Below, one piece after another: positions 1-64,000 of a stretch of 64,000 nt of DNA. The position numbers were made by a program, and so were the translations under genes. The notes below the pieces were generated by a model. It was not told the DNA's origin and did no database searches. It saw only the letters and a list, made by a program, of their open reading frames with translations. The stretch comes from an uncultured Gemmatimonadales bacterium (GTDB taxonomy: Bacteria; Gemmatimonadota; Gemmatimonadetes; Gemmatimonadales; GWC2-71-9). The stretch's first letter is position 1. Each line of letters opens with the position of its first letter. Location: contig CAWEWK010000010.1 of assembly GCA_963812755.1 (NCBI GenBank), positions 107,872-171,871 of the forward strand, in the 5' to 3' direction.

Positions 1-543
1 GACCCGGGGGATGCGCTCTTTCTGGTGGCCGCCGGACAGGTGAAGGTGGTGCTGATCGCGGAGGACGGGAGAGAAGTCATTCTCTCGGTGCTGGGAGAGG
101 GAACCTTCTTCGGCGAAATGGCCGTCATCGACGAAGAGCCCCGCTCGGCTCACGTGATCGCTATGGAAGACTCCAGCCTCCTGGTTCTCCGGCGGGAGGA
201 CTTTCACGCCCGGTTGCGCAACTCGCCCGAAGTCGCCATCTCGCTGCTGAAGGAGATCTCCCGACGGCTGCGACGCGCGGACGAGAAGATCGGCAGCCTG
301 GTTCTGCTGGACGTCAACGGCCGGGTTGCTCACCTCCTGCTGAGAATGGCGGAAGACGAGGGGGGAGACCGGATCACCCGGAAGCTCACCCATCACACCA
401 TCGCCCAGATGATCGGCTCCAGCCGCGAGACAGTCTCCCGCACCATGCGCAACCTGGTGGAACGGGGCATCATCTCGGTGACCCGCAAGGACATTACCCT
501 CAAGGACCGCCACTCGCTCATGCTGGCCGCGCGCCGCGCGTGA
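1..543 (+). CDS. Crp/Fnr family transcriptional regulator (5' end outside window)
   Basis: Frame open from nt 1 (DPGDALFLVAAGQVKV...). cNMP-binding barrel motif GEGTFFGEMAVID..RSA, then C-terminal HTH IAQMIGSSRETVSRTMRNL. Stop at 541-543. Confidence 0.85.
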   Translation, partial: DPGDALFLVAAGQVKVVLIAEDGREVILSVLGEGTFFGEMAVIDEEPRSAHVIAMEDSSLLVLRREDFHARLRNSPEVAISLLKEISRRLRRADEKIGSLVLLDVNGRVAHLLLRMAEDEGGDRITRKLTHHTIAQMIGSSRETVSRTMRNLVERGIISVTRKDITLKDRHSLMLAARRA

Positions 544-639
544 GGACTTTCACCAGCATCTCGTGACCGTGACCGTTGCCGGACGTTCCGGCGCGGCAAG
601 AGATTCCAGCATGATGCTTCACCCCACCGGGCGACAGGT

Positions 640-1506
640 GTGCGGTACACTCTGACGTTCTGGGGCACGCGAGGCTCGATTCCGACCCCAGGGCCACAGA
701 CGGCTCGCTACGGCGGCAACACCGCGTGCATCAGTATCGCCGGACCAGATCGGCGCTTGATCATCCTCGACGCGGGGAGCGGTCTTCGCCCGCTCGGGCA
801 CGAGCTTATGCAGCGGCGGGATGGAGCGCTGGCAGCCGACATTCTGCTGTCGCATACCCATTGGGATCACATCCAGGGGCTCCCGTTCTTCAAGCCTCTC
901 AGCGAAAGAGGCAACTCCTTCCACATCTACGGAGCGGCGCAGGAAGGCGTTCGGCTGGAGGAGATCCTGCGGCGGCAAATGGACCCGATGGTCTTTCCGG
1001 TTCCGCTCGCGGCGTTGGCAGCCAGCCTGCAAGTCGTCGAGATTGGTGAGGGAGAGTTGTCCGTTTCCGATTTCAACGTTCGAGCTTTCCGTCTCCGGCA
1101 CCCCGGCACCACCCTCGGCTTCCGGGTGGCACCGGCCGAGGGCGGCCGGGAAATTGCGTATCTCACGGACAATGAGCTGGGAGCTGGCGGTAGCTATCCG
1201 GTACCAAAGGACTGGCGCACGCGTTTGGTCGCCTTTCTCCAGGGCACCGACACCTTGATCCACGACGCGATGTACTCGGATCAGATCATTCAAGCCCGGG
1301 CCGGCTGGGGACATTCGACTCCAGGCCAGGCGGTGGATCTCGCGGCGGAGGCAGGGTGCCGGCGGCTCCTGCTATTTCATCATGAGCCGGAGCACGATGA
1401 CGATGCGCTCGACCGTCTCCTGGAGCAAACTCGGGGATATGCCCGAGGAGTCGCGCCGGCCCTGCAAGTGGACGCCGCGGCTGAAGGAATGCAGGTCGCG
1501 CTTTGA
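640..1506 (+). CDS. MBL-fold metallo-hydrolase
   Basis: 288-aa ORF with GTG start. HxHxDH metal motif (LSHTHWDHIQG). GC3-rich codon usage. Confidence 0.8.
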   Translation: MRYTLTFWGTRGSIPTPGPQTARYGGNTACISIAGPDRRLIILDAGSGLRPLGHELMQRRDGALAADILLSHTHWDHIQGLPFFKPLSERGNSFHIYGAAQEGVRLEEILRRQMDPMVFPVPLAALAASLQVVEIGEGELSVSDFNVRAFRLRHPGTTLGFRVAPAEGGREIAYLTDNELGAGGSYPVPKDWRTRLVAFLQGTDTLIHDAMYSDQIIQARAGWGHSTPGQAVDLAAEAGCRRLLLFHHEPEHDDDALDRLLEQTRGYARGVAPALQVDAAAEGMQVAL

Positions 1507-1517
1507 GAGGAGGATTC

Positions 1518-2198
1518 ATGCGACGGACACTGGGCGGCTTGTGGCTCCTTGCCGCCACGATGAGCGGTGTGGCAGAGGCCCAAGGTGGACGGGCCAGCTT
1601 TGCCCTGCTTCCGTTCGAGAACGCCGGCTCTTACGGCCAGGACAAGGAAATCTTCCAGGCCCTCGAGCTCGGCATACCCTCGATGCTGGCCGGCACCCTG
1701 GATCGTCATCCCGGGGTCCAGGCGATCGACCCGTCGCGCCTAGCTCGGGCGATGGCGGCTCAATCAGTGGGCCCGGGCCAGCGGGTGGATGCCGCCACGG
1801 CGGCGCAGATCGGCAAGGACGGCGGGGCGCGCTACGCCGTGACCGGGAGCTTCGCCGACTTCTACGGCAAGTTCAGGGTGAATGCCCGGGTGGTGGACAC
1901 CCAGAGCGGTGAAATTCTCGAGGTAGTGTCCAACGACGCCAAGATGCAGGACCGGGCGGAGCTGTCGGCGATCATCCGGAACGTGAGCGAGAAAATCGTG
2001 GCCGCGGTGCATCTCCCGCCCTACCCTGCCGCCACCGGCCCGGCCGTGGTGCCCACCGAGGCAATCGCCGATTACAGCCGAGCCCTGCTGCTCGAGAGTC
2101 AAGGTGATAAAGGGAAGGCGCGTGAGCTCTACCAGAAGGCGCTGACGACCGCTCCGGGATTTCCCGAGGCCAGTGCCGGACTTCAACGGGTCAGATAG
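1518..2198 (+). CDS. secreted protein with TolB-N-like LPFxN module and C-terminal TPR-like helices (hypothetical)
   Basis: ATG 1518 preceded by GAGGAGG. Signal peptide LWLLAATMSGVAEAQ. FALLPFENAGSYG resembles the LPFxNLS modules of the proteins at 59133-60284 and 60748-63018. Confidence 0.6.
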   Translation: MRRTLGGLWLLAATMSGVAEAQGGRASFALLPFENAGSYGQDKEIFQALELGIPSMLAGTLDRHPGVQAIDPSRLARAMAAQSVGPGQRVDAATAAQIGKDGGARYAVTGSFADFYGKFRVNARVVDTQSGEILEVVSNDAKMQDRAELSAIIRNVSEKIVAAVHLPPYPAATGPAVVPTEAIADYSRALLLESQGDKGKARELYQKALTTAPGFPEASAGLQRVR

Positions 2199-3427
2199 TA
2201 GGATGACAAACGCCGGAGTCCAAGTGCGATGCCCAGGTGCGCCGGCAAAGCGAGCGCGATCACCGGACCGTTCACCTGGTGGAACGCCGGCAGCAGCTTG
2301 AGCGCGAGACCCAGCGCAGAGAGCATTGCCAGCAAGGCCGCGACCCCGACCGCCGCACCCCACTTCCCGCGCCACAGAGCCAGCGGTACCAATAGGGCCA
2401 GGAACAGCGCGACCGGATTCACCTGGAACAGATTCTCGTTCCGGTAGGCCATCACATGGTCGGTGAACGCCCAGAGCCCGGCGAGCACCAGCCCACCCAG
2501 CCCAACCAACAGCGACCAGCCAGCGATCAAGAGTCCTAAAGCGGGGCCGGCGCGGCGCCAGCGGCCGACCCGGCCGGATAGCCCCAGCGCCGCCAGTCCG
2601 ATGGCGAGGCCCACGACCAGGTAGCCGGCCCACCAATTGGGAGGCGTCTCCGGTGGCACGGGTGCGGTCGACTCGAAGAGCGTCCGCTCCGACTTCACCA
2701 GCGGCACCGGCGATCCATCAGGACCCGCGATGGTGACCCGACGCAGATGCTCTCGCACCTTGAGCGGCAGGAACATCTCTTCCCACGCCGAAATCGGCCG
2801 GTCCACGCCTTGTCCCAGCCCCAGCAGCAGCCCGGTGAAGATCAGCGGATCGTTGGCCGTCAGCCGCTGGGTGTGGAAGCGATAGGTAGTACCGGTGGGG
2901 AGGTGCTCGGTAGCTGCCTTGATGCGCCCGCCGATCACTCGATCGATCGCGTCCCGCACCCGAGTGGAGCAGTTGTCCCGGTAGTAGTCGTAGTGATAGA
3001 ACCGGTTCTCCGGCCGCTCGTTCCAGCGAAGGAACTTCTGAAGCTCGAGCCTGGCGGCGGGAGGCAGATCCAGCTCCTGGACCCACACCGATCGGTTGTC
3101 CCGCACGTAGGTGTTGGCATACGGCTCGGCGGGAAATCCCTCCATCCAGTACCACATCTGCCCCCGGATGAACCGGAGCAGGAAGTTCTGTTGCCGGAAG
3201 TCGAAGAGACCGTAGTTGTACGCTTCGTCGGTACCTGCCGCGGGATCGTGAATCCAAATCGCGTTGTGCCCGAACCGCTCCCACACCCGGCGGCCGGGGC
3301 CCATGGTCATGAGATAGACGGTGAGTGACTGATCAGCGGCACCGCGGGATGGGCGAGGGGCTGCTTGGGCGCCGATGTCGCCGAGGGGAAGCGCTCCGAG
3401 GAGGAGCATCCAAAGCGCTCGGCGCAC
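2183..3427 (-). CDS. DUF4105 (Lnb N-terminal-like) domain membrane protein
   Basis: Motifs ERFGHNAIWIHDP, YNYGLFDF and YYRDNCSTRVRD, with C-terminal multi-TM region. The track ORF extends to 3658 but overlaps the upstream oxidoreductase. GTG at 3427 (or ATG at 3409) precedes the signal-like MLLLGALPLG. Confidence 0.7.
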   Translation of the reverse strand: MRRALWMLLLGALPLGDIGAQAAPRPSRGAADQSLTVYLMTMGPGRRVWERFGHNAIWIHDPAAGTDEAYNYGLFDFRQQNFLLRFIRGQMWYWMEGFPAEPYANTYVRDNRSVWVQELDLPPAARLELQKFLRWNERPENRFYHYDYYRDNCSTRVRDAIDRVIGGRIKAATEHLPTGTTYRFHTQRLTANDPLIFTGLLLGLGQGVDRPISAWEEMFLPLKVREHLRRVTIAGPDGSPVPLVKSERTLFESTAPVPPETPPNWWAGYLVVGLAIGLAALGLSGRVGRWRRAGPALGLLIAGWSLLVGLGGLVLAGLWAFTDHVMAYRNENLFQVNPVALFLALLVPLALWRGKWGAAVGVAALLAMLSALGLALKLLPAFHQVNGPVIALALPAHLGIALGLRRLSSYYLTR

Positions 3428-3438
3428 TACCCCTCCGC

Positions 3439-4467
3439 TCACGGCTCTACATCGTGGCCATCCTGCGCGGCCCGATAGATCGCATCCACCGTCTTGTGAA
3501 GGACGAGATGCTCCTGGAGCGAAGGGACCTTCGCCTCGCCGGCTACCGCGGCCTCGAAATGCGCCCACTCCGCCCGATAGGAGGCGGTAAAGACGTTCTC
3601 CCGGCTCACCGAGCCGGTGGGCGAGACGTCGACCGGAACTCCGTGCAGCTCCTTCCACACGGTGAGCGGATTGATCGCCCCCGTGCCTTTGGTGCCTCGG
3701 AGTCCCACACCGAACCGCTCACCCCCGCCGAGGTGATGCCAGGTCACGTCGACGAAGAGCGACATCCCGCCCTCGCAGACCACGAAGGCGCTGCCCGACT
3801 GCTCGACCGCGCGGTCGCGGCCGGTGGCATCCATACTCGCGCTGACCCGGATCGGCGTGGGATTGCCGCCCAGCCAGAGGCCCATGTCCAGGATCGAGAG
3901 ACCCAGGTCGAGCATGGCGCCGCCCCCGGCCTGATCCCGCCGCTGCCGCCAGCCCAGCTGCGCCCGGCCCGGACGGAAGATGTGCCAGCTTCCCCTCACG
4001 CTCTCGATGGTTCCCAGCTCTCCGCTCTGAACGAAGCTGCGAACGATCTGCACATCCGGACGGTAGCGGTGGTTCATTCCCACCATGACGACGCGGTTCC
4101 GCTTCTCCACGCCGCGGATGATGCGTTGTGCACTCGCCGCCGACATCGTGAGCGGCTTTTCCACCAGGACGTGAAGGTCGGCGGAGAGCGCCGCCAGGAT
4201 GTGCGATTCGTGCAGGTGGTTGGGCGAGCAGATGACCACGGCGTCGAGCGTCTCGTAGCGCAGCAGCTCCTCAATATCATCGAAGGCGTCCTTCACTCCG
4301 AAGCGATTGGCGAGGGCCCGGGCCTTGGGTAAGTCGGTGTCGCAGATCGCCTGCACCTCGATGTTCTTGAGCTTCTTCAGGACCGGGAGATGGGCGACCT
4401 GGGTGATCGCTCCGCCCCCTACAATCCCGATTCGGAGGCGGTCGCTGGTGGCCCGGCTGGTGGTCAT
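3439..4467 (-). CDS. Gfo/Idh/MocA family oxidoreductase
   Basis: N-terminal Rossmann fold LRIGIVGGGAITQVAHLPVL, 342 aa, typical family length and C-terminal alpha/beta domain. Confidence 0.85.
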   Translation of the reverse strand: MTTSRATSDRLRIGIVGGGAITQVAHLPVLKKLKNIEVQAICDTDLPKARALANRFGVKDAFDDIEELLRYETLDAVVICSPNHLHESHILAALSADLHVLVEKPLTMSAASAQRIIRGVEKRNRVVMVGMNHRYRPDVQIVRSFVQSGELGTIESVRGSWHIFRPGRAQLGWRQRRDQAGGGAMLDLGLSILDMGLWLGGNPTPIRVSASMDATGRDRAVEQSGSAFVVCEGGMSLFVDVTWHHLGGGERFGVGLRGTKGTGAINPLTVWKELHGVPVDVSPTGSVSRENVFTASYRAEWAHFEAAVAGEAKVPSLQEHLVLHKTVDAIYRAAQDGHDVEP

Positions 4468-4485
4468 TCGGCTCCCTCCCTCCCC

Positions 4486-5796
4486 TCAGTAACGTCGCTC
4501 TAAGGTTACGCCCGGATAGTAGGCCTCGAGAATCCGCTCATGGCTCTGGCCCGCTCGGGACCGGCCAACCGCACCCCACTGGCAGAACCCTACTCCGTGT
4601 CCGGCGCCTCCCCCATTGGCCACCAATCGGGTCACCCGGCGGCCATCACCGGTCACGGTCAGGTCGAAGGCGCTGCTCCGCAGCAACTCGCCGTTGACCG
4701 GGCGCAGCACCTGGCGCACCGCCGGGCCGTTCACGATGACCGGCGAGGGGACCAGTCCGATGGTCAGTTGGCCCACCCGGCCGGACCCGGTTCGCTGGGT
4801 GATCCGTACATCGCGGACCTCTCCAATGCGGTCACCGGACATACCCATCGTGGCCGGCAGCGTGCGTCGAAGAGTGCCCCGGAGCGCCTCGCCGGTCCAC
4901 TCCTCCCGCCAGCGGAAGCGAGGGGAGGTGCTGCAATACGCCGTCCCATCGTCCGCCACGTCGGGCAGCGAGCGGAGATATGGACGGTTGGCCGCACGGA
5001 ATACTTCGGTTCCCTCCGCCGTGCGGCCGCCGCATGTGGAATAGAAGAACGCGTCGATCGGCGCGCCGCCGTAGGTCAGCACCTGACCCCGGGTGGCGAG
5101 GACTGCTTCGGCCCCTTCCGGCGTCTCGCTGGCCACCCCGCCGTACGCCTGGTCGGCCACGGTCGCGTACAAATCGAATCCTTGGGCGGCCCAACGTCGA
5201 AGGTTCCGCATCGCGTAGGTGCGTGACACCACTGCCTGCGCCCGCAACGCTTCCTGCTCTACCAGACTGCGCCGACCCATCTCGGCCGAGACCACGCCCA
5301 ACAGGTAGGACTCCATGCCGAGCCGATTCACCAGGGTGATCCCGGTACGGTCGCGCAACACTTCGACGATGCCCCGGTAGGCGCGGCCATTCAGACGTAC
5401 CGGATCACTGGGCGAGGCGCCTGTCACCGCCAGGGCCTCGGCGGGCGTAGAGGATCCTCCGGTGGGCGCGGTCACCACCAGGCCGGTACCCGCGATGCCG
5501 ACGCGCCATACTTCTCCCGCGCCGATCTCTGCCAGGTGGGAGCCTGAAGGATCGGTGACGCTCAGCGCCCCGCCGCCACCCAGGTTGGCCGCGGCCGCGC
5601 CGACCGCAAGCCCTATCCGGATTTCGGGGTCGAGGGATTCCGGCGCAGTGGGTTCCACCGGCGGGGCACCGGGCGCTGCTGCCGGAGCACAACTGCCCGC
5701 CACTGCCACGACGATACCCCCGGCGACCAGGGCCACCGCGATCCATGCCGCGGACCCCAATCGACGCGGGGATGTATCAGCCGCGGTAATTGCCAA
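4486..5796 (-). CDS. SpoIID/LytB domain-containing protein
   Basis: Motifs YSTCGGRTA and GHGVGFCQWGA. N-terminal TM anchor. Only a TTG start (5796) lies upstream of the TM segment; it overlaps the yajQ stop by 20 nt. Confidence 0.85.
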   Translation of the reverse strand: MAITAADTSPRRLGSAAWIAVALVAGGIVVAVAGSCAPAAAPGAPPVEPTAPESLDPEIRIGLAVGAAAANLGGGGALSVTDPSGSHLAEIGAGEVWRVGIAGTGLVVTAPTGGSSTPAEALAVTGASPSDPVRLNGRAYRGIVEVLRDRTGITLVNRLGMESYLLGVVSAEMGRRSLVEQEALRAQAVVSRTYAMRNLRRWAAQGFDLYATVADQAYGGVASETPEGAEAVLATRGQVLTYGGAPIDAFFYSTCGGRTAEGTEVFRAANRPYLRSLPDVADDGTAYCSTSPRFRWREEWTGEALRGTLRRTLPATMGMSGDRIGEVRDVRITQRTGSGRVGQLTIGLVPSPVIVNGPAVRQVLRPVNGELLRSSAFDLTVTGDGRRVTRLVANGGGAGHGVGFCQWGAVGRSRAGQSHERILEAYYPGVTLERRY

Positions 5797-6280
5797 ACTT
5801 GAGCTCGATCCCGAAGTCCTGTGCGCGGAGCGCCGCGATGACCGCCTGAAGCTCGTCTTTGGACGGGCTGGTCACCCGAACCTCATCGCCTTGAATGGAG
5901 GCCTGGGTCTTCTTGAAGCCGCCGTCCTTCACCGCCTTCACGATCTTCTTGGCCGCGTCCTGAGGAATCCCCTGAGTCAAGCTCACCGTCCGGCGGACCG
6001 ATTGTCCGGTCCCGGGGATCGGATCACCGATCTTGAGGTTCTTGACCGGCACGCCCCGCTTGATCATCCGGGTTTGGAGGACATCGAGCAGGGCGTCCAT
6101 CCGGAACTCGTCGTCGGCGCTGAGCCGGATTTCCGCCTTGGCCCGGTCGAACTCGATGGTGCAATGAGTCCCCTTGAAGTCGTAGCGCTGAGCGATCTCC
6201 TTGAGCGCCTGATTGACGGCGTTGTCGACCTCCTGGAGATCGGCGCCGGTGGAAACGTCGAAGGAAGCGGTTGAAGCCAT
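5777..6280 (-). CDS. yajQ: YajQ family cyclic-di-GMP-binding protein (UPF0234)
   Basis: 167 aa. N-terminus SFDVSTGADLQEVDNAVNQALKEIAQRYDFKG is the characteristic YajQ signature. Confidence 0.9.
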   Translation of the reverse strand: MASTASFDVSTGADLQEVDNAVNQALKEIAQRYDFKGTHCTIEFDRAKAEIRLSADDEFRMDALLDVLQTRMIKRGVPVKNLKIGDPIPGTGQSVRRTVSLTQGIPQDAAKKIVKAVKDGGFKKTQASIQGDEVRVTSPSKDELQAVIAALRAQDFGIELKFGNYRG

Positions 6281-6304
6281 GATGCGGGTGAGTGGGGATG
6301 AAGG

Positions 6305-7174
6305 CTATGCCAAAAAACTCTCCAGCGCCCGGGCCCGGCTCACATGCCGTAAGCGGCTCAGCGCCTTCTCCTTGATTTGGCGGACGCGCTCGCGGGTAAT
6401 CCCGAGGAGGCTACCGATCTCCTCCAGAGTCATCGGCTCTGGGCCGTCGAGGCCGAAATAGAGCCGGAGAATCTTGGCCTCCCGCTCTTTGAGGGTGGAG
6501 AGGACTTCCTCGATCGACTCGGTGAGTGCGTGCTCGAAGGTCTCGGAGTCGGGGCCGGGGTTCTGGGTGTCGGGGAGATAATCGAGAAGCTTGTTGTCCT
6601 CGCCCGGAGTGAGAGGGGCATCGAGCGAGAGGTGGTTCTGCGAGATAGAGAGGGTCTTCTGTACCTCTTCCATCGAGATGTCCATGCCCTCGGCGATCTC
6701 GGACGGAGTGGGCTCGCGGCCCAGCTCCTGGAGGAGGGCCGATGAGCGCTTGCCGATGCGATGGAGCGTGCCGGCCCGATTGAGCGGCACCCGCACGATG
6801 CGGCTCTGCTCCGCCAGCGCCTGCAGGATGGCCTGACGGATCCACCATACGGCATAGGAAATGAACTTGATGCCCTTGGTCTCGTCGAACTTATGGGCCG
6901 CCCGAATGAGACCGAGGTTGCCTTCGTTGATCAGATCCGCGAGCGAGACGCCCTGGTTCTGGTACTTCTTGGCAACCGATACGACGAAGCGCAGGTTGCT
7001 CCGAACCAGTTTGTCCAAGGCCTCACCATCGCCCGTGCGGATGCGCTGGGCGAGGTTCACTTCTTCTTCCTGAGGGATCAGAGGATACTTGCTGATCTCT
7101 CGGAGATATTGGTCCAACGAACCTTCATCGAACGAAGGCCCGCGCTTGCCCGAACCAACCTGCATTGGACGCAT
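6305..7174 (-). CDS. RNA polymerase sigma factor, RpoD/SigA family (short form lacking region 1.1)
   Basis: Regions 2-4 present: NLRFVVSVAKKY, DLINEGNLGLIRAAHKFD, YAVWWIRQAI, and C-terminal LEEIGSLLGITRERVRQIKEKAL. Confidence 0.9.
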   Translation of the reverse strand: MRPMQVGSGKRGPSFDEGSLDQYLREISKYPLIPQEEEVNLAQRIRTGDGEALDKLVRSNLRFVVSVAKKYQNQGVSLADLINEGNLGLIRAAHKFDETKGIKFISYAVWWIRQAILQALAEQSRIVRVPLNRAGTLHRIGKRSSALLQELGREPTPSEIAEGMDISMEEVQKTLSISQNHLSLDAPLTPGEDNKLLDYLPDTQNPGPDSETFEHALTESIEEVLSTLKEREAKILRLYFGLDGPEPMTLEEIGSLLGITRERVRQIKEKALSRLRHVSRARALESFLA

Positions 7175-7261
7175 GCGATTCGACCTCGAAGAACCTGCGA
7201 TAACGGAAGGAATGCTTCACGAACCTTACTCGCCGGGAATGCGGAGCGCAATTGGTAACTT

Positions 7262-7346
7262 GGCTATCGGCTATCGGCTATCAGCTATCAGCTTACTGAA
7301 GTGACCCCCGTCACACTTTCCAGCTGATAGCTGATAGCCGGTAGCC
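7262..7346. repeat. heptad-repeat hairpin element, copy 1
   Basis: Left arm GGCTATC GGCTATC GGCTATC AGCTATC AGCT. 28-nt loop containing GTGAC-CCCC-GTCAC. Right arm AGCT GATAGCT GATAGCC GGTAGCC. Ends 3 nt from the ALDH stop codon. Confidence 0.9.
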
Positions 7347-7348
7347 TT

Positions 7349-8839
7349 CTACACGTCGTACGTATCAATCTGCGCCCGCTGGAGCCTGCCCGAGTAATCG
7401 ACGTAGCACACCTTCGTCTCGGAATAGAACTCGTAGACTTCCCAGCCGCCCTCGCGGTGCCCGTTCCCCGTCGCCTTGACGCCGCCGAAGGGAAGATGAG
7501 CCTCGGCACCGATGGTCGGGGCGTTGACGTAGGTGATGCCGTTGTCCAGCTCCTGCAGTGCACGGAAGGCGAGATCCACGTCCCCGGTGTAGATGGAGCT
7601 GGAGAGCCCGTAGCGCACGTCGTTGTTGACCTTCACCGCCTCATCGAAGGAGCCGACTCGTACCACGCTCAGCACCGGGCCGAAAATTTCTTCCTGCTCC
7701 AGCCGGCTGCCGGGCCGGACCCCGCTAAAGACGGTCGGGCGATAGAACCAACCGCTGCCGAGCCGCCCGCCGGGAACCTTGCCTCCGGTCACCAGCTCGG
7801 CGCCCTCCTCTTTCCCGATCTCCACGTAACGCTCGACCTTCTCCCGTGCCGCCTCGTGAATCAGCGGCCCCACGTCGGTCTTCGCCGTGCGGCCGTCGCC
7901 CAGCCGGAGCCCCTCGGCCGCATCCGCGAGTCGCCGGAGGAACCGATCGTGCACCTTGCGATGCAGGATCAGACGGCTGGTGGCAGTGCAGCGTTGGCCA
8001 GTGGTTCCGAAGGCGCCCCAGAGCACGCCCTCGAGTGCCAGGTCGAGATCGGCATCGTCCATGACGATCATCGCGTTCTTGCCACCCATCTCCAGCGAGA
8101 GCCGCTTGTGCATCCGGCCGCAGGTTTCCCCGATGATGGCGCCGGTCTCGGTCGAGCCGGTGAACGAGATGACCGGGACCTCGGGATGTTCCACCAACGC
8201 CTTCCCCACCGTCTCTCCCCGACCATGGACCAGTTGCACCACTTCGGGTGGGAGCCCGGCTTCGAGGAGAATCTCCACCAGAAGGTGGACCGTGTGGGGC
8301 ACGTCCTCCGACGGCTTGATGATCACCGAGTTCCCGCAGAGCAAGGCGGGAAACATTTTCCAGGTCGGAATCGCCATAGGAAAGTTGAATGGGGTGATCA
8401 ACCCGACCACGCCGATCGGCCGCCGGTAGCTCATCGCCCACTTGGAGCGCAGCTCCGAGGGAACCACCTGGCCGAACAACCTGCGCCCCTCGGTGGCGGC
8501 GTAGTAGGCGGTGTCGATCCCCTCCTGCACGTCACCTCGAGTCTCGGCCAGGACCTTGCCCATTTCGCGAGTCATGGCGTCGGCGATGGTTTCCTTCCGC
8601 TCCACCAGCAGATCACCGACCCGGCGCAGCACGTCACCCCGCGCCGGAGCCGGCGTGCGTGACCAGAGCGCGAAGCCCCGCTTGGCCGACCGCACCGCGG
8701 CGTCGACGTCGCGCCGGTCGGAGTCGGGAAACCGGCCGATGAGGTCCCCGGTATCCGCCGGGTTCCGGTTCTCGAAGTGGGCACCGGTCGCCGGGGCGAC
8801 CCATTTGCCGCCCACTAAGTTCTTGAAAGTCTTGGCCAT
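7349..8839 (-). CDS. NAD(P)-dependent aldehyde dehydrogenase family protein
   Basis: 496 aa. Motifs FTGSTETG, LEMGGKNA and EEIFGPV. Catalytic Cys context GQRCTA. Confidence 0.9.
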   Translation of the reverse strand: MAKTFKNLVGGKWVAPATGAHFENRNPADTGDLIGRFPDSDRRDVDAAVRSAKRGFALWSRTPAPARGDVLRRVGDLLVERKETIADAMTREMGKVLAETRGDVQEGIDTAYYAATEGRRLFGQVVPSELRSKWAMSYRRPIGVVGLITPFNFPMAIPTWKMFPALLCGNSVIIKPSEDVPHTVHLLVEILLEAGLPPEVVQLVHGRGETVGKALVEHPEVPVISFTGSTETGAIIGETCGRMHKRLSLEMGGKNAMIVMDDADLDLALEGVLWGAFGTTGQRCTATSRLILHRKVHDRFLRRLADAAEGLRLGDGRTAKTDVGPLIHEAAREKVERYVEIGKEEGAELVTGGKVPGGRLGSGWFYRPTVFSGVRPGSRLEQEEIFGPVLSVVRVGSFDEAVKVNNDVRYGLSSSIYTGDVDLAFRALQELDNGITYVNAPTIGAEAHLPFGGVKATGNGHREGGWEVYEFYSETKVCYVDYSGRLQRAQIDTYDV

Positions 8840-8861
8840 AGCCTCTACAGGTTAAAGTCGT

Positions 8862-9323
8862 TTACGAGGTCGTTGGGGTGGGGCAGCTCCAGGTCGCTGC
8901 TTCCTTCGCGTATCCGATACGGGGCAAGACCTCGCGAGCGGCCATCACCGCGGCCCAGGCGACGACCAGCAGCGAGATCACGTGGGCCAGCACTCGCCGG
9001 TTGCTCCATGCTGCCGCACTACCTAGTAGCCCGACCACAGCGGTCATCGCGGCCGCGCCGAGATAGAAGGCGAGACGGATCCCGCACGCCTTGTCGTAGG
9101 GCCACACCAGCAACGCGAGCGCCAAGGCGACGGAGAGAGCGGCCCAGAGCCAGGTGAGCGCGACCGACCGCCGTGTCGCAGGAGCCGAGGGCTCGGTGCG
9201 CGTCGCCGGCCGGGCGCCGCCCGGCTTGTCGGGAACGCCTCGCTGCCCCGCCACCCCGCTGCTCCGCTCGATGACCTTATCGATCTCGGCCATCTCCTTG
9301 TCCCAATCGCGCGGCCCCGTCAT
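8862..9323 (-). CDS. hypothetical small membrane protein
   Basis: ATG at 9323 overlaps the TGA of the upstream regulator (ATGA). Two or three hydrophobic helices (LTWLWAALSVALALALLVW, AAMTAVVGLLGSAAAW, LLVVAWAAVMAA). No recognisable family. Confidence 0.55.
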   Translation of the reverse strand: MTGPRDWDKEMAEIDKVIERSSGVAGQRGVPDKPGGARPATRTEPSAPATRRSVALTWLWAALSVALALALLVWPYDKACGIRLAFYLGAAAMTAVVGLLGSAAAWSNRRVLAHVISLLVVAWAAVMAAREVLPRIGYAKEAATWSCPTPTTS

Positions 9324-10687
9324 GACGACTCCCGGGTCAAACCGTATCGTTCGATCTTCTTGTACAGGTTCGATCGCGGCATCTTCAGCGCCCGCGCGGT
9401 CTCGGAGACGTTCCAGTCGTGTTCGCGAAGCTGCTGGGCCAGGAAATTCTTCTCCGCTTCCTGCTTGAAGGTCTCGAACGTGGGACTGCCTCCGGCCGTC
9501 GTCGCCAGCCCCGCCCCTCCGTCTCCCGCCGGGAGCAGGCGGTCGATGTCGGCAGCGGTCACCATCTTGCCCGAGGCCAGGATCAGCGCCCGCTCCACCG
9601 CGTTCCTCAGCTCCCGAATGTTGCCGGGCCACTGGCGTGCCTGAAGTCGGCGGATCGCATCTTCGGCGAATGCCTTTCCCGGCACTCCGGCTCCGGCGGA
9701 CAGCCCTTCGGCGAAGTACGCCACCAACGCGGGCACGTCCTCCAGCCGGTCGCGCAACGGCGGGACCTCGATCGGGACCACGTTCAGACGGTAGAGGAGG
9801 TCCTCCCGGAATCGCCCCTCCCCGATCTCGGACTCGAGGTCCTTGTTGGTGGCGGCCAACACTCGGACGTCTACTTGAATGGACTTCGATCCCCCAATTC
9901 TGGTGACCACGCCTTCCTGAAGCACCCGGAGCAGCTTGGCCTGAGCCGAGAGCGACATGTCGCCCACTTCGTCCAGGAAGAGAGTACCGCCGTCCGCCTG
10001 CTCGAACTTGCCGGCCCGATCGGCGAAGGCACCGGTAAACGACCCTTTCATATGCCCGAACAGCTCGCTTTCGATCAGCTCGGACGGAATGGCGGCACAG
10101 TTTACCTCCACGAATGCCTGCTCCCGCCGGGGCGATGTCTCGTAAAGCGCCCGGGCCACCAGCTCCTTACCGGTGCCGTTCTCCCCGGTGATGAGCACGC
10201 GGGCCGCGGTGGGACCGACCTTGGCGATCAGCTCTCGTACCGAGTGCAGCGCGGGGCTATTGCCCACCATGGTGTAGCGGCTCTCGTGTGCCTCCTTGAG
10301 CCGGGCATTTTCCCCCACCAGCTCAGCGTGAGCCAGCGCGTTGCGGACCGTCAGCAGCAGGCGGTCGGTATCCAGCGGCTTTTCCAGGAAGTCGAACGCG
10401 CCGCGCTGAGTGGCCTCCACCGCGGTGGCGATGGTGCCGTGGCCCGAGATCATCACGATCTGAGCCCTGCTGTCGAGATCGCGCAATCGAGTCAGGGTCT
10501 CCAAGCCGTCCAACCCCGCCATTTTCACGTCGAGGAAGACCAGGTGCGGGCGGAACTCGGAGTACAGGGTGATCGCTTCTCCGCCCGAGGCGGCGACCCG
10601 CACCTCGAGATCCTCATACTCGAGAACCTGCTTGAGTGCCTGGCGGATGCCGGCTTCGTCGTCGACGATGAGAACCCGATGACTCAT
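9320..10687 (-). CDS. sigma54-dependent Fis-family response regulator (NtrC/NtrX type)
   Basis: Receiver domain RVLIVDDE...FLDVKM. AAA+ domain with Walker A GENGTGKE and GSFTGA (GAFTGA-like) loop. C-terminal HTH NVSETARALKMPRSNLYKKI. True ATG at 10687 overlaps the upstream stop. Confidence 0.9.
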   Translation of the reverse strand: MSHRVLIVDDEAGIRQALKQVLEYEDLEVRVAASGGEAITLYSEFRPHLVFLDVKMAGLDGLETLTRLRDLDSRAQIVMISGHGTIATAVEATQRGAFDFLEKPLDTDRLLLTVRNALAHAELVGENARLKEAHESRYTMVGNSPALHSVRELIAKVGPTAARVLITGENGTGKELVARALYETSPRREQAFVEVNCAAIPSELIESELFGHMKGSFTGAFADRAGKFEQADGGTLFLDEVGDMSLSAQAKLLRVLQEGVVTRIGGSKSIQVDVRVLAATNKDLESEIGEGRFREDLLYRLNVVPIEVPPLRDRLEDVPALVAYFAEGLSAGAGVPGKAFAEDAIRRLQARQWPGNIRELRNAVERALILASGKMVTAADIDRLLPAGDGGAGLATTAGGSPTFETFKQEAEKNFLAQQLREHDWNVSETARALKMPRSNLYKKIERYGLTRESS

Positions 10688-11331
10688 GGGCGGGGTGCTC
10701 CGTACAAGGTGGCGCCGGCCGGCCGGATTCTGATGTCGCGAACTCCTGCCGGCACCCGCAGCGGGATCGCCTCCCTGGTGGAATCGCCCAGCGCCCGGGA
10801 GACCAGCTTGGGCACGACGTCGGCCGGCACCGGAAAGTCTCGCAGCCGAAAGGAGCGTACCGCCCACTCGCCTTTGCCGGCCCCGAGCACCCGGACCGGG
10901 CCGGCGGCCTCCACCGGCTCGGTCTCCCGCAGCGCTACCGCCAGCGGTCCCACCAGCTCCTTGGGCAGTCTGCCGGTGCGCAGTCTTCCTTTCACGGCGA
11001 TCTCGCCATCGAGCAGCCGCACCTCCAGCGAATCGAGCTGTCCTCGCACCATGGGATCCATTCCGCTGCCCACGAGAGATGCCATTTCCGCCGCCGTCAA
11101 CACCACTGAGTCGGCGCGCCAGCCATTCAGTGAGTCGATCTTCGAGCGGGCCGACCGGAGAGCCCGAGCCCCCGGGCGTCCGGTGGCCTCGGCGGGAGCG
11201 ACCGACGGAGCACCGCCTATCAGCCGGCGACCTTCCCGCAGGACCCGGTCCCGATAAAGCCACCCCAGCGCGAGCGCCGCGATCAAGCCGAGCATCACGA
11301 GCAGCTTGAAGGGAGCGGTCACCCAACCCAT
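10684..11331 (-). CDS. hypothetical membrane-anchored protein
   Basis: N-terminal TM helix FKLLVMLGLIAALALGWLY. 215 aa, GC3-rich. Both junctions overlap neighbouring genes (TGATG and ATGA). Confidence 0.55.
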   Translation of the reverse strand: MGWVTAPFKLLVMLGLIAALALGWLYRDRVLREGRRLIGGAPSVAPAEATGRPGARALRSARSKIDSLNGWRADSVVLTAAEMASLVGSGMDPMVRGQLDSLEVRLLDGEIAVKGRLRTGRLPKELVGPLAVALRETEPVEAAGPVRVLGAGKGEWAVRSFRLRDFPVPADVVPKLVSRALGDSTREAIPLRVPAGVRDIRIRPAGATLYGAPRP

Positions 11332-11885
11332 CAGGCGCCGAGGTTCAGCGTGAGGCGGGCGTCGTAGTGCGGCCCTCCCGTAGTGAGCACGCTCTCGTAA
11401 AGCGCCAGCTCCGACGCCAGGCAGGCCACCCGCTCGTAGGCATCGCTGAATTCCTTCATTCCGCCGGGCGGGAGCTTCTGGCCCTCGCGCACCCGTCCCA
11501 GGGTAACGTGGGGCCGGAACGGCGCCCCTTCAGGTGGAAACCCGATCGCCTCGCAGCCGCGCTCCAGCCGGTCCTGGAGCAGCTCCAAAGCGGGCGGCGT
11601 GGCAAATCCGATCCAGAGCACCCGCGGGCGTGAGCCACCTGGAAACGAGCCCAGCTCATCCAGCTGAAGCGGTAGCTCCCCGGTTCCCCGTGCCGCGAAG
11701 CGCATCGCTTCCTCGATCACCTCGAGTCGTTCCGGAGCCACCTCGCCGAAAAACTTGAGCGTGAGGTGGAGCCCCTCATCGCGCACCCACCGCACCGGCC
11801 AGCCGGTGGCCCGGAGCTGCGCCAGGAGTCCGAGGATCTGACCGCGGGCAGGCTCTGGAACCGGAACCGCGGCGAACAATCGCAT
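11331..11885 (-). CDS. thpR: RNA 2',3'-cyclic phosphodiesterase (2H family, ThpR/LigT)
   Basis: Two HxT/S motifs (HLTLKFFGEV and HVTLGRV) at the expected spacing. ATG 11885 overlaps the upstream stop by 1 nt (TGATG). Confidence 0.85.
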   Translation of the reverse strand: MRLFAAVPVPEPARGQILGLLAQLRATGWPVRWVRDEGLHLTLKFFGEVAPERLEVIEEAMRFAARGTGELPLQLDELGSFPGGSRPRVLWIGFATPPALELLQDRLERGCEAIGFPPEGAPFRPHVTLGRVREGQKLPPGGMKEFSDAYERVACLASELALYESVLTTGGPHYDARLTLNLGA

Positions 11886-12694
11886 CAGGCGCCCGGCAAA
11901 GACGCCACCGCCAAGAGACTGCCACGTCGATAACCTTCGGGGTCCAGCTCTACCCCGGAGAACCCGAACCCGATGAAGACCGGTGCGACGGTTTCCCAAA
12001 TGGCGCGCAAGCGGGGCAACTGATCCGGGGCAGCCTCGATCCGCGCCGTGCTCCCGTGGTGCCGAACCCGAAGGTCACCGGTCACGCCTACCGTGCGGAG
12101 GTACGCCTCTGCCGCTTCAACCTGCCGCAAGCGCTCGGGGGTGATTTCCAACCCATACACTACCCGGCTCGAGAGGCAGGGTGCCGCGGGAGCGTCCCAG
12201 GTGGGCAGCCCAAGCGCGCGCGACGCCGCACGGATCGCCGACTTGCTCCATCCCAGCTCTGCCAACGGCGAGCGCACGCCGTGGTCGATCGATGCCTGAA
12301 GTCCGGGCCGATGCTCTCTCAGATCGTCCGCATTGGTCCCGTCGATCACCACGTCAAAGCCGCGATCCCGGGCCACCTCCTCTAACCGGGACCACAGCTC
12401 GGACTTGCAGAAGAAGCAGCGATTGGTCGGGTTGGCGAGATAGCGCGGATCGCCCAGCTCCCGCGTCTCGATGTCGAGCAGCGGCACGTCGAAGCGCTCG
12501 GCCAGCTCCACCGCCCCGCGCCACTGGACCTCGGGATAGGAAGCGCTCCGCCCGATCACGGCGAGAAATCGATCGCGTCCCAGCGTCTGCCGGCCGACCA
12601 CCGCCAACAGAGCGGAGTCGACCCCGCCGGAGTAGCCGAGCAGCACCCGGCCCAGGTCCAGCAAGTGATTGCGCAGCAGCTCCAGGTTCGCCAT
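11885..12694 (-). CDS. PP-loop ATP-dependent sulfur transferase, LarE-type (TIGR00268-like)
   Basis: PP-loop LLGYSGGVDSALLAV. Cys motifs NRCFFCK and APCLSSR. Start taken at ATG 12694 (MANLELLRNH) rather than the track start at 12760. Confidence 0.8.
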   Translation of the reverse strand: MANLELLRNHLLDLGRVLLGYSGGVDSALLAVVGRQTLGRDRFLAVIGRSASYPEVQWRGAVELAERFDVPLLDIETRELGDPRYLANPTNRCFFCKSELWSRLEEVARDRGFDVVIDGTNADDLREHRPGLQASIDHGVRSPLAELGWSKSAIRAASRALGLPTWDAPAAPCLSSRVVYGLEITPERLRQVEAAEAYLRTVGVTGDLRVRHHGSTARIEAAPDQLPRLRAIWETVAPVFIGFGFSGVELDPEGYRRGSLLAVASLPGA

Positions 12695-12740
12695 AGCGCA
12701 GTAACGTAAAATGGTGAGAAGTGAGAAGTAAGAACTCGGT

Positions 12741-13193
12741 ATGAGTACCTTTGGCGACATGGCCGGCTATCTCGAGATCACCCCAGCCTTGAGCCTGCCG
12801 CTGGATGAGCTGGACTACCGCGCCTCGCGCTCCGGCGGGCCGGGGGGTCAGCACGTGAACACGTCCTCCACTCGGGTGGAGGTGTCGTGGGACGTGGCCG
12901 GTTCGCCCTCGCTCACCGACGAGCAGCGGACTCGACTGCTCACTCGACTGGCTTCGCGGCTCGACTCCGGTGGGCGGCTGAGGTTGGTGTCGAGCGGGTC
13001 CCGCAGCCAGTTGCGCAACCGGGAGGAAGTGACCGAGCGATTACGGGAGGTCGTCGCGGCGGGGCTGATAATTCCGAAGGCTCGGAAACGGACCAAACCG
13101 AGTCGGGCGGCAAAGGCGGCGCGGCTGGAGGCAAAGCGGCGCCGGTCGGCCACCAAGCAGGAGCGACGCCGGCGGCCGGGACTCGACGAATGA
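12741..13193 (+). CDS. arfB: alternative ribosome-rescue factor ArfB (peptidyl-tRNA hydrolase, GGQ class)
   Basis: GGQ motif in SGGPGGQHVNTSSTRV. Basic C-terminal tail KRTKPSRAAKAARLEAKRRRSATKQERRRR. 150 aa. Confidence 0.9.
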   Translation: MSTFGDMAGYLEITPALSLPLDELDYRASRSGGPGGQHVNTSSTRVEVSWDVAGSPSLTDEQRTRLLTRLASRLDSGGRLRLVSSGSRSQLRNREEVTERLREVVAAGLIIPKARKRTKPSRAAKAARLEAKRRRSATKQERRRRPGLDE

Positions 13194-14017
13194 CTGGAGG
13201 TGCAGAGCCTCTGGGTACGGTCGCCTCGCTCTGGCGCTATCCCGTGAAGTCCATGATGGGAGAGGAGCTGAGCGTGGCCACGGTGACGGGACGTGGCCTG
13301 CTGGGAGATCGCGCGTATGCCTTGGTGGACCGCGCCGATGGAAAAGTCGCCACCGCGAAGAACCCCCGGAAGTGGCCGCAGCTGTTCGAGTGTCACGCCG
13401 TCTTTGTCAACGAACCGAGCCCCGGCGCCAAGCTGCCGCCGGTCCGGATTACCCTGCCGGATGGTGCGGTGGTCACCAGCGAGCAGCGCGACGTGAGCCA
13501 GGTCCTCTCCCAGGCGCTCCACCGCGACGTGACCCTCGACGGAACCGAGCGCGCCAACCGAACGCCCCGGGCCGAGGAGTACTGGCCGGACATGGCGGGC
13601 CTGGATTACCGAGACACCGTCACCGACTTCACTCTGCCGGAAGGAACGTTTTTCGATGCCGCCGTCGTTCATCTCCTCACCACTGCCACCCTCGATCGGC
13701 TCAGCGAGTTGTATCCTCAGGGTCGTTTCGAGGTTCGCCGATTCCGGCCGAATATCGTCGTGGACACCCGCGGGGTGAGGGACTTCGTCGAGAATGGTTG
13801 GGTCGGTGCGACGCTCGCCATCGGGAACGCCGTGCGCCTGAGCATCACCCGCCCCTGCGGCCGCTGCGTGATGACCACTCTGTCCCAGGGAGACCTGCCG
13901 AAGGATCCGGGTATCCTGCGCACCGCGGTTCAGCACAACAAGGCGAGCGTTGGCCTCTACGCGTCGGTGTCGCAGGGAGGTGAAGTTTGCCGCGGAGATT
14001 CCATCAGGTTGGAGTAG
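13190..14017 (+). CDS. MOSC domain-containing protein
   Basis: N-terminal beta-barrel motif LWRYPVKSMMGEEL. MOSC core RFRPNIVV and PCGRCVMTT. ATG 13190 overlaps the arfB TGA (ATGA). Confidence 0.85.
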   Translation: MTGGAEPLGTVASLWRYPVKSMMGEELSVATVTGRGLLGDRAYALVDRADGKVATAKNPRKWPQLFECHAVFVNEPSPGAKLPPVRITLPDGAVVTSEQRDVSQVLSQALHRDVTLDGTERANRTPRAEEYWPDMAGLDYRDTVTDFTLPEGTFFDAAVVHLLTTATLDRLSELYPQGRFEVRRFRPNIVVDTRGVRDFVENGWVGATLAIGNAVRLSITRPCGRCVMTTLSQGDLPKDPGILRTAVQHNKASVGLYASVSQGGEVCRGDSIRLE

Positions 14018-14031
14018 TTGGTGTCGAGCCC

Positions 14032-14520
14032 CTAGTTTCCCACCCGCTCGTACACCAGCGGCGTCCGATAGAGCACCGAGTAGGTGAACTCCAGCCCTTC
14101 CGCTGTGAGCCTGCCCACGAAATGCGGCGGAGCAATACACAGAATCAGTGCGTCGGTTGGGCAGGCAAAGTCGACTTCGATCCGACTCCCTGAGCGCCGA
14201 TAGCTGAACTCCCGGGCGTAGCGGCGCTTGATCTCCCCCTCGGGCAGCGTCTCATCGATGGCCAGCTCGACCCCTCTCTCGATGCCGCTGCCGCCGGACC
14301 CGAGCCGGATGGTGTCGCCGATGACGACCAGGTTGGCCGCCAGGTTGCCGACTACGGGCGGCGGGCTGCCGGCCAGGCTCCGCAGCACGTAGAGACCGGC
14401 CAGACCGCCGCTCTCACCCTGATCGTCGCCGGTGGGGCGTGGAGTGGTCGAGCCGCCCTGCTGGCACGAGGCCAGCATCCACGCGGTGAGAGCGAACGGG
14501 GGAATCCTCGCGTTCCACAT
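14032..14520 (-). CDS. hypothetical lipoprotein
   Basis: ATG 14520 gives MWNARIPPFALTAWMLASCQQ (lipobox LASC). No family recognised. Confidence 0.5.
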   Translation of the reverse strand: MWNARIPPFALTAWMLASCQQGGSTTPRPTGDDQGESGGLAGLYVLRSLAGSPPPVVGNLAANLVVIGDTIRLGSGGSGIERGVELAIDETLPEGEIKRRYAREFSYRRSGSRIEVDFACPTDALILCIAPPHFVGRLTAEGLEFTYSVLYRTPLVYERVGN

Positions 14521-14676
14521 CGGATCCTCCAGAGCCTTGGTTGACCGGAGCCGCCTAACCAGATGGACACCCCGAGAGTCCTCCTTGTCACCGGCCGCCG
14601 GCTCCAACCTGGGGAGTTGTGCCGGGCTGTACCCTGATACAAATTCCGACGACCGCATCAACCGATTCGAAACCCG

Positions 14677-16215
14677 CTACGCCGCGGCCCTCTTTCGGTC
14701 CAGACTGCGATACTGGATGGCTTCGGTTACGTGCGCCGGCAGCAGCTCGCCGGCCTCGTCGAGATCGGCGATAGTGCGCGCGATCTTGAGCACTCGGTGA
14801 TAGGCCCGGGCCGATAGCCCCAGCCGGTTGACCGCATCGCGGAGCAGGGTTTCGACCGCATCAGACAGTCGGCAGTGGCGCCTGAGATCCCGCGCAGTCA
14901 TGTGGGCGTTGGCGTGCACCCCTGGTTGGCCCCGGAACCGCTCCCGCTGGAGCCGGCGCGCCCGCTCCACCCGTTCACGGATGGCAAGGCTGGGCTCCTC
15001 CGACCGAGCGCCAACCAAGTCTCGGTAGGCGACGGCGGGCACCTCCAGGTGAATGTCGATCCGGTCCAGCAGTGGCCCCGACACCCGGGAGCGATAGCGC
15101 TCGACATCGAGCGGGCCGCAGCGGCAGGGGTGAACCGGGTCCCCGTAATGCCCGCAGGGACAGGGGTTCATCGCCGCCGCGAGCATCACCCGAGCCGGAT
15201 AGGTGAGACTCACCGCCGCCCGGCCCAGCGATACGATGCCGTCCTCCAGAGGCTGGCGCAGCACCTCGAGGACGTTTCGGCGGAACTCGGGCAGCTCATC
15301 GAGGAACAGCACTCCACCGTGGGCCAGGCTGACCTCTCCCGGGCGCGGGTTGGAGCCTCCGCCGATGAGGCCCGCATCGCTGATGGTATGGTGCGGCGCC
15401 CGGAATGGTCGAACGGCGCAGAGCGACCGGCCCGACGCCAGAGTTCCGGCGACGCTGTGGATCTTGGTGGTTTCCAGCGCCTCGTCGAGGCTCATGGAAG
15501 GAAGGATGGTGGGCAACCGGCGGGCGAGCATGGTCTTGCCGGCTCCAGGCGGTCCGATGAGCAGAATGTTGTGAGCACCCGCTGCCGCGACCTCGAGCGC
15601 TCGCTTGGCGGCGGCCTGGCTCCGGACATCCGCGAAATCCACCGCATCGTGCACCCGTTCCGCCATGAGGGCAGTCAGGTCCACGGTCGTAGCCGGAAGG
15701 GGACATTCGCCGGTCAGGTGGACGCAGACCTCATGCAGAGTGCGGGCTCCGAGGACTTGTAGCCCCTCCACGACGGCAGCCTCGGAAACGTTGTCGCAGG
15801 GCAGCAGCAGGGTCCGGCATCCGGCCGTACGGGCGGCGAGGGCCATGGAGAGCGCGCCGCGCACCGGGCGAAGGTCGCCCTCGAGGCCGACTTCGCCCAG
15901 GACCAGCGTGTCGCGGAGATCGCTGATCGGGAGCTGCCCGCTGGCCACCAGGAGGCCGAGAGCGATCGGCAGGTCGAACGCGGAACCATCCTTGCGTATG
16001 TCCGCGGGGGCCAAGTTCACAGTGATTCTGCGGAGCGGGAACGAGAACCCGGCGTTGGCCAATGCGGCGCTGACCCGTTCCCTTCCCTCCTTCACCGCTC
16101 CCTGCGGGAGGCCGACGGTGGAGAACGAGGGCAACCCGTTGCTGATGTCCACCTCCACATCGACCGGATAGGCGTCGATGCCGAGGACGGCGGCAGAGCG
16201 GATCCGGGCTAGCAT
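14677..16215 (-). CDS. YifB/ComM family Mg-chelatase-like AAA+ ATPase
   Basis: Start MLARIRSAAVLGIDAYPVDVEVDISNGLPSF (ATG 16215). Walker A LIGPPGAGKTMLA. GVLFLDELPEF. C-terminal RAYHRVLKIARTIADL. Confidence 0.9.
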   Translation of the reverse strand: MLARIRSAAVLGIDAYPVDVEVDISNGLPSFSTVGLPQGAVKEGRERVSAALANAGFSFPLRRITVNLAPADIRKDGSAFDLPIALGLLVASGQLPISDLRDTLVLGEVGLEGDLRPVRGALSMALAARTAGCRTLLLPCDNVSEAAVVEGLQVLGARTLHEVCVHLTGECPLPATTVDLTALMAERVHDAVDFADVRSQAAAKRALEVAAAGAHNILLIGPPGAGKTMLARRLPTILPSMSLDEALETTKIHSVAGTLASGRSLCAVRPFRAPHHTISDAGLIGGGSNPRPGEVSLAHGGVLFLDELPEFRRNVLEVLRQPLEDGIVSLGRAAVSLTYPARVMLAAAMNPCPCGHYGDPVHPCRCGPLDVERYRSRVSGPLLDRIDIHLEVPAVAYRDLVGARSEEPSLAIRERVERARRLQRERFRGQPGVHANAHMTARDLRRHCRLSDAVETLLRDAVNRLGLSARAYHRVLKIARTIADLDEAGELLPAHVTEAIQYRSLDRKRAAA

Positions 16216-16351
16216 GGGAAGCCACCGGGTCGAGGCCACGGCAAGGTAGAGCTTCCCGGCGTCGCGGGCGGTACCCGGCTCCCGCGCGCGCCATCTCAAT
16301 CCCGCGGTTCCCCGGTCACGACGGGGAAGAAAGGTTCGGCAGAGTCGCTCG

Positions 16352-16807
16352 ATGCGTCCCCTCTCTTGGTGCGCCCTACTCCTGGTTTCGGTTGCCGCCT
16401 GCGCCATGCCGCGGGTTGGCGGCGCCCCTGTCGCTCCGGTGGAGCGGGCCTGGGTGGTCCCCACGCTCGATCTCTACGCCGGGTGGTGGGCCGAGACCGA
16501 GTCCTGTGCCGGGGTCAAAGGCGACATGTCTCGGGTTACCTTCTACGCGGTAGACACTCCCTCGGGGGGAATCTCGTTGGGCAAGGACGTGGCCCACGGC
16601 TGGTGGGTCCGGGAAGGCAACCGGATCTATCTTCCCGCCAATGCACTGGGCGAGGAGTGGTTGGTACGCCATGAGATGTTGCACTCGCTGCTCCAGCGGG
16701 GCAGCCATCCGACCGAAATGTTCGTTCGGGGCTGCCACCTGGCCTCCGCGCCGGTGTTCCGGGATTCGACCCTCACAGCCGATCCGGGGAACCCCCAGGG
16801 CCACTAA
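16352..16807 (+). CDS. hypothetical lipoprotein with HExxH motif
   Basis: Signal/lipobox LLLVSVAACA. Single HEMLH motif. 151 aa. Followed by a hairpin at 16814-16842. Confidence 0.5.
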   Translation: MRPLSWCALLLVSVAACAMPRVGGAPVAPVERAWVVPTLDLYAGWWAETESCAGVKGDMSRVTFYAVDTPSGGISLGKDVAHGWWVREGNRIYLPANALGEEWLVRHEMLHSLLQRGSHPTEMFVRGCHLASAPVFRDSTLTADPGNPQGH

Positions 16808-16813
16808 GACCTC

Positions 16814-16842
16814 CCGGGTGGGCACCACCCGGCCCCCGTTTT
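16814..16842 (+). terminator. putative intrinsic terminator
   Basis: CCGGGTGG-gca-CCACCCGG stem-loop followed by CCCCCGTTTT. Short T tract, so weak. Confidence 0.4.
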
Positions 16843-16937
16843 GCTGCAACTTCTGCCGTGACACTGTCTAGCGAGCCTTCCCAACTACTTAGGACGCATC
16901 CGGCGGGTCATCTCGCAAACTGCGGGAGCAACAGCTC

Positions 16938-18515
16938 ATGAAGCGGACCTTCCCCCGAGCGCGGTGGATCGCGCTCGCATCCATCGTGGCAATCTCCTTC
17001 GTCAGCGGCGGCTGGCTGCTCCGGCCCCGCCCCGCGGCGGAAGGGGGGGTCTACCAGCAAGCCCGCCTGTTCGAAGACGTCGTCGCAGCCATCAACCGGC
17101 ATTACATCGATTCGCTGGCCGAGGGGGATCTCTACCAGCGCGCCGCCACCGCCCTGGTTGGGTCGCTGCAGGATCCCTATGCCGAGCTGCTGATCAAGGA
17201 GAGCTACCGCGAGTACCAGCGGCAGATGACCGGAACCGAGGTTGACGTGGCTCCCGAGGGGCCCACTGAGTCCGGCCTGGAGTGGAAGGCAAGCAGCGGG
17301 ATTGGGCCGGGAGATGAGATCCTGAGCATTGACGGCCGGAGCACTCGGGGATGGTCGCCACGCAAGGTGGATGAGGCGTTGCGAGGTGGAAGCCGCCCGA
17401 CCGTAACCGTGATCGTGCGGCCGCGCGGATCGGACCGGGCGGAGGTGCGCCGCCTGACCCGAACCGCGGTGCATGTTCCCGCCGCCTCTTCCGGAGTACT
17501 GCTCGAGGGACGGGTCGGCTATGTGGTGCTCCACCGCCTGAGCCAGGGTGCGTCGCAGGAGCTCCAGGCCGTGGTCGACCGGATGATCGGCGAAGGGATG
17601 AAGTCGTTGGTGCTCGACCTGCGGTCCAATCCCGGAGGGTTGATCCGCGAGGGCGTCAAGGTGTCGAGTCTCTTCCTGGAGCTGGGGGATACCGTGGCCG
17701 TCTCCACCGGTCGCACCGCCCGCCACTCGAGGACCTATGTGGCCTCCTCGCCGGCCGGGTGGGACAGCCTTCGCGTAGCGCTGCTGGTGAACCGGGGCAC
17801 CGCCAGCTCGGCCGAGCTGATCGCGGGAGCGCTGCAGGACCACGACCGAGCGGTGATCGTGGGCACGCCTTCATACGGAAAAGGCGTGCTCCAGACCACC
17901 TACCCTCTCGGCGATGAAGTCGCGATCAAGCTGACTACCGCCCGGTGGTATACCCCCAGCGGTCGCACCGTGCAGCGGCCACGCCCTGATGCCGTGGGAG
18001 GTCAGGCCAACCGCACTCCGGCGCTGGCGCCGCAGATCTTCCGTAGCGATGCCGGCCGGCCGATTCCGGATGCCAGCGGAATCCTTCCTGACCTCATGGT
18101 GCGCTCCTCGCTCCGCTCGGATGGGGAACGAGTGCTCCACACCGCGCTGGGTGAAGACCTCGACCAGTTCCGCACGGTATTGACCGGCTACGTCGCCGAG
18201 CTGCGGGGCAGCGGAGCGGTCAGTGACGAGACCTTCCAGATTACGCCGGCGATGAGAGAAGCCCTCTTTCAGCGGCTCCAGGAGGACAAGGTTCCGCTGA
18301 GCCGGGAAACCTTCGATGCCGCGGCGTCCTACGTCGACGAGCAACTGGGCTACGAGATCAGTCGGGAGTTGTTCGGGACCGAATCGGTGGTGCGGCGCCA
18401 GGCCAAGGCCGACCGCCAGCTCCAGGCGGCGCTACGCGTGCTCCGGAAGGCGCATACCCAGCAGGATGTACTCACCGCCGCCGTTGCGGCGCAGGTAGCG
18501 GGTCAGACGCGTTAG
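16938..18515 (+). CDS. S41 family C-terminal processing peptidase
   Basis: PDZ region GDEILSIDG. Catalytic region VNRGTASSAELIAGALQDHDRAVIVGTPSYGKG. N-terminal TM anchor. Confidence 0.9.
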   Translation: MKRTFPRARWIALASIVAISFVSGGWLLRPRPAAEGGVYQQARLFEDVVAAINRHYIDSLAEGDLYQRAATALVGSLQDPYAELLIKESYREYQRQMTGTEVDVAPEGPTESGLEWKASSGIGPGDEILSIDGRSTRGWSPRKVDEALRGGSRPTVTVIVRPRGSDRAEVRRLTRTAVHVPAASSGVLLEGRVGYVVLHRLSQGASQELQAVVDRMIGEGMKSLVLDLRSNPGGLIREGVKVSSLFLELGDTVAVSTGRTARHSRTYVASSPAGWDSLRVALLVNRGTASSAELIAGALQDHDRAVIVGTPSYGKGVLQTTYPLGDEVAIKLTTARWYTPSGRTVQRPRPDAVGGQANRTPALAPQIFRSDAGRPIPDASGILPDLMVRSSLRSDGERVLHTALGEDLDQFRTVLTGYVAELRGSGAVSDETFQITPAMREALFQRLQEDKVPLSRETFDAAASYVDEQLGYEISRELFGTESVVRRQAKADRQLQAALRVLRKAHTQQDVLTAAVAAQVAGQTR

Positions 18516-18538
18516 AACCGGGCGCAGCGCGGCGCGCC

Positions 18539-21500
18539 CTACGCGGAGAGGTAGACGGTAATCGTCGTGCCTCTCCCTGCCCTGCTCTCCACCTCGATCT
18601 GCCCACCCCAGCTCTCCACCAGCCGCCGCACGATCGCCAGGCCGAGACCCGAGCCACTGGTGGTAGTCGAAAACCGGGGCTCGAAGATTCTCGGAAGCAG
18701 CTCCGGTGAAATCCCCGATCCATCATCGGCCACACGAATGCACCCCGGCGCGACCGTCACCTCGACGACCCGCGCACCGGCGTTGCGCGCGTTCTCCAGC
18801 AGGTTGACCACGACCTCCTTGACCTCGTCGGCTCGCGCCGCGCCGAACGAACCGGGCTCGGCAGCGAGCCGAACCTCATATCCCTCCTCCGCCAATCGAT
18901 AGAGCTGCACCACCTCTCCTACCGCCGCAGTCAGATCGATCCGATCCAGCGGCTGGTGGTCGCCCGCCGGCGCCGCGAAACGGCTGAACGCCCGGGCAAT
19001 GGTGTCCAGCCGGTCGATCTCGGCCAGCATCCGCTCGGCAGTGTCGTCCAGGGTCCGGTCGAATTCCGGCCTTCGATCCCGGTACACCCGCTGGAGATGC
19101 TGGAGCCCCAGGCGCATGGGAGTCAGCGGGTTCTTGATCTCGTGGGCCACCTGGCGGGCCATTTCGCCCCAGGCGAGCACCCGCTCGGCCCGGCTTACAT
19201 CGGTCACATCGTTGAGCGCGATCACCACGCCGCGCACGTGGGGGTCGAGCGACGCGAGCTGAAGCGAGAGCCGGCGGCCGTTGATGTCCAGCTCCGCGGT
19301 CGAGTCGGCACCGCGGTCCTCCAGGAAGCCTTCCACCACCGAGACCAGCGGCGCCCAGTCGGGTCCCAGCTGCTCCAGGAAAGAGTCTCCCTCCTGGAGC
19401 CGCCCCCCGATGAGATCCACCGCCTGGCGGTTGGCTATGAGCACCCTTCCGTTGGGGTCGAGTCCCACCACCCCGGTAGCCACGGTGGCCAGCACCGCCG
19501 CGGTCCGGCGCCGGGCTTCCTCCAGCGCGCTCTGGCTGGAACGGATATCCGCCGCCATCCGCTCGAAGGCTCCGAACACCGGCTCGAATTCCAGCGGCTG
19601 ACTTTCCGAGTGCGGCGGCATCGTCTGACCCTTGCCCAACGCCAACGCCGAGCGTCGCAACTCGGCCACCGGACGGGAGAGCGCCCGCGAGGCTCGGCCC
19701 GCACCCGCGAGGGCCGCCGCCACTCCGACCAGGGTCGCCAACAACAACACCAGCGCAAGATCCAATTGCCTGCCCGCGAGCGAGGGGTCGTCCGCCAGCT
19801 GGGGCGTGGCGAGCACGCCTATGGCGTCGGGCGGCCCGGGCTGCACCACCCGATAACCCACGCGTTCGGCCAATTGGGGGATCGAACCTCCCCGAGTCAC
19901 TTCCAATTCTCCGTCGAGGGCCAATGACTCGTAGGCGGTGGGATCCATGAGCTGCGGCATGACACCCAGGTCTTCCAGGACCGGTGTGCTGGTGCCTTGC
20001 AGCACCCCCGCCTGATAGAGCCCGAGGTCCGCATCGATACGCCGGCTCAGCTCTCGCAGTCGCTCCTCGGTGGCGGCGCCGCCGCTCCGCAGCGCTCCAC
20101 CGCCGGTGAGCACCGCGTCGCGCAGCGTCTGAGTGATGAGCAGGTCCCGGCCCCGACGCACCTCTTCGGCCAGCCGGGCGAATGACCAGGCAGCAAAGCC
20201 GACGGCGGGCAGGATGAAGAACAGCGCGAGGGTGGCCGCCAATCGGATGCGGAACGAACGACTCAGGCTGCGCCAGCGCGGCCGGGGAGCTCGAGCCCCG
20301 GCAACCAGCTCGGCGAGGAACCACAGCAACGCGAGCACCGCCGCGTCGAGCAGAACTACCAGGACACCACGGACGAAGAGCGGCAGCGGACCACGCAGGT
20401 CCAACAGGGCGTGGACAGTTCGGTTTCCTCCCGGCAGCGTGAGCGGGTACGCGTTGCGTAGCACCCAGCCATCCCGCTCCCACCGGGGCTGTGGGGTCGG
20501 CGCAGACGAATCGGCAGGGGGCGACAGGGTGAGCCGATAGAGTGGCGACTCGAGCCCTCCAGGATCCAACAGCCGGCCCACCCGGCCGGTGAGTACCAGC
20601 TCGGATCGGGGGCCCACCGAAGCCGTCATCACCTCCTCCGGGCTCACCCGGATGAGGTTCACGTAATGGATGCCCGGGATCCGGGCCAACGGCACCACCC
20701 GTTGGGTGTCGCTTGCGGCAAAGCCGACCACCATGCTGGAGAGCAGCGACGGCGGCAGGTCGAGAGAATCCAGCGTCAGCTCATCTTGAATCGCGCCGCT
20801 GGTCGACCACAACGCGAGGTGAGTGGGATATCCCTGGTGGCCCAGCGCCGATCCGTGCCAGAGTGCGTACATCTCCGAGGCCGTCGTGGGCGGCGGCGCC
20901 CGCCGCACCTGCTCGCCGAAACGCTCCAGTAGTGGCACTGCCAGCGGATCGGGCTCGGTGCCCAGCCGCGCGATGTCGCGTTGCGCTACCTGGAGCCGCC
21001 CAGACAACTCCGTACCCCAGGTGACCAGTGCGGCGGAGCTGCCGGCCACCAGCGCGATGCCGCTGATCGCCGCCCAGCGGGGAGCCGGCAGCGTGACCAG
21101 TAAGAGCGCCGGGGTCCAGAGAAAGGTGTACCAGTTGGGCCAGCCACCTCGGGGGCTCCAGACCAGCACGCCGATAATGGCGGCCACAAAGGCGATCGCG
21201 ACACCGGCCACGATGTGCCAGGAAGCGGAGCCCTCCGGGCCATCGCCGCGGAACAGCGCCGCGGCGGGAACGATCAGCGCGGAGACCGAGACCAGGAGTG
21301 CCAACTGCCAGGTGAGCCACAGTCCGATCGAAACGCCGTCGGCCGGCGGAGTGATTCCCCGCCCCAGGTCACTGATGAGATAAGGCGAGGCCAGCAGCAG
21401 GATGCCGCCGATGGCCATCCCGTACCATCGCCGGCGCAGCCGCCTTCGCCACAGCCATACTCCGGCTATGGTGAGCAGGGTGCCCGCCATCGCCAGCACC

Positions 21501-22522
21501 CCGGCCGAGGTCGAGAGCGGCCCGAAAAGCGCTCGAAAGAACGTCGCCGGAGAGAAGAGCGGCTGGAGGCCGAGGGAGGGGCCGATCGGGGCACGGACGG
21601 CGAGCCACAAGAGCACCGAGAGCAGGATGAGGCGGTCCGGGGGGCGGTCGGTCAGGCTCAGGCCCAGAGCCACGAGCAGCAGCACCAGCCAGGTGACTAC
21701 CCGGGACCAGCGCTCGAACACCAGCTCCCTCGCGGTGCCCTGCACCGGCGGCACCGGCTGGACGCTGAAGAGCAGCCGGGGTCCTGCGGTGGTCGGCTCC
21801 TCGTAGTCGAAAACGTCGATGCTGTCCGGCGCGGTGCCGGCGGGATAGACGGTGAGCCCGACTTCGGTTCGCTCCCGAAACAGCTCGGCCAGGCTGCGAG
21901 ATCGATCGGGCACCGCGGGGTGGGCCCAGATGAGCACTCCCGCAATCGCGGTGCGGCCATCGCTCGAGTGGCGCCGCGCCTCGAGCACGACGTAATATCC
22001 AGTCGCCCGGGACCCGATCGAATCGCCCTCGGCACGGGGCGGAAGCCGGTGGCGTCCGGCCCAAGCCCAGGGCAGCCCTCGCCGGTCGAGTACCACCACG
22101 CTGGTCTCGGGTCCGCGCTCCGGAATGAGCCGGTCGAGGACGTCGAGTGCCGACCGGCGATCGGTGGGTGAGGTTTCGATGGCGGCCTGGGCCAGGCGCT
22201 CGGCGCTGTGATACGCGGCGTGAAGATCCCCAGCCAGCCGCTGAGACGCCGCCTGGACTCGCCGCTCACGCTGATCGGGCCACTGAGTCTCGATGGCGCG
22301 AAGCTGCCGGTGGGCGACGCCGAGCGAGATGGCGAGACCCAGCAGAACCGTGACGAGTCCCAGCCGCCGCCATCCTCGGAAGGGATAGAGGCCGACGACT
22401 CCCGCGAGAAAAGCGATCGCGCCCAGCCCGGCCCAGAAGGACTCCGGTTGTCGCAGCCACTCCGCGGCGGCAACACCGGCCACCAACCCTACCAGAACCC
22501 ACGACCGCGGACGATGACTCAA
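18539..22522 (-). CDS. NtrY-like sensor histidine kinase with very large multi-TM N-terminal region
   Basis: C-terminal TM+HAMP, PAS (VATGVVGLDPNGRVLIANRQAV), H-box VAHEIKNPLTPMRLG, and HATPase N/G boxes (NLLENARNAG, DDGSGI, GSGLGLAIV). About 880 aa of hydrophobic, TM-rich sequence precede them. Confidence 0.85.
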   Translation of the reverse strand: MSHRPRSWVLVGLVAGVAAAEWLRQPESFWAGLGAIAFLAGVVGLYPFRGWRRLGLVTVLLGLAISLGVAHRQLRAIETQWPDQRERRVQAASQRLAGDLHAAYHSAERLAQAAIETSPTDRRSALDVLDRLIPERGPETSVVVLDRRGLPWAWAGRHRLPPRAEGDSIGSRATGYYVVLEARRHSSDGRTAIAGVLIWAHPAVPDRSRSLAELFRERTEVGLTVYPAGTAPDSIDVFDYEEPTTAGPRLLFSVQPVPPVQGTARELVFERWSRVVTWLVLLLVALGLSLTDRPPDRLILLSVLLWLAVRAPIGPSLGLQPLFSPATFFRALFGPLSTSAGVLAMAGTLLTIAGVWLWRRRLRRRWYGMAIGGILLLASPYLISDLGRGITPPADGVSIGLWLTWQLALLVSVSALIVPAAALFRGDGPEGSASWHIVAGVAIAFVAAIIGVLVWSPRGGWPNWYTFLWTPALLLVTLPAPRWAAISGIALVAGSSAALVTWGTELSGRLQVAQRDIARLGTEPDPLAVPLLERFGEQVRRAPPPTTASEMYALWHGSALGHQGYPTHLALWSTSGAIQDELTLDSLDLPPSLLSSMVVGFAASDTQRVVPLARIPGIHYVNLIRVSPEEVMTASVGPRSELVLTGRVGRLLDPGGLESPLYRLTLSPPADSSAPTPQPRWERDGWVLRNAYPLTLPGGNRTVHALLDLRGPLPLFVRGVLVVLLDAAVLALLWFLAELVAGARAPRPRWRSLSRSFRIRLAATLALFFILPAVGFAAWSFARLAEEVRRGRDLLITQTLRDAVLTGGGALRSGGAATEERLRELSRRIDADLGLYQAGVLQGTSTPVLEDLGVMPQLMDPTAYESLALDGELEVTRGGSIPQLAERVGYRVVQPGPPDAIGVLATPQLADDPSLAGRQLDLALVLLLATLVGVAAALAGAGRASRALSRPVAELRRSALALGKGQTMPPHSESQPLEFEPVFGAFERMAADIRSSQSALEEARRRTAAVLATVATGVVGLDPNGRVLIANRQAVDLIGGRLQEGDSFLEQLGPDWAPLVSVVEGFLEDRGADSTAELDINGRRLSLQLASLDPHVRGVVIALNDVTDVSRAERVLAWGEMARQVAHEIKNPLTPMRLGLQHLQRVYRDRRPEFDRTLDDTAERMLAEIDRLDTIARAFSRFAAPAGDHQPLDRIDLTAAVGEVVQLYRLAEEGYEVRLAAEPGSFGAARADEVKEVVVNLLENARNAGARVVEVTVAPGCIRVADDGSGISPELLPRIFEPRFSTTTSGSGLGLAIVRRLVESWGGQIEVESRAGRGTTITVYLSA

Positions 22523-22540
22523 TCCGGATGCCCCTGGAGA

Positions 22541-23239
22541 ATGAAGGAGATGAGCCCGGGGTCGGTGCGCGAGCGCCTACTGGAGCGACCGACCATCCTG
22601 GTGCCGGTAGGCACCACCGAACAGCACGGCCCCCATTTGCCGCTCGGCTGCGACACGATCGTGGTGGAGCGACTGGCTGACGACCTGTCGATCAGGTTCG
22701 GAATCTTGCGGGCCCCAACCGTCGAATACGGAGTACACACCCAATCCCGCCCCTTTCCGGGAGGAGCCGCGCTGCGCCGGAGGACGTTACACCGTTTCAT
22801 GAACGAACTTATCGAATCGTGGGAGGACGGGGCAGGCGTTCAGGAATTCATGGTCCTCACGGCTCAAGGGAGCGAGGCTCACCTCGAGGCCCTGAGCACG
22901 ATCCGGACCGAGACTGCCACGGTACAGGTAGTTGACATCTTCAGCCTCGATTTCGGGGAGCTACTCGACCGACCGGGTGCACCGGTACAAGGCGGCGAGT
23001 TGGACACCTCACTCATGCTTTTCATTGCGCCGGAGGTGGTGCGAATGGACCTGGCTCAGGATTTTGCGCCCACTCCCCAGGCCCTGGCGAGGTATCGGCC
23101 GGGCCACAGTCGCCGGCTGCCCACCGGCTCGCCCGGATCGATCGGTTATCCCAGTCTGGCCTCCGCCCAAAAGGGTGAGCGCCTGTATACATTCATTCTC
23201 GACCGGGTCAGCATGTGCCTGGACCGGACCCGAGGTTGA
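22541..23239 (+). CDS. creatininase (creatinine amidohydrolase) family protein
   Basis: MKEMSPGSVRERLLERPTILVPVGTTEQHGPHLPLGCD is the family N-terminal signature. The track ORF start (22208) overlaps the kinase gene, so ATG 22541 is used. Confidence 0.8.
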   Translation: MKEMSPGSVRERLLERPTILVPVGTTEQHGPHLPLGCDTIVVERLADDLSIRFGILRAPTVEYGVHTQSRPFPGGAALRRRTLHRFMNELIESWEDGAGVQEFMVLTAQGSEAHLEALSTIRTETATVQVVDIFSLDFGELLDRPGAPVQGGELDTSLMLFIAPEVVRMDLAQDFAPTPQALARYRPGHSRRLPTGSPGSIGYPSLASAQKGERLYTFILDRVSMCLDRTRG

Positions 23240-23250
23240 GCGGAGCCCAC

Positions 23251-23895
23251 ATGCGCGCCCTCGCGCTTCTACTTCCAGTAGGGATGCTTCAGGGGGTCTC
23301 GGCAGCGGCCCAGCAGGCGCTGGAGACCAAGCTTGTCGTCCAACAGAGCGGCCGGGAAACAGGCCGGGAGGAATTCACCCTCCGCCGGGCGGGTGGAGGC
23401 CCAGGCACATCGCTGCTGGCCTCCGCCCGCTATCCAGCCGTCTCGCCGACGACCCATCTCAGCGGCTCGCTCGAGCTCACCCCCGAATTTGCCATCGCGA
23501 AGTTTCAGCTGGACGTGGAGAGTCCCGCCGGTACCACGGTCATCCTTGCCGCCGGATCGGGTGCCCGGCTCATTGTCCGCACCGTGGCCAAGGGCTCCGA
23601 GTCCGGTCGCGAGCTGCCGGGTGGACCGGACGTCGTCCTGCTGGACGAGGGCGTTCATTCGCTGTTCGCCGTCGTCGCCTTGCTGTCGACTCCGGCCGGA
23701 CGTCCCCTCACCGCCATCTACCCTCGCACCGGCAAACGAGCTTCGTTCGTCGCCAAGCGGGAGGGAGGCGAGGGCGGCAACATCAGGGTCGCTCTGAGCG
23801 GCGACATCGGCGGGACGCTGCTCACCGACGGCGAGGGACGGCTCCAGCGATTGGAGCTGCCCGGCCAGGGCATTGTGGTAACACGAGCGGAGTAG
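23251..23895 (+). CDS. hypothetical secreted protein
   Basis: ATG 23251. Signal peptide MRALALLLPVGMLQGVSAAAQ. GC3-rich. No family recognised. Confidence 0.5.
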   Translation: MRALALLLPVGMLQGVSAAAQQALETKLVVQQSGRETGREEFTLRRAGGGPGTSLLASARYPAVSPTTHLSGSLELTPEFAIAKFQLDVESPAGTTVILAAGSGARLIVRTVAKGSESGRELPGGPDVVLLDEGVHSLFAVVALLSTPAGRPLTAIYPRTGKRASFVAKREGGEGGNIRVALSGDIGGTLLTDGEGRLQRLELPGQGIVVTRAE

Positions 23896-24017
23896 TCTCC
23901 CCACCCCAAGTCCTTTGCTATCAGTCTCGAAGGCGGCCTTTGTCGCAACCTGAAACCTGGGCGGCGGTGCAGCCGTATTGGCGCCGGTCACGTCCCACAC
24001 TACAAAGGGCTCGATCA

Positions 24018-25586
24018 ATGAAACTGTGGTTGGGAGTCTTCGTCCTCACCTGCCTTGCTCCCCTGACAGGCGAGGCACAGGACACGACAACGGTCCAACG
24101 GCCTGACACGACCGTTCGCCCGGATACGAACGTGGCGGCTCGTCCCGCTGCAACGGCGACGCTATCGCTGGCGGAGGCGCTCAAGCAGGCACAGGCCAAC
24201 AGCCCGGCGTATCGCCAGACGTTGAACGACGCCGGACCGGCCAAGTGGGGCGTGCGAAACGCCTACGCCAACTTTCTCCCTTCAGTGAACGCCTCGGGCG
24301 ACCTGGGCTATACCGGGTCGGGCGAATCCAACTTCGGTGGCGGGTTCGTTCGCCCAACCTCAGCGTTCATGACCTCAGGGTACAGCCTCGGGCTCCAGTG
24401 GCAGCTGGACGGTCGAGTCTTGTCGGGCCCGGGACAGCAGAAGGCGCTCCAGCGCGCCACCGACGAAGACATTTCGGGAGCCGACATCGCGCTGCGTGCG
24501 GAAATCTCCACCCAATACCTCAATGCTCTCCAAGCTGCGGCCCAGGTGGACGTGGCTCGGCAGCAAGTGGTGCGCAATGCCGACTTCCTTACCCTGGCCA
24601 AGGCCCGATACCAGGTAGGCCAGGCCACCTTGCTGGACGTGCGCCAGGCGGAGGTCGCGAAGGGCCAGTCCGACGTGGCACTGCTCCGAGCGGTTCAGAC
24701 CGACAACGAGGCGAAGCTGGACCTGCTCCGCCGAATGGGGGTCGAGCCCCCGGTCGCGGTCGAGCAGATCGCGCTCACCGACTCCTTCCCCGTTGCCGCA
24801 CCCGAGTTTCAGCTGCAGGAGCTGTTGTCGATGGCCGATCAGAAGAATCCGAACCTTCGCTCGCTGCGCGCACGCCAAGACGCCGCCACCTGGGGTGTGC
24901 GGGCCGCGAAGTCGGAATTCCTCCCCACGCTGTCGCTGCAAGCCGGATGGAGCGGCTTTACCCAGGAATTCACCAACGACCAGTTGTTGCTGGATCAGAC
25001 TCTGGGCGAGGCGCAGGCACAGGTGGCCGATTGTCAGTACAACAACTCGGTGCGCTCGGCGCTCTCGCTGGGTGGAGAGACGCCTGACTGTAACGGCTCG
25101 GCCGGACTTGACCCCACCGGCAATGCGCTGCTCGACCCGGTAGCCCAGCAGATTCGCAACGACAATGACGTCTTTCCTTTTCATTATACGGGGCAGCCGT
25201 TCCAGGCCAACCTCAGACTCTCGCTGCCGATCTTCACCAACTTCGGTCGCTCGCTCCGACTGTCTCAAGCCCGGGCCCAGGAGCAGGATGCCGACGAGGA
25301 CGTGCGGGCCCGCCGGCTCCAGGTGCGGAGCGATGTGCACGCCCGGTATCTCGGCCTCCAGACGTCTTACCAGGCGATCCCGGTGCAGGCCGCGAACCGG
25401 GAGGCGGCGCGAGACCAGCTCCGGCTGGCGCAGGATCGCTACCGGTTGGGCGCCGGCACCTCGCTCGAAGTGTCCGACGCGCAGAATTCAGTGCAGCAAG
25501 CCGAGGGTGACTACGTGAATGCAGTGTACGACTACCACAAGGCGATCGCCGCGCTGGAAGCCGCGGTGGGTCGCACTCTTCGCTAA
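24018..25586 (+). CDS. TolC family outer-membrane efflux protein
   Basis: Signal peptide MKLWLGVFVLTCLAPLTGEAQ. Two TolC repeats (LSLAEALKQAQANSPAY.., YLNALQAAAQVDVARQQV, YDYHKAIAALEAAVG). The upstream part of the 884-aa track ORF overlaps two other genes. Confidence 0.85.
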   Translation: MKLWLGVFVLTCLAPLTGEAQDTTTVQRPDTTVRPDTNVAARPAATATLSLAEALKQAQANSPAYRQTLNDAGPAKWGVRNAYANFLPSVNASGDLGYTGSGESNFGGGFVRPTSAFMTSGYSLGLQWQLDGRVLSGPGQQKALQRATDEDISGADIALRAEISTQYLNALQAAAQVDVARQQVVRNADFLTLAKARYQVGQATLLDVRQAEVAKGQSDVALLRAVQTDNEAKLDLLRRMGVEPPVAVEQIALTDSFPVAAPEFQLQELLSMADQKNPNLRSLRARQDAATWGVRAAKSEFLPTLSLQAGWSGFTQEFTNDQLLLDQTLGEAQAQVADCQYNNSVRSALSLGGETPDCNGSAGLDPTGNALLDPVAQQIRNDNDVFPFHYTGQPFQANLRLSLPIFTNFGRSLRLSQARAQEQDADEDVRARRLQVRSDVHARYLGLQTSYQAIPVQAANREAARDQLRLAQDRYRLGAGTSLEVSDAQNSVQQAEGDYVNAVYDYHKAIAALEAAVGRTLR

Positions 25587-25598
25587 CAAGGAACCAAC

Positions 25599-26882
25599 AT
25601 GTCGCGTGGGATGAAGATCGGGCTGGGTATCCTGGTGGTAGCGCTCGCGGCCGGCGGCTTCATCGCCTACCGGATCGACCAGAAGAAGAAGGCGGGCACC
25701 GAGGTCCGTATGGAACGGGTGTCCCGGCGCGACCTGGTAAGCGCGGTCACTGCCAGCGGGAAGATCGAGGCCAAGACCAAGGTTGACATCAGCGCCGATA
25801 TCACCGGACGGATCATCAAGATCGCGGTGCGCGAGGGCGACCGGGTCACCAAGGGACAGTTTCTGATCCAGATCGACCCAGCGGAATACCAGGCAGCGGT
25901 CACCCGAGCGGAGGCGGTGGTGGCCAGCACCCAAGCGACGCTGGCCCAGAGCCGGGCGAACCGGGACCAGGCGGAACGTGCCTGGGGTCGTGCCCGTCAG
26001 CTCACCAACCTCGGGCCCAACCTGATCGCCAGGGAAACGGCGGAGCAGGCGCAGACTGCGTACGAGGTGGCCGAGGCGACGTTCCAGTCGACCCAGGCCC
26101 AGTTGAACGAGTCTCGCGCCAGTCTGCAGGCGGCGCGGGACAATCTCTCGAAGACCCGGCTGGTCTCCCCTATCAGCGGCCGCGTGGTCCGGCTGGCCGT
26201 GGAGGAGGGCGAGGTCGCCGTGCCCGGCACCTTTTCTCGGGAAACCGGTTTGCTCATGACGGTAGCCGATCTCTCGGTGATTCTCGCCAAGGTGCAAGTA
26301 GACGAAACCGACGTGGTTCGCCTGGCGATGAGCGACTCGGTCGAAGTGACGGTGGACGCGTATCCCGACACCACCTTTCTGGGCCGGGTAACCGAGGTGA
26401 GTCACAGCGCCAAGCTCACGCCCACGGAGACGGCCTCCGGGTCTACCGACCGGGCGGTGGACTTCGACGTGGAGATCACGCTGAAGAATCCGCCGCAGGA
26501 CATCCGGCCCGACCTGAGCTGTACCGCCAGGATCGTGACCGATACCCGAGATCACGTGCTCAGTGTTCCGATCATCGCGCTCACGGTGCGTGACCACGAG
26601 CGCATCGCCGTGGAAACGGAGGAGCCGGCGCCGATGATCGACACCACTCGCCGCCGGCCGCGGAACAAGGAAGCGGAGGGAGTGTTCATCGTGAGCGACA
26701 ACGTCGCAAGCTTCCGGCCGGTCAAGGTCGGCATCGCCGGCGACGAGTTCTTCGAGGTGACGGAAGGAGTGCGCGAAGGAGAGACCATCGTCGCCGGCAC
26801 CTATCAGGCGATCCGCGACTTGAAGGACGGGGACCGGGTCAGCCCGGCGGATACCACCAAGCAGGAAACGGCGGAGTCATGA
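25599..26882 (+). CDS. efflux periplasmic adaptor subunit (HlyD/MacA family)
   Basis: N-terminal TM. Lipoyl/hairpin motifs [36 protein letters not shown] and coiled coil. SPISGRVV motif. ATGA overlap with the next gene. Confidence 0.85.
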
Positions 26883-27595
26883 GCGCCATCATCCGAATTC
26901 GGGAGCTGAGCCGGGAGTACCGGATGGGCGACGAGCGCATTCTCGCTCTCCGGGACGTGACGCTGGACATCGGCCGCAACGAGTATATGGCCATCATGGG
27001 ACCGTCGGGGTCGGGCAAGTCTACCATGATGAATCTGCTGGGCTGTCTCGATACGCCGACCGGGGGCGAGTACTGGCTCAACGGCCAGGAGGTGTCTCGG
27101 CTCAGCGACGACGAGCTGGCCAGGGTCCGCAACCGGGAAATCGGCTTCGTGTTCCAAACCTTCAATCTGCTCCCCCGGGCCACCGCCCTGCACAACGTCG
27201 AGCTGCCGCTGGTCTACTCCGGCACGCGGGGGCGGGAGCGGCGGGAGCGGGCCGTCGAGGCGCTGGAGCGGGTGGGCCTGGGCCACCGTATGGACCACCG
27301 GCCCAACGAGCTGTCGGGCGGCCAGCGCCAACGGGTGGCGATCGCTCGTGCCCTGGTCAACCGGCCCAGCATCCTGCTGGCCGACGAGCCTACCGGCAAC
27401 CTCGACAGCGTGACCAGCGAAGAGATCATGGGTGTGTTCGCGGATCTCCATGCCGCCGGCCAGACGGTGATCATGGTGACCCACGAGGCCGACATCGCCC
27501 GCCACGCCCAACGAGTCGTTGTTTTGCGCGATGGTCGGGTGGAGAGTGATACGAAGCAAGCGCTATCGGCTATCGGCTATCCGCTATCGGCTTGA
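26879..27595 (+). CDS. ABC transporter ATP-binding protein (MacB/LolD type)
   Basis: Walker [11 protein letters not shown]-loop. Signature [15 protein letters not shown]. Walker [13 protein letters not shown]. The last ~11 codons ([11 protein letters not shown]) are read from heptad-repeat copy 2. Confidence 0.9.
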
Positions 27596-27599
27596 TAGC
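27562..27599. repeat. heptad-repeat element, copy 2 (short, intra-operon)
   Basis: GCTATCG GCTATCG GCTATCC GCTATCG GCT then inverted TGATAGC. Lies between the ATPase core and the ATG (27600) of the first permease. Confidence 0.8.
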
Positions 27600-28841
27600 A
27601 TGCCCCTGCTCGAAGCCATCCGTCTCGCCCTCCGCACCATCCGGGCGCAGAAGCTCAAGAGCTTCTTCTCGCTCATCGGGGTGCTGATCGGGGTCACCTT
27701 CCTCATCGCGGTCGTCTCCATCGTGCAGGGGATGAACCGCTACATGGTCGACCGCTTCGCCAACACCCTGGTCGGCGCCAATACCTTCGAGCTGCGGCAG
27801 CGACTGAACATCGTGACCGGCAACGTGCCGGACGACGTGTGGCTGGCTTGGCGGCGCCGGCCGCGCATCACCTACGCCGACGCCGACTACGTGCGCGAGC
27901 GGATCAGGACGCCCGCCGTCTTCGCAAAGTTCTGCGAGGACCGGGTGTCGGTATACCACAACGGGAAGGTCGCCAAGGACATCAACCTGGTCGGCAGCGA
28001 GGAGAGCTACTTCCGGATCCGCAACTACGAGCTGACCGCGGGGAGGGCCTTCACCGCCCAGGAAGTCCGCACCGGGCTGCCGGTGGTGGTGGTGGGCAAC
28101 GAGCTGGCGCGGAAGCTGTTGCCGGGGGTGGACCCCATGGGCAAGGTGGTGCAGATCGGCGGGCTGCCCTATCGCATCATCGGCGTGGTCGCGGAGCAAG
28201 GGACCTTGTTCGGGCTCTCGCTCGACAAGTTCGCGGTCATGCCGTTCAGCGCTCCTGGACGGCGGCTCATCTGTCCCATCAACATCCTGGACGCCCTGAT
28301 CGTGCAGACTTCCGACCCCACCCAGATGCAGCAGGCCATGGGAGAGGCGGAGGCGATCATGCGCAGCCGCCGGCAACTCAAGCCATGGCAAGAGAACAAT
28401 TTCGCCTTTCAGACCGCGGAAGGCGCGCTGGGCACATGGCAGAAGATCTCCCGAATTCTGTTTCTCGCCCTCCCCGGTCTGGTCGCGATTTCTCTAGTGG
28501 TGGGCGGGATCGTGATCATGAACATCATGCTCATGGCGGTCAGCGAGCGCACCCGCGAGATCGGCATCCGCAAGGCCCTGGGAGCCCGGCGGCGCGATAT
28601 CCTGGCGCAGTTCGTGGTGGAGTCCGCCACTCTTTCCGCCGCCGGGGCCGTTCTAGGTATCGGATTCGGGATCGTGCTGGCATTCGTGGTGAAGGCGTTG
28701 ACCCCGCTGCCCGCGTCGGTGGCCCCCTGGTCGGTGACGCTGGGGGTGGTCCTGGGCGTGACGGTCGGGATCATCGCCGGCGTGTACCCGGCGAGTCGGG
28801 CGTCACGCTTGGACCCGATCGTGGCGTTGAGGGCTGAATGA
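27600..28841 (+). CDS. ABC transporter permease, FtsX/MacB type (paralog class A, copy 1)
   Basis: MPLLEAIRLALRTIRAQKLKSFFS. Large periplasmic domain. C-terminal FtsX TMs with VVGGIVIMNIMLMAVSERTREIGIRKALGA and LDPIVALRAE. Confidence 0.9.
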   Translation: MPLLEAIRLALRTIRAQKLKSFFSLIGVLIGVTFLIAVVSIVQGMNRYMVDRFANTLVGANTFELRQRLNIVTGNVPDDVWLAWRRRPRITYADADYVRERIRTPAVFAKFCEDRVSVYHNGKVAKDINLVGSEESYFRIRNYELTAGRAFTAQEVRTGLPVVVVGNELARKLLPGVDPMGKVVQIGGLPYRIIGVVAEQGTLFGLSLDKFAVMPFSAPGRRLICPINILDALIVQTSDPTQMQQAMGEAEAIMRSRRQLKPWQENNFAFQTAEGALGTWQKISRILFLALPGLVAISLVVGGIVIMNIMLMAVSERTREIGIRKALGARRRDILAQFVVESATLSAAGAVLGIGFGIVLAFVVKALTPLPASVAPWSVTLGVVLGVTVGIIAGVYPASRASRLDPIVALRAE

Positions 28842-30100
28842 GCGCTTTGCGTCCCCTCGCCGCGCTGTCCCGCATGCTGGAAGGCGCCGCGATCGCCATC
28901 GATTCCCTGCGGTCCAATAAGGTTCGCGCCACGCTGACCATTCTCGGCGTCGCGATCGGAGTGACGGTGGTGATCGCGATGGGCTCGGCCATCACCGGGA
29001 TCAACCGGAGCATCACCGCCATCCTGGAATCGGCCGGCCCCAAGACGTTTTATGTCTTCCGCTACTTCTCGGGCGGTCTGGAGGTGTCCGATGGCTCCGA
29101 CGAGCTGTCACCCTGGCGAAGGATGCCGGAGCTCACCGTGGACGAGGCCGAGCTGATCCGAGCCTTGCCGGGCGTCCGGGAGGTGAACATCGGCGAGTAT
29201 GCCTCGGGTCCGGTGAGCTCCGGCGACGTGAGCCTCCACAGCGTGGACGTGGCCGGGTTCAGTCCCACCTGGCCCCAGGTGAACGGCGGCGAAATCCTGG
29301 CCGGCCGCAACTTTACCCCGGTGGAGTACGCCGCCGGCGCTCGGGTGGCCGTGATCAACGACAAGCTGGCGGAGTCGCTCTTTCCCGGGCTGGACCCGGT
29401 TGGAAAGCGGATCAAGGTCTTCGGACAGCCGTTCGACGTGGTCGGGATGCACGCGGAAGCCGCGTCCCTGTTCGGCAACGCCGACGAGCCGCGGCTGGCG
29501 ATACCGCACACCACGTTCACCAAGGTGGCGGACTACTGGCGGGGGTGGCTGGAGATCGCGGTCGTGCCCACCGAGTCGGCGACCGTGGCGAAGGCGCAGG
29601 ACGAGGTAACGGCGGCCCTTCGCAGCAAGCGAGGGCTGCATCCCGCGGAGGAGAACAACTTTGCCCTGGTGACCCAGGACCGGGTGCTCGACGCGTTCAA
29701 CCAGGTGACCGCCGGATTCTTCGTCGCCATGATCGCCCTCTCCAGCGTGGGCTTGATGGTCGGCGGCGTCGGGGTGGTGGCCATCATGATGATCTCGGTC
29801 ACCGAGCGGACCCGGGAGATCGGGGTCCGCAAGGCGCTGGGTGCCACGCGAGGTGAGATCATGTTTCAGTTCCTGGTCGAAGCGGCCACCCTCACGTTGG
29901 TCGGCTGCCTCATCGGGATGGCCGTCGGCGCGCTCATCGCCTGGGCTATCCGGTCCTTCTCGCCGATTCCGGCGGCGGTGCCCCTGGCCTCGGTGATCGC
30001 GGCCGTGGTGGCGTCGATTTTGACGGGCGTGCTCTTTGGTCTCTATCCAGCGAGCAAGGCATCGAGGCTGGACCCGGTAGAGGCGCTGCGGTACGAGTAG
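28838..30100 (+). CDS. ABC transporter permease, FtsX/MacB type (paralog class B, copy 1)
   Basis: AGPKTFYVFRYF. ALSSVGLMVGGVGVVAIMMISVTERTREIGVRKALGATRGEIMFQFLVEAATLTL. LDPVEALRYE. ATGA overlap with the preceding gene. Confidence 0.9.
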   Translation: MSALRPLAALSRMLEGAAIAIDSLRSNKVRATLTILGVAIGVTVVIAMGSAITGINRSITAILESAGPKTFYVFRYFSGGLEVSDGSDELSPWRRMPELTVDEAELIRALPGVREVNIGEYASGPVSSGDVSLHSVDVAGFSPTWPQVNGGEILAGRNFTPVEYAAGARVAVINDKLAESLFPGLDPVGKRIKVFGQPFDVVGMHAEAASLFGNADEPRLAIPHTTFTKVADYWRGWLEIAVVPTESATVAKAQDEVTAALRSKRGLHPAEENNFALVTQDRVLDAFNQVTAGFFVAMIALSSVGLMVGGVGVVAIMMISVTERTREIGVRKALGATRGEIMFQFLVEAATLTLVGCLIGMAVGALIAWAIRSFSPIPAAVPLASVIAAVVASILTGVLFGLYPASKASRLDPVEALRYE

Positions 30101-30148
30101 TCTCCCTCCACTGCGGCGGGAGCGCTAATCCGGCTACATTATCCTCCC

Positions 30149-31393
30149 ATGCCGCTCTCCGAGGCCCTACGCCTGGCAATCCAGGCCATCTGGTCCAGCA
30201 AGCTCCGCTCCTTCTTCACTCTGCTCGGCATCATCGTCAGCGTCGCCTTTCTGGTCATGGTGGTGGCCATCATCCAGGGCATGAACGCCTACGTCCGGGA
30301 GAACATCACCGGCGCGCTGATCGGCACCAACGCCTTTCAGGTGCGGCGCACGCCGATCAACGTGGGCCTGATGGACGACGCCGAGGTGCGGGCCATCAAC
30401 AAACGGCCGCTCATCACGGTCCGGGACGCCGAGGTGGTTCAGCGGGCAGTGCCCGACGCGCAGGCGGTGTCGCTGCAGTCGGGATGGCCGACCCCGGTCA
30501 GCACGGTCAGCTTCCGCAACCGGCTGGTAGAGAACGTGGTCGTTTTCGGGGTCACCCCGCCCTACCAGGTGGTGCAGGACTACCGCTTCGCCGTGGGGGA
30601 GCCGCTCGCCGACCCGGACGTGCGCGAGCGACGCGCGGTCGTGATTCTGGGCTACGACGTCGCCGATCGACTGTTCGATGACCCGGCGATGGCGGTCGGA
30701 CACAAGGTTCGTGTCGCCGGGAGCGAAGTCCAGGTAAAGGGGGTGATCGCCAAGAAGGGTCGGGTCCTGGGCCAATCCTTCGACACCTTCGTGCTGCTGC
30801 CGTTCAGCACCTTCGAGTCGATGTACGGCCGGCGGAAGACCACGGTGGTTTCGGTGAAGATGGGGAATGCTGAGGCGATCGACGGCGCCATGGCGAGGGC
30901 GGAGGAGGCCATGCGGCTGGCCCACCGGCTTCGACCGGGCGAGCCGAACGACTTCACGGTGGACAAGGCGAGCGCCCTGGTGTCCTTCTGGCGGAACCTC
31001 ACCCGCATCCTCTTTACCGCCATTCCCGCCGTGGTCTGCATCGGGATCGTCGTGGGTGGCATCGTGATCATGAACATCATGCTCATGACGGTGAACGAAC
31101 GGGTGCACGAGATCGGGATTCGGAAGTCGGTAGGAGCAACCCGGCGGGACATTCGCCGGCAGTTCCTGGTGGAGGCGGTCGCGCTCGCGTCCTTGGGCGG
31201 AGTCGTCGGGGTACTGGTGGGCTGGGGCGCTGCGACGTTGGTGGCGACGGTGAGTCCCTTGCCTGCACGAGTGACGCTGTGGTCGGTGGGGATTGCGATG
31301 GCGCTGGGTGCCGGCGCCGGAGTGTTGTTCGGGGTATACCCGGCCACCCGGGCGGCGCGGTTGGACCCGATCAACGCGCTCCGGGCGGAGTAG
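30149..31393 (+). CDS. ABC transporter permease, FtsX/MacB type (paralog class A, copy 2)
   Basis: MPLSEALRLAIQAIWSSKLRSFFT. VVGGIVIMNIMLMTVNERVHEIGIRKSVGA. LDPINALRAE. Closest in motif content to 27600-28841. Confidence 0.9.
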   Translation: MPLSEALRLAIQAIWSSKLRSFFTLLGIIVSVAFLVMVVAIIQGMNAYVRENITGALIGTNAFQVRRTPINVGLMDDAEVRAINKRPLITVRDAEVVQRAVPDAQAVSLQSGWPTPVSTVSFRNRLVENVVVFGVTPPYQVVQDYRFAVGEPLADPDVRERRAVVILGYDVADRLFDDPAMAVGHKVRVAGSEVQVKGVIAKKGRVLGQSFDTFVLLPFSTFESMYGRRKTTVVSVKMGNAEAIDGAMARAEEAMRLAHRLRPGEPNDFTVDKASALVSFWRNLTRILFTAIPAVVCIGIVVGGIVIMNIMLMTVNERVHEIGIRKSVGATRRDIRRQFLVEAVALASLGGVVGVLVGWGAATLVATVSPLPARVTLWSVGIAMALGAGAGVLFGVYPATRAARLDPINALRAE

Positions 31394-31401
31394 GAGCACC
31401 G

Positions 31402-32646
31402 GTGCGGCTCCACGTTCCCAATCTGCTGGAAGGAATCCTGATCGCCCTCGGCGCCATGCGCGCCAATAAGCTGCGCTCGGCCCTCACCGTCCTCGGCGTG
31501 GTGATCGGAGTGGCCACGGTAATGACGGTGGCCTCCATGGTGCAGGGCATCCGGACCCAATTGTTCAACGCCATCGAGGTGGCCGGACCGCAGGTCTTCT
31601 ACATCCTCCGCTTCTTCACCCAAACCCCTCTGGATCCTGACCGGCTGCCTTACGAGCTGCGCATCAGGCCGATCCTGTCGGCCACTGACGCGAGAGCGGT
31701 GCGGACTGTGCCCGAGATCGCCTACGCCCAACTCTGGCTGCAGATCTTCGCCCGGCTGGAGGTGGCCGGGATCAGAACCCAGACGATGATCGTTTACGCC
31801 GGCGACGACCAGTTCATGGAGATCCTGGGCGGCACGCTGCTCCGGGGCCGGCTCTTCACCCGGGCGGAGCTGACCGGAGAGAACGTGATCGTGCTCGAAG
31901 AGCAAGCGGCCGACCGCCTGTTCGGCCAACTGGATCCCATCGGCCAAGTCGTCCGAGCCAACGGCCAGCCGCTGCGAGTCATCGGCATCTATCAGAAGCC
32001 GGCCAACATCTTCGAACCTCCGGGCCAGCAGAACGCCGGCGCCATTCCCTTCCTGACCGCCCGGGAGAAGTTTCGCTATAACGAGACTTACGACCTCTTC
32101 ATCGCCGCCAAGGCCAAGGCCGGCGTTCCGATCCCTCTGGCCAAGGACGCGGTTACGGCAGCGCTCCGGCGAACTCGCAATCTCCGGCCCGAGACTCCCA
32201 ATACCTTCGACCTGGTCACCCAGGACCAGATCCTCGACGTCCTGGGGAGGTTCACCAACTACTTCTTCCTGGCCATGGTCGCGCTGTCCAGCGTGGCTCT
32301 CATGGTGGGCGGCATCGGCGTCATGGCAATCATGATGGTTTCGGTGACCGATCGCACCCGGGAGATCGGGCTCCGCAAGGCGATCGGCGCCACCCGAGGC
32401 GAAATTCTCTGGCAGTTCCTGGTCGAAGCGGCGACGCTGACCCTGTTGGGAGGACTGCTGGGTATCGCGGTGGGACTGGTGGCGGGCGAGGCGCTCAAGT
32501 ATGCGATGTCGATCGACTCCGCAGTTCCCCTCTGGAGTGCCCTGCTCGCTTGCGGGGTCAGCATCGGGATCGGGCTGCTTTTCGGGCTCTACCCGGCCAA
32601 CCGCGCGGCCCGGATGGACCCGGTGGAGGCGTTGAGGCACGAGTAA
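31402..32646 (+). CDS. ABC transporter permease, FtsX/MacB type (paralog class B, copy 2)
   Basis: GTG 31402 (VRLHVPNLLEGILIALGAMRANKLRS). AGPQVFYILRFF. ALSSVALMVGGIGVMAIMMVSVTDRTREIGLRKAIGATRGEILWQFLVEAATLTL. Closest to 28838-30100. Confidence 0.85.
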   Translation: MRLHVPNLLEGILIALGAMRANKLRSALTVLGVVIGVATVMTVASMVQGIRTQLFNAIEVAGPQVFYILRFFTQTPLDPDRLPYELRIRPILSATDARAVRTVPEIAYAQLWLQIFARLEVAGIRTQTMIVYAGDDQFMEILGGTLLRGRLFTRAELTGENVIVLEEQAADRLFGQLDPIGQVVRANGQPLRVIGIYQKPANIFEPPGQQNAGAIPFLTAREKFRYNETYDLFIAAKAKAGVPIPLAKDAVTAALRRTRNLRPETPNTFDLVTQDQILDVLGRFTNYFFLAMVALSSVALMVGGIGVMAIMMVSVTDRTREIGLRKAIGATRGEILWQFLVEAATLTLLGGLLGIAVGLVAGEALKYAMSIDSAVPLWSALLACGVSIGIGLLFGLYPANRAARMDPVEALRHE

Positions 32647-32650
32647 GAGA

Positions 32651-32739
32651 GGCTATCGGCTATCAGCTATCGGCTTCGGACTGCTAAAAGGTCATGAGCC
32701 GATAGCTGATAGCGCCATAGCCGATAGCTGTCCATAGCC
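32651..32739. repeat. heptad-repeat hairpin element, copy 3
   Basis: Left arm GGCTATC GGCTATC AGCTATC GGC. About 22-nt loop. Right arm GCCGATAGCTGATAGC followed by extra GCCATAGCC GATAGCT GTCCATAGCC units. Confidence 0.9.
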
Positions 32740-32793
32740 TCGTGTGCAACCCCACCCTCCAATCGCATCTCCCGGACTCCCCAAGGAGGACGG

Positions 32794-33672
32794 ATGAGAG
32801 CCACCTGGCTGATGATCGTCGGCCTGTTGCAGGCCGGAGTGTGGGCGTGCAGGACGGAAGCACCGAAGGACGCGCCGGCCGAAGGCAAGGCCGCGGGCGG
32901 CCGAACCGCTGAAGCCGCCTTGAGCAACTACGCGCCGACCTCACCCGCCGTGGCGAGCGACCGCGAGCAGTCGGAGGAGGTGGCTCGCTCCCCAGCGGCC
33001 GCCCGACCACTCGATGCGACCACACCGGCCATGATCGTCAGGACCGGCAACGCCAGCATCCAGGTGGATTCGCTGGAGCCCGCCATCACCGAGGTTCGCC
33101 GACTGGCTCAGCGACTCGGTGGCTACATCGCCAACACCGCGCTTCAGGCGGGCCGGGAGCAGTTGCGGCAGGCTACCCTCGAGATCAAGACGCCGGCCGA
33201 GCGGTTTGATGACCTCACGGCAGGGCTCCGTCCGCTGGGCCGGGTGGAATACATCAACGTGACCGCGGAGGACGTGGGCGAGGAGTTCGTGGACCTCACG
33301 GCACGCGCCGCCAACGGACGCCGGCTGGAAGAACGGCTCATCGAGCTGCTGGGCAGCCGGACCGGAAAGCTCAAGGACGTACTCGAGGTCGAGCGCGAGC
33401 TGGCCCGGGTCCGGGAAGAGATCGAGCGACTGGACGGACGGCTCCGGTACCTGCGTACTCGGGCCGCGATGAGCACGTTGTCGGTGACGGTACACGAGCC
33501 GCCGCCCCTGGTCTCGCCTCCCGGCGGCAGTCCCATCGCCGACGCGTTCCGCCAGGCCTGGCGCAATTTCGTGGGATTGCTCGCCGGTGTCATCGCGTCT
33601 TTGGGAATCGTGGTTCCGGTGGCGGCGGCAGCATGGGGGGCGGTATTGTTGATCAAGTGGGTCAAGAGATAA
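32794..33672 (+). CDS. DUF4349 domain-containing lipoprotein
   Basis: Lipobox GVWAC. Central coiled coil (EVERELARVREEIERLDGRLRYL). C-terminal TM pair. Architecture typical of DUF4349. Confidence 0.7.
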   Translation: MRATWLMIVGLLQAGVWACRTEAPKDAPAEGKAAGGRTAEAALSNYAPTSPAVASDREQSEEVARSPAAARPLDATTPAMIVRTGNASIQVDSLEPAITEVRRLAQRLGGYIANTALQAGREQLRQATLEIKTPAERFDDLTAGLRPLGRVEYINVTAEDVGEEFVDLTARAANGRRLEERLIELLGSRTGKLKDVLEVERELARVREEIERLDGRLRYLRTRAAMSTLSVTVHEPPPLVSPPGGSPIADAFRQAWRNFVGLLAGVIASLGIVVPVAAAAWGAVLLIKWVKR

Positions 33673-33696
33673 TGGCGCAAGCTTACCTGGACTCCC

Positions 33697-34413
33697 ATGG
33701 CCATCGAGATCCTCGCCATCGCCGCCCATCGAGACGACGTCGAGCTCACCTGCGCTGGGACCCTGCTCAAGGCGGGCGATGCCGGGCATCGGACCGCGAT
33801 TCTCGATTTGACCGCGGGCGAGTCGGGAAGCCGGGGGAGCGCCGAGCTCCGCGCGGAGGAGGCGGCTAGGGCCGCGAAGATTCTGGGCGTCGTCGAGCGG
33901 CGCAATGCCGGATTCCCCGACGCGCACATCCAGAACAACGACGACACTCGGCGGACGTTGGTAGAACACATCCGCCACTTCGCGCCTCGAGTGGTGATCC
34001 TGCCTTTTCCGGTAGGACGGCACCCGGACCACCGGCTGACCGCGGAGCTCGGCCGCGACGCCTGCTATCTCTCGGGGCTCGCCAAGTATCCCGCGCCAGG
34101 CGCCCCTCACCGGCCTCACAAGATTCTCTACGCGCTGTCCTATCGCGAAGACCCACTCAAGCCGACGTTCGTGGTGGATATCAGCGCGCAATTCGACCGC
34201 AAGTTGGCAGCGATCCGCTGCTATGCCAGCCAGTTCGACGGCGCCACTGCGGCGGGCGAGATCTTTCCCACCGGCCAGGACCTCTACTCCCTGGTCGAAA
34301 CCCAGAACGCCCACTACGGCTCCCTGATCCGGACCCGGTACGGCGAGCCCTTCTACACCCACGAGACCATGGCAGTGGACGATGTCGTGGGGTTGGGGGT
34401 GCAGAGTATGTGA
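33697..34413 (+). CDS. bshB1: PIG-L/LmbE family deacetylase, BshB1-like
   Basis: ILAIAAHRDDVELTCAGTLLK, DLTAGESGSRGSAELRAEEA and HPDH motifs, collinear with bacillithiol deacetylase BshB1 as I recall it. Confidence 0.7.
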   Translation: MAIEILAIAAHRDDVELTCAGTLLKAGDAGHRTAILDLTAGESGSRGSAELRAEEAARAAKILGVVERRNAGFPDAHIQNNDDTRRTLVEHIRHFAPRVVILPFPVGRHPDHRLTAELGRDACYLSGLAKYPAPGAPHRPHKILYALSYREDPLKPTFVVDISAQFDRKLAAIRCYASQFDGATAAGEIFPTGQDLYSLVETQNAHYGSLIRTRYGEPFYTHETMAVDDVVGLGVQSM

Positions 34414-34418
34414 AGGGA

Positions 34419-34534
34419 AGCTATCAGCTATCGGCTATCGGCTACCCGCTACTTGCACGGATCGCTGGCACCTGGTTTGGGGACCGAAGCCCGATCTCTA
34501 GTTGCGGATAGCCGATAGCTGATAGCCGATAGCT
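34419..34534. repeat. heptad-repeat hairpin element, copy 4 (largest)
   Basis: Left arm AGCTATC AGCTATC GGCTATC GGCTACC CGC. 54-nt loop. Right arm GCG GATAGCC GATAGCT GATAGCC GATAGCT. 31-nt arms with 2 mismatches at the R positions plus one T/C substitution. Confidence 0.9.
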
Positions 34535-34558
34535 TGCAGCCCCCTTACTTTTCCCCTC

Positions 34559-35803
34559 ATGCACCCGCCAGTCTATCTCGACCACGCCGCCACCACGCCG
34601 GTTCGTCCCGAGGTGTTGGAGGCGATGTTGCCCTATCTCACCGACCAGGCGTTCGGAAACCCTTCGAGCTCCCACCGATACGGGCGCACCGCCCGGGCCG
34701 GTATCGAGCAGGCCCGGAAAGAGATAGCCCACGCGGTGGGGGCCGAGCCGAACCAGGTGGTGTTTACCTCGGGTGGAACCGAGGCCGACAATCTGGGCAT
34801 CGTGGGGGCCGCGCTGGCGGCTCGCGAGCGCGGTGCAAACATGTGCGCGGCGGTGAGCGCGATCGAGCACAAGGCCATTCTGGCCGCGGCCCATGCCGTC
34901 TGCCATCTCGGCGGCCGGGAGGTCATCCTGCCGGTGAACCGCGACGGCCACCTCGATCTGGACCAGCTCGACCGGGCGCTCCAGGAGCGCCCGGCGGTGG
35001 TGTCCGTCATGTGGGTGAACAACGAGGTCGGGGTCATCCAGCGGCTTCCGGAGATCGCCGGCCGATGCCACGAAGCCGGCGTCACCTTCCATACCGATGC
35101 GGTTCAGGCCTTTGGCAAGCTGCCACTTTCGGTGCGCGAGCTTCCGTGCCCTTTGCTGACGATCTCGGGACACAAGATCGGCGCGCCCAAGGGCATCGGC
35201 GCATTGATCGTGCGCGACCGGAAGGCGATCGAGGCAATCATCCACGGAGGCGGGCAGCAGTACGGCATCCGGCCGGGTACCGAGAACGTGGCGGGCGCCG
35301 TGGCGCTGGGGCGGGCGGCGCTCCTTGCCGCGCAGGAACAGGCAGAGGAGTCACCCAGGCTCCGGCTCTTGCGCGATGAGCTGGCGGCACGACTCAAGGC
35401 CGGTGTGCCCGAACTCGTGGTCATCGCCGAATCCAGCGAGCGGGCTCCCCACGTGCTCAACGTCGCGGTGTCGGGAGCGGACAGTGAGGCGCTCCTCATG
35501 CACCTGGATCTGGCCGGTGTGGCCGCTTCGAGCGGGTCCGCCTGTTCCACCGGGTCAGTGGAGGCGTCTCACGTCCTCATCGCCATGGGCATTTCTCGCG
35601 AGCTCGCGCTGGGGGCGATTCGCTTCAGCCTGGGCCACCAAAGCACGGGGGCCGACATCGAGCGGGTGGCGGAGGTGATGCCCGCGGTGGTGGCCAAGGT
35701 GCGGAAGCTGGCCGGCATTCTGGGTCGCGACCATCGTCGGGCCGATGCCCCGCCGAACGCCGCCGGCTCCACGTCACTTGGCTCGGCCGAGGTGGCGCAG
35801 TGA
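34559..35803 (+). CDS. cysteine desulfurase (NifS/IscS family, PLP-dependent)
   Basis: [23 protein letters not shown]-Lys context [15 protein letters not shown], and active-site loop SSGSACS. Confidence 0.9.
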
Positions 35804-36858
35804 GCCGGCGGGTGCTGGTGGCGATGTCGGGCGGGGTGGACAGCTCGGTAGCCGCGGCCCGCCTGGTGGATCAGGGGTACGACGTGGTCGGCGCCACCAT
35901 GAAGCTGTTCTGCTACGGCGACTCGGTGCCGGACCGTCCCTGCTGCTCGCTGGACTCCATCAATGACGCGAGAGACGTGGCCCACGCGCTGGGTATTCCG
36001 CACTACGTGCTGAACCTGGAGGATCGGTTCAACCTGCACGTGATCCAGAATTTCGTGAGCGAGTACAGCCGTGGGCGTACTCCCATCCCCTGCGTGCGGT
36101 GCAACTCGTTCACCAAGTTCCGCGACCTCCTGGCCCACGCCGATGCCCTCGAGTGCGACTACATCGCCACCGGGCATTACGCGGTCGCCCGCGAGGGCGC
36201 GCTCTACCGCGGGCAGGATCGGGCCAAGGACCAGAGCTACTTCCTCTGGGGCATCGATCGACAAGTCGTGGCCCGAATGCTTACTCCGGTCGGGCAGATG
36301 TCCAAGGCGGAGACTCGCGCGATCGCACGGCGGCTGGGGCTGGTGACCGCGAACAAGCCGGAGTCGGTCGAGATCTGCTTCGTGCCCGACGACAATTACG
36401 TGGGAGTCCTGGAGCGCCACCTCCCGGCTGATGCTCCGGCATTGGCACCCGGCCCGCTGGTCACGACCTCGGGGGAAGTCGTCGGCGAGCATCGTGGCTA
36501 CGCCCGCTACACCATCGGGCAGCGAAGAGGATTGCCGGGTGGCCAAGATCAGCCCCGCTATGTGGTCGCGATCCATCCGGAACGGCGGGAGGTCGTGGTG
36601 GGAAGCGCGGATGAGCTGGGCGGGCGCCGCGTGCGCCTGGAGGAGATCAACTGGTTGGCCGAGCCGTTGGCGGTCGGCGAGCACTGCGAAGTGCAGATCC
36701 GGCATCGCGCGGCCGGAGCGCCGGCTATCGTCGCCTCGCGCGACGATAAGACCGTGGAACTGACGCTGAGCGCGCCGCTCCGGGCGATCACCCCCGGACA
36801 GTCGGGCGTGCTCTACGGAACTGGGGGACGGGTTCTGGGTGGTGGCGTAATCACCTGA
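35800..36858 (+). CDS. mnmA: tRNA 2-thiouridine(34) synthase MnmA
   Basis: PP-loop [43 protein letters not shown] overlap with the desulfurase gene. Confidence 0.9.
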
Positions 36859-36873
36859 GGCGGGGATCGTCCG

Positions 36874-37242
36874 ATGCGCTCGGTCCTGCTGCACTGGATT
36901 TTCAACGCTGCCGCACTTTGGGTTGCTGCGTACTTCCTGCCCGGGCTGAGCTTTACCGGCGGCCTGCTTCAGCTGTTTCTGGTTGCGGCCGTCTTCGGCA
37001 TCGTCAACAGCCTGGTGAGGCCGATGCTGACGGTGCTCACCTGCCCGCTGATCGTCTTGACCCTGGGACTGTTTTCGCTGGTCATCAACGCCCTCATGTT
37101 GCTGATCACCGGCTGGCTTTCTTCCTCTTGGAATCTCGGCTTCTCCGTGAGCGGTTTCTGGGCCGCCTTCTGGGGCGGACTCGTGGTCGGCGTGGTAAGC
37201 ATGATTTTGTCCCTGTTTTTTTCCGGCCCCGCGGAGCACTGA
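36874..37242 (+). CDS. phage-holin-4_2 / DUF360 family membrane protein
   Basis: 122 aa, four hydrophobic helices. NAAALWVAAYFLPGLSF..FGIVNSLVRPML pattern typical of the family. Confidence 0.7.
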   Translation: MRSVLLHWIFNAAALWVAAYFLPGLSFTGGLLQLFLVAAVFGIVNSLVRPMLTVLTCPLIVLTLGLFSLVINALMLLITGWLSSSWNLGFSVSGFWAAFWGGLVVGVVSMILSLFFSGPAEH

Positions 37243-37311
37243 TCCGGCCCGTCGTTACGCACCTGTTACACACCGCTCCCGGCCGCGGGTTCGGCGCCTA
37301 GATTATCCCCT

Positions 37312-39429
37312 GTGACCCTCTCCGTCGATACCGTCGCCCCTGCCGCACCGGCCGATCTCCGAGACCTCTCGCTCTACCTCAACCGCGAGCTCTCCTGGTT
37401 GGAATTCAATCGGCGGGTGCTGCACGAGGCAGTCGATCCGCGGACACCCCTCCTGGAGCGGCTCAAGTTTCTGGGAATTTTCAGCAGCAATCTGGACGAA
37501 TTTTTCCAGGTCCGCGTGGCGGGCCTCAAGCAGCAGCTTGCCGCCGGGATCGTGGAGCGAACCGCGGACGGGATGACCCCCGAGGACCAGCTTCGCAGCA
37601 TCTCGGCCGTCGTTCGAGATCTCTGCCGGCAACACCGCGACTGCTTGATGGACGACGTGTTGCCGTCGCTGACGGAGGCCGGGGTAAGGGTGCAGCTGGA
37701 CATCTCCGAGCTTCCCCGGGCAGACCGGGATCACCTCGATGCCTATTTCCAGTCCAATGTCTTTCCGGTCCTCACCCCGCTGGCGGTAGATCCTGGCCAT
37801 CCCTTTCCCTACATCTCCAATCTCAGCTTGTCGTTGGCGGTGGTCCTCCGGGGCGCGGACGGGGAGGAGCGATTCGCCCGGGTGAAGGTCCCCAAGATCT
37901 TGCCTCGCTGGGTGCCGCTCACCACGCCGAACAGCTTCGTGCCCCTGGAGGAGGTCATCGGGGCCAACCTCGAGTCGCTCTTTCCCGGAGTGGAGATCCT
38001 GGGTTGGTACACCTTCCGCATCACTCGAAATACCGATCTCCAGATCGACAACGGCGACGAGGCCGACGACTTGCTCGCGCTCATCCAGGAAGAGGTCCGC
38101 AACCGGCGGTTCGCCGAGGTGGTGCGGATCGAGGCCCACGCCTCGATGCCGGCCTCGCTGAGACAACTACTGCTCGCGGAATTCAGCGAGCAGCAGGAGC
38201 CGCCGGCCCGGCCATTGACGGCCGATGATCTCTACGAGGTGCTCGGCTTGATGGACACCGCCGACCTGATGACTCTCGCGTTGCTCGACGTTCCACCGCT
38301 CCGCGATCCCGTCTTCCATCCCGGTACCCATCCGCGGTTGGCGGCCAACCGGAACATTTTCGACGTGATCCGCGAGGGCGACCTGCTGCTGCATCATCCC
38401 TACGACAGCTTTGCCACCTCGGTCGAGCGCTTCATACAGGCCGCGGCGGAAGATCCGGACGTGCTGGCGATCAAGCTCACGCTCTACCGGACCGGTGGCG
38501 ATTCGAGCATCGCCCGGCTGCTGGCTCAGGCAGCCGAACGGGGCAAACAGGTCGCGGTCCTGATCGAGCTTCAGGCCCGGTTCGACGAGGAGAACAACAT
38601 CATCTGGGCCCAGCGGCTGGAAGACGTGGGGGTCCACGTGAGCTACGGTGTGGCCGGGCTCAAGACCCACGCCAAGGTGATGCTGGTCGTCAGGCGCGAG
38701 GGAGACGCGATTCGTCGCTACGTTCACATCGGAACCGGGAACTACAACCCCAAGACCGCCAGGCTCTATACCGACTTTGGCCTGCTCAGCGACGACCCCC
38801 AGCTGGGCGCGGACCTGACCGATCTCTTCAACGTGTTGACCGGATTCGCCTCGCCGTCGGGCTATCGCAAGCTGGTGGTCGCTCCCCGCGGGATGCGCGA
38901 GCGCTTTCTGGAAATGATCAAGCGGGAGGTGGCCCACCGTCGCGCCGGCCGGCCGGCTCGAATCCTGGCCAAGATGAACGCACTGGTGGACCCCGATATC
39001 ATTGCGGCGCTGTACGAGGCGTCTCGCGCCGGGGTGGCGATCGACCTGATCGTTCGGGGAATCTGCTGTCTGCGGCCGGGGCTCCCGGGAATCAGCGATA
39101 CCACTCGGGTGATCAGTATCGTGGGCCGGTTCCTGGAGCACTCACGGGCGTTCTACTTCCTCAATGGTGGGCAGGAGGAGGTCTACATCGGCTCAGCCGA
39201 CTGGATGCCACGCAACCTGGAGCGGCGCATCGAGGCGGTCGCCCCGATCGACGACCCGGCTCACCGGCAGCAGATCCGTGATCTGTTGCTCTTCATGTGG
39301 CAGGACAACCGGCAGGCTTGGGAGTTGGGGCCGGATGGCAGCTACCAGCAGCGGAGACCGGCGGAAGGAGAGCCCGAGAGAGCGACCCATCGAGCGTTGA
39401 TCGAGGGGGTCAGAACGGCAACCCTTTAG
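37312..39429 (+). CDS. ppk1: polyphosphate kinase 1
   Basis: 705 aa. YLNRELSWLEFNRRVLHEA N-terminus. Autophosphorylation region KTHAKVMLVVRRE. Two PLD-like domains (HIGTGNYN, RFLEHSR). Confidence 0.95.
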   Translation: MTLSVDTVAPAAPADLRDLSLYLNRELSWLEFNRRVLHEAVDPRTPLLERLKFLGIFSSNLDEFFQVRVAGLKQQLAAGIVERTADGMTPEDQLRSISAVVRDLCRQHRDCLMDDVLPSLTEAGVRVQLDISELPRADRDHLDAYFQSNVFPVLTPLAVDPGHPFPYISNLSLSLAVVLRGADGEERFARVKVPKILPRWVPLTTPNSFVPLEEVIGANLESLFPGVEILGWYTFRITRNTDLQIDNGDEADDLLALIQEEVRNRRFAEVVRIEAHASMPASLRQLLLAEFSEQQEPPARPLTADDLYEVLGLMDTADLMTLALLDVPPLRDPVFHPGTHPRLAANRNIFDVIREGDLLLHHPYDSFATSVERFIQAAAEDPDVLAIKLTLYRTGGDSSIARLLAQAAERGKQVAVLIELQARFDEENNIIWAQRLEDVGVHVSYGVAGLKTHAKVMLVVRREGDAIRRYVHIGTGNYNPKTARLYTDFGLLSDDPQLGADLTDLFNVLTGFASPSGYRKLVVAPRGMRERFLEMIKREVAHRRAGRPARILAKMNALVDPDIIAALYEASRAGVAIDLIVRGICCLRPGLPGISDTTRVISIVGRFLEHSRAFYFLNGGQEEVYIGSADWMPRNLERRIEAVAPIDDPAHRQQIRDLLLFMWQDNRQAWELGPDGSYQQRRPAEGEPERATHRALIEGVRTATL

Positions 39430-40508
39430 ACTCCGCAAACTGCCTCATCAACGCCTGTTCCTCGGGTGTCAGATCCGACGGCACGCTCACCTGCACCGCC
39501 ACCAACTGATCGCCCTTACGGCCGCCTTTCTCCAATCCCTGTCCCTTGATTCGGAACTTCCGTCCCGGCTGGGTGCCCGGCGGGATCCGAAGGACCACCT
39601 TCTTGCCGTCCAATGTGCGCACTCGGAGCCGGGTGCCGAGGACCGCCTGGATCAGGTTGATCGTGACCTCGCAGATGATGTCGAGGCCTTCGCGCCGGAA
39701 GAAACGGTCGGGCTGCACCTGAAAGGTGATCACCAGGTCGCCCGGCGGTGCGCCCGGACGTGGGGCCTGACCTTGACCTCGCAGGCGAACCCGGGACCCC
39801 GTCTCGGTCGCCGGTGGAACCGTGATCATCACCCGGCGCTCGGTGCGAACCTCGCCGGCGCCGTGACAGGTCGGGCACGGCTGTGACGGAATGCGGCCTC
39901 GTCCCCGGCACTGGGGACAGGGACGATTCACCGCAAAGCCGCCCTGCCCGAAAGAAATGGTTCCTCGTCCGTTGCACTCCGGGCAAGTCGACCAGGTGGC
40001 GCCGGGAGCGCCGCCGCTGCCTTTGCAGGTGGCGCAGGTTTCGTTCATTGCCAAGGTGACCGGCACTTTGCCGCCCAGCATCGCCACCCGGAAGGGCACC
40101 TCAACCATCGCCTCGAGCATCTCCGGGGCAGCCGCCTCGTCCCGCCGGCCCCGTCCGAAGATCGAGGAAAAGATGTCTCCCAGCCCGCCGAAATCGGCGA
40201 AGTCAAAATCCGCCGCCTCGCCGCCGCCCCTGTCCATGCCGCCGGCTCGGGCTCCAGCTCGTTGGCGCCCGGGCATGCCGTCGAACGCGCCCAGCCGCCG
40301 CATCTGGTCGTACTGCTTGCGCTTTTCGGCATCGGAGAGCACTGCGTGCGCCTCCGAGATTTCCTTGAAGCGCTCGGCAGCAGACAGGATTGCTGGGATT
40401 GGCGTCAGGATGGTACTGCTTCGCCAGCCGGCGATAGGCCTTCTTGATGTCCTCCTGGCCGGCCGAGTCGGGCACCCCAAGGACCTGATAGAAGTCCTTT
40501 GCCGCCAC
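39410..40508 (-). pseudogene. dnaJ: molecular chaperone DnaJ, reading frame broken by an apparent 1-nt insertion near 40380-40391
   Basis: The J-domain N-half ([41 protein letters not shown]) is in one frame. The rest is in the +1 frame: [17 protein letters not shown].., G/F region, four CxxCxGxG zinc-finger repeats and the C-terminal domains. Total span is 1099 nt = 3n+1. Confidence 0.85.
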
Positions 40509-40509
40509 G

Positions 40510-41190
40510 TCAGTGTCCCTGAGCGGAGTAGACCTGCACCCGCGCGGGTCTCACCAGGGCCCCCTTGAAGCGATACCCGGTCTGGAAGGTGGCGCTCACT
40601 GTGTTGTCCTGCGATGGTTTGACCGGAGGCACGGTGGAAACGGCCTCGTGGACGCTGGGGTCGAACGGCTCACCCACCGGATCGATTCGCTCCACACCGG
40701 CATCTTGAAGCTGCTTCCACAGCTTCCGGTCGACTGCGGCGACACCTTCGCGTAGGATTGCGGGGGGCGTGGCCTCGATGTCGCTGGCCCCCAGCCGGTC
40801 GAGATCGTCGAGCACGTCAAGCAGCTTGCCCACGAAACTGGCTTGCGCGCGGTCGGTCAGCTCGGCCCGCTCTCTGGACGTGCGCTTGCGGTAGTTGTCG
40901 AACTCCGCGGCGAGGCGGAGCTGGCGATCCCGCATTTCCTCGAGCTGGGACTCGAGGCGGCGAATCGCTTCTTCCTGGGGCTCGACCGGCAGCGCGCTGC
41001 CGCGTTCGCCAAAGGCTGACTGGGTATCGTCGTCCCGGGAGGAAGGTTCGGCCGACATGTCGGTGGACGCCAGGTCGGCGCCATCCGCACTGCGACCGGT
41101 CGCGGCGGCAGGACCGGCCATGCCGCCGGGAGTATGAATGGGATCCGACTCGGCCTTACGGCCTGGTCTATATCTTGAATTGTCAGTCAC
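40510..41190 (-). CDS. grpE: nucleotide exchange factor GrpE
   Basis: [16 protein letters not shown] and [15 protein letters not shown] motifs. The N-terminal extent is uncertain; internal ATGs at MAGP/MSAEP are alternatives. Confidence 0.9.
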
Positions 41191-41335
41191 TTTGGGTACT
41201 CACCTGAAGCCGAAGGTTACCCCAAAGATAATAGCGAGCGGCGTAGCTGGGGGTGGGGTCAGAGTGGCAGGCGAGAAGCGGGGCCGCGGTATATACTGAG
41301 TTCTCACACACACGCACACTCATCCGGAGGCATGC

Positions 41336-42931
41336 ATGCCCCGGCACTCGCGCACCGTCCTGGTTCTCCTCGCTATCGCAATCGCCCAGCCATTTCCGGG
41401 ACACAGTCAGACGGGCGGGCTGGGCTCGGTCAGCTTTCCCAACTCGGGCGCGCGGGCGGCGCAGCGAGCCTTCATCCGCGGGCTCGCCCTGCTGCACAGC
41501 TTCGAGTATGACGACGCTGCCGAGGCATTCCGGGAAGCCCAAACGGTCGACTCCGGCTTCGCGATGGCCTATTGGGGAGAGACCCTCAGCTATGACCATC
41601 CGCTGTGGGGTGAACATGACTCTACTGCCGCCCGTGCGGTGCTGGCCCGACTGGGCGACACGCCGGAGCGCCGGATCTCTCGCGGGGGGACCCCGCGCGA
41701 GCGGGGGTATCTCGAGGCCGTAGAAGCACTCTATGGTGAAGGTGCGTTGAAGGAGCGGCGCGCGGCGTACGAGGGGGCGATGGCTCGGGTACACGACGAC
41801 TACCCGTCGGACCTCGAGGCGGCGAGCCTTCACGCGCTTGCGATTCTTTCTACTCGCTCGGGTCCCAAAGTCGACCTGCGCAAATCGGTCCAGGCCGCGG
41901 CGATCGTGGAGGATGTGCTTCGGCGCAACCCGACTCATCCCGGTGGCACCCACTACCTGATTCACGCTTACGACGACCCGGTGTTGGCACCACTTGGGCT
42001 TCCGGTGGCCCGGAAGTACGCTCGTATCGCACCCAAGGCTGAGCATGCGCTCCACATGCCGTCGCACATCTTCGTGCAACTCGGGCAGTGGGATGACATG
42101 GTCGCCTCAAACGAGGCCGCCTGGACCGCCTCCAAGGCCTGGGTTAAGCGAAAAGGGGCGGCCAATTCCGACCTCGACCTCCATGCCGCCGCATGGCTGC
42201 ACTATGGCTACTTACAGCAGGGCCGCTACGGCCGGGCCAAGGCGTTGAGCGATTCGCTCGGCGCACTGTTCCCGGCGGAGGCACGCGACAGTGCGCCGCG
42301 GCACGTGACCTCCTATCTCACCATGGTGGCCGTCCAGACGGTGGTGGAGACGCGGCGTCGGGACTCCACGCGGGCAGGCGGCGTGTTCAAGCCCTGGGAG
42401 CCCATCCTACAGGCGGCGGCAGGAGCGATGCCCCTGGGTGATCGCGAGACGGTCGCCGCCGGCCTGGCCGGTTACCGCCTACGAGCCGACACCATCAAGC
42501 AGCATCATGATGGTATGATGCCACCCGGGGTCCGCGCATTCGAGCGCAAACTGACCGCGATGGACGCCAGGGTGAACGGTCGAGACGACGAGGCGGTGGC
42601 CGCGCTGACCGAGGCTGCTACTCTCGAGGAGGATTTGTCCATCGTGGGGCCACCAGTCGATCCCCCGGCGCGCGAGCTGTTGGCCGACCTGCTGCTGGAG
42701 CTGGAGCGGGCGCCGGAGGCGGCAGCAGCCTACGATACGACCCTGCGGCGCACCCCGCTCCGATCGTCTGCCCTACTGGGGCGGGCTCGGGCCGCGGTCA
42801 AAACCGGGGACGCCGAAGGCGCCGCGCGATGGTACGGGTTGCTGCTGCGCAATTGGCGGGCTGCTGACGCCGATCTACCCGAGTTGGCCGAGGTTAAGGC
42901 AGGAGCCAACCGGGCGCGGGCCTCGCGCTGA
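41336..42931 (+). CDS. secreted TPR-repeat protein (hypothetical)
   Basis: Signal peptide VLVLLAIAIAQPFPGHSQ. Repeated TPR-like helices, e.g. C-terminal LGRARAAVKTGDAEGAARWY. 531 aa. Confidence 0.65.
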   Translation: MPRHSRTVLVLLAIAIAQPFPGHSQTGGLGSVSFPNSGARAAQRAFIRGLALLHSFEYDDAAEAFREAQTVDSGFAMAYWGETLSYDHPLWGEHDSTAARAVLARLGDTPERRISRGGTPRERGYLEAVEALYGEGALKERRAAYEGAMARVHDDYPSDLEAASLHALAILSTRSGPKVDLRKSVQAAAIVEDVLRRNPTHPGGTHYLIHAYDDPVLAPLGLPVARKYARIAPKAEHALHMPSHIFVQLGQWDDMVASNEAAWTASKAWVKRKGAANSDLDLHAAAWLHYGYLQQGRYGRAKALSDSLGALFPAEARDSAPRHVTSYLTMVAVQTVVETRRRDSTRAGGVFKPWEPILQAAAGAMPLGDRETVAAGLAGYRLRADTIKQHHDGMMPPGVRAFERKLTAMDARVNGRDDEAVAALTEAATLEEDLSIVGPPVDPPARELLADLLLELERAPEAAAAYDTTLRRTPLRSSALLGRARAAVKTGDAEGAARWYGLLLRNWRAADADLPELAEVKAGANRARASR

Positions 42932-42937
42932 GCCAGC

Positions 42938-44198
42938 TCATCCATCGGCCAGCCGGCGGTTGAGTAGGAAAAGCGCGGCTTGTGCGGCTCGGGCCCGGAT
43001 CTCCTGCCGGGAGCCGGGGAAGACGCTACGCCGCCCCAAACTGCCGGCTGCGTCGGCAACAGCGATCCAGACGGTGCCCACCGGCTTCTCGGGACTGCCT
43101 CCGCCCGGCCCGGCGATTCCAGTGACCGCCACCGCGAGGTCGGCGCCGAGTCGCTCCCGGACACCCTGCGCCATAGCCTGCACCACCGGCTCGCTGACGG
43201 CCCCATGCTCAGCAATCAGCGCTGCCGGCACCCCGAGCAGCTCAGTCTTGAGCTTGTTGGAATAGCAGATCACGCCGCCTTCGAATACGTCGGAGCTTCC
43301 GGGGACCTCGGTGAGCCGGCCCCCCACCAAGCCGCCGGTACACGATTCGGCGACGCCGAGTCGCAGGTTGCGCTCGCGCGCGCGTTGCAGCACGAGGGCG
43401 GCGAGGTCGGTTTCATCTTCGCCGTAGGCGTGCTCGCCGGCCCGCTGGCACAGCAAGCGCGCACCAGCGACGAGCCGTGCGTCGGCTTCGGCCGGCCCGA
43501 GACCCCAGGCGCTGAGGCGCAGATCGACTCCCTCGAGTCCAGGCAAGTACGCCAGCGTCAGTGGGGCGATCTCCTGCTCGATGTCTGCCCATGCGCTCGG
43601 CCAACGTGGACTCCGGAATGCCGGTGGTACGCACCAGCCGGGAACGGATGACGGTTTTCCCGCCCTGGTCGGTCAGCCGAGGGATCACCTCGTGCTCCAG
43701 CAGCTTCCGCATCTCGGAAGGAACACCCGGCAACATGATGACCAGCCCTCGTCTGCCGTCCAACACGGGGAGTGGCGCGTCGAGCCACAGTCCCGGCGCC
43801 GTGCCCCACCGATTGCGGAGCACGGTCGCTCCCCGGGGCACCTCCGCCTGGCTGCGATTGCTGGTCGCCGGGGTTCGTTGCATCCGAGCGAAGCGGGCCA
43901 GCAGATCGGCCCACACCGACTCGTCGAAATCGAGCGGTGCGTCGAACAGCTGGGCCACGACTCTCTTGGTGATGTCGTCCCGGGTCGGGCCCAGGCCGCC
44001 GGTGGTGAGTACGGCTCCAGTGCGGCGCAGCCCGGCCAGGACCGCGTCGGTGATCTCGGGGGCCCGATCGGGAACTGCGGTGCGGCGGACCACCTCGACG
44101 CCCTGGGCCCCCAACGCGCGGGCGATCTCCGCTCCGTTGCTGTCGAGGGTGAACCCGAGCAGCAGCTCGGTGCCGATGGTGACGAGCTCGAGGTTCAT
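42938..44198 (-). pseudogene. cinA: competence/damage-inducible protein CinA (MoCF domain + PncC-type NMN amidohydrolase), frame broken by an apparent 1-nt insertion near 43583-43590
   Basis: The N-terminal frame reads MNLELVTIGTELLLG...TTGGLGPTRDDIT...GIPESTLAERMG. The +1 frame continues DIEQEIAPLTLAYLPGLEGVDLRLSAWG...LGVAESCTGGLVGGRLT. Span is 1261 nt = 3n+1. Confidence 0.85.
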
Positions 44199-44202
44199 GA
44201 GT

Positions 44203-44230
44203 AGCTATGGAGCTATGGGCTGTGGCCATT
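44203..44230. repeat. possible degenerate half-copy of the heptad element
   Basis: AGCTATGG AGCTATGG GCTGTGG CCAT in the 35-nt gap between the cinA start and the pgsA stop. No inverted partner seen. Confidence 0.35.
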
Positions 44231-44233
44231 CCG

Positions 44234-44872
44234 TCACCGCAACCGATCCGAGAACAGGTGCCGATTGTGATAGAGATAGAGCACGAAGGAGTAGACCGTG
44301 AGCAGGGTTGCCACCGCGAGGGCGACGGCCACGAATCCGCCGTGGAACTCGTTCCAGTACTCGGCGTACCGGCTGTTCTCCCATCCCATCGGCTTGCGCG
44401 CGTCGCGAAAGGCGAACCACAGAATCACCGCACCGATGAAGATGTTCTGGATCGTGGTCTTGAGCTTCCCCGCCCCGCCGGCCGGTATCACCACACCCCG
44501 GCGGCTGGCCCACCACCGGAACCCGGTCATGGCCAGCTCCCGCCCGATCAGCAGGATGCACACCCAGAGCGGGATGCTGCCCCAGATGGGGATGTCGTAG
44601 AGATCGTGGCGCCAGCGGGAGATGAAGTAGATGGGAATCAGGGTCGCGAACAGCAGCAGCTTGTCCGCGATCGGATCCAGCATCTTGCCGAGATCGGTAA
44701 CCTGATTGCGGGTGCGGGCGAGGTGACCGTCGTACACGTCGCTGATCGCCGCCGCGAGGAAAATGAGAAAGGCGATCAGCTTGGGCCAGTATCCCTCGAT
44801 AAACGGCAGCAGTGCGATGACCGGGGTGAAGCAGATCCGGACCAGGGTGATGATGTTGGGGAGGGTCCACAT
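44234..44872 (-). CDS. pgsA: CDP-alcohol phosphatidyltransferase (PgsA-like)
   Basis: LPNIITLVRI. Signature DVYDGHLARTRNQVTDLGKMLDPIADK (D-G-x2-A-R...D-x3-D). Multi-TM, 212 aa. Confidence 0.85.
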   Translation of the reverse strand: MWTLPNIITLVRICFTPVIALLPFIEGYWPKLIAFLIFLAAAISDVYDGHLARTRNQVTDLGKMLDPIADKLLLFATLIPIYFISRWRHDLYDIPIWGSIPLWVCILLIGRELAMTGFRWWASRRGVVIPAGGAGKLKTTIQNIFIGAVILWFAFRDARKPMGWENSRYAEYWNEFHGGFVAVALAVATLLTVYSFVLYLYHNRHLFSDRLR

Positions 44873-44881
44873 CGCGGCCGC

Positions 44882-45556
44882 CTACCCCAGCGTCTTGACG
44901 ACGGTCTTGCTGATGGCCTTGAGAGTGTCGAACACCCCTTCGCCGGTGAGCGCCACCGCCTCGAAGTACGGCGCCCGTTCCACCCACTGGCCGTCCTGCT
45001 GGGCCGTGAGAAACTCCGACTCGTGATAGGGATCCGGTACCGTGCGCTGCTTCGCCGGATCCTCCACCGGCCATCCCGGGTTGAGCGACTGCTGCAACTC
45101 GGCGATCGGCGCCGCATTGGGGAGATCGCGCTTGTTGTATTGGATGGCGAAGGGAATCTTGGTCAGGTCGTAGCCGTGCTGGGCCATGTTCTCGTAGAGA
45201 TTCTGCATCGCCTCGATGTTGGCGTCCATCCGCTCGATCTGGCTGTCGGCCACGAAGACGACGCCGTCGACGCCCTTGAGGATGAGCTTGCGCGAGGCGT
45301 TGTAGTACACCTGGCCCGGGACGGTGTACAGGTGGAACTTCACCTTGAAGCCGCGGATGGTGCCCAGGTCCACCGGCAGAAAGTCGAAGAACAGGGTGCG
45401 CTCGGTTTCAGTGGCCAGGGAGATCATCTTGCCCCGGGCCCCCGGCGCCACCTTGTTGTAGACGAACTCCAGGTTGGTGGTCTTCCCACCCAGGCCCGGT
45501 CCGTAGTACACCAGCTTGCAGTTGATCTCGCGCGAGGCGTAGTTGATCATCGACAT
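44882..45556 (-). CDS. mglA: Ras-like GTPase MglA (with internal insertion)
   Basis: [51 protein letters not shown] and [10 protein letters not shown] are near-identical to canonical MglA motifs. 224 aa versus the roughly 195 expected. Confidence 0.9.
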
Positions 45557-45570
45557 GCGATGGCGTCCCC

Positions 45571-46059
45571 TCAGGCCCCAAAGAGTTTGTCGATCTCGTC
45601 TTCCGCCTCGCCCAGAAACTCCGACTCCACCGGCTGGCGAGTGCCGTCCCGCGCGAACATGTCGGTGAACACCTGGTTGAGCTGTCCCACCGCACCCTTG
45701 ACCCTCAGCTTGACCAGGCCGAGCGTGGTCCGGTTGTCGAACAACACCACCAGGATGACCCGCCGGGCAACATCGGCCAGGTACATCGACTCCCGCTCTC
45801 CTTGATGAAAGAGCGCGCCGAACTCGGCCTCGCCCAGCATGCGGGCCAACTGGTCGTTGGCGCTGAAGTCGGCCGCGGTGAGGGAGGCGAAGGCGGTGGC
45901 ATCGAACGCGGGCGCCTCTCCGACCGTCGCGACCATCTGACCGGTGCGATCCACGATCAGCGCGGTTCGGGCGTTGGATTCGCCCAGGAAGCTACTGAGA
46001 ATCGCCTGGATCCGACGGGAATCCTCCTCCCTGAAGGACCAGCTCGAGGCACCGCTCAT
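45571..46059 (-). CDS. mglB: Roadblock/LC7 domain protein MglB (MglA GAP)
   Basis: Roadblock fold signature [15 protein letters not shown]...[10 protein letters not shown]. Immediately upstream of mglA on the same strand. Confidence 0.8.
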
Positions 46060-46069
46060 CGGCCCAGTC

Positions 46070-46339
46070 TCATGCCAGATTCGCCTCCAGCCGGCGGACG
46101 ATCGTCTCGGCCCGCCGGCGCAGCATCGGCTGCCGCTCCCACGCCAGATAGTCGCGGAGCAGGCGCACGGTGTCGACGTCGCCCTTTCCCGCCAGAAAGC
46201 CCAGGGCGGCGAGCCGCTTGAGCGGGCGGGGGTTGAAGAGATCTCGCCGGTGAAATGCCAACCGCTGCTGGGCCGCCAACCAGCCGGCGGCCACCCCCAA
46301 GGCTACGCCCCCGACGAACACCAGCCCACGAGAGCGCAT
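46070..46339 (-). CDS. hypothetical small membrane-anchored protein
   Basis: ATG 46339 overlaps the recR stop (TGATG). N-terminal TM LVFVGGVALGVAAGWLAA. 89 aa. Confidence 0.5.
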   Translation of the reverse strand: MRSRGLVFVGGVALGVAAGWLAAQQRLAFHRRDLFNPRPLKRLAALGFLAGKGDVDTVRLLRDYLAWERQPMLRRRAETIVRRLEANLA

Positions 46340-46929
46340 CAGGTGACCTCCTGTCGCGCCACCAGGGCATGTGCCAGGGTGACGCCGTCGATGTACTCGA
46401 GGTCGCCTCCCATCGGCAATCCCCGGGCCAGCCGGGTGACCCGTACCGGCCGGCCGGCCAGGAGCTGCTGGATGTAGGTCGCGGTCACCTCCCCCTCCAT
46501 CGAGGGGTTGGTGGCCAGGATGACCTCGCGGACACCCCCCTCTTCGACCCGCCGAACCAGCCGGTCGAGCCGTAATGCCTCGGGGCCGACCCCGTCCAAC
46601 GGCGACAGCCGGCCACCCAATACATGGTACCGGCCACGAAAGTCGGTACACCGATCGACCACGGCCACCGTAGACGGCTCCTCCACGACGCAGAGGAGCG
46701 CGGCGTCCCGCCGCGGATCGCGGCAGATAGCGCAGGGCTGCTCCTCGGTGAGGTTGCCACACTCCTCACAGGGTCGCACCTTCTCGGCCACTGCCACCAG
46801 CGCGGACGCCAGCCGGGCGGCCTGTTCGGGAGATTGCTGCAACAGATGAAAGGTGAGACGCTGAGCGGTTTTCCGGCCGATCCCGGGTAGCCTGGCCAGC
46901 TCCGCGATCAGCTCCTCGATAGCAGCCAC
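46339..46929 (-). CDS. recR: recombination protein RecR
   Basis: LIAELARLPGIGRKTAQRL HhH. C4 zinc finger CEECGNLTEEQPCAIC. Toprim CVVEEPSTV... Confidence 0.95.
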   Translation of the reverse strand: MAAIEELIAELARLPGIGRKTAQRLTFHLLQQSPEQAARLASALVAVAEKVRPCEECGNLTEEQPCAICRDPRRDAALLCVVEEPSTVAVVDRCTDFRGRYHVLGGRLSPLDGVGPEALRLDRLVRRVEEGGVREVILATNPSMEGEVTATYIQQLLAGRPVRVTRLARGLPMGGDLEYIDGVTLAHALVARQEVT

Positions 46930-46932
46930 CGG

Positions 46933-47241
46933 TCAGGAAGGCAAGCCGAAGGGCAGCGACGGTACTTTCCGCATTTCGGCCTGAAGCATCTCGGCCGCCC
47001 GTCGTTGCGCCTCCGCCACCGCCGCCAGCACCAGGTCGCTCAGAAACTCGGCGTCGTGGTTGCCAAAGACTGCCGGGTCGATGACGACTGACCGCACCGT
47101 GCCCCGTCCATCGGCCGTCACCCGCACCATCCCACCACCGGCCGTGGTCTCGATGGTGCGATTGGCCAACTCGCTCTGCAATTGCTGAAGCCGGCCCTGA
47201 ACCTGCTGGCCAAGCTGAAAGAGCTGCTGAAGGTCTGCCAT
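46933..47241 (-). CDS. ybaB: YbaB/EbfC family nucleoid-associated protein
   Basis: 102 aa. QLQSELANRTIETTAGGGMVRVTADGRGTVRSVVIDP pattern. Conserved dnaX-ybaB-recR synteny. Confidence 0.9.
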   Translation of the reverse strand: MADLQQLFQLGQQVQGRLQQLQSELANRTIETTAGGGMVRVTADGRGTVRSVVIDPAVFGNHDAEFLSDLVLAAVAEAQRRAAEMLQAEMRKVPSLPFGLPS

Positions 47242-47274
47242 GCTGAGGCCAAAGTATTTGTGAGGAGGCGACTT

Positions 47275-47343
47275 GGCTATGGGCTATGGGCTATCGGCTC
47301 GGAGCTATGGCGCTGCATAGCCGAGTAGCCAATAGCTCATAGC
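47275..47343. repeat. heptad-repeat hairpin element, copy 5 (GCTATG variant, degenerate)
   Basis: GGCTATG GGCTATG GGCTATC GGCTCGG AGCTATG gcgctg CATAGC CGAG TAGCC AATAGCT CATAGC. Imperfect hairpin between the ybaB start and the dnaX stop. Confidence 0.75.
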
Positions 47344-47345
47344 GT

Positions 47346-48989
<1,644 letters not shown>

Positions 48990-49040
48990 GGGGCAGCGGG
49001 GCCGCGGGAGAGACAGTCAGCGGGGCGAAGAAAGAAAAGT

Positions 49041-49137
49041 GCCTCAGGCACCCCGAAGCGACACCGGACATCGCTTAGCGCTGCTACCGGCGAGGTCCTG
49101 ACGCGGTTCACGCGCCGGCGCCCTTCGGACCTGAGGC
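49041..49137 (-). ncRNA. ffs: signal recognition particle RNA (small 4.5S type) candidate
   Basis: 97-nt imperfect hairpin closed by GCCUCAGG/CCUGAGGC. Minus-strand core GUGAACCGCGUCAGGACC-UCGCC-GGUAGCAGCGCUAAGCGAU parallels the E. coli domain IV ACCAGGUCAGGUCC-GGAA-GGAAGCAGCCAAGGCAGAU. Lies immediately upstream of dnaX, the common ffs position. Confidence 0.6.
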
Positions 49138-49192
49138 ATCTCGAATATATCCGGAGCATAGAGGGATTGGAAGTGGCGAGAGCGCGCGGCCA

Positions 49193-50128
49193 CTATCCCA
49201 GAATCGCCCGTTGTCTCTGCTGCATGCGCCTCAATTCCCACGTCTCCGCCACCACCCCACCGAGCAGGAACACGATGGCGGTATAGTAGACCCAGAGGAC
49301 GAACAGGACCGCTGCCCCGATATTGGCGTCTCCGGCTTGGCCCTCCAGCGAGGCGAAGTTCGCGAGGTAGAGCCCGTACAGCCGTTTGGCAGCCTCGAAC
49401 AGAAACGCGGTGAAGGTGGCCGCCAGCAGCGCCGTCTTCCAGGGCAGTCGCCGGACCGAGGCGTAGCGATAGGTCACGTAAAACAGGGATAAGGAGAAGC
49501 CGAAGGCCAGGAGCTCGAACAGCAGCCGGCCCATGGTCGAGACGAAGAAAGCCAGCTGCGGCACCCGCTCGGCGCCCCGGGCCTGGATCACGGCGAGCCC
49601 GGTGGTGAGCGCGGTATTCAGCAGAAAGAGGACGACGGTTGCGATGACCATGCCGGTATCGCGCACCTTCCCCAACAGCAGGTTGAGGAGAAAGTGGCGC
49701 CGCGGCTGAGGCCGGGCCGAGATGTCGAAGACCTCGTTGAGCGCGGTGCGGACGCCGGCGAACAGCCGGGTGCTGAACCAGACGAACGCGGGAGCGGCGT
49801 AGAGCGAGATCTGGCCCCGGTTCCGGGTGATCCCGGCCAGCAGGCCTTCGATCAACTTGAAGGGATCTTCACCGGGTGCCGACGTATGCGGTGGAAAAAA
49901 CCGGTGGAACAGGACAATCGGATCCACCGTGGTCTCGGCCGCGAGCGCCTGGGCCAGGTGGGTTAACCCAATCAGCAGGAGCAGGACGAAGGGAACCGCG
50001 GCCAGCAGCGCATCGAAGGTCAGGGCGCTGGCCAGGAACGGCAGGTTGTTCTCGTCGGCGGCCTGAAGCGTGCGGCCAAGGAACCCGGCGAGTGACCGAT
50101 GCCACCCGCCGGGACGAACGCGGCTCAG
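49193..50128 (-). CDS. YihY/virulence factor BrkB family membrane protein (start codon unresolved)
   Basis: The track ORF starts at GTG 49927. The same frame stays open upstream and encodes the family N-terminus (LAGFLGRTLQAADENNLPFLASALTFDALLAAVPFVLLLL) with no ATG/GTG/TTG. CTG at 50128 overlaps the upstream TGA. Confidence 0.75.
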   Translation of the reverse strand: MSRVRPGGWHRSLAGFLGRTLQAADENNLPFLASALTFDALLAAVPFVLLLLIGLTHLAQALAAETTVDPIVLFHRFFPPHTSAPGEDPFKLIEGLLAGITRNRGQISLYAAPAFVWFSTRLFAGVRTALNEVFDISARPQPRRHFLLNLLLGKVRDTGMVIATVVLFLLNTALTTGLAVIQARGAERVPQLAFFVSTMGRLLFELLAFGFSLSLFYVTYRYASVRRLPWKTALLAATFTAFLFEAAKRLYGLYLANFASLEGQAGDANIGAAVLFVLWVYYTAIVFLLGGVVAETWELRRMQQRQRAILG

Positions 50129-50538
50129 GCGGGGGGCTCCTCGTAGTCTCCCGCGGCCCGCCGGCGGGATCGAGTCTCGGCCAGACGGCGCTCCAGCTCC
50201 TCACGGGCCGTTGGCCCCGACGCGCGGGGGCGCAGGGCCGGGCTCTCCCGGCTCGTCCCGAACAGCTCCTCGTCCTCCTCCTCGTCGTCGTCCAGTCCCT
50301 CGAGCGACTCCTTGACCCCTCCGAACTGCTGGGTCAGCTCGTCGAGTTTCTCCTCGGTCATGGCCCGGAACTTCCAGAGCTTTCGCTGGAGCACCCGGCG
50401 GGTCTCCTCGCCGCTGCGGGGCGCATAGAGCAACGCCAGACCAGCACCCAATACCGCCCCCCAGAACAGCCACTTAGCGGAGGCGTCTCCGCCCCGCTCG
50501 ATGTAGACGACCTCGCTCCCGCCCTTGCGACGCACCAT
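50125..50538 (-). CDS. YtxH domain-containing protein
   Basis: TM helix WLFWGAVLGAGLALLYAPRSGEETR followed by a charged coiled tail. 137 aa. Confidence 0.75.
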   Translation of the reverse strand: MVRRKGGSEVVYIERGGDASAKWLFWGAVLGAGLALLYAPRSGEETRRVLQRKLWKFRAMTEEKLDELTQQFGGVKESLEGLDDDEEEDEELFGTSRESPALRPRASGPTAREELERRLAETRSRRRAAGDYEEPPA

Positions 50539-50547
50539 GCGGTCCTC

Positions 50548-51963
50548 CTATTCCCCGGCGTCAGGATCGTCGGCCGCCGCCACCAGCGCCGGCTTGAGCG
50601 CGGCATGGTGCTGGATGGGGGCCCGAACGAACCGGTTGATGTGATCCTCGGTGCCATTCACGTTCAGCTGCTCGAAGAGAAACGCGAAGGTGCGCTCCAG
50701 GTCCGCCGCGATGGCGGCGCGCACCTCTTCGGGAAGGGACCAGAGCTCCCGCTTGAACGGCCCGATCGCCTTCTTCCGCGCCTTGTAGTAGAACTGCTCG
50801 TTGGTATCCCCGCTCTTCCGCTCGCCAGCTGCATTCTGATCCAGCCACTCCCGGATCCGCTGCGCCAGCTCGGCCGGGAGCCGGGGGTGATCGAAGATGA
50901 TGTTCTGGAAATTGGTGGCCAGGTGAATCTCGGCGGTCTCGATGCGGGGGAAATTGCCGAAGGCGTTGGACGGGAGCGTACTCGCGCCGTGCTGCACGGC
51001 TCCAGCGAGACCGTATGGGTCCCGGGCAACCCGGGATAGTGCCGCGAGCGCCTGGAGGTCGAGCTTCACGTCGGCGATGGTCCCGTCGGGTAGCACGACG
51101 CCACCATGCGAGGTTCCGGTCTGAACCGAGATCTTGCTGATGCCTTCCAGCGCACCCAACGCTGCGAGGCTGCGCTGGTATCCCTGCATGAACGCATGCA
51201 GCTCCTCGACGGTGCTGTTCTTCATGCCGACTTCGCCGATCTCCGCCCCGACCGAAACCGTCACTCCCTGGGGTTCCTCGCCCCGAATGAAGCCGGTGAT
51301 TTCCGCCGCCCGCTCATAGTTGTTCCGCTGCTGCTCCTCCAGGGTCGGCTGGGACAGATCCACCAGGGTCGAGGTGTCGACGTCGATGTTGTAGAAGCCG
51401 GCACCGATCTCCTCGGCGATCAACTTCTTCACTTCACCGATCTCGCCTTCGGGATCGGATTGAAATTTCTTGTGATTGACCTGGCAATGATCACCCTGAA
51501 TGAACAGCGGCAACCGGTAGCCTTCCCGCAGGGCCGCACCGATCATCACCGATACGTACTCCGCCGGCCGCTGCTCGGTATAGGCGATTTCCGACCGAGC
51601 AATCTCGAGAATGATGGCGCCTGCCTTGCCGGCCCGGGCGGCGCGGAAAATGGCTCGGGCGGTGTCATAGGCCATGGCGCGGACGTTCATCGCGGGTACG
51701 GTAAAGCCCCCGATCTCCCCTCGGCCGCGCGCCAGATACAGATCGTTGATGGATGCCGGGCGAGCACCGGTGGCCTGCCCCAGCTCCCAGAGCAGCCAGC
51801 GGGCCGCCTCGCGCTCGTCACCGGTGGAGAATACCGCCTGCCACACCAGGCGGTCGGTGGCGGCGGACCGTACCTTGGCTGGATCGCCGACGGTCACGCC
51901 GCTGGGGGCCAGCGCGACGGCGCCTTCGTAGAGATCGATCGCTTGTTGGGTCAGATCAGCCAT
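50548..51963 (-). CDS. class II (metal-dependent) aldolase family protein, long form; probable fructose-bisphosphate aldolase
   Basis: FTVPAMNVR, LFIQGDHCQ (class II DH motif) and SHGG-type motif TGTSHGGVV. Adjacent to pgi and pyk. Confidence 0.65.
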   Translation of the reverse strand: MADLTQQAIDLYEGAVALAPSGVTVGDPAKVRSAATDRLVWQAVFSTGDEREAARWLLWELGQATGARPASINDLYLARGRGEIGGFTVPAMNVRAMAYDTARAIFRAARAGKAGAIILEIARSEIAYTEQRPAEYVSVMIGAALREGYRLPLFIQGDHCQVNHKKFQSDPEGEIGEVKKLIAEEIGAGFYNIDVDTSTLVDLSQPTLEEQQRNNYERAAEITGFIRGEEPQGVTVSVGAEIGEVGMKNSTVEELHAFMQGYQRSLAALGALEGISKISVQTGTSHGGVVLPDGTIADVKLDLQALAALSRVARDPYGLAGAVQHGASTLPSNAFGNFPRIETAEIHLATNFQNIIFDHPRLPAELAQRIREWLDQNAAGERKSGDTNEQFYYKARKKAIGPFKRELWSLPEEVRAAIAADLERTFAFLFEQLNVNGTEDHINRFVRAPIQHHAALKPALVAAADDPDAGE

Positions 51964-52047
51964 CCGGGGGAACTCCTCCTCGAGGCTTGGGGCGGACGCG
52001 CCTGGGAAAGGTAGGGCGTGGTCGGGGGAGGGTCAAACCGGTTGGCA

Positions 52048-53427
52048 TCAGGCTTCCTCCAACGCCACCGCCTTTTGCCGCTCCGCCTCGTAACCCGGAC
52101 GTCCCATCGCCGCATAGGTGAGTCGCTTGCCCAGCTCCACCCCGGGTTGGTCGAAAGGATCGATGCCGTACCAGACGCCGGCATAGCCGGTGGCGATCTG
52201 GAAAAACATGATCGTCTCGCCGATCGTCGCCGCAGTAAGATCGCTCAACCGCAAGGTGCAGCTCATCCTTCCCCTCTGGGCCAAGGCAGCCGCCGTAGCC
52301 TCCAGCTCGGCGCGGAGCAGCTCACCCAGGGTATGTCCGGGCAGATAGGCGAGGTCAGGCGGAAGGTCGGGGCGCACGGGGATGGGAACGTCCTCCCCTG
52401 ATTCGTCCACTGCCATAAAGGTGATGGCTTTGTCGAAGGGGCCTTCCATGAAGAGCTGCACCTGGCTGTGCTGGTCGGTGGCGCCGACCGCCGCCAGCGG
52501 GGTGGGTCCGGTATTGACCGTCTTCCCTGCCCGATCCACCCGCTTACCCAGACTCTCCGCCCAGAGCTGGCGATACCATTCGGCCAGCTCCTTCAGGCGG
52601 TCGCTGTACGGCATCAGCACGTGGAGCTTGGCACCCAGATCCTGATCCGCGGCCCAGAGGAGCGCGGCGTAGAGTGCCGCCGGGTTCTTAAGTAGCTCGT
52701 CGGAACCGCACCGCTCCAGCGCGTGCCGCGCACCAGCCAACAACCCTTCGATGTCGATCCCCACCAGCGCCGCGGGGAGCAGTCCTACCGGTGAGAGTAC
52801 GCTGAATCGTCCTCCGACAGCTGGTGGAACATCGAGCGTCGCGACACCCTCGCGGGTCGCAATGTCGCGGAGCGCGCCGCGCGCGGGATCGGTGGTGAAT
52901 ACCAGGTGCCGGTACGCCGCGGCACCGAGGGTGTCCTCCAGCCAGGCCCGTACGACCAGGTACTGGGCCATGGTCTCCGCGGTGCCCCCCGATTTGCTGA
53001 TCACGTTGACCAGCACCCGGCGAGGATCGATCCGGCGCAGCGCGGCGGCCACGGTGGTCGGGTCGACATTCTCCAGTACGGTCAGCCGGGGAAAGAAGTC
53101 CCGACCCTCGTCGTCCAATTCGTTCCAGGCCGGCGGCCGCAAGGCGTTGAGCAGCGCCTTGGTGCCGAGCGCGGAACCGCCTATGCCGAGCACCAGCACG
53201 TGGTCGTGGGCCTGACCCAACCCTTCGGCGAACGCCTTGATTTGCCGGACGGTGGGTCCCTGGTTCACCAGGTCGTAGAACCCGTACTCTCCCTCGTCGC
53301 GGCGGCGCCGCACTTCCTGGTGCACCGCACCGAACCGGCTGGAAAGCTCCTCCAGACGGGGGCGAGACAGGCCGTGGGCTCCGTCCAGCCGGTCTTGCAG
53401 CATGCGGCCGTAGGTCAGTCGGATCAC
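52048..53427 (-). CDS. pgi: glucose-6-phosphate isomerase
   Basis: LVLGIGGSALG, VISKSGGTAET and GGRFSVLSPVGLLPAA motifs. GTG 53427 overlaps the upstream TGA (GTGA); ATG 53403 is an alternative. Confidence 0.85.
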   Translation of the reverse strand: MIRLTYGRMLQDRLDGAHGLSRPRLEELSSRFGAVHQEVRRRRDEGEYGFYDLVNQGPTVRQIKAFAEGLGQAHDHVLVLGIGGSALGTKALLNALRPPAWNELDDEGRDFFPRLTVLENVDPTTVAAALRRIDPRRVLVNVISKSGGTAETMAQYLVVRAWLEDTLGAAAYRHLVFTTDPARGALRDIATREGVATLDVPPAVGGRFSVLSPVGLLPAALVGIDIEGLLAGARHALERCGSDELLKNPAALYAALLWAADQDLGAKLHVLMPYSDRLKELAEWYRQLWAESLGKRVDRAGKTVNTGPTPLAAVGATDQHSQVQLFMEGPFDKAITFMAVDESGEDVPIPVRPDLPPDLAYLPGHTLGELLRAELEATAAALAQRGRMSCTLRLSDLTAATIGETIMFFQIATGYAGVWYGIDPFDQPGVELGKRLTYAAMGRPGYEAERQKAVALEEA

Positions 53428-54200
53428 GTGATCTCCACGCTGAGCCCGTCGTACGCCGGCATTACGCCCGGTGGAAGCTGCGCCGCCAGCTGGGCATGAC
53501 CGGTCTCGTGGGTGAGATGGGTAAGATAGGTGCGGCGGGCGCCCAGGGAGCGAGCGGTCTCGATCGCTTCGGCGATACTGAGGTGAGTGGGATGGGGTCG
53601 CCACCAGAGCGCGTTGAGCACCAACACGTCGAGTCCGCGGAGTCGGTCACGTTCCGACTCGGAGATCGCCTTGACATCGGTAATGTAGGCCAGCGGACCG
53701 AAGCGGTACCCGAACACCCGGAGATGCCCGTGAGGGAAGGACAGCGGGAGCATCTCGACGCCGGCGACGTCGACCGTCCGCCCCGGCTCGACCGCGTGCA
53801 GCTCCAGGGTCGGCTTCGAGGTCCCCTCGTAGGCCGGGATCTCGTCGTCGAAGATGTAGTTGAACGAGACTTGAAGGCGGTGAAGCGTCTCGGATGGGCC
53901 GAAGATGGGGAGGGCCTGCTTGCGCCGCACCGAGAACATCCGCAGATCATCGATCCCGTTGATGTGGTCGGCGTGTTCGTGGGTGTAGACTACCGCGTCG
54001 ATCCGGCTGAACCCGCCCGCGATGAGCTGAAGCCGCAGCTCCGGCGGGGTGTCGATCAGGATGGTGGAGCCTTCCGCCTCGATGACCGCGCCCGAGCGGG
54101 TGCGCTTGTCCCGGGGGTCGGTGGACCGGCAGACCGCACAATCGCACCCGATCTGGGGCACGCCGAAGGACGTGCCCGTGCCGAGAAACGTGAGCCGCAT
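53424..54200 (-). CDS. MBL-fold metallo-hydrolase (PhnP-like)
   Basis: LGTGTSFGVPQIGCDCAVCRS zinc ribbon-like insert. HEHADH motif. 258 aa. Confidence 0.8.
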   Translation of the reverse strand: MRLTFLGTGTSFGVPQIGCDCAVCRSTDPRDKRTRSGAVIEAEGSTILIDTPPELRLQLIAGGFSRIDAVVYTHEHADHINGIDDLRMFSVRRKQALPIFGPSETLHRLQVSFNYIFDDEIPAYEGTSKPTLELHAVEPGRTVDVAGVEMLPLSFPHGHLRVFGYRFGPLAYITDVKAISESERDRLRGLDVLVLNALWWRPHPTHLSIAEAIETARSLGARRTYLTHLTHETGHAQLAAQLPPGVMPAYDGLSVEIT

Positions 54201-54203
54201 TCC

Positions 54204-55667
54204 CTAAACTGCTTCGATCTTGAGGAGGTTGGTAGTGCCCGGCATGTCGAAGGGAACACCCGCGGTGACCACCACGCGCTCTCCGGGTCGGGCGAGCCCG
54301 CGCTCGAGAATCTGCTGCCGGGCCACCGAGAGCATGGCGTCGTAGTCGGTCAGGTGCTCGGTGAGCGCGGGCGTGACGCCCCACACCAGCGAGAGCTGGC
54401 GATAGGTGTCCGGCTCTGCAGTGGAGGCAAAGATCGGGACCGACGGCCGGCAGGTGGCCACCTTCCGCGCGGTGAACCCGCTGCTGGTGAAGCACACGAT
54501 CAACGGCGCCGACAGCATTTCCGCCGCGGCGCAGACCGCCACGGCGATGGCGTCCTCGGTCCGGATCGGACCGCTCTGGGTCACCCGGTGATGCGGGAAG
54601 GTGGCTCCATCGCTGGTCCGCCGGCCCAACGCGGCGTCGATGGTGACGCCCCGGCCCTGGCGCTGGCCCTCCATTTCCCGGGCGATGCGATCCATAGCCC
54701 GCACCGCCTCCACCGGGTAGCGCCCGATGGCGGTTTCGGCCGAGAGCATGACCGCGTCAGTCCCGTCGAGAATGGCGTTGGCGACATCGGAGGCCTCGGC
54801 CCGGGTGGGACGCGGGGCGTGGATCATCGATTCCAGCATCTGGGTCGCGGTGATCACCGGTTTGCCGTGCAGCCCGGCCTCGCGGATGATCTGCTTCTGC
54901 ATCAGGGGGACTTCTTCGAAGGGCAGCTCCACGCCGAGATCGCCGCGAGCCACCATGATCGCATCGGATGCATCGAGGATGCCGCAGAGATTTCGCAGCG
55001 CGGTGTCCTTCTCGATCTTGGCTACCAGCTTGGTCACCCGCGGCACCAGCGCCCGCAGCTGTTCCATGTCCTCCGACCGGCGCACGAACGACAACGCCAC
55101 ATAGTCCACCCCCAGAGCGACGGTGTGCTCCACATCCTCCAGATCCTTCGCGGTGAGTGCGGGCGCGCTGACCTCGATACCGGGCAGGTTGATTCCCTTG
55201 TGGGAGGTGAGCTCGCCACCGTAATGCACCACGGCCTCGACCCGCCGCTCGTGCAGTCCGCTGACTTCGAGGGACAGCAGTCCGTCGTCCAGCAGAATCC
55301 GAGCGCCCGGGCGGACGTCGCCGGCCATGTCGTCGTAGGTAGTCGGGATCTCGCCTGGCCGGGCCTCCTCTTCCGGCGCAAACACCACTCGGCGCCCGGC
55401 CTCCAGATGGAGCGGCTCGGCCAGTGTGCCCACGCGGATCCGGGGGCCCTGAAGATCGAGCAGGATCGCGGCCGCCTCCCGCCGACCTTCCATCACCCGC
55501 TTCAAATCCCGGATCCAACGAGCGCGAACCTCCGGCGTGCCGTGGGAGGCGTTGATCCGCACCACGTTGACCCCGGCATCGAGGAGAGCGGCCATCTGCG
55601 CCGGCTGTTCCCAGGCCGGTCCCAGGGTTGCGACGATCTTGGTGCGGCGAATGGAGGTGGAAGGCAT
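54204..55667 (-). CDS. pyk: pyruvate kinase
   Basis: RRTKIVATLGPA, VVRINASHG, MVARGDLGVE and ITATQMLESM motifs. 487 aa. Confidence 0.95.
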   Translation of the reverse strand: MPSTSIRRTKIVATLGPAWEQPAQMAALLDAGVNVVRINASHGTPEVRARWIRDLKRVMEGRREAAAILLDLQGPRIRVGTLAEPLHLEAGRRVVFAPEEEARPGEIPTTYDDMAGDVRPGARILLDDGLLSLEVSGLHERRVEAVVHYGGELTSHKGINLPGIEVSAPALTAKDLEDVEHTVALGVDYVALSFVRRSEDMEQLRALVPRVTKLVAKIEKDTALRNLCGILDASDAIMVARGDLGVELPFEEVPLMQKQIIREAGLHGKPVITATQMLESMIHAPRPTRAEASDVANAILDGTDAVMLSAETAIGRYPVEAVRAMDRIAREMEGQRQGRGVTIDAALGRRTSDGATFPHHRVTQSGPIRTEDAIAVAVCAAAEMLSAPLIVCFTSSGFTARKVATCRPSVPIFASTAEPDTYRQLSLVWGVTPALTEHLTDYDAMLSVARQQILERGLARPGERVVVTAGVPFDMPGTTNLLKIEAV

Positions 55668-55690
55668 GAGAAGAGTTTAATGACGGCAAG

Positions 55691-57247
55691 TCACTGCTGC
55701 ATCACGACCAGGCCCCCGACGATGGTGCAGAGAGCCCGCGCCGCACGGAAGGCAGCGCCGTCTCGCTCTACCGCGGGGTCGACATCCCAGACGACAAGGT
55801 CCGCATCGTAGCCTGGCGCCAACCGCCCGCGGCGGTCGCCCGATCCTCCGGCCGCCGCCGCGGCGGCGGTATACGCCGTGACGGCATCCTCGAACCCCAC
55901 CCTCTCCTCCGCGCGCCAACCACCGCCCGGGTACCCGTCGGGTCCGGTCCGTTTCACCGCGGCGAAGATTCCTTCGCGAGGATCGATCGACGCGACCGGC
56001 ACGTCGCTCCCGAAGACCATGGCGGTGCGGCGCTGGAGCAGGCTGCGAAAGGCATACGCACCGCGGCCCCGCTCGCCCCAGTGCCGATCCACCAGCGGGA
56101 TGTCGGTCAGCAGGTGCGCCGGCTGCATGGATACCACGAGGCCGGCCTGGGCCGCGCGATCGAGATCATCGGGGTGGACGCACTGGAAGTGCTCGATCCG
56201 GTGCGGCACTCCGACCCGGGGGAGTGGCGTCATCAGGTCGAGCGCGCGCCGGACCGCGGCGTCACCGATCGCGTGGACCGTGGCCGCGATCCCGTGGCTG
56301 GCTGCGGTGTGCACCGCGTGCCGTGCCTCCGCTTCGCCGGTGGTGGGCATGCCACGATCGCTGGTGCCTTCATACGGGGCGAGCATCCACGCGGTTCGGC
56401 TTCCCAGGCTGCCGTCGAGAAACAGCTTCACCCCGCCGATCACCAGCCAGTCCGACCCATCACCGCTCCGCACGCCTCGTTGAATCAGCTCCCGAAGGGA
56501 CTCCACCGGAGGATGAAAGAGGACCCGCAGGCGGAGCCGGTCCGTGCTCTCCAGCCGCCGAAAGGACTCCAGGGCCGAGTCACCCTCCACGTTATGGATC
56601 GCGGTGATGCCCAGCCGGTGGGCTTCGGCCTGCGCCTGGAGGATCGCCTCGTCGAGCTGGTCTGGCGGGGGAACCGGCAATCTCCGGCCGACCAGCTCCA
56701 CCGCACGCTCCAGCAGAAGACCGGTCGGCTCACCCTCGGCGTCCCGCACGATTCTCCCGCCGAAGGGATCGGCCGTGGTCCGGTCGATCCCGGCGAGCGC
56801 CAGGGCTGCGCTGTTGACCCACGCCGCGTGTACGTCGAGCGAATCGAGGTAGACCGGGAGCCTCTGGACCGCATCGAGCGACCAGCGGTCAGGCGCCGAT
56901 TCCCACGAGTTGGCGTCCCATCCCTGTCCCAGGACCCAACCCTGCACCGGCGCCGCGGACGAGATGCGTTCGAGTGCTTGTCTCCGCGAACGGGCGCCGA
57001 CCAGCTGTACTCGCCTGCGACTGAGCGACCACATACCGAAGTGCGTATGGCCATCGACGAACCCCGGTGTCACCAATGCATGGGGGTAGTCCCAGCGCGG
57101 CACCCTGCTGGGCGCCTCCTGCTCGAGTTCGACCGCCCTCCCGATGCGCCGGATGCGACCGTTCTCCCACCAGACCGCATCCCCATTCACTCCGGGTATG
57201 AGGGTCAGTATTCGCCGGGCGCGGAGCAGGCCGGAATTGACGTCCAT
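55691..57247 (-). CDS. amidohydrolase family protein (amidohydrolase_3 / YtcJ-like)
   Basis: PGFVDGHTHF metal motif, VHAIGDAA, and C-terminal GSDVPV..PGYDADLVVWD. Confidence 0.85.
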   Translation of the reverse strand: MDVNSGLLRARRILTLIPGVNGDAVWWENGRIRRIGRAVELEQEAPSRVPRWDYPHALVTPGFVDGHTHFGMWSLSRRRVQLVGARSRRQALERISSAAPVQGWVLGQGWDANSWESAPDRWSLDAVQRLPVYLDSLDVHAAWVNSAALALAGIDRTTADPFGGRIVRDAEGEPTGLLLERAVELVGRRLPVPPPDQLDEAILQAQAEAHRLGITAIHNVEGDSALESFRRLESTDRLRLRVLFHPPVESLRELIQRGVRSGDGSDWLVIGGVKLFLDGSLGSRTAWMLAPYEGTSDRGMPTTGEAEARHAVHTAASHGIAATVHAIGDAAVRRALDLMTPLPRVGVPHRIEHFQCVHPDDLDRAAQAGLVVSMQPAHLLTDIPLVDRHWGERGRGAYAFRSLLQRRTAMVFGSDVPVASIDPREGIFAAVKRTGPDGYPGGGWRAEERVGFEDAVTAYTAAAAAAGGSGDRRGRLAPGYDADLVVWDVDPAVERDGAAFRAARALCTIVGGLVVMQQ

Positions 57248-57263
57248 GGGGGAAGATAGGGGG

Positions 57264-57291
57264 TTGACTGCAACTGTTGACAGCCTTAAAT
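57264..57291 (+). promoter_or_regulatory. sigma70-like hexamer pair TTGACT-N16-TTAAAT
   Basis: Read directly: TTGACT 57264-57269, 16-nt spacer, TTAAAT 57286-57291, pointing into the AT-rich spacer. The host sigma-A is a short form whose promoter consensus may differ, so this is weak. Confidence 0.3.
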
Positions 57292-57296
57292 GGCTC

Positions 57297-57312
57297 TTTC
57301 CACATGTGGAAA
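57297..57312. promoter_or_regulatory. 16-bp perfect palindrome TTTCCACATGTGGAAA (candidate operator)
   Basis: Perfect dyad 50-65 nt upstream of the amidohydrolase start codon and immediately downstream of the promoter-like hexamers. Confidence 0.4.
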
Positions 57313-57577
57313 ACCAGCTTAAGTGAATATCTGCGGAGGGTGATCGGGAGAGAAAAAGGTTGAGGTCTCTCCTTCAAACTCACTTCACATAACGTTGGTT
57401 TGGGACTGATAAATCAATAACTTAACGAACAGTTCCAAACTGCGATCTCAACCTGGCGACAGTGTCACTACCCTCCCTGTAATTATTCAGAAAGTGGAAT
57501 TATGAACATCTTCTACATGGTGTTTGGCGCCCGGCGGCGTCGACAGCGTGGAGAGGCCGGAAAAGCCTGAAAAACTG

Positions 57578-58396
57578 CTATCTGGAGAACGCCAGCTCCC
57601 CTTCTCCACCCTGGTACAAAGGCCCCACAAAGCGCGTAGGCGAGCCCTTCAGGGCTCGGGCGAAGGCATCCTTTCCCTCAATCCGTAATGACCCCACCAA
57701 GCTGCGCCGCCATGGGGCCGCCAGTGTCACCTTGGCCTCGGCGCCGGTACTTCCAAGCACCCATGCCCAGGAGACGGCGTCCTCGACTTTGACGCTGTCC
57801 GCTGCGGGGTGGCCGTCCCAGATCAGCAAGGTCTTCCCTACCTTGAGCTGGTAGCGGTCGTCACCGGCCTTCGTCGTGTCATCCAGGGCCTCCGGCACCT
57901 TGCCGACGCTGCTGCTGACCTCCCGCAGCCGCAGCCCGGTGTTCCCTCCCACCTGTTGCAATCGTCCGCTGTTGGTCATGAGCTGGAGCGCGACGTCCCG
58001 ACGGGACCCCGAGTTCAGCTCGATCGCCCCCACGGTCCACACGCCGAGCATCGTGATCTTCTGCTGGCTCTTGGTCTCGACTCTCACCGCCCCGGCATCG
58101 ATCGCGTCGAGGTAGTAGAGGCAGAAGCTGGAAGGGCTCCAAGCGGCAAGATCCGGCTGGTTGTCTACCACAGTGCGCAGAGCCGGGTGCAGGTTCTCGG
58201 ACTGACTGGCGCCGAGCAAGCGGAATTCCGACGGCAGCTGATCCCTCACGATCGAGGGGTCTACCAGGAGCTGAATGCACATGGCGCTGCGGAGCCCCTC
58301 GAGCCGCCACACCACGGCGTCCTTTTCACGGCTCTCTTGGGCTGGGAGGGTGGGACCGGCGAGGCTCAGTGCCAGTGCCAGCCCGGCCCTTGCCAA
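57578..58396 (-). CDS. hypothetical secreted protein
   Basis: Signal peptide MARAGLALALSLAGPTLPAQ. 272 aa. No family recognised. Lower GC than the bulk of the window. Confidence 0.55.
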   Translation of the reverse strand: MARAGLALALSLAGPTLPAQESREKDAVVWRLEGLRSAMCIQLLVDPSIVRDQLPSEFRLLGASQSENLHPALRTVVDNQPDLAAWSPSSFCLYYLDAIDAGAVRVETKSQQKITMLGVWTVGAIELNSGSRRDVALQLMTNSGRLQQVGGNTGLRLREVSSSVGKVPEALDDTTKAGDDRYQLKVGKTLLIWDGHPAADSVKVEDAVSWAWVLGSTGAEAKVTLAAPWRRSLVGSLRIEGKDAFARALKGSPTRFVGPLYQGGEGELAFSR

Positions 58397-58444
58397 TGGA
58401 CGGGAAGAAATGCTTGCCTCCGGGATGATGCGTGCTGTAGGGGC

Positions 58445-59023
58445 TCAGCTGCCCCGGGCTGTGCCTACCGCCGATCCGAGCTGGCTGAAGTGCTCGGGGT
58501 TGGCGGGATCGAAGTGCATGTTGCGGTATTTCACCCTTCCATCGGCACCAACCACGTAGACCGTGCGCCGGGGATAGCCGCTGCTGCCGTAGCTTCCGTA
58601 TTTCCTGGCGACGAGCTGATCCGGGTCACTGAGCAGGCGAAACGGCAGGCCCAGACTCGCCGCGAATTTGCCATGGGTATCCACTGGATCGCTGCTGACG
58701 CCGACGACTACGACGTCCGGCCCGAAGAGATTCGCGTGCTGGTCGGCGAAGCTGCGAAACTGGGCGGTGCAGGTCGGCGTGAAGTCGCGGGGATAGAACG
58801 CGATGACGACGACCTTCCCCCGGTCCCGCCAGAGTTGATAGGGTGACTCGGCCGGACCCACGCCGTCCTTGTTGGCCCACGGGAGGGTGAAGTCAGGGGC
58901 GACCCGACCGGCTTCAGGGCCCCCGGACAGAATGGCGGTCGGCGTTCTTTTGGCGCCCTGCGCGGAGAGGGCAACCGGGGCGGCCACGGCAAAGGCGGTC
59001 AGAAGCAGCACAGAAGCACGCAT
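58445..59023 (-). CDS. secreted peroxiredoxin (AhpC/TSA, Bcp-like)
   Basis: Signal peptide MRASVLLLTAFAVAAPVALSAQ. Peroxidatic Cys context FYPRDFTPTCTAQ. GVSSDP. Confidence 0.85.
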   Translation of the reverse strand: MRASVLLLTAFAVAAPVALSAQGAKRTPTAILSGGPEAGRVAPDFTLPWANKDGVGPAESPYQLWRDRGKVVVIAFYPRDFTPTCTAQFRSFADQHANLFGPDVVVVGVSSDPVDTHGKFAASLGLPFRLLSDPDQLVARKYGSYGSSGYPRRTVYVVGADGRVKYRNMHFDPANPEHFSQLGSAVGTARGS

Positions 59024-59132
59024 GGATCAGCGAACCTCGGCGTTGGATGATGGGGTTCACGCTGGAGACGTCCGGAACGGCAGTCCCGACACGGCGCGGG
59101 GAATTATAACAGGCTGGTCGGCCGGCTTCAGC

Positions 59133-60284
59133 CTAGCCCTGGCGGGAGTGGAGCGACCGGAGCGGGATCTCGATTCCTTTCAGGATGGCCGCGGTCAGCT
59201 CGTCCTGGGTAGCGAAGACGTCCTCCACCTGTCGATCGAACCGTTCACACCACCGCTCGAGACCATCCCCGGCGTCCACTAGCCGCACGTGGAGCCTGAT
59301 CCGCTCTCCGGCCTGACGGACGGTCCCTTCGATCAGCGCGGCGACGCCCAGGCGCCGGCCAATCTCCCTGGCGTCCAGCTCCACGCCCCGGAACATCTGG
59401 ACCGAGGTGCGCGCGGTAACTCTGACGCCGTCGATTCGGCCGAGGGCCGCGGCCAGCTCATCGCCCAGTCCCTCGGCGAAGTATCCATTGCTCTCCGCCG
59501 AACTCAGGTTGGCGAAGGGTAGCACAGCGACCGTGATCGCGGACCCGGCAGTCCCCTGCCGGATGGGCGGTTCCCGGGGCCGCCGAAGTTGGGCGGCCAG
59601 TGCCCCGATGGCGGGATTGGGCGCGGCACCGAGCTCGTCGCGGACCAGTGCCTCGTATTCACGGGCGTGTTCCAAGGCGGCAGCGCGATTTCCCGCGGCC
59701 GCCAGGGCCGACATGAGGTGCACCGTCACCCTCGAACTCAAGGGATCCTGCTCCGCCAGACGACGCCACCATTGCGCGGCACTGCGGGAATCCCCTCGCG
59801 CCGCGGCGTCGGCAGCCAAGGTTTCCAGGGCCTCGGCATGCTGATTCGCCAATCCGGCTCGCTCGTTGTCCACCCACCGCTCGAATTCCGCCGCGCCGCT
59901 CAGGAAAAAACCGTCGAGGAACGGCCCGCCATAGAGCGACACGGCGCGCTCCAAATCCCCAGCACCCCGTGCAGCCGAGAACTCCTGGACGTCGCAGAGG
60001 ATGACTTCGGGGTTAAGCCGGAGCTCGTTGCTGCCCAAGAACAGCGACTCGGCGTTGCAGTAACGGCGTAGGGCGTAGAGCACCTGAGTGAGACGGTGGC
60101 CGGCTCGCTCCGGTTCCGTCTCCGGCCAGAGGTAGGCCAGGATCTTGTCGCGACTCATGCCCCGCTCTCCGCTGGGGGCGAGCAGGGCCAGGAGTGCCAG
60201 GGACTTCTTTTGGCCGGCCACGCCACCGGCCGGTGCTCCTTCACGTTCGACTACCGCCCCACCCAGCGTTCGGAATCGGAGCAT
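59133..60284 (-). CDS. SARP-type regulator: winged-helix + BTAD + C-terminal TolB-N-like module
   Basis: LRFRTLGGAVVE...KKSLALLALLA..RDKILAYLWPE (OmpR/SARP wHTH). BTAD helices (DLERAVSLYGGPFLDGF...RVTVHLMSALAAAGNRAAALEHAREY). ITVAVLPFANLSSAESNGYFAEGLGDEL module. Confidence 0.8.
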   Translation of the reverse strand: MLRFRTLGGAVVEREGAPAGGVAGQKKSLALLALLAPSGERGMSRDKILAYLWPETEPERAGHRLTQVLYALRRYCNAESLFLGSNELRLNPEVILCDVQEFSAARGAGDLERAVSLYGGPFLDGFFLSGAAEFERWVDNERAGLANQHAEALETLAADAAARGDSRSAAQWWRRLAEQDPLSSRVTVHLMSALAAAGNRAAALEHAREYEALVRDELGAAPNPAIGALAAQLRRPREPPIRQGTAGSAITVAVLPFANLSSAESNGYFAEGLGDELAAALGRIDGVRVTARTSVQMFRGVELDAREIGRRLGVAALIEGTVRQAGERIRLHVRLVDAGDGLERWCERFDRQVEDVFATQDELTAAILKGIEIPLRSLHSRQG

Positions 60285-60290
60285 GCCATG

Positions 60291-60318
60291 GCCTGAGTAT
60301 GCCTGAGAATTATCTGAG
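60291..60318. promoter_or_regulatory. three phased direct repeats (G)CCTGAG / (G)CCTGAG / TCTGAG, spacing 10 and 11 bp
   Basis: CTGAG at 60293, 60303 and 60314. Begins 7 nt beyond the SARP start codon (60284). 83 nt upstream of the small ORF ATG (60402). Confidence 0.55.
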
Positions 60319-60401
60319 ATCCGTATGACGCGCCCGGCCTATAGTAGGACCACGTTTTTGACGGTGCAAGCGCAGTCATACTTCCAGAGGAGAGTACTAC
60401 A

Positions 60402-60677
60402 ATGTCAGCTCAACTTCGCAACCTGATGGGCGCCGGCTTCGTGGCAGGGTTGATGTTGCTTCCGGCCACTGGGGATGAGCCCTCGGCAGGAGCCCGGGCC
60501 CTGCTCGGACGCGTGGCCACCATCGCCCAGGCGAGCACTCGGTCGGATGCCGCGGACCCCTCTCATCCCCGCGCGGACCAGGCGCTCCTGGGGCGGGTCG
60601 GGGTGAAGCCCACCGTCGTCTCGACCGGATCGAAGTCGATTACCGGCGAGCAGGCAATCCTGGCGAATGGTCGCTAA
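60402..60677 (+). CDS. small secreted protein (91 aa), hypothetical
   Basis: GGAGAG 7 nt upstream of the ATG. Signal-like LMGAGFVAGLMLLPATG. Internal repeat ALLGRV x2 plus QAILANG. GC3-rich. Confidence 0.55.
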   Translation: MSAQLRNLMGAGFVAGLMLLPATGDEPSAGARALLGRVATIAQASTRSDAADPSHPRADQALLGRVGVKPTVVSTGSKSITGEQAILANGR

Positions 60678-60709
60678 GTGAGTGGGCGAGTGACGACATC
60701 AGCGACGCC

Positions 60710-60729
60710 GAGCGGAGCGCTCCGCTCGC
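60710..60729. terminator. 20-nt perfect palindrome between convergent genes (possible bidirectional terminator hairpin)
   Basis: CGAGCGGAGC|GCTCCGCTCG. No flanking T tract. Confidence 0.35.
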
Positions 60730-60747
60730 CGAATGACGGGCAGGACT

Positions 60748-63018
60748 CTAGAAATTGAGACCCATCTTCTCCAACAACGCGAGGAAACGCGGGCCCTGTC
60801 GGTAGGGATGCTCCAACCCCGGTGTCACTCGGGTAAACGCCAGCCAACCGGATCGTTCCGAGATAGCCTGCTCGGCCAGACGAAAGTGCTCATCGATGTC
60901 GTCCAGGCCAAGGTGCACGTAAGCCTCGATCATGGGCGACAAGTAACGCCGCTGCCGCTCCTGCCGAAGCCGGTCGATGATTCGTCTGGCATCCGGCTCC
61001 CTCCCCAACCGTCCGTAGAGATAGCCCGCTACCGCCAGCAGCGTCGGTAGTGGTCCAGCGAGGCTCAAGCCGCTTTCAATCTCAATGAGCGCCTCCTCGT
61101 ATCTCTCCATGTTGCTGAGCGCCCGGGATATCCAGGCACGGGTGAGCCCATACCGCGGCTCCATCTCCGCCGTGGCCCGCAGGTGTTGCAGGGCCTCTTC
61201 ATTCCGATTCGCGAAGGTAAGGGCACGCCCAACGGCCAGGTGAACGATGAGGGAGATGGGATCCAAGGCCTCCGCGCGCCGTAGGATCGCGAGCGCTTCG
61301 TCGTGCCGGCTCATCACACCGAGATAGTTGGCGTACCAGACCTGCGAAACAGTGTCCTCGGGTGCCAGTTCCATAGCCTTCCGGAACTCGGCTTCGGCCC
61401 GGAGCCAATCCCAGTCATACAGTAAGCTGACCGCGCCTAGCCAGCAGTGGGGACTGCCGAGCGTTGGCTCGAGCTCCAGGGCGAGTTGTGCAGCGGTCTT
61501 GGCCTTGGGCATCGTTTCCTTCGGGGGTAGGTCTCCCACGAATTCCTCGAACCCGCGCAGGGTCCAGCAACTGGCCAACCCGGCGTGAGCTCGCGCAAAC
61601 CTAGGATCCCGCTCGATTGACTGCTCGAACAATCCGATCGCGCTTTGGATCCCTTCCTGGGTTCGCTGATTGGCGGCATAGCATCCCTTGAGATACAGAG
61701 TGTAGGCCTCGATACTCGCCGTCGGTGGCTCCACCAGCGGAGCGCTCGCTGCTCCCACCCGTTGGGTCAGCGCCGTGGCGATGGCCTTGGCGAGCTCGTC
61801 CTGAACCGCGAAGACATCGGCCAGGGTTCGATCGTACACTTGAGACCATACCTGGTACCCTTGGGAGGCATCGATCAGCTGGGCGGTGATCCGAATCCGG
61901 TCGCCGACTTTCCGGACGCTCCCCTCGAGCAGGTGCTGCACCTTGAGTCGTTTCCCGATCGATCTCGCGTCCAGACTCTTCCCCTTGAACACGAATGCCG
62001 AGCTGCGCGCCGTCACCCTCAAGCCGGAAATTTGGGACAGCGCGTTGATGACTTCCTCGGTCATCCCGTCGCTGAAGTACTCATTTTCCTGGTCGGCGCT
62101 GAGGTTTACAAAGGGCAAGACGGCGATGGACCCTTGGGACCCCCGAGTGGCTCGCTTGGAAGAACGGGGTCGCTTGGAGGTGTCAGCCACCGCCCCAGTG
62201 ATGAGCTCGGCGAATGCCGCGGCGGTAGCTGGCCGGCCGCTGGGTAACCGCCGCAACCCGGTCTCGACCGCTCGGTCCAGGGCTGCCGGTACCCCAGCCA
62301 CATGATCGCTCAGTTTTGGGGAAGCGTCGTCCAGACGCTCAGCCAGAAGACCGTGGACCGTCCTGGACCTGAACAGAGGCCTTCCCGCCACCATCTCGAA
62401 CAGCACGCAGGCCAGGCTATAGATATCGCTGCGGCCGTCCAACTCCTGCTCGCCCGTCATTTGCTCCGGGCTCATATACAGCGGAGTCCCAACCAGCAGA
62501 CCGGCGTGAGTCAGACTCACATCCCCCGCGAGTCCGAGAGCCCGGGCGATACCGAAGTCCGTGACCAGCGCGTGGCCCTCCTCCAGAAGGATGTTTTCCG
62601 GCTTGATATCGCGGTGCAGGATGTTTCGGCGGTGGGCATAGTCCAGGGCCTCCGCCACCTCCTTCGCAATCCGAACCGCGTCGCCTATGGAAAGCTTCCC
62701 TTCCCGCTCCAACCGTTGCCGGAGCGATTCGCCCTCGATGAGTGGCATGACGTAGTACGGGCCGGATGGCCCCTCGGCGCTCTCCAGGGTTCCCGAGTCG
62801 TAGACCGGCAGGATGTGGGGATGGTGCAGTTGCGCGGTGAGCCGTATTTCTCGGAGAAAGCGCTCGAGGCCCAGGTGGGAGGCCACGTCGGATCGCAACA
62901 CCTTGAGCGCCACCGGCCGGTCGTGCTTGAGATCCCGGGCGAGAAACACCGTGGCCATCCCGCCCTGGCCGATCTCACGCTCGATGATATACCGTTCGGA
63001 AATGCTGGCTCGATTCAT
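60748..63018 (-). CDS. Ser/Thr protein kinase with TolB-N-like module and C-terminal TPR array
   Basis: GQGGMATVFLARD..ALKVL, HRDIKPENILL, DFGIA and SPEQ. Then IAVLPFVNLSADQENEYFSDGMTEEV, then multiple TPR repeats. 756 aa. Confidence 0.9.
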   Translation of the reverse strand: MNRASISERYIIEREIGQGGMATVFLARDLKHDRPVALKVLRSDVASHLGLERFLREIRLTAQLHHPHILPVYDSGTLESAEGPSGPYYVMPLIEGESLRQRLEREGKLSIGDAVRIAKEVAEALDYAHRRNILHRDIKPENILLEEGHALVTDFGIARALGLAGDVSLTHAGLLVGTPLYMSPEQMTGEQELDGRSDIYSLACVLFEMVAGRPLFRSRTVHGLLAERLDDASPKLSDHVAGVPAALDRAVETGLRRLPSGRPATAAAFAELITGAVADTSKRPRSSKRATRGSQGSIAVLPFVNLSADQENEYFSDGMTEEVINALSQISGLRVTARSSAFVFKGKSLDARSIGKRLKVQHLLEGSVRKVGDRIRITAQLIDASQGYQVWSQVYDRTLADVFAVQDELAKAIATALTQRVGAASAPLVEPPTASIEAYTLYLKGCYAANQRTQEGIQSAIGLFEQSIERDPRFARAHAGLASCWTLRGFEEFVGDLPPKETMPKAKTAAQLALELEPTLGSPHCWLGAVSLLYDWDWLRAEAEFRKAMELAPEDTVSQVWYANYLGVMSRHDEALAILRRAEALDPISLIVHLAVGRALTFANRNEEALQHLRATAEMEPRYGLTRAWISRALSNMERYEEALIEIESGLSLAGPLPTLLAVAGYLYGRLGREPDARRIIDRLRQERQRRYLSPMIEAYVHLGLDDIDEHFRLAEQAISERSGWLAFTRVTPGLEHPYRQGPRFLALLEKMGLNF

Positions 63019-63045
63019 CTGAGGATTTTCTGAGCCGCGGCTGAG
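63019..63045. promoter_or_regulatory. three phased CTGAG direct repeats, spacing 11 and 11 bp
   Basis: CTGAG at 63019, 63030 and 63041. The first repeat abuts the kinase start codon (63016-63018). 86 nt upstream of the ALDH ATG (63132). Confidence 0.55.
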
Positions 63046-63131
63046 GAAGAAGCTCTATTGTATGGCGCGGTTTCAGGGAGTGCAATCAATCCGCCTCATT
63101 CGCGCCTGGCTTCATCGGCGAGGAGAGCTCA

Positions 63132-64000
63132 ATGGCTACTGTCGCGGCAGCCAACCCATTCCATCGCGCCCAAACGACTTCGCGCCCCCAGCTGGACCAG
63201 ATGATCCGGCGGCTCCAGGACGGCAGCCGAGGCTTTGCTCGACTGTCGCTCCCCGAGCGTATCTCACTCGCCCGCTCCATGCAGGCCGGTTATCTGGCGA
63301 TCGCCCGAGAGAGTGTGGCCGCCGCCTGCGCTGCCAAGGGGGTTGCCCTGGGGACTTCCGCGGAGGGTGAGGAGTGGTTCAATCCCTGGTCCGTGGTGCG
63401 GCATTTGCGCCTCGTGGCGGAGGCACTCACCGCGCTGGCCCGCAAAGGAAACACTCCGATTGGACCGGTGAGCCGGACTGTAGATGGCAGGCTGGCCGTG
63501 CAAGTGTTTCCGGTGAGTCCGGTGGACCGGGTGCTCTTTCCGAGAATTACAACGGAAGTCCATCTGGCAACCGGGCAGACTGAAGAGGAGATGACCCGCT
63601 CCCGGGCGCGTTGGTACAAGTCAGAGCCTCTGGAGAGCGGGCCGGTGTTGGTCCTCGGGGCCGGGAACATGTCGATGATCCCCGCCATGGATGTCATCAC
63701 CAAACTCTTCAACGAAGGCAAGGTCTGTCTCTTGAAGATGAATCCGGTGAACGCCTATCACGGCCCGTTCATCGAGACCGCTTTCGCCGAGCCGATCGCG
63801 CGCGGCTTTCTGGCGGTGGCGTATGGCGGCGCCGAAGAAGGCGCGCACCTCGTCCAGCACCCCGGCATCGCGGAAGTGCACTTGACGGGCTCGGACCGGA
63901 CCTACGATGCCATGGTCTGGGGCCCCGCCGGGCCCGAGCGGGAGCTTCGGAAAGCCCGGAATACTCCGGCCCTGACCAAGCCAGTCACGGCAGAGCTGGG
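63132..64000 (+). CDS. aldehyde dehydrogenase family protein (3' end outside window)
   Basis: My own translation from ATG 63132 (AGGAGAG upstream): MATVAAANPFHRAQ...VLVLGAGNMSMIPAMDVITKLFNEGKVCLLKMNPVN...VHLTGSDRTYDAMVWG...TAELG. Open to the window end; not in the ORF track because it lacks a stop. Confidence 0.8.
   Translation, partial: MATVAAANPFHRAQTTSRPQLDQMIRRLQDGSRGFARLSLPERISLARSMQAGYLAIARESVAAACAAKGVALGTSAEGEEWFNPWSVVRHLRLVAEALTALARKGNTPIGPVSRTVDGRLAVQVFPVSPVDRVLFPRITTEVHLATGQTEEEMTRSRARWYKSEPLESGPVLVLGAGNMSMIPAMDVITKLFNEGKVCLLKMNPVNAYHGPFIETAFAEPIARGFLAVAYGGAEEGAHLVQHPGIAEVHLTGSDRTYDAMVWGPAGPERELRKARNTPALTKPVTAEL

Follow-up and report, generated by a model that had tools for sequence, protein, structure and literature searches.

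Why should a hairpin assembled from tandem heptanucleotides lie directly behind a stop codon, and what kind of element is it? The question is raised by positions 7262 to 7346 (minus strand) of a 64-kb stretch of DNA from an uncultured Gemmatimonadales bacterium; this whole stretch is referred to here as the window. The left arm of the element (7262-7293) consists of three GGCTATC units, AGCTATC and AGCT, while the right arm (7322-7346) consists of AGCT, GATAGCT, GATAGCC and GGTAGCC. Between them lies a centre of 28 nt (7294-7321) containing an inner hairpin, GTGAC/CCCC/GTCAC, at 7301-7314. A reading of the sequence bore out the original prediction of four units facing three around this inner hairpin.

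We find good support for the conclusion that the element, termed element 1, belongs to a lineage-amplified family of hairpin-forming heptanucleotide microsatellites of a soil Gemmatimonadales bacterium. It is similarly well supported that each locus comprises two inverted runs, usually of two to five RGCTATS units each, arranged around a locus-specific centre. The DnaX protein encoded in the window has hundreds of close relatives, those carrying names being labelled Gemmatimonadales, and near-identical words to the window DNA were found in soil metagenomes only. The G+C content of the window is 62-70% in 2-kb steps and mostly near 66%.

Heptad elements of the window

Five further copies are present. 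Element 3 (32651-32739, plus strand) has three units facing 2+2 inverted units; element 4 (34419-34534, plus strand) has arms of four to five units around a centre of approximately 54 nt that is itself partly paired; and element 5 (47275-47343, minus strand) is a GCTATG variant. Element 2 (27561-27599, plus strand) is degenerate, with CGCTATC, GGCTATC, GGCTATC and CGCTATC in direct orientation followed by GGCT and one inverted TGATAGC. Finally, a half-site at 44203-44224 (minus strand) is a one-armed remnant that reads AGCTATG, G, AGCTATG, GGCTGTG on the plus strand. The two-unit pattern RGCTATSRGCTATS, allowing up to one mismatch, matched the window 21 times against an expectation of 0.11, and no more than one match was obtained in any of 100 shuffles of the window. 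Tandem Repeats Finder reported period-7 arrays of 2.4 to 5.1 copies at these loci, and nine of the 11 period-7 arrays in the window were of the RGCTATS type. The same elements furnish the longest inverted repeats of the window, with element 4 the longest (I1) and element 1 listed as I3/I5.

RNA folds of the elements were predicted in the orientation of the flanking genes, and z-scores were calculated against shuffled sequences. Elements 1, 3, 4 and 5 gave predicted energies of -54.2 kcal/mol (z = -8.5), -53.0 kcal/mol (z = -6.1), -72.3 kcal/mol (z = -6.9) and -38.6 kcal/mol (z = -5.2), respectively. Element 2 (z = -1.0) and the half-site (z = +0.8) folded no better than their shuffles. Thus, all of the copies originally predicted exist, but only four are strong hairpins: the expectation that heptads face inverted heptads at each copy is correct for these four loci, whereas element 2 pairs four direct units with a single inverted one and the half-site has one arm. 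The paired form accordingly represents four of the six window copies. Shifting one arm by 7 nt altered the energy of element 1 from -54.2 to -50.2 kcal/mol and that of element 5 from -38.6 to -34.3 kcal/mol. Since the shift costs only around 4 kcal/mol in these two elements, the suggestion that the stem can pair in several 7-nt registers holds.

Position behind gene ends

Window genes were called by third-position G+C (GC3) and their domains were assigned with Pfam. Upstream of element 1 lies an aldehyde dehydrogenase (ALDH) gene (7349-8839, minus strand; Pfam Aldedh, E = 2.6e-168) whose TAG stop occupies 7349-7351; the adjacency had been predicted correctly, although the gap is 2 nt rather than 3 nt. 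A sigma-70 family gene (6305-7174, minus strand; Pfam Sigma70 r1_2, r2, r3 and r4) follows downstream. Element 3 separates a MacB/FtsX permease gene (31279-32646, TAA stop) from a DUF4349 gene starting at 32794, and element 4 separates a PIG-L family gene (33697-34413, TGA stop) from a class-V aminotransferase gene starting at 34559. Element 5 lies between the dnaX TGA stop (47346-47348) and the ybaB start at 47241, and the half-site between the stop of a CDP-alcohol phosphatidyltransferase gene (44234-44236) and the CinA start (44196-44198). Element 2 is overlapped by an ABC ATPase ORF (26879-27595, Pfam ABC_tran) and is followed by a MacB/FtsX gene (Pfam MacB_PCD/FtsX) with its ATG at 27600. 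As anticipated, every copy (6/6) is located between co-directional genes; these are housekeeping genes, and the copy is in each case very near or overlapping the upstream stop.

The four hairpins (elements 1, 3, 4 and 5) begin 2, 4, 5 and 2 nt after the upstream stop and end 87, 54, 24 and 33 nt before the next start. By arithmetic from these coordinates, the stop proximity of the four has a chance probability of approximately 5e-5 under uniform placement within each spacer. Four of the roughly 12 intergenic gaps of 100-320 nt in the window consist mostly of an RGCTATS element.

To extend this analysis, 133 hairpins among the matches listed were taken from the window, from genomes and from metagenomes, where a pattern scan of contigs yielded at least 120 further hairpin loci. 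The figures for distance to the stop depend on a crude ORF caller using GC3 and on the matches listed. A long, codon-biased ORF ended within -45 to +150 nt of the hairpin boundary in 91 of these 133 hairpins, and in 72 of the 91 scorable cases among the matches listed the stop was no more than 10 nt away, most often 0-5 nt. For those hairpins that could be oriented by the stop, the median distances among the matches listed were 2 nt to the stop and 24 nt to the next start. Ten cases were found among the matches listed in which a pair of convergent genes ends at the stem base, one on each side. The same placement extends to RNA genes, with elements beginning 7 nt after the 3' end of a tRNA-Leu (L165) and 7 nt after that of a tRNA-Trp inside a tRNA cluster (L146), and a further copy resides within a ribosomal-protein operon in the order rplP-rpmC-[element]-rpsQ (L186). 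The element thus usually starts 0-5 nt behind the end of the upstream gene. This is the strongest regularity of the family and was absent from the original prediction.

The idea that the element itself supplies the stop codon was rejected. TAG was used at 45% of junctions against a background of 34% (p = 0.02), and overlapped the first unit in approximately ten cases among the matches listed; the dnaX stop, moreover, is ancestral. It occupies the identical position in six orthologous loci that are devoid of the element, from which it follows that the element was inserted behind an existing stop.

The ABC ATPase ORF at 26879-27595 reads through the array of element 2, acquiring a repeat-encoded C-terminal tail and a stop 4 nt before the next ATG. 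Here, insertion of the element probably displaced the original stop. The ORF forms part of an efflux-type row (22932-32646) comprising an OEP outer-membrane factor, an HlyD-like adaptor, the ABC ATPase and tandem MacB/FtsX-type permease genes, of which Pfam confirmed two, the intervening two being assigned from ORF size only. Heptad elements are situated at two junctions of this row.

If the hairpin were selected as RNA, a difference between the strands might be anticipated. No significant difference was observed between sense and antisense folding energies (n = 66, p = 0.22), and G-U pairs numbered 128 on the sense and 106 on the antisense strand, likewise not significantly different. Arm size displayed no polarity relative to the upstream gene, the mean unit number being equal in both arms. 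RNA-strand selection was consequently rejected as a candidate: given this symmetry, nothing points specifically to selection on RNA rather than on DNA.

Orthologous loci and change in place

The part of the window from approximately 34.5 to 57 kb is syntenic with seven other Gemmatimonadales contigs. In one of these (L121, DnaX 88% identical) the dnaX-ybaB hairpin is present but differs in both units and centre, and the phosphatidyltransferase/CinA spacer holds a full 4+4 hairpin where the window retains one arm. The remaining six (L122, L123, L124, L245, L246 and L247) possess neither element. Their DnaX proteins are approximately 73-78% identical to that of the window over full length, with L245 88% identical over 68% of the query. 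In these six relatives the dnaX-ybaB spacers are short and no replacement structure is evident there.

Across the metagenome loci, centres were common only to orthologous loci among the matches listed; otherwise, only the degenerate heptads recur. This agrees with the prediction of a real repeat family having conserved arms and unrelated centres. Orthologous pairs with flanks 79-92% identical carried elements 83-94% identical that differed by unit-sized indels, and between L151 and L166 the gaps were of 5 and 8 nt, roughly one unit. The predicted variation in unit number between relatives was therefore observed, as in the window against L121 and in L151 against L166. Shuffling the order of units within one arm produced less stable structures, the real order being more stable by a mean of 1.5 kcal/mol (-1.5) and favoured by 59 elements against 39 (p = 0.001). 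Variants on the two arms are thus mirrored more often than expected by chance.

These comparisons show lineage-specific gain, persistence, whole-unit change and decay to half-sites. No sign of the copying of whole elements from place to place was detected among the loci compared, and the uniqueness of the centres likewise indicates that whole elements are not copied. It is therefore well supported that no master element was copied to give these loci, which have only their arms in common. Equally well supported are the conclusions that whole units are gained and lost within the arms in situ, the behaviour expected of replication slippage, and that arm variants tend to stay complementary, the hairpin behaving as an evolving unit.

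Assembler words from the left-arm array (window 7210-7300) were 10-15 times as deep as those from the flanks in four soil metagenome runs (X1-X4), and one run contained eleven contigs in which the array follows unrelated upstream sequence. The array thus has a high copy number in these soil communities, and for this reason the reading of unit number from soil contigs aligned to the window is ambiguous.

Several features of the syntenic region were observed alongside the elements. The gene row dnaX-ybaB-recR-(89 aa)-Roadblock/LC7-Arf-like GTPase-phosphatidyltransferase-cinA-grpE-dnaJ is common to all eight Gemmatimonadales loci, and the Roadblock/LC7 and Arf-like GTPase genes (window 44882-46059 and syntenic loci) constitute an MglB/MglA-like pair. 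All eight loci (window 47242-47274; L121-L124 and L245-L247) have an invariant TACTTTG motif 7-8 nt before the ybaB ATG, with TTGCMC a further 17-19 nt upstream in five loci without the element. Together, the motifs resemble a promoter from which ybaB would be transcribed with no leader or almost none. At the -35 position, with a spacing of 17-18 nt, the window and L121 have the last unit of the element and its flank (TAGCCA). Directly upstream of dnaX lies a bacterial small SRP RNA gene (49039-49136, minus strand; 43.6 bits against an Rfam gathering score of 40), an arrangement conserved in L121.

Relation to described repeats and possible roles

A full-text literature search for tandem RGCTATS unit strings returned only unrelated primer sequences and none in a bacterial context. 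An Rfam scan, which had been proposed as a check, identified SRP RNA only across the whole window at gathering score, and the regions of elements 1, 3 and 4 produced nothing beyond matches, far short of threshold, to models of miRNA precursors from eukaryotes; with gathering or E-value thresholds, nothing relevant to the elements emerged. The architecture, by contrast, has been published. Xanthomonas genomes each contain about 185 arrays of the heptamer GGGAATC, with a mode of about four units, and 70-75 of these form closely spaced inverted pairs capable of adopting a stem-loop (Rehm et al. 2015; PMC4692102). Those arrays are approximately 90% intergenic, prefer aligned ORFs and are found very near or overlapping the stop codon; 83% are kept on site between two species with changes in length and preservation of the single or paired type (PMC4692102). 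The RGCTATS elements resemble them in their heterogeneous tandem heptamers, inverted pairs, aligned ORFs, proximity to stops and kept sites with length change. Unlike them, they are borne by a member of the Gemmatimonadota rather than of the Gammaproteobacteria, the paired form is the majority in the window, and the unit has no G-tract or G-rich character, so that the G-quadruplex formation on which that work focused does not apply. The Xanthomonas repeats are, in addition, mostly transcribed (PMC4692102); for the present elements, a search for RNA sequencing runs matching the window DNA listed none. The original assertion that the heptad structure is not a described family is thus correct for the unit in the literature searched and incorrect for the architecture: the family is a further example of a published but unexplained kind of bacterial repeat and not a new class.

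A second comparison concerns the TAACTGA repeats of Beggiatoaceae, Cyanobacteria and Bacteroidetes, which are intergenic, occur in sets of two to six units sometimes split by related heptamers, and in one orientation contain stop codons in all three frames (MacGregor 2015; PMC4679880). The two units are closely related, (TAACTGA)n being the reverse-complement cyclic permutation of (AGTTATC)n and hence one transition from AGCTATC; AGTTATC is itself among the commonest variant units beside the perfect arrays seen here. TAGCTGA, the exact counterpart of the RGCTATS-family unit, had no direct repeats in the genome of that paper (PMC4679880). Both kinds are intergenic, form sets of two to six units, place one unit in several phyla and carry stops in all three frames in one orientation. 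The TAACTGA sets, however, are nearly all direct (one indirect repeat in 170 sets) and end about 1 nt upstream of start codons (PMC4679880), whereas RGCTATS forms inverted pairs just behind stops. Multi-copy elements of four or five tandem heptanucleotides have also been described in Geobacter metallireducens (PMC2700814), and heptanucleotides are the commonest long simple repeats in prokaryotes according to the summary of Mrazek (2007) given in PMC4679880. As far as such repeats and the cyanobacterial STRR are summarised there and in PMC4692102, they share with our elements tandem heptads, a mostly intergenic location and variable length, yet are mainly long direct arrays, their descriptions including neither the regular pairing of inverted runs nor the close placement behind gene ends seen here.

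The suggested likeness to REP/BIME elements proved to be one of context and, probably, of action. REPs have a fixed sequence of 20-40 nt with a conserved head (such as GTAG) and are moved by a cognate RAYT transposase. As with the REP and BIME elements of enterobacteria and the REPINs of pseudomonads, the RGCTATS elements are abundant extragenic palindromes in co-directional or convergent spacers, near stops and with a variable number of modules. Unlike them, they share only the 7-nt unit, their centres are unique and their indels are unit-sized and made in place. In place of a conserved palindrome with a head, variable ends were found, and at the junctions of elements 1 and 3-5 there was no target duplication of the kind expected of MITEs, whose internal sequences would also be related. 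Runs of at least three head-to-tail units beyond chance and whole-unit changes in length, both of which the elements show, are, conversely, the hallmarks of a heptameric simple sequence repeat of the LSSR/STRR type. Taken together, the observations speak against mobility by copy-paste as in REP/RAYT or MITE elements and fit in-situ heptamer microsatellites kept as inverted pairs.

How special is the unit itself? A genome scan for three consecutive units, with one genome per species, returned at least 120 loci from many phyla. Gemmatimonadota contributed approximately 20 of 120 genome loci among the matches listed, and six of ten hairpin-type genome loci among the matches listed, the remainder being from Chloroflexota and one Chitinophagales. 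In viral contigs, arrays of three units were found in 81 stretches for the real unit and in 29, 13 and 35 stretches for three scrambled units of the same composition. Since scrambled units are also frequent, three-unit arrays of any heptamer are common, the real unit being enriched only two- to sixfold globally. The lineage-specific traits are density and the paired form.

The loci that hold RGCTATS also hold 150 arrays of 96 distinct heptads. In L121, a hairpin at 6287-6419 comprises (GTGCTGA/GTGCTAA)x4 facing (CACTCAG/CACTAAG)x6, also given as GTGCTRA facing TYAGCAC; it starts at the TGA stop of a BrkB-like gene, upstream of the SRP RNA, and the same site in the window is without it. As this heptad builds a similar hairpin, the architecture is not tied to one unit. 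A frame RGNNNTS shared by all heptad families (Xanthomonas, TAACTGA, Geobacter and the local arrays) was considered and rejected, as 19 of the 96 other heptads fit it against 17% expected. The window also contains an array of GTGAGAA, GTGAGAA and GTAAGAA at 12714-12734, near an ORF start at 12741, with a stop triplet in each unit.

What, then, might the hairpins do? By analogy with REP elements, which act as mRNA stem-loops, we tentatively favour a stem-loop at the 3' end of the upstream cistron, a reading to which we give somewhat less than an even chance. In E. coli, the stem-loops of REPs make the mRNA upstream of them more resistant to 3' exonucleases, and where a REP lies within approximately 15 nt of a stop codon, ribosomes stall and the gene upstream is expressed less. 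A transcribed RGCTATS element would fold into a stem of approximately 20-35 bp without a U-tract, which could serve as a barrier or processing site, defining and protecting the 3' end of the upstream cistron. The terminating ribosome would cover the first one or two units and may thereby modulate termination or expression of that cistron, while the number and register of units would tune the strength of the stem. The insert would also pair with itself base to base, leaving the stop codon and the signals of the next start spatially close, which would explain its tolerance inside tight operons. Against such a role stand the strand symmetry and the lack of a replacement structure at dnaX-ybaB in relatives devoid of the element. 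Furthermore, because other heptads build the same architecture and scrambled heptads are only two- to sixfold rarer, a generic mutational process could explain much.

The latter consideration leads to the principal rival, that the elements are functionless by-products in which heptamers arise by slippage, become inverted pairs through strand switching and survive only in the free bases behind gene ends. This appears possible yet doubtful, and we judge it less probable than a role at the 3' end. The diversity of unrelated heptamer arrays in the same loci, the occurrence of scrambled control heptads as three-unit arrays (13-35 stretches against 81), the absent sense/antisense asymmetry, the patchy presence among relatives with decay to half-sites and the general prevalence of heptanucleotides among long simple prokaryotic repeats (Mrazek 2007, in the summary of PMC4679880) are all as expected of a neutral process. 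Such a process does not readily account for persistence at about coding-level identity across flank divergence of 8-21%, nor for mirrored variant units beyond chance, for peaks at 0-5 nt from the stop and approximately 24 nt from the next start among the matches listed, for elements abutting both stops between convergent genes, or for the dominance of one unit in the window (9/11 period-7 arrays). Transposase-driven copying to new sites, as by a RAYT acting on REP/REPIN elements or as for a MITE, is very improbable. The palindromic, extragenic and high-copy nature of the elements, the 10-15 fold rise in soil read depth over the array and the differing presence among relatives at one site would be in keeping with mobility, but the centres are unique, whole elements are not copied, and the window copies have no conserved head, distinct terminal inverted repeat or target duplication. 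No transposase domain, RAYT included, was detected in the scanned window ORFs, which is weak evidence as 64 kb is a small part of a several-Mb genome, nor in the Pfam annotation of syntenic loci covering the rest of the window; a few ORFs gave no match.

Two further explanations are each improbable in our estimation. The hairpin may matter in DNA, as a set of sites for a protein reading 7 bp (a nucleoid protein or a gyrase/IHF-type partner) or as a cruciform or replication-pause site. E. coli BIMEs bind gyrase and IHF, stability and arm size here are strand-symmetric, and the unit recurs in several phyla as if a binding protein were shared. However, a candidate protein was not found, no known DNA process places sites 0-5 nt behind stops and 7 nt behind tRNA ends, and the occurrence of a different heptad in the same architecture and lineage argues against one sequence-specific reader. 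Alternatively, the elements might be transcription terminators without a U-tract, bidirectional between convergent genes and acting as attenuators within operons. The strong stems directly behind gene ends would suit this, as would the ten cases among the matches listed that abut the stops of both convergent genes and the promoter-like motif after the dnaX-ybaB element, which could end the dnaX transcript. Set against it, the GC-rich stem with a direct U-run that defines an intrinsic terminator was not seen: a scan of three regions holding elements 1 and 3-5 identified no terminator-like site and no T-run after an element, as is apparent from the element tails (AAGUUACC, UCGUGUGC, UGCAGCCC and AAGUCGCC). 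Moreover, copies are found inside operons that need read-through, namely rpmC-rpsQ, the tRNA cluster and between ABC transporter genes. Prediction of sigma-70 promoters at the elements gave none.

Beyond the preferred reading of a 3'-end stem-loop, we consider it unlikely that the elements are self-templating palindromic microsatellites, whose arms grow in step by fold-back or strand switching and which have been recruited across phyla and units as 3'-end insulators tunable by unit number. If so, slippage would allow the expression of neighbouring cistrons relative to one another to be fine-tuned in a heritable and reversible way, and a dedicated protein or RNase III would possibly read the insulator.

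The Xanthomonas GGGAATC and Beggiatoa TAACTGA repeats are the two best-described cases, each having been treated as a curiosity of one lineage. The RGCTATS family presents a like anatomy in a third, poorly studied and soil-abundant phylum, with a unit one base from TAACTGA and a very sharp position rule behind stops and tRNA ends, even within ribosomal-protein and tRNA operons. This regularity of position suggests that the published heptamer cases are instances of one general phenomenon. There are practical consequences too: the arrays break short-read assemblies and can lead gene callers to add spurious C-terminal extensions, as at 26879-27595, where automated annotation would report the repeat-encoded tail of the ABC ATPase ORF as a real extension.

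Arrays were also observed on two viral-labelled contigs. An IMG/VR contig of 14.8 kb (L295) carries seven arrays in a single orientation, and the 47-kb IMGVR_UViG_3300044798_000503 (L257, L263, L282, L300, L302 and L321) carries at least nine, some of them hairpins. The two contigs represent phages or proviruses whose hosts carry the family, or else chromosomal fragments mislabelled as viral.

Follow-up and report, generated by a model that had tools for sequence, protein, structure and literature searches.

Genes and repeat arrays at the locus

Two arrays of short direct repeats are found near the right end of the 64-kb window (the whole stretch of DNA that was analyzed), one just upstream of a regulator gene and the other just upstream of a gene for a Ser/Thr protein kinase. 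Both genes lie on the minus strand, and a divergent gene on the plus strand begins on the other side of each array. The features are as follows.

59133..60284, minus strand: regulator gene, whose product combines a winged helix of the OmpR type with BTAD and, at the C terminus, a TolB-N/PelC/LpoB-like domain
60293..60318, minus strand: regulator array of three exact units, with cores at 60314-60318, 60303-60307 and 60293-60297
60325..60329, minus strand: fourth, degenerate and promoter-proximal unit of the regulator array, GTCAT on the gene strand (ATGAC on the plus strand), in the 11-bp register
60402..60677, plus strand: divergent small ORF of 91 amino acids, with a signal peptide and with (R/Q)ALLGR occurring three times; putative target of the array
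60748..63018, minus strand: Ser/Thr protein kinase gene, with a TolB-N-like domain and TPR repeats
63019..63045, minus strand: kinase array of three exact units, with CTGAG at 63019-63023, 63030-63034 and 63041-63045
63132..64000, plus strand, leaving the window: divergent ALDH-family gene; candidate target of the array at the kinase site

The plus strand reads GCCTGAGTATGCCTGAGAATTATCTGAG at positions 60291-60318 and CTGAGGATTTTCTGAGCCGCGGCTGAG at positions 63019-63045. When read along the genes, the regulator array has the form CTCAG-N6-CTCAG-N5-CTCAG (spacings of 10 and 11 between the CTGAG units of the plus strand), and the kinase array has the form CTCAG-N6-CTCAG-N6-CTCAG (spacings of 11 and 11), with the ATG following directly; the two arrays are in one orientation relative to their own downstream genes, 59133-60284 (-) and 60748-63018 (-). 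A sequence-only reading of this DNA had pointed out a CTGAG triplet at 60293, 60303 and 60314, with units one turn apart, and a second triplet at the kinase gene (63019-63045). The sequence of the first is as described there, and an exact match was found for the second. The distance of 83 nt from the regulator array to the divergent small ORF is also correct as given; the gap between this array and the regulator ATG (60284..60282), given as 7 nt, is actually 8 nt.

The pattern CTGAG-N5/6-CTGAG-N5/6-CTGAG has two matches when both strands of the 64 kb are searched and none in 100 dinucleotide-preserving shuffles. With only these two matches per 64 kb, the earlier statement that the triplet exists in no other intergenic region here holds. 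Single CTGAG pentamers are under-represented in the window (95 observed versus 164 +/- 13 expected), and no further TCAG-N7-TCAG pair was found elsewhere in the 64 kb. The sole further CTGAG pair at close distance, with a spacing of 12 at 5960-5976 (inside a coding ORF, minus strand), was rejected as a third site.

Regulator and kinase products

The regulator product consists of 383 amino acids. Pfam recognized its BTAD domain (PF03704, E = 1.2e-16) at residues 107-234 and gave a weak match to Trans_reg_C (18.1 bits, under the cut-off of 26.2), and a profile of the orthologs matched EmbR (2FEZ, 6e-8) and AfsR (about 4e-6) over the winged helix and BTAD. In the AlphaFold2 model (pLDDT 90.6), a beta-sheet, helices a1-a3 and a wing are followed by the BTAD helices and then by an alpha/beta domain; the recognition helix a3 comprises residues 58-75. 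The best fold matches of the model are the SARP domain of AfsR in transcription complexes (8K60, 5e-10; 8HVR) and EmbR, and the C-terminal domain matches the folds of GNA1162, PelC, LpoB and the TolB N-terminal domain. No receiver domain was recognized by Pfam or in the structure model. According to this model, the protein has the predicted structure of a SARP domain, that is, an OmpR-type winged helix and then BTAD. Its relatives are annotated as "BTAD domain-containing putative transcriptional regulator", "TolB-like protein" or "SARP family activator", and those that are named belong to the Gemmatimonadales. A literature search on this regulator family in Gemmatimonadetes returned nothing relevant. 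A low share of the window sequence was found in sequencing runs, all of them of soil DNA and none of RNA.

The TolB-N-like domains of the regulator and the kinase are 49% identical over 141 amino acids, and the kinase gene has no Shine-Dalgarno sequence. Across the family (locus numbers are those of the survey below), the regulator and kinase genes are either adjacent, or in one operon (L001, L008 and L010), or fused (L063 and L078).

Conservation of the arrays

The loci compared here comprise 7 from genomes, 80 from soil metagenomes and 3 from closer relatives. When an array was defined as at least three TCAG at spacings of 10-12 nt, with both strands counted, 31 arrays were found in 768 kb of Gemmatimonadota DNA, made up of the flanks (up to about 10 kb per locus) of loci chosen for encoding the regulator, versus 0.4 expected from shuffles. 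All 31 are sense-oriented and located at most 200 nt upstream of a regulator or kinase homolog. Addition of the three closer relatives raises the number to 35 arrays. Many of the metagenome loci are close kin of each other, and the 35 arrays fall in 21 sequence clusters at 75% identity.

The arrays are specific to the regulator family and its partner kinase and are strictly phased: in 82 units from 24 non-identical arrays, the spacing is 11 bp in 56 of the 58 intervals and 10 bp in the other two. Among these 82 units, T-C-A-G alone is invariant, with a weak A/C preference on each side, and the 7-nt spacers are unconstrained; the CTCAG of the window is therefore one case of nTCAG. The CTGAG pentamers that the sequence-only reading took for the motif do exist, but the core conserved across orthologs is TCAG only. 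At the position of the fourth unit, the orthologs have TCAC, TCAT or TCAG. L089, which shows 74% protein identity and the gene order of the window, and L090, with 67% protein identity, both have an array of four units at the regulator and one of three units at the kinase. In the more distant loci, where the kinase is in the regulator operon or fused, no separate kinase array was found. L014, where an array precedes a kinase fragment by 181 nt, was left out; the contig of this locus looks frameshifted.

Selection acts on the arrays, since conservation is confined to the cores and does not extend to the spacers. The two sites in the window have their promoter architecture in common and could be mutual copies, and they might accordingly be due to chance or to a neutral, functionless duplication of an intergenic segment. 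However, no arrays exist in the shuffles, the cores have been conserved across 21 sequence clusters in which the spacers diverged, and relatives with 67-74% protein identity have retained both sites; chance or neutral duplication is effectively refuted. Most likely, the repeats are sites at which the neighboring SARP-like factor docks to the DNA, in an arrangement that is conserved in soil Gemmatimonadota, follows the known rules of this regulator class and does not represent a novel type of element.

At 56 of 61 loci a divergent ORF is present that has a Shine-Dalgarno sequence and in most cases codes for a lipoprotein or a product with a signal peptide. It begins 60-330 nt, and mostly about 100-170 nt, away from the start codon of the regulator on the upstream side. 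The divergent small ORF of the window is kept in L089, L001 and L009, and the ALDH gene is the syntenic divergent neighbor in L002-L005 and L089. The gap between the ALDH and kinase genes of L089 is only 82 nt, and there is therefore no room for a separate ALDH promoter.

Predicted promoters on the two strands

Each array of the window is preceded by a predicted, conserved promoter of the sigma-70 type with the form TTGCAC-N17-TACWAT, and the predicted elements are as follows.

60364..60369, minus strand: -35 of the regulator gene, TTGCAC, 17 bp upstream of TACTAT
60346..60341, minus strand: -10 of the regulator gene, TACTAT, within the palindrome 60340..60346
63080..63085, minus strand: -35 of the kinase gene, TTGCAC, 17 bp upstream of TACAAT
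63062..63057, minus strand: -10 of the kinase gene, TACAAT, within the palindrome 63056..63062
60340-60345, plus strand: -10 of the divergent small ORF, TATAGT, facing the ORF at 60402
63056-63061, plus strand: -10 of the divergent ALDH gene, TATTGT, facing the gene at 63132

On the gene-sense strand, the kinase promoter of L089 has the identical TTGCAC-N17-TACAAT, and the pattern cTTGCnn-N17-C-TAnnnT is present in 30 of 61 non-redundant upstream regions, versus 0.7% of control segments. With the pattern relaxed, 41 promoters can be aligned; TTGC is kept in 29-37 of them, depending on the position, and they have C at -1 in 32 cases, A at +6 in 29 and G at +7 in 29. A generic promoter/terminator scan of the window missed these promoters, as TTGCAC and TTGACA agree at three of six positions only. 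The promoters are thus defined by conservation, and the transcription starts are predicted from the -10 alone. By assuming a start 7 nt from the -10, the first repeat, which begins 12 nt past the -10, is placed at about +6, and the arrays of the window are therefore inside the predicted 5' leaders, reaching or nearing the start codon. Inspection of the alignments revealed no conserved -10 between the arrays and the genes that they precede, where the classic SARP orientation would place it.

In window-type loci the -10 is enclosed by the palindrome C-TAnnnTA-G, whereas A+6 and G+7 are lacking in the promoters of the leaderless clade described below. Because the -10 is palindromic, the opposite strand bears the same C-TAnnnT signal with an offset of 1 bp. 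The divergent strand of the window accordingly reads CTGAG (63041-63045)-N10-TATTGT at the kinase site and ATGAC (60325-60329)-N10-TATAGT at the regulator site, and both predicted divergent promoters are without a -35. A [T/C]AnnnT hexamer is found on the divergent strand in all 27 non-identical arrays, 9-10 nt past the proximal pentamer in 20 of them, whereas in the remaining seven one degenerate unit intervenes and the distance is 20-21 nt; the background of TAnnnT is 0.2% per position. The spacing of the hexamer holds in the leaderless clade too, where the regulator's own promoter sits elsewhere.

A pentamer plus 10 nt is equivalent to a heptamer plus 8 bp. In SARP promoters, the 3' repeat is 8 bp from the -10 and the repeats are 11 or 22 bp apart (PMC10936776; PMC11301090), and this spacing is found here toward the predicted promoters of the divergent genes only, not in the gene-sense direction. 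As seen from the divergent promoter, the array extends from about -23 to -60 with cores at about -27 and -38, the same core positions as in the AfsR-afsS complex. However, AfsR reads TCA on the non-template strand, along the direction of transcription (PMC11301090), whereas TCA(G) here reads toward the two minus-strand genes. With respect to the divergent promoter, the array is thus the reverse of a SARP box, which makes it uncertain whether this promoter could be activated from the array. The homology of so short a core to the TCA of AfsR is uncertain as well.

These features bear on the idea that the operator mainly activates the divergent small secreted ORF and the ALDH gene, as SARPs classically do, and leaves the regulator and the kinase largely unaffected. 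The invariant distance of a heptamer plus 8 bp to the divergent -10, which includes the leaderless clade, the lack of a -35 in the divergent promoter, the palindromic -10 and the almost constant presence of a divergent gene are all consistent with this idea, as is the agreement with the SARP rule of PMC10936776 and PMC11301090. On the other hand, the array is inverted with respect to the TCA reading of AfsR, proteins lined up from +6 to +45 of a strong promoter would hardly be without effect, and at bidirectional promoters activation in one direction tends to go along with repression in the other (PMC12825309). Activation of the divergent genes as the main role is thus conceivable, though we regard it as rather unlikely.

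Repeat core and recognition helix

When the 80-nt upstream regions of 55 non-redundant family members were searched for 4-mer self-matches, a sharp peak of 184 was found at a lag of 11, versus a background of about 15, with echoes at lags of 22 and 33. The lag-11 peak was also recognized (87) in the 35 upstream regions without TCAG, and a coding control showed a 3-nt period only. The residues of the recognition helix and the repeat cores that go with them are as follows.

H63-[R/S/A]64...Q67: core TCA(G)
[N/S]63-L64...C69: core GTCAA
K63-L64, D67, R71: core TCGCC
S67, V71: core TGAAC
T63-S64: core GGTnA

Residues Q67 and A71 of the regulator align with T88 and R92 of AfsR, which make base-specific contacts in cryo-EM structures (PMC10936776; PMC11301090). 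From clade to clade, the repeat core co-varies with the predicted recognition helix of the regulator, in a correlation that is inflated by shared ancestry. Even so, the pattern is what would be expected for the autoregulatory sites of a diversifying DNA-binding family.

Direct repeats of 11 bp with a TCA-type core, such as the PhoB/PhoP boxes, are common to many OmpR-family regulators. The array could accordingly be the operator of a different protein of the OmpR/PhoB type, for example a response regulator, for which the neighboring SARP-like protein would be a target only; indeed, AfsR and PhoP share sites (PMC10936776). However, the core tracks the recognition helix of the adjacent protein, including the positions of the AfsR base contacts, and the arrays in the 768 kb are located at this gene family only. 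We therefore consider a different binder improbable.

DNA operator or RNA signal

The sequence-only reading had proposed a shared DNA cis-element for autoregulation of the regulator and co-regulation of the kinase and, as an alternative, a CUCAG signal at the RNA level, in which UCAG repeats would act in the 5' leaders, for example through an RNA-binding protein that masks the ribosome-binding region. Several features would suit the latter: the array is flanked by the predicted -10 and the start codon in the window and in most clades, its final unit either directly adjoins the ATG or overlaps AGG(T)G, which resembles a Shine-Dalgarno sequence, the kinase gene is without a Shine-Dalgarno sequence, and the leaders are predicted to be unstructured and thus accessible.

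However, in one clade (L053, L055, L065, L075 and L077) an array of 3-4 CTCAG units exists upstream of the -35 of a conserved promoter, with a divergent gene beyond the array. The first possible start codon of these five loci is exactly 6 nt past the -10; the mRNA is therefore predicted to be leaderless, and the array is outside the transcript of that promoter. In addition, the strict 11-nt phase and the fixed spacing to the -10 hexamer represent a DNA geometry, and the core co-varies with a helix for the recognition of DNA. Rfam gave no match at E <= 1 within 60150-63250, and no structure signal was detected in the leaders, which fold no better than shuffled sequences (z-scores of +0.15 to +1.8). 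The position of the array in the leaderless clade, the strict helical phase and the co-variation with the helix together favor a function at the DNA level over one at the RNA level. An RNA signal thus appears very improbable as the main explanation, although an additional effect at the RNA level may exist where the array is transcribed, as in most clades. The shared DNA element, by contrast, is supported by the placement of all 31 arrays, their phasing, the co-variation with the predicted helix, the AfsR/EmbR fold of the modeled regulator and the presence of both arrays in the closer relatives.

Proposed function of the arrays

Taken together, these comparisons suggest that the repeats are likely to be an operator that is common to the regulator and kinase genes and is recognized by the adjacent SARP-like regulator. 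The operator would consist of 3-4 direct units with an nTCAG core in the gene sense, 11 bp or one helical turn apart, to which the winged-helix domain of the 59133-60284 product would bind side by side. Because the arrays are downstream of the genes' own promoters, repression is likelier there than the classic activation by SARPs. OmpR-family sites at or downstream of a core promoter generally repress. Judging from its position, occupancy of the operator likely represses the regulator and kinase genes: it would extend from +6 to about +45 and block the transcription of both, resulting in negative feedback and co-repression.

A more tentative reading is that the same occupancy activates the -35-less divergent promoters and so switches the orientation of the polymerase. 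The bound regulator would then turn RNA polymerase from its own gene to the divergent genes for the small secreted protein and ALDH. The kinase is known in other systems to act on its regulator: AfsK acts on AfsR, and PknH on EmbR, by phosphorylation. By analogy with AfsK-AfsR and PknH-EmbR, the kinase probably controls the binding of the regulator here, which it would modulate by phosphorylation. The most extended version of this scheme is a speculative one, which we would rather doubt than accept: the strong TTGC/-10 promoter, when unbound, would transcribe the regulator or the kinase, the kinase-controlled protein would block this direction when on the 3-4 units and flip the polymerase on the same -10 toward the gene for a secreted protein or ALDH, and the module would be Gemmatimonadota-wide with a readable code (helix positions 63/64/67/71 versus core).

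Comparison with known systems

The closest parallels are the SARP boxes, that is, the afs box of AfsR at afsS and the heptamer repeats of ActII-ORF4/DnrI. In these, as here, direct repeats are 11 bp apart, the proximal repeat is 8 bp (in the heptamer count) from a -10 with a poor -35, and the regulator has an OmpR-type winged helix plus BTAD and a partner Ser/Thr kinase; the TTCAG/TCA core of AfsR resembles the core of the window. However, SARPs are from Actinobacteria, whereas the present family is from Gemmatimonadota, and their C-terminal domain is NOD-TPR or FHA, whereas that of the present regulator is TolB-N/PelC-like and common to the kinase. SARP boxes have two units, as compared with 3-4 units and a 4-bp core here. 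Unlike SARP boxes, the array here is located in the leaders of both the regulator and the kinase, in a palindromic -10 region, and is reversed with respect to the promoter from which it has the 8-bp spacing; its binder, moreover, is a predicted one.

The PHO boxes of PhoB in E. coli and PhoP in Streptomyces consist of tandem 11-nt units in variable number with a short TCA-containing core, and their position relative to the promoter decides between activation and repression. The tandem 11-bp units and the TCA core are the same here, whereas the present regulator is without a receiver domain and the core is only 4 bp. EmbR-PknH of Mycobacterium and AfsR-AfsK of Streptomyces combine a SARP-domain regulator with a Hanks-type Ser/Thr kinase, as does the present locus. 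Unlike these pairs, no FHA domain exists here, and the regulator and the kinase have a TolB-N-like domain in common.

Bidirectional promoters with a symmetric -10 have been described by Warman, Grainger and co-workers (PMC12825309), and TAnnnT exists on both strands with a 1-bp offset in those as well as in the present promoters. However, the promoters here are recognized from sequence conservation, and one direction has a good -35 (TTGC) whereas the other has the array instead. The shared -10 predicts divergent starts about 18 bp apart, in the window near 60333 and 63049 for the sense direction and near 60352 and 63068 for the divergent one, and a flanking regulator site could bias the direction.

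To our knowledge, SARP regulators have been studied almost solely in actinomycetes, as activators of antibiotic biosynthesis. The present results provide a well-supported and testable operator prediction for an uncharacterized SARP-like family that is abundant in soil Gemmatimonadota, with a predicted regulon composed of the regulator, the partner kinase and the divergent genes for the secreted protein and ALDH, and a predicted promoter consensus for the phylum, TTGC-N17-C-TAnnnT. The locus may also represent a natural case of a regulator that acts on a shared bidirectional -10, and, if the polymerase does switch direction as outlined above, SARP-type proteins can activate from an inverted box. 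The natural variants of helix and operator could be used for working out the recognition code.

Promoters and leaders of the regulator and kinase genes

Two -10 regions in the window have the palindromic form C-TAnnnTA-G, which was also compared in 41 aligned loci:

60338-60348, palindromic -10 region
63054-63064, palindromic -10 region

Owing to the palindrome, C-TAnnnT is present on both strands with an offset of 1 bp, in the window and in the aligned loci, and this suggests that such sites serve as shared bidirectional promoters. The sequences also suggest TTGC-N17-C-TAnnnT as a promoter consensus for the phylum.

In one clade of homologue loci (L053, L055-L060, L065, L067, L075 and L077), the arrangement TTGCyn-N17-TA[C/G]GTT-N6-[G/A]TG is conserved, as in the following example:

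L056, 1827-1910, promoter and start codon arrangement

This spacing implies, at the sequence level, that the regulator mRNAs of the clade would be leaderless. The array of phased CTCAG repeats is located upstream of the -35 element in these loci, and the spacers of the array are conserved as well (TCAGAGTTG). In three members (L053, L075 and L077), the regulator-sense strand carries a conserved GGAGG(C) about 20-30 nt upstream of the arrays. Translation of a short reading frame spanning the array gives similar peptides (…HGxFR[VL]xSELSQ[TS]*) for two of these loci; neither conservation of its start codon nor a synonymous-substitution bias was seen in the three.

At the kinase gene (window 63016-63050, minus strand), the ATG follows directly on the last CTCAG, so the start codon lacks a Shine-Dalgarno sequence. 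The kinase start of the closer relative L089 has the same structure, with the last CTCAG against the ATG and no Shine-Dalgarno sequence; the kinase leader of L090, another closer relative, is about 60 nt longer.

CTGAG across the window

CTGAG/CTCAG is markedly rarer in the window than expected from dinucleotide shuffles (95 vs 164 ± 13), for which codon usage and avoidance of CTNAG-type restriction sites are possible causes. The only other close CTGAG pair in the window is coding sequence within an ORF outside the list of those of at least 200 aa, the product of which may be YajQ-like, judged by eye:

5777-6279, minus strand, ORF of about 167 aa

Domain shuffling

The regulator and the kinase each contain a domain of the TolB-N/PelC/LpoB-like type, and the two copies are 49% identical over 141 aa:

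59184-59606, domain in the regulator
61780-62196, domain in the kinase

This fold is periplasmic as a rule. No obvious membrane segment was found in the regulator or the kinase, and the domain here may be a cytoplasmic module for partner recognition or ligand binding. Domain shuffling is evident in the regulator family (L063 4181-4940, L078, L074/L076, L006; L002-L005): the winged helix and BTAD are joined directly to a kinase domain in some members, and in others the winged helix, BTAD and TolB-like domain are fused to the TPR region seen in the window's kinase.

The divergent small ORF

The small ORF divergent from the regulator gene has counterparts in close relatives:

Window 60402-60677, plus strand, divergent small ORF
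L089 5007-5291, minus strand, counterpart
L001 5574-5873, minus strand, counterpart
L009 630-959, minus strand, counterpart

The products of these four ORFs (91-109 aa) gave no Pfam match. Each has a signal peptide, after which the short motif (R/Q)ALLGR occurs three times with variable linkers in between, a layout with which the ORF could encode a secreted repeat-peptide precursor.

Follow-up and report, generated by a model that had tools for sequence, protein, structure and literature searches.

The window analysed here is a 64,000-nt stretch of DNA from a genome (4.78 Mb, 66% G+C) that falls within a lineage of Gemmatimonadales MAGs. At the locus of interest, the genes for a SARP-like regulator, P0001, and a Hanks Ser/Thr kinase lie on the minus strand, and those for a small secreted protein and an ALDH-superfamily enzyme lie on the plus strand; peroxiredoxin and ispG genes are further neighbors (Table 1). 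Since ispG follows the ALDH-like gene in convergent orientation, the ALDH-like gene is probably monocistronic here. Two arrays of the pentamer CTGAG, referred to as sites 1 and 2, are found on the same strand 2.7 kb apart, each in a divergent intergenic region.

Table 1. Features of the two CTGAG array sites in the window, and the site 2 copies of three related genomes
Feature	Position	Strand	Description
SARP-like regulator P0001	59133..60284	-	383 aa; wHTH + BTAD (residues 1-235), C-terminal TolB-N-like module; proposed binder of both arrays
Site 1 array	60293..60329	+	CTGAG at 60293, 60303 and 60314; degenerate ATGAC at 60325
Site 1 putative core promoter	60340..60369	both	TATAGT + (60340-60345); TACTAT - (60346-60341); TTGCAC - (60369-60364); 17 bp apart
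Secreted repeat protein	60402..60677	+	91 aa; putative target of site 1
Hanks Ser/Thr kinase	60748..63018	-	756 aa; TolB-N-like module + TPR repeats; ATG abuts site 2 array
Site 2 array	63019..63045	+	three CTGAG repeats, 11-bp phase; proposed SARP box in place of -35 element
-10-like hexamer TATTGT	63056..63061	+	putative ALDH-ward promoter; 10 nt past last pentamer
TACAAT	63057..63062	-	putative -10 of kinase-ward promoter; same hexamer, other strand
TTGCAC	63080..63085	-	-35-like (GTGCAA on +); 17 bp upstream of TACAAT
GGAGAG	63122..63127	+	Shine-Dalgarno of ALDH-like gene
ALDH-superfamily gene	63132..64000, on to window-equivalent 64859	+	575 aa; divergent; proposed array target
G009 site 2			CTGAG-GATTTT-CTGAG-CGGCAT-CTGAC, 10 nt, TAGTAT; first spacer same as window's
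G099 site 2			CTGAC-AAATAT-CTGAG, 10 nt, TATGAT
G042 site 2			CTGAG-GAATAT-CTGAC, 10 nt, TATGCT

The original prediction had singled out site 2 for its regular geometry, and the measurements it gave were borne out. The three repeats start at 63019, 63030 and 63041, an exact 11/11 spacing. The kinase ATG is the complement of 63016-63018, and the very next base begins the first repeat. From the end of the array it is 86 nt to the ATG of the ALDH-like gene; at site 1, where the perfect repeats are spaced 10/11 and the triple ends at 60318, it is 83 nt to the ATG of the secreted protein. Both plus-strand genes have the GGAGAG Shine-Dalgarno. The similarity of the two distances, 83 and 86 nt, had been taken as part of what the sites share, but this is not the meaningful constant. 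At site 1 the degenerate ATGAC is followed by 10 nt and then by TATAGT at 60340. With its 10/11 spacing and its degenerate fourth repeat, site 1 thus has the same register to the -10-like hexamer as site 2, and it is the 10-nt gap between last repeat and hexamer that is held constant. What stands is that the two arrays have a non-random regulatory geometry in common, one linked with the SARP-like regulator and the two plus-strand genes.

Such arrays are rare. The genome holds 7206 CTGAG pentamers, yet triples with spacers of 4 to 7 nt occur in its whole 4.78 Mb at sites 1 and 2 only, and shuffling the window yielded a CTGAG triple in 0 of 100 trials. A strict array pattern was found five times in 101 genomes of the genus, four of these in two genomes, with 10 occurrences of the reversed control pattern. 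That the repeats arose by chance, or are what a local duplication of site 1 left behind as neutral sequence, might be suspected from the 2.7 kb that separate the sites and from the rearrangement of the region relative to relatives. We regard this as highly improbable: the shuffles, the whole-genome count and the 101-genome scan exclude chance, as had been predicted, and site 2 is kept in three other species, where the spacers have diverged and the cores and register are retained. A relaxed scan of the genome (two CTGAG-type repeats, 9 to 11 nt, TAnnnT) returned only site 2 and the site of a paralogous regulator on contig C12, so the regulon should be small. We conclude that the site 2 repeats are genuine and look like a functional operator, one of a known kind but found in an unexpected phylum.

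The known kind is that of the SARP regulators. P0001 matches the Pfam BTAD family (PF03704) at 1.2e-16 over residues 107-234, right after its wHTH. A profile of 19 sequences built on the first 240 residues found EmbR (2FEZ) at 9e-10 and AfsR (8HVR/8K60) at about 3e-9, aligned over positions 2-236. When the profile was confined to the wHTH (first 110 residues), EmbR was still found at 2e-5 and aligned through the recognition helix, and ToxR, CadC and an OmpR-type response regulator matched weakly. The AlphaFold model made from that alignment (mean pLDDT 94) has beta-strands, three helices and a wing. Its best PDB match by Foldseek was the AfsR SARP domain in a transcription initiation complex (4.7e-10, TM 0.65), followed by EmbR; the remainder were generic TPR matches at E > 1e-3. 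No Response_reg match to P0001 was found in Pfam or NCBIfam, and the wHTH is N-terminal. P0001 therefore has the OmpR-type N-terminal wHTH and the directly following BTAD of a SARP. The usual circumscription of the family also names an actinobacterial host and a secondary-metabolite cluster, and reviews confine SARPs to the actinobacteria and present them as the switches of antibiotic gene clusters. Here the host belongs to a Gemmatimonadales MAG lineage, and we found nothing relevant in the literature on BTAD in Gemmatimonadetes. We consider the host and cluster circumscription to be a family habit, not a structural criterion.

On sequence, site 2 conforms as well. SARPs recognize directly repeated motifs with a spacing of 11 or 22 bp, and 8 bp separate the 3' repeat from the -10 element (PMC10936776; PMC7040171), and in the AfsR complex two protomers lie side by side on a box that overlaps the -35 region (PMC10936776; PMC7040171; PMC10972967). 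Several SARP sites with three repeats have been listed (PMC7040171; PMC10972967). The 11/11 spacing of site 2 is that of a SARP box, and when the last repeat is counted as the heptamer CTGAGGA, 8 bp remain before TATTGT, the putative -10. Like the afs box bound by AfsR at afsS and the three-repeat sites of ActII-ORF4, DnrI and FdmR1, the array would place 11-bp repeats over the -35/spacer region; the Streptomyces boxes likewise have two to four repeats and the 3' repeat 8 bp from the -10, which is here a putative one. The Streptomyces proteins resemble P0001 in their OmpR-type wHTH and BTAD, in having large forms with extra C-terminal sensor domains, and in their partnership with Hanks kinases. 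The differences are also clear. The host is a member of the Gemmatimonadales, and its repeats have the core CTGA(G/T/C). At its C-terminus P0001 has a TolB-N-like module (with or without TPR) in place of NOD/TPR or FHA. The candidate targets do not form a biosynthetic cluster but comprise small secreted proteins and an ALDH-like enzyme. Moreover, the box lies inside a putative shared-hexamer divergent promoter, and the SARP module has 15 tblastn matches in this one genome, several of them beside a repeat array of their own. The operators of PhoP/PhoB (PHO box) and OmpR are similar in having 11-bp direct repeats that bind head-to-tail wHTH domains and often replace the -35 element, but those regulators have a receiver domain where P0001 has BTAD.

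AfsR is phosphorylated by the Hanks kinases AfsK, AfsL and PkaG (PMC10936776; PMC10972967; PMC7040171), and a Hanks kinase is also encoded next to P0001. The C-terminal 140 residues of the regulator are about 49% identical to kinase residues 275-413 (motif LPF.NLS, TolB-N-like module), so that two proteins with different outputs have one sensor-like domain in common. In a related genome we observed a natural fusion (locus L029, G049:C10:1-3046, about 806-2420 on the plus strand, about 537 aa) in which wHTH-BTAD runs straight into a Hanks kinase, and a second locus (L013, G005:C209) carries a single open SARP-kinase frame of the same layout. These fusions are a Rosetta-stone hint that regulator and kinase act in one pathway. 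EmbR of Mycobacterium tuberculosis works paired with the Ser/Thr kinase PknH. That pair is alike in setting a SARP-fold regulator alongside a Ser/Thr kinase, with EmbR (2FEZ) among our best sequence and fold matches, but EmbR reads phosphothreonine through an FHA domain, whereas P0001 is without FHA and has the TolB-N-like module in common with its kinase.

Across the genus, P0001-like genes are almost always divergent from secreted-protein and ALDH-like genes, with the kinase gene often following. Next to the regulator ATG, CTGA(G/T/C) is repeated three or four times in 11-bp phase, and TATTGTAG comes about 10 nt after the last repeat. We anchored 31 distinct promoters of the same Gemmatimonadales genus on the hexamer and recorded where CTGA occurs. 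It was present at -15 in 25 of 31, at -26 in 26 and at -37 in 25, counts that overstate independent support because the loci are kin; further out it was found at -48 in 14 of 29 and at -59 in none of 16. The columns between the repeats are variable and carry little information. The registers of the related promoters (-15, -26, -37, -48) are those of the 11-bp SARP-box phase. At each of the 26 distinct related loci that have both genes, a CTGA array precedes the ALDH-like gene by 150 to 1300 nt. The original prediction had proposed conservation as a check on the arrays, and the outcome was positive: orthologous and paralogous regulators in the genus have phased CTGA arrays.

Repeat and regulator also vary together. 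Recognition helices of the HRL(T/S/A)Q type pair with CTGA repeats, and paralogues with other helices, in this genome and in others, keep the same geometry with other repeats (GCTAA, TTTGA, CATGAC, ACGAC, ATCACGG or GTGAT). This covariation is the main evidence, indirect as it is, that the adjacent regulator would bind the array, and the kinship of the loci again makes it look stronger than independent cases would. In the window's own genome, paralogues at C5:167317, C7:492619, C5:123452, C12:12362, C16:27586 and C25:39815 each lie beside their own 11-bp phased repeats; these are CATGAC x3, ACGAC x3, ATCACGG x4, CTGAGGG x2, GTGAT and ATCAC, with a TAnnnT hexamer after them. The repeats of the paralogues amount to a family-wide address code.

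One of these paralogues bears on which protein would occupy site 2. The SARP-like protein of C12:12362-13057 adjoins CTGAGGG x2, followed by 10 nt and TAACGT, which makes it a second candidate for the site 2 binder. The same mechanism could in principle be served by this paralogue or by an OmpR/PhoB-type response regulator, given the weak fold resemblance of OmpR-type wHTH proteins to P0001 and the common site of PhoP and AfsR at afsS (PMC10972967). We think either binder unlikely. The recognition helix of the C12 paralogue differs (RHALHQVLHAIR versus HRLTQVLYALRR). The second, distal array is limited to the P0001 orthogroup (G000, G009, G099 and G042), is present at 0 of 22 other loci, and always lies about 0.15 to 2.7 kb from a P0001-type regulator. 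This restriction favors P0001 as the binder.

We next consider site 2 in the three closest relatives, where it lies upstream of a membrane-protein/ALDH operon. The gap to the TAnnnT hexamer is always 10 nt, and the spacers have diverged around conserved cores and register. For G042 a fuller hexamer, TATAGT, was dropped, since the 10-nt rule gives TATGCT. No kinase gene adjoins the array in any of the three, and the emphasis of the original prediction on an array touching the kinase start does not hold up there. Nor does the geometry of a "SARP-kinase pair": orthologous kinase genes lie elsewhere, directly downstream of the regulator gene in G009 and G020, two of the nearest relatives, and downstream of the ALDH-like gene in more distant genomes. 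(In the G020 regulator, a TAG flagged as internal is the end of a slightly shorter open reading frame, and the gene is not a pseudogene.) From the positions in relatives, the window genome has moved the kinase gene between the two promoters. That the array meets the kinase ATG is an accidental outcome of this local rearrangement, not a conserved feature.

The contact itself is not an artifact of a misplaced start codon, a possibility raised with the prediction. Twelve codons upstream of the ATG there is an in-frame TAG, with no ATG, GTG or TTG between, and a protein begun at the first alternative start downstream would lack the glycine-rich loop. In orthologous kinases the start lies 8 to 13 residues ahead of the same RY.IERE.G.GGM motif. 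The kinase leader has no Shine-Dalgarno. Kinase genes downstream of the ALDH gene at six other loci (L050, L054, L055, L056, L057 and L049) have a different promoter/leader type: they have a TTG start with TATTGTAG about 25 nt upstream, CTGGCTGG is conserved at a greater distance, and the leader contains a CCCTCC stretch.

What lies beyond the array looks different on the two strands. A consensus scan returned no canonical -35/-10 promoter at either site. On the target-ward (plus) strand, a -35 match of at least 4/6 was seen in 0 of the 31 related promoters, with the proviso that neither the sigma factor nor the promoter consensus of Gemmatimonadota is established. The putative -10 of the other, regulator-ward strand reaches 4/6 or better in 29 of 31, and a TTG stands 16 to 18 bp (mostly 17) upstream of a TACAAT-like hexamer in 29 of 31. 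The conserved TATTGTA reads as TACAATA on the minus strand and the conserved GCAAG(C) as (G)CTTGC; at both sites in the window GTGCAA begins 24 nt after the start of the hexamer. Judged by motif and spacing, TACAAT with TTGCAC has the look of a regular promoter directed toward the kinase. Read by eye, the three site 2 orthologues that have no divergent gene showed no properly spaced TTGC -35; its absence there fits a -35 element that serves the divergent gene. As a genome-wide promoter class, TAnnnT[AG][GC] followed by 14 to 18 nt and GCAAG is not enriched (38 matches versus 96 in the reversed-genome control), for which reason we interpret GCAAGC at these loci only. In other genomes TATTGTAG, in its forward sense, also precedes the start codons of the kinases downstream of ALDH by about 25 nt, and hence plausibly acts as a -10 in that orientation too.

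Predicted start sites follow from these elements. The plus-strand start would lie near 63068 and the minus-strand start near 63050, 18 bp apart. With the latter, the kinase leader would be about 31 nt and would consist of the three repeats themselves. Among the bidirectional promoters of E. coli that share a -10, at which polymerase bound in one orientation shuts out the other, 18 bp is the most frequent distance between start sites (PMC12825309). The arrangement suggests, on motif grounds, that the site 2 core is a shared-hexamer bidirectional switch.

From the anatomy of the sites, their conservation and the fold of the regulator, we infer the following course of binding, activation, transcription starts and switching. 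SARP-family protomers would line up on the CTGAG repeats, each taking one turn of the helix; most likely they are those of P0001, whose gene is 2.7 kb away. The repeats would cover the -35/spacer region, from about -27 to -49 relative to the predicted plus-strand start. Since they fill that region, the bound protein would recruit RNA polymerase to TATTGT at 63056, a hexamer without a -35 of its own. On the other strand, TACAAT and TTGCAC would serve as a conventional promoter toward the kinase, with the array as its leader. Because the hexamer is common to both directions, regulator binding would be expected to switch transcription from kinase-ward to ALDH-ward, and the bound regulator would occlude or roadblock kinase-ward transcription (regulator-ward transcription at site 1). 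We consider it probable that the array is the operator, a SARP box, of an activator-dependent ALDH-like promoter, on whose shared hexamer such a kinase-ward switch may be built.

Perhaps the array acts on the kinase alone, as a repressive operator or roadblock in the leader that provides kinase feedback and has no role at the ALDH-like gene? It does fill the stretch between the predicted kinase-ward start and the ATG, and the regulator genes of the family likewise have an array in their presumed leader. In the orthologous site 2 copies, however, array and 10-nt gap persist where repression would have no divergent gene to act on, and both the strict hexamer register and the lack of a plus-strand -35 in 31 of 31 promoters fit activation. 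We judge a purely repressive role to be quite improbable. A role as RNA, in which CUCAG repeats in the kinase 5' leader control translation or stability, deserves very little credence. A genuine minus-strand promoter would put the repeats into a transcript, and no Shine-Dalgarno precedes the kinase; but the predicted leader folds no better than shuffled versions (z = 0.15) and has no match in Rfam, on which grounds we rejected an RNA element. In addition, a period of 11 nt belongs to DNA in its helical form, and the same arrays are present where no gene reads in the kinase direction.

The preferred reading, an activator operator within a shared-hexamer promoter, has a parallel in bidirectional promoters whose -10 is shared and pseudo-symmetric (Warman et al. 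2021; PMC12825309). There, too, one TAnnnT/TACAAT hexamer is read both ways, starts lie 18 bp apart (here as predicted), and a regulator site to one side favors one direction over the other. The known cases are from E. coli and Salmonella; in the window the starts are predicted ones only. The locus differs from these in pairing the core with a SARP-like array, which recurs over many related promoters. To our knowledge, no shared -10 coupled to a SARP-type activator and conserved over a paralogous regulator family has been described.

If true, the reading would describe a compact activator/auto-repressor switch of a type not described for SARPs. One regulator would raise an ALDH-like enzyme and lower the kinase that shares its sensor module, a feedback circuit. 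More broadly, an uncultured soil phylum appears to hold the complete SARP design, with the wHTH-BTAD fold, 11-bp repeats and an 8-bp gap to a putative -10. The many paralogues, whose repeats vary with the recognition helix, offer a natural table of helix-to-repeat specificities and a route to regulon prediction in Gemmatimonadota from sequence alone. We raise only tentatively the wider idea that the Gemmatimonadales have a large SARP-like family in which each member has its own repeat "address," the box lying in a shared-hexamer promoter and flipping polymerase from the regulator or partner kinase to the targets. New here are the orthology of site 2, the rearrangement behind the kinase contact and the predicted opposite-strand promoter.

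Several further observations were made at these and similar loci. The secreted protein encoded at 60402-60677 has three copies of an (E/R)ALLG(R) motif. Its counterparts in G009 and MAG153 (L002, 2748-3062, and the upstream region of L062) keep the signal peptide and the ALLGR/ALLNR repeats and are otherwise little similar; the 91-aa protein may be a signalling-peptide precursor. A 1.6-kb contig of another genome (L024, G049:C24) carries a site 2-like array, CTGAG-GTCTTT-CTGAG-TTTCGG-CTGAG, followed by 10 nt and TATTGTAGG. The predicted targets of this array are a secreted protein and a gene resembling selenium-binding protein/methanethiol oxidase, and its divergent gene has an N-terminal extension typical of another kinase class; a full-length P0001 orthologue was not found in G049. 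Finally, on contig C10 of the window's own genome, upstream of the window at about 82660-82730, GATAGC-type units with a period of about 8 nt stand just before a TAGCCT hexamer.
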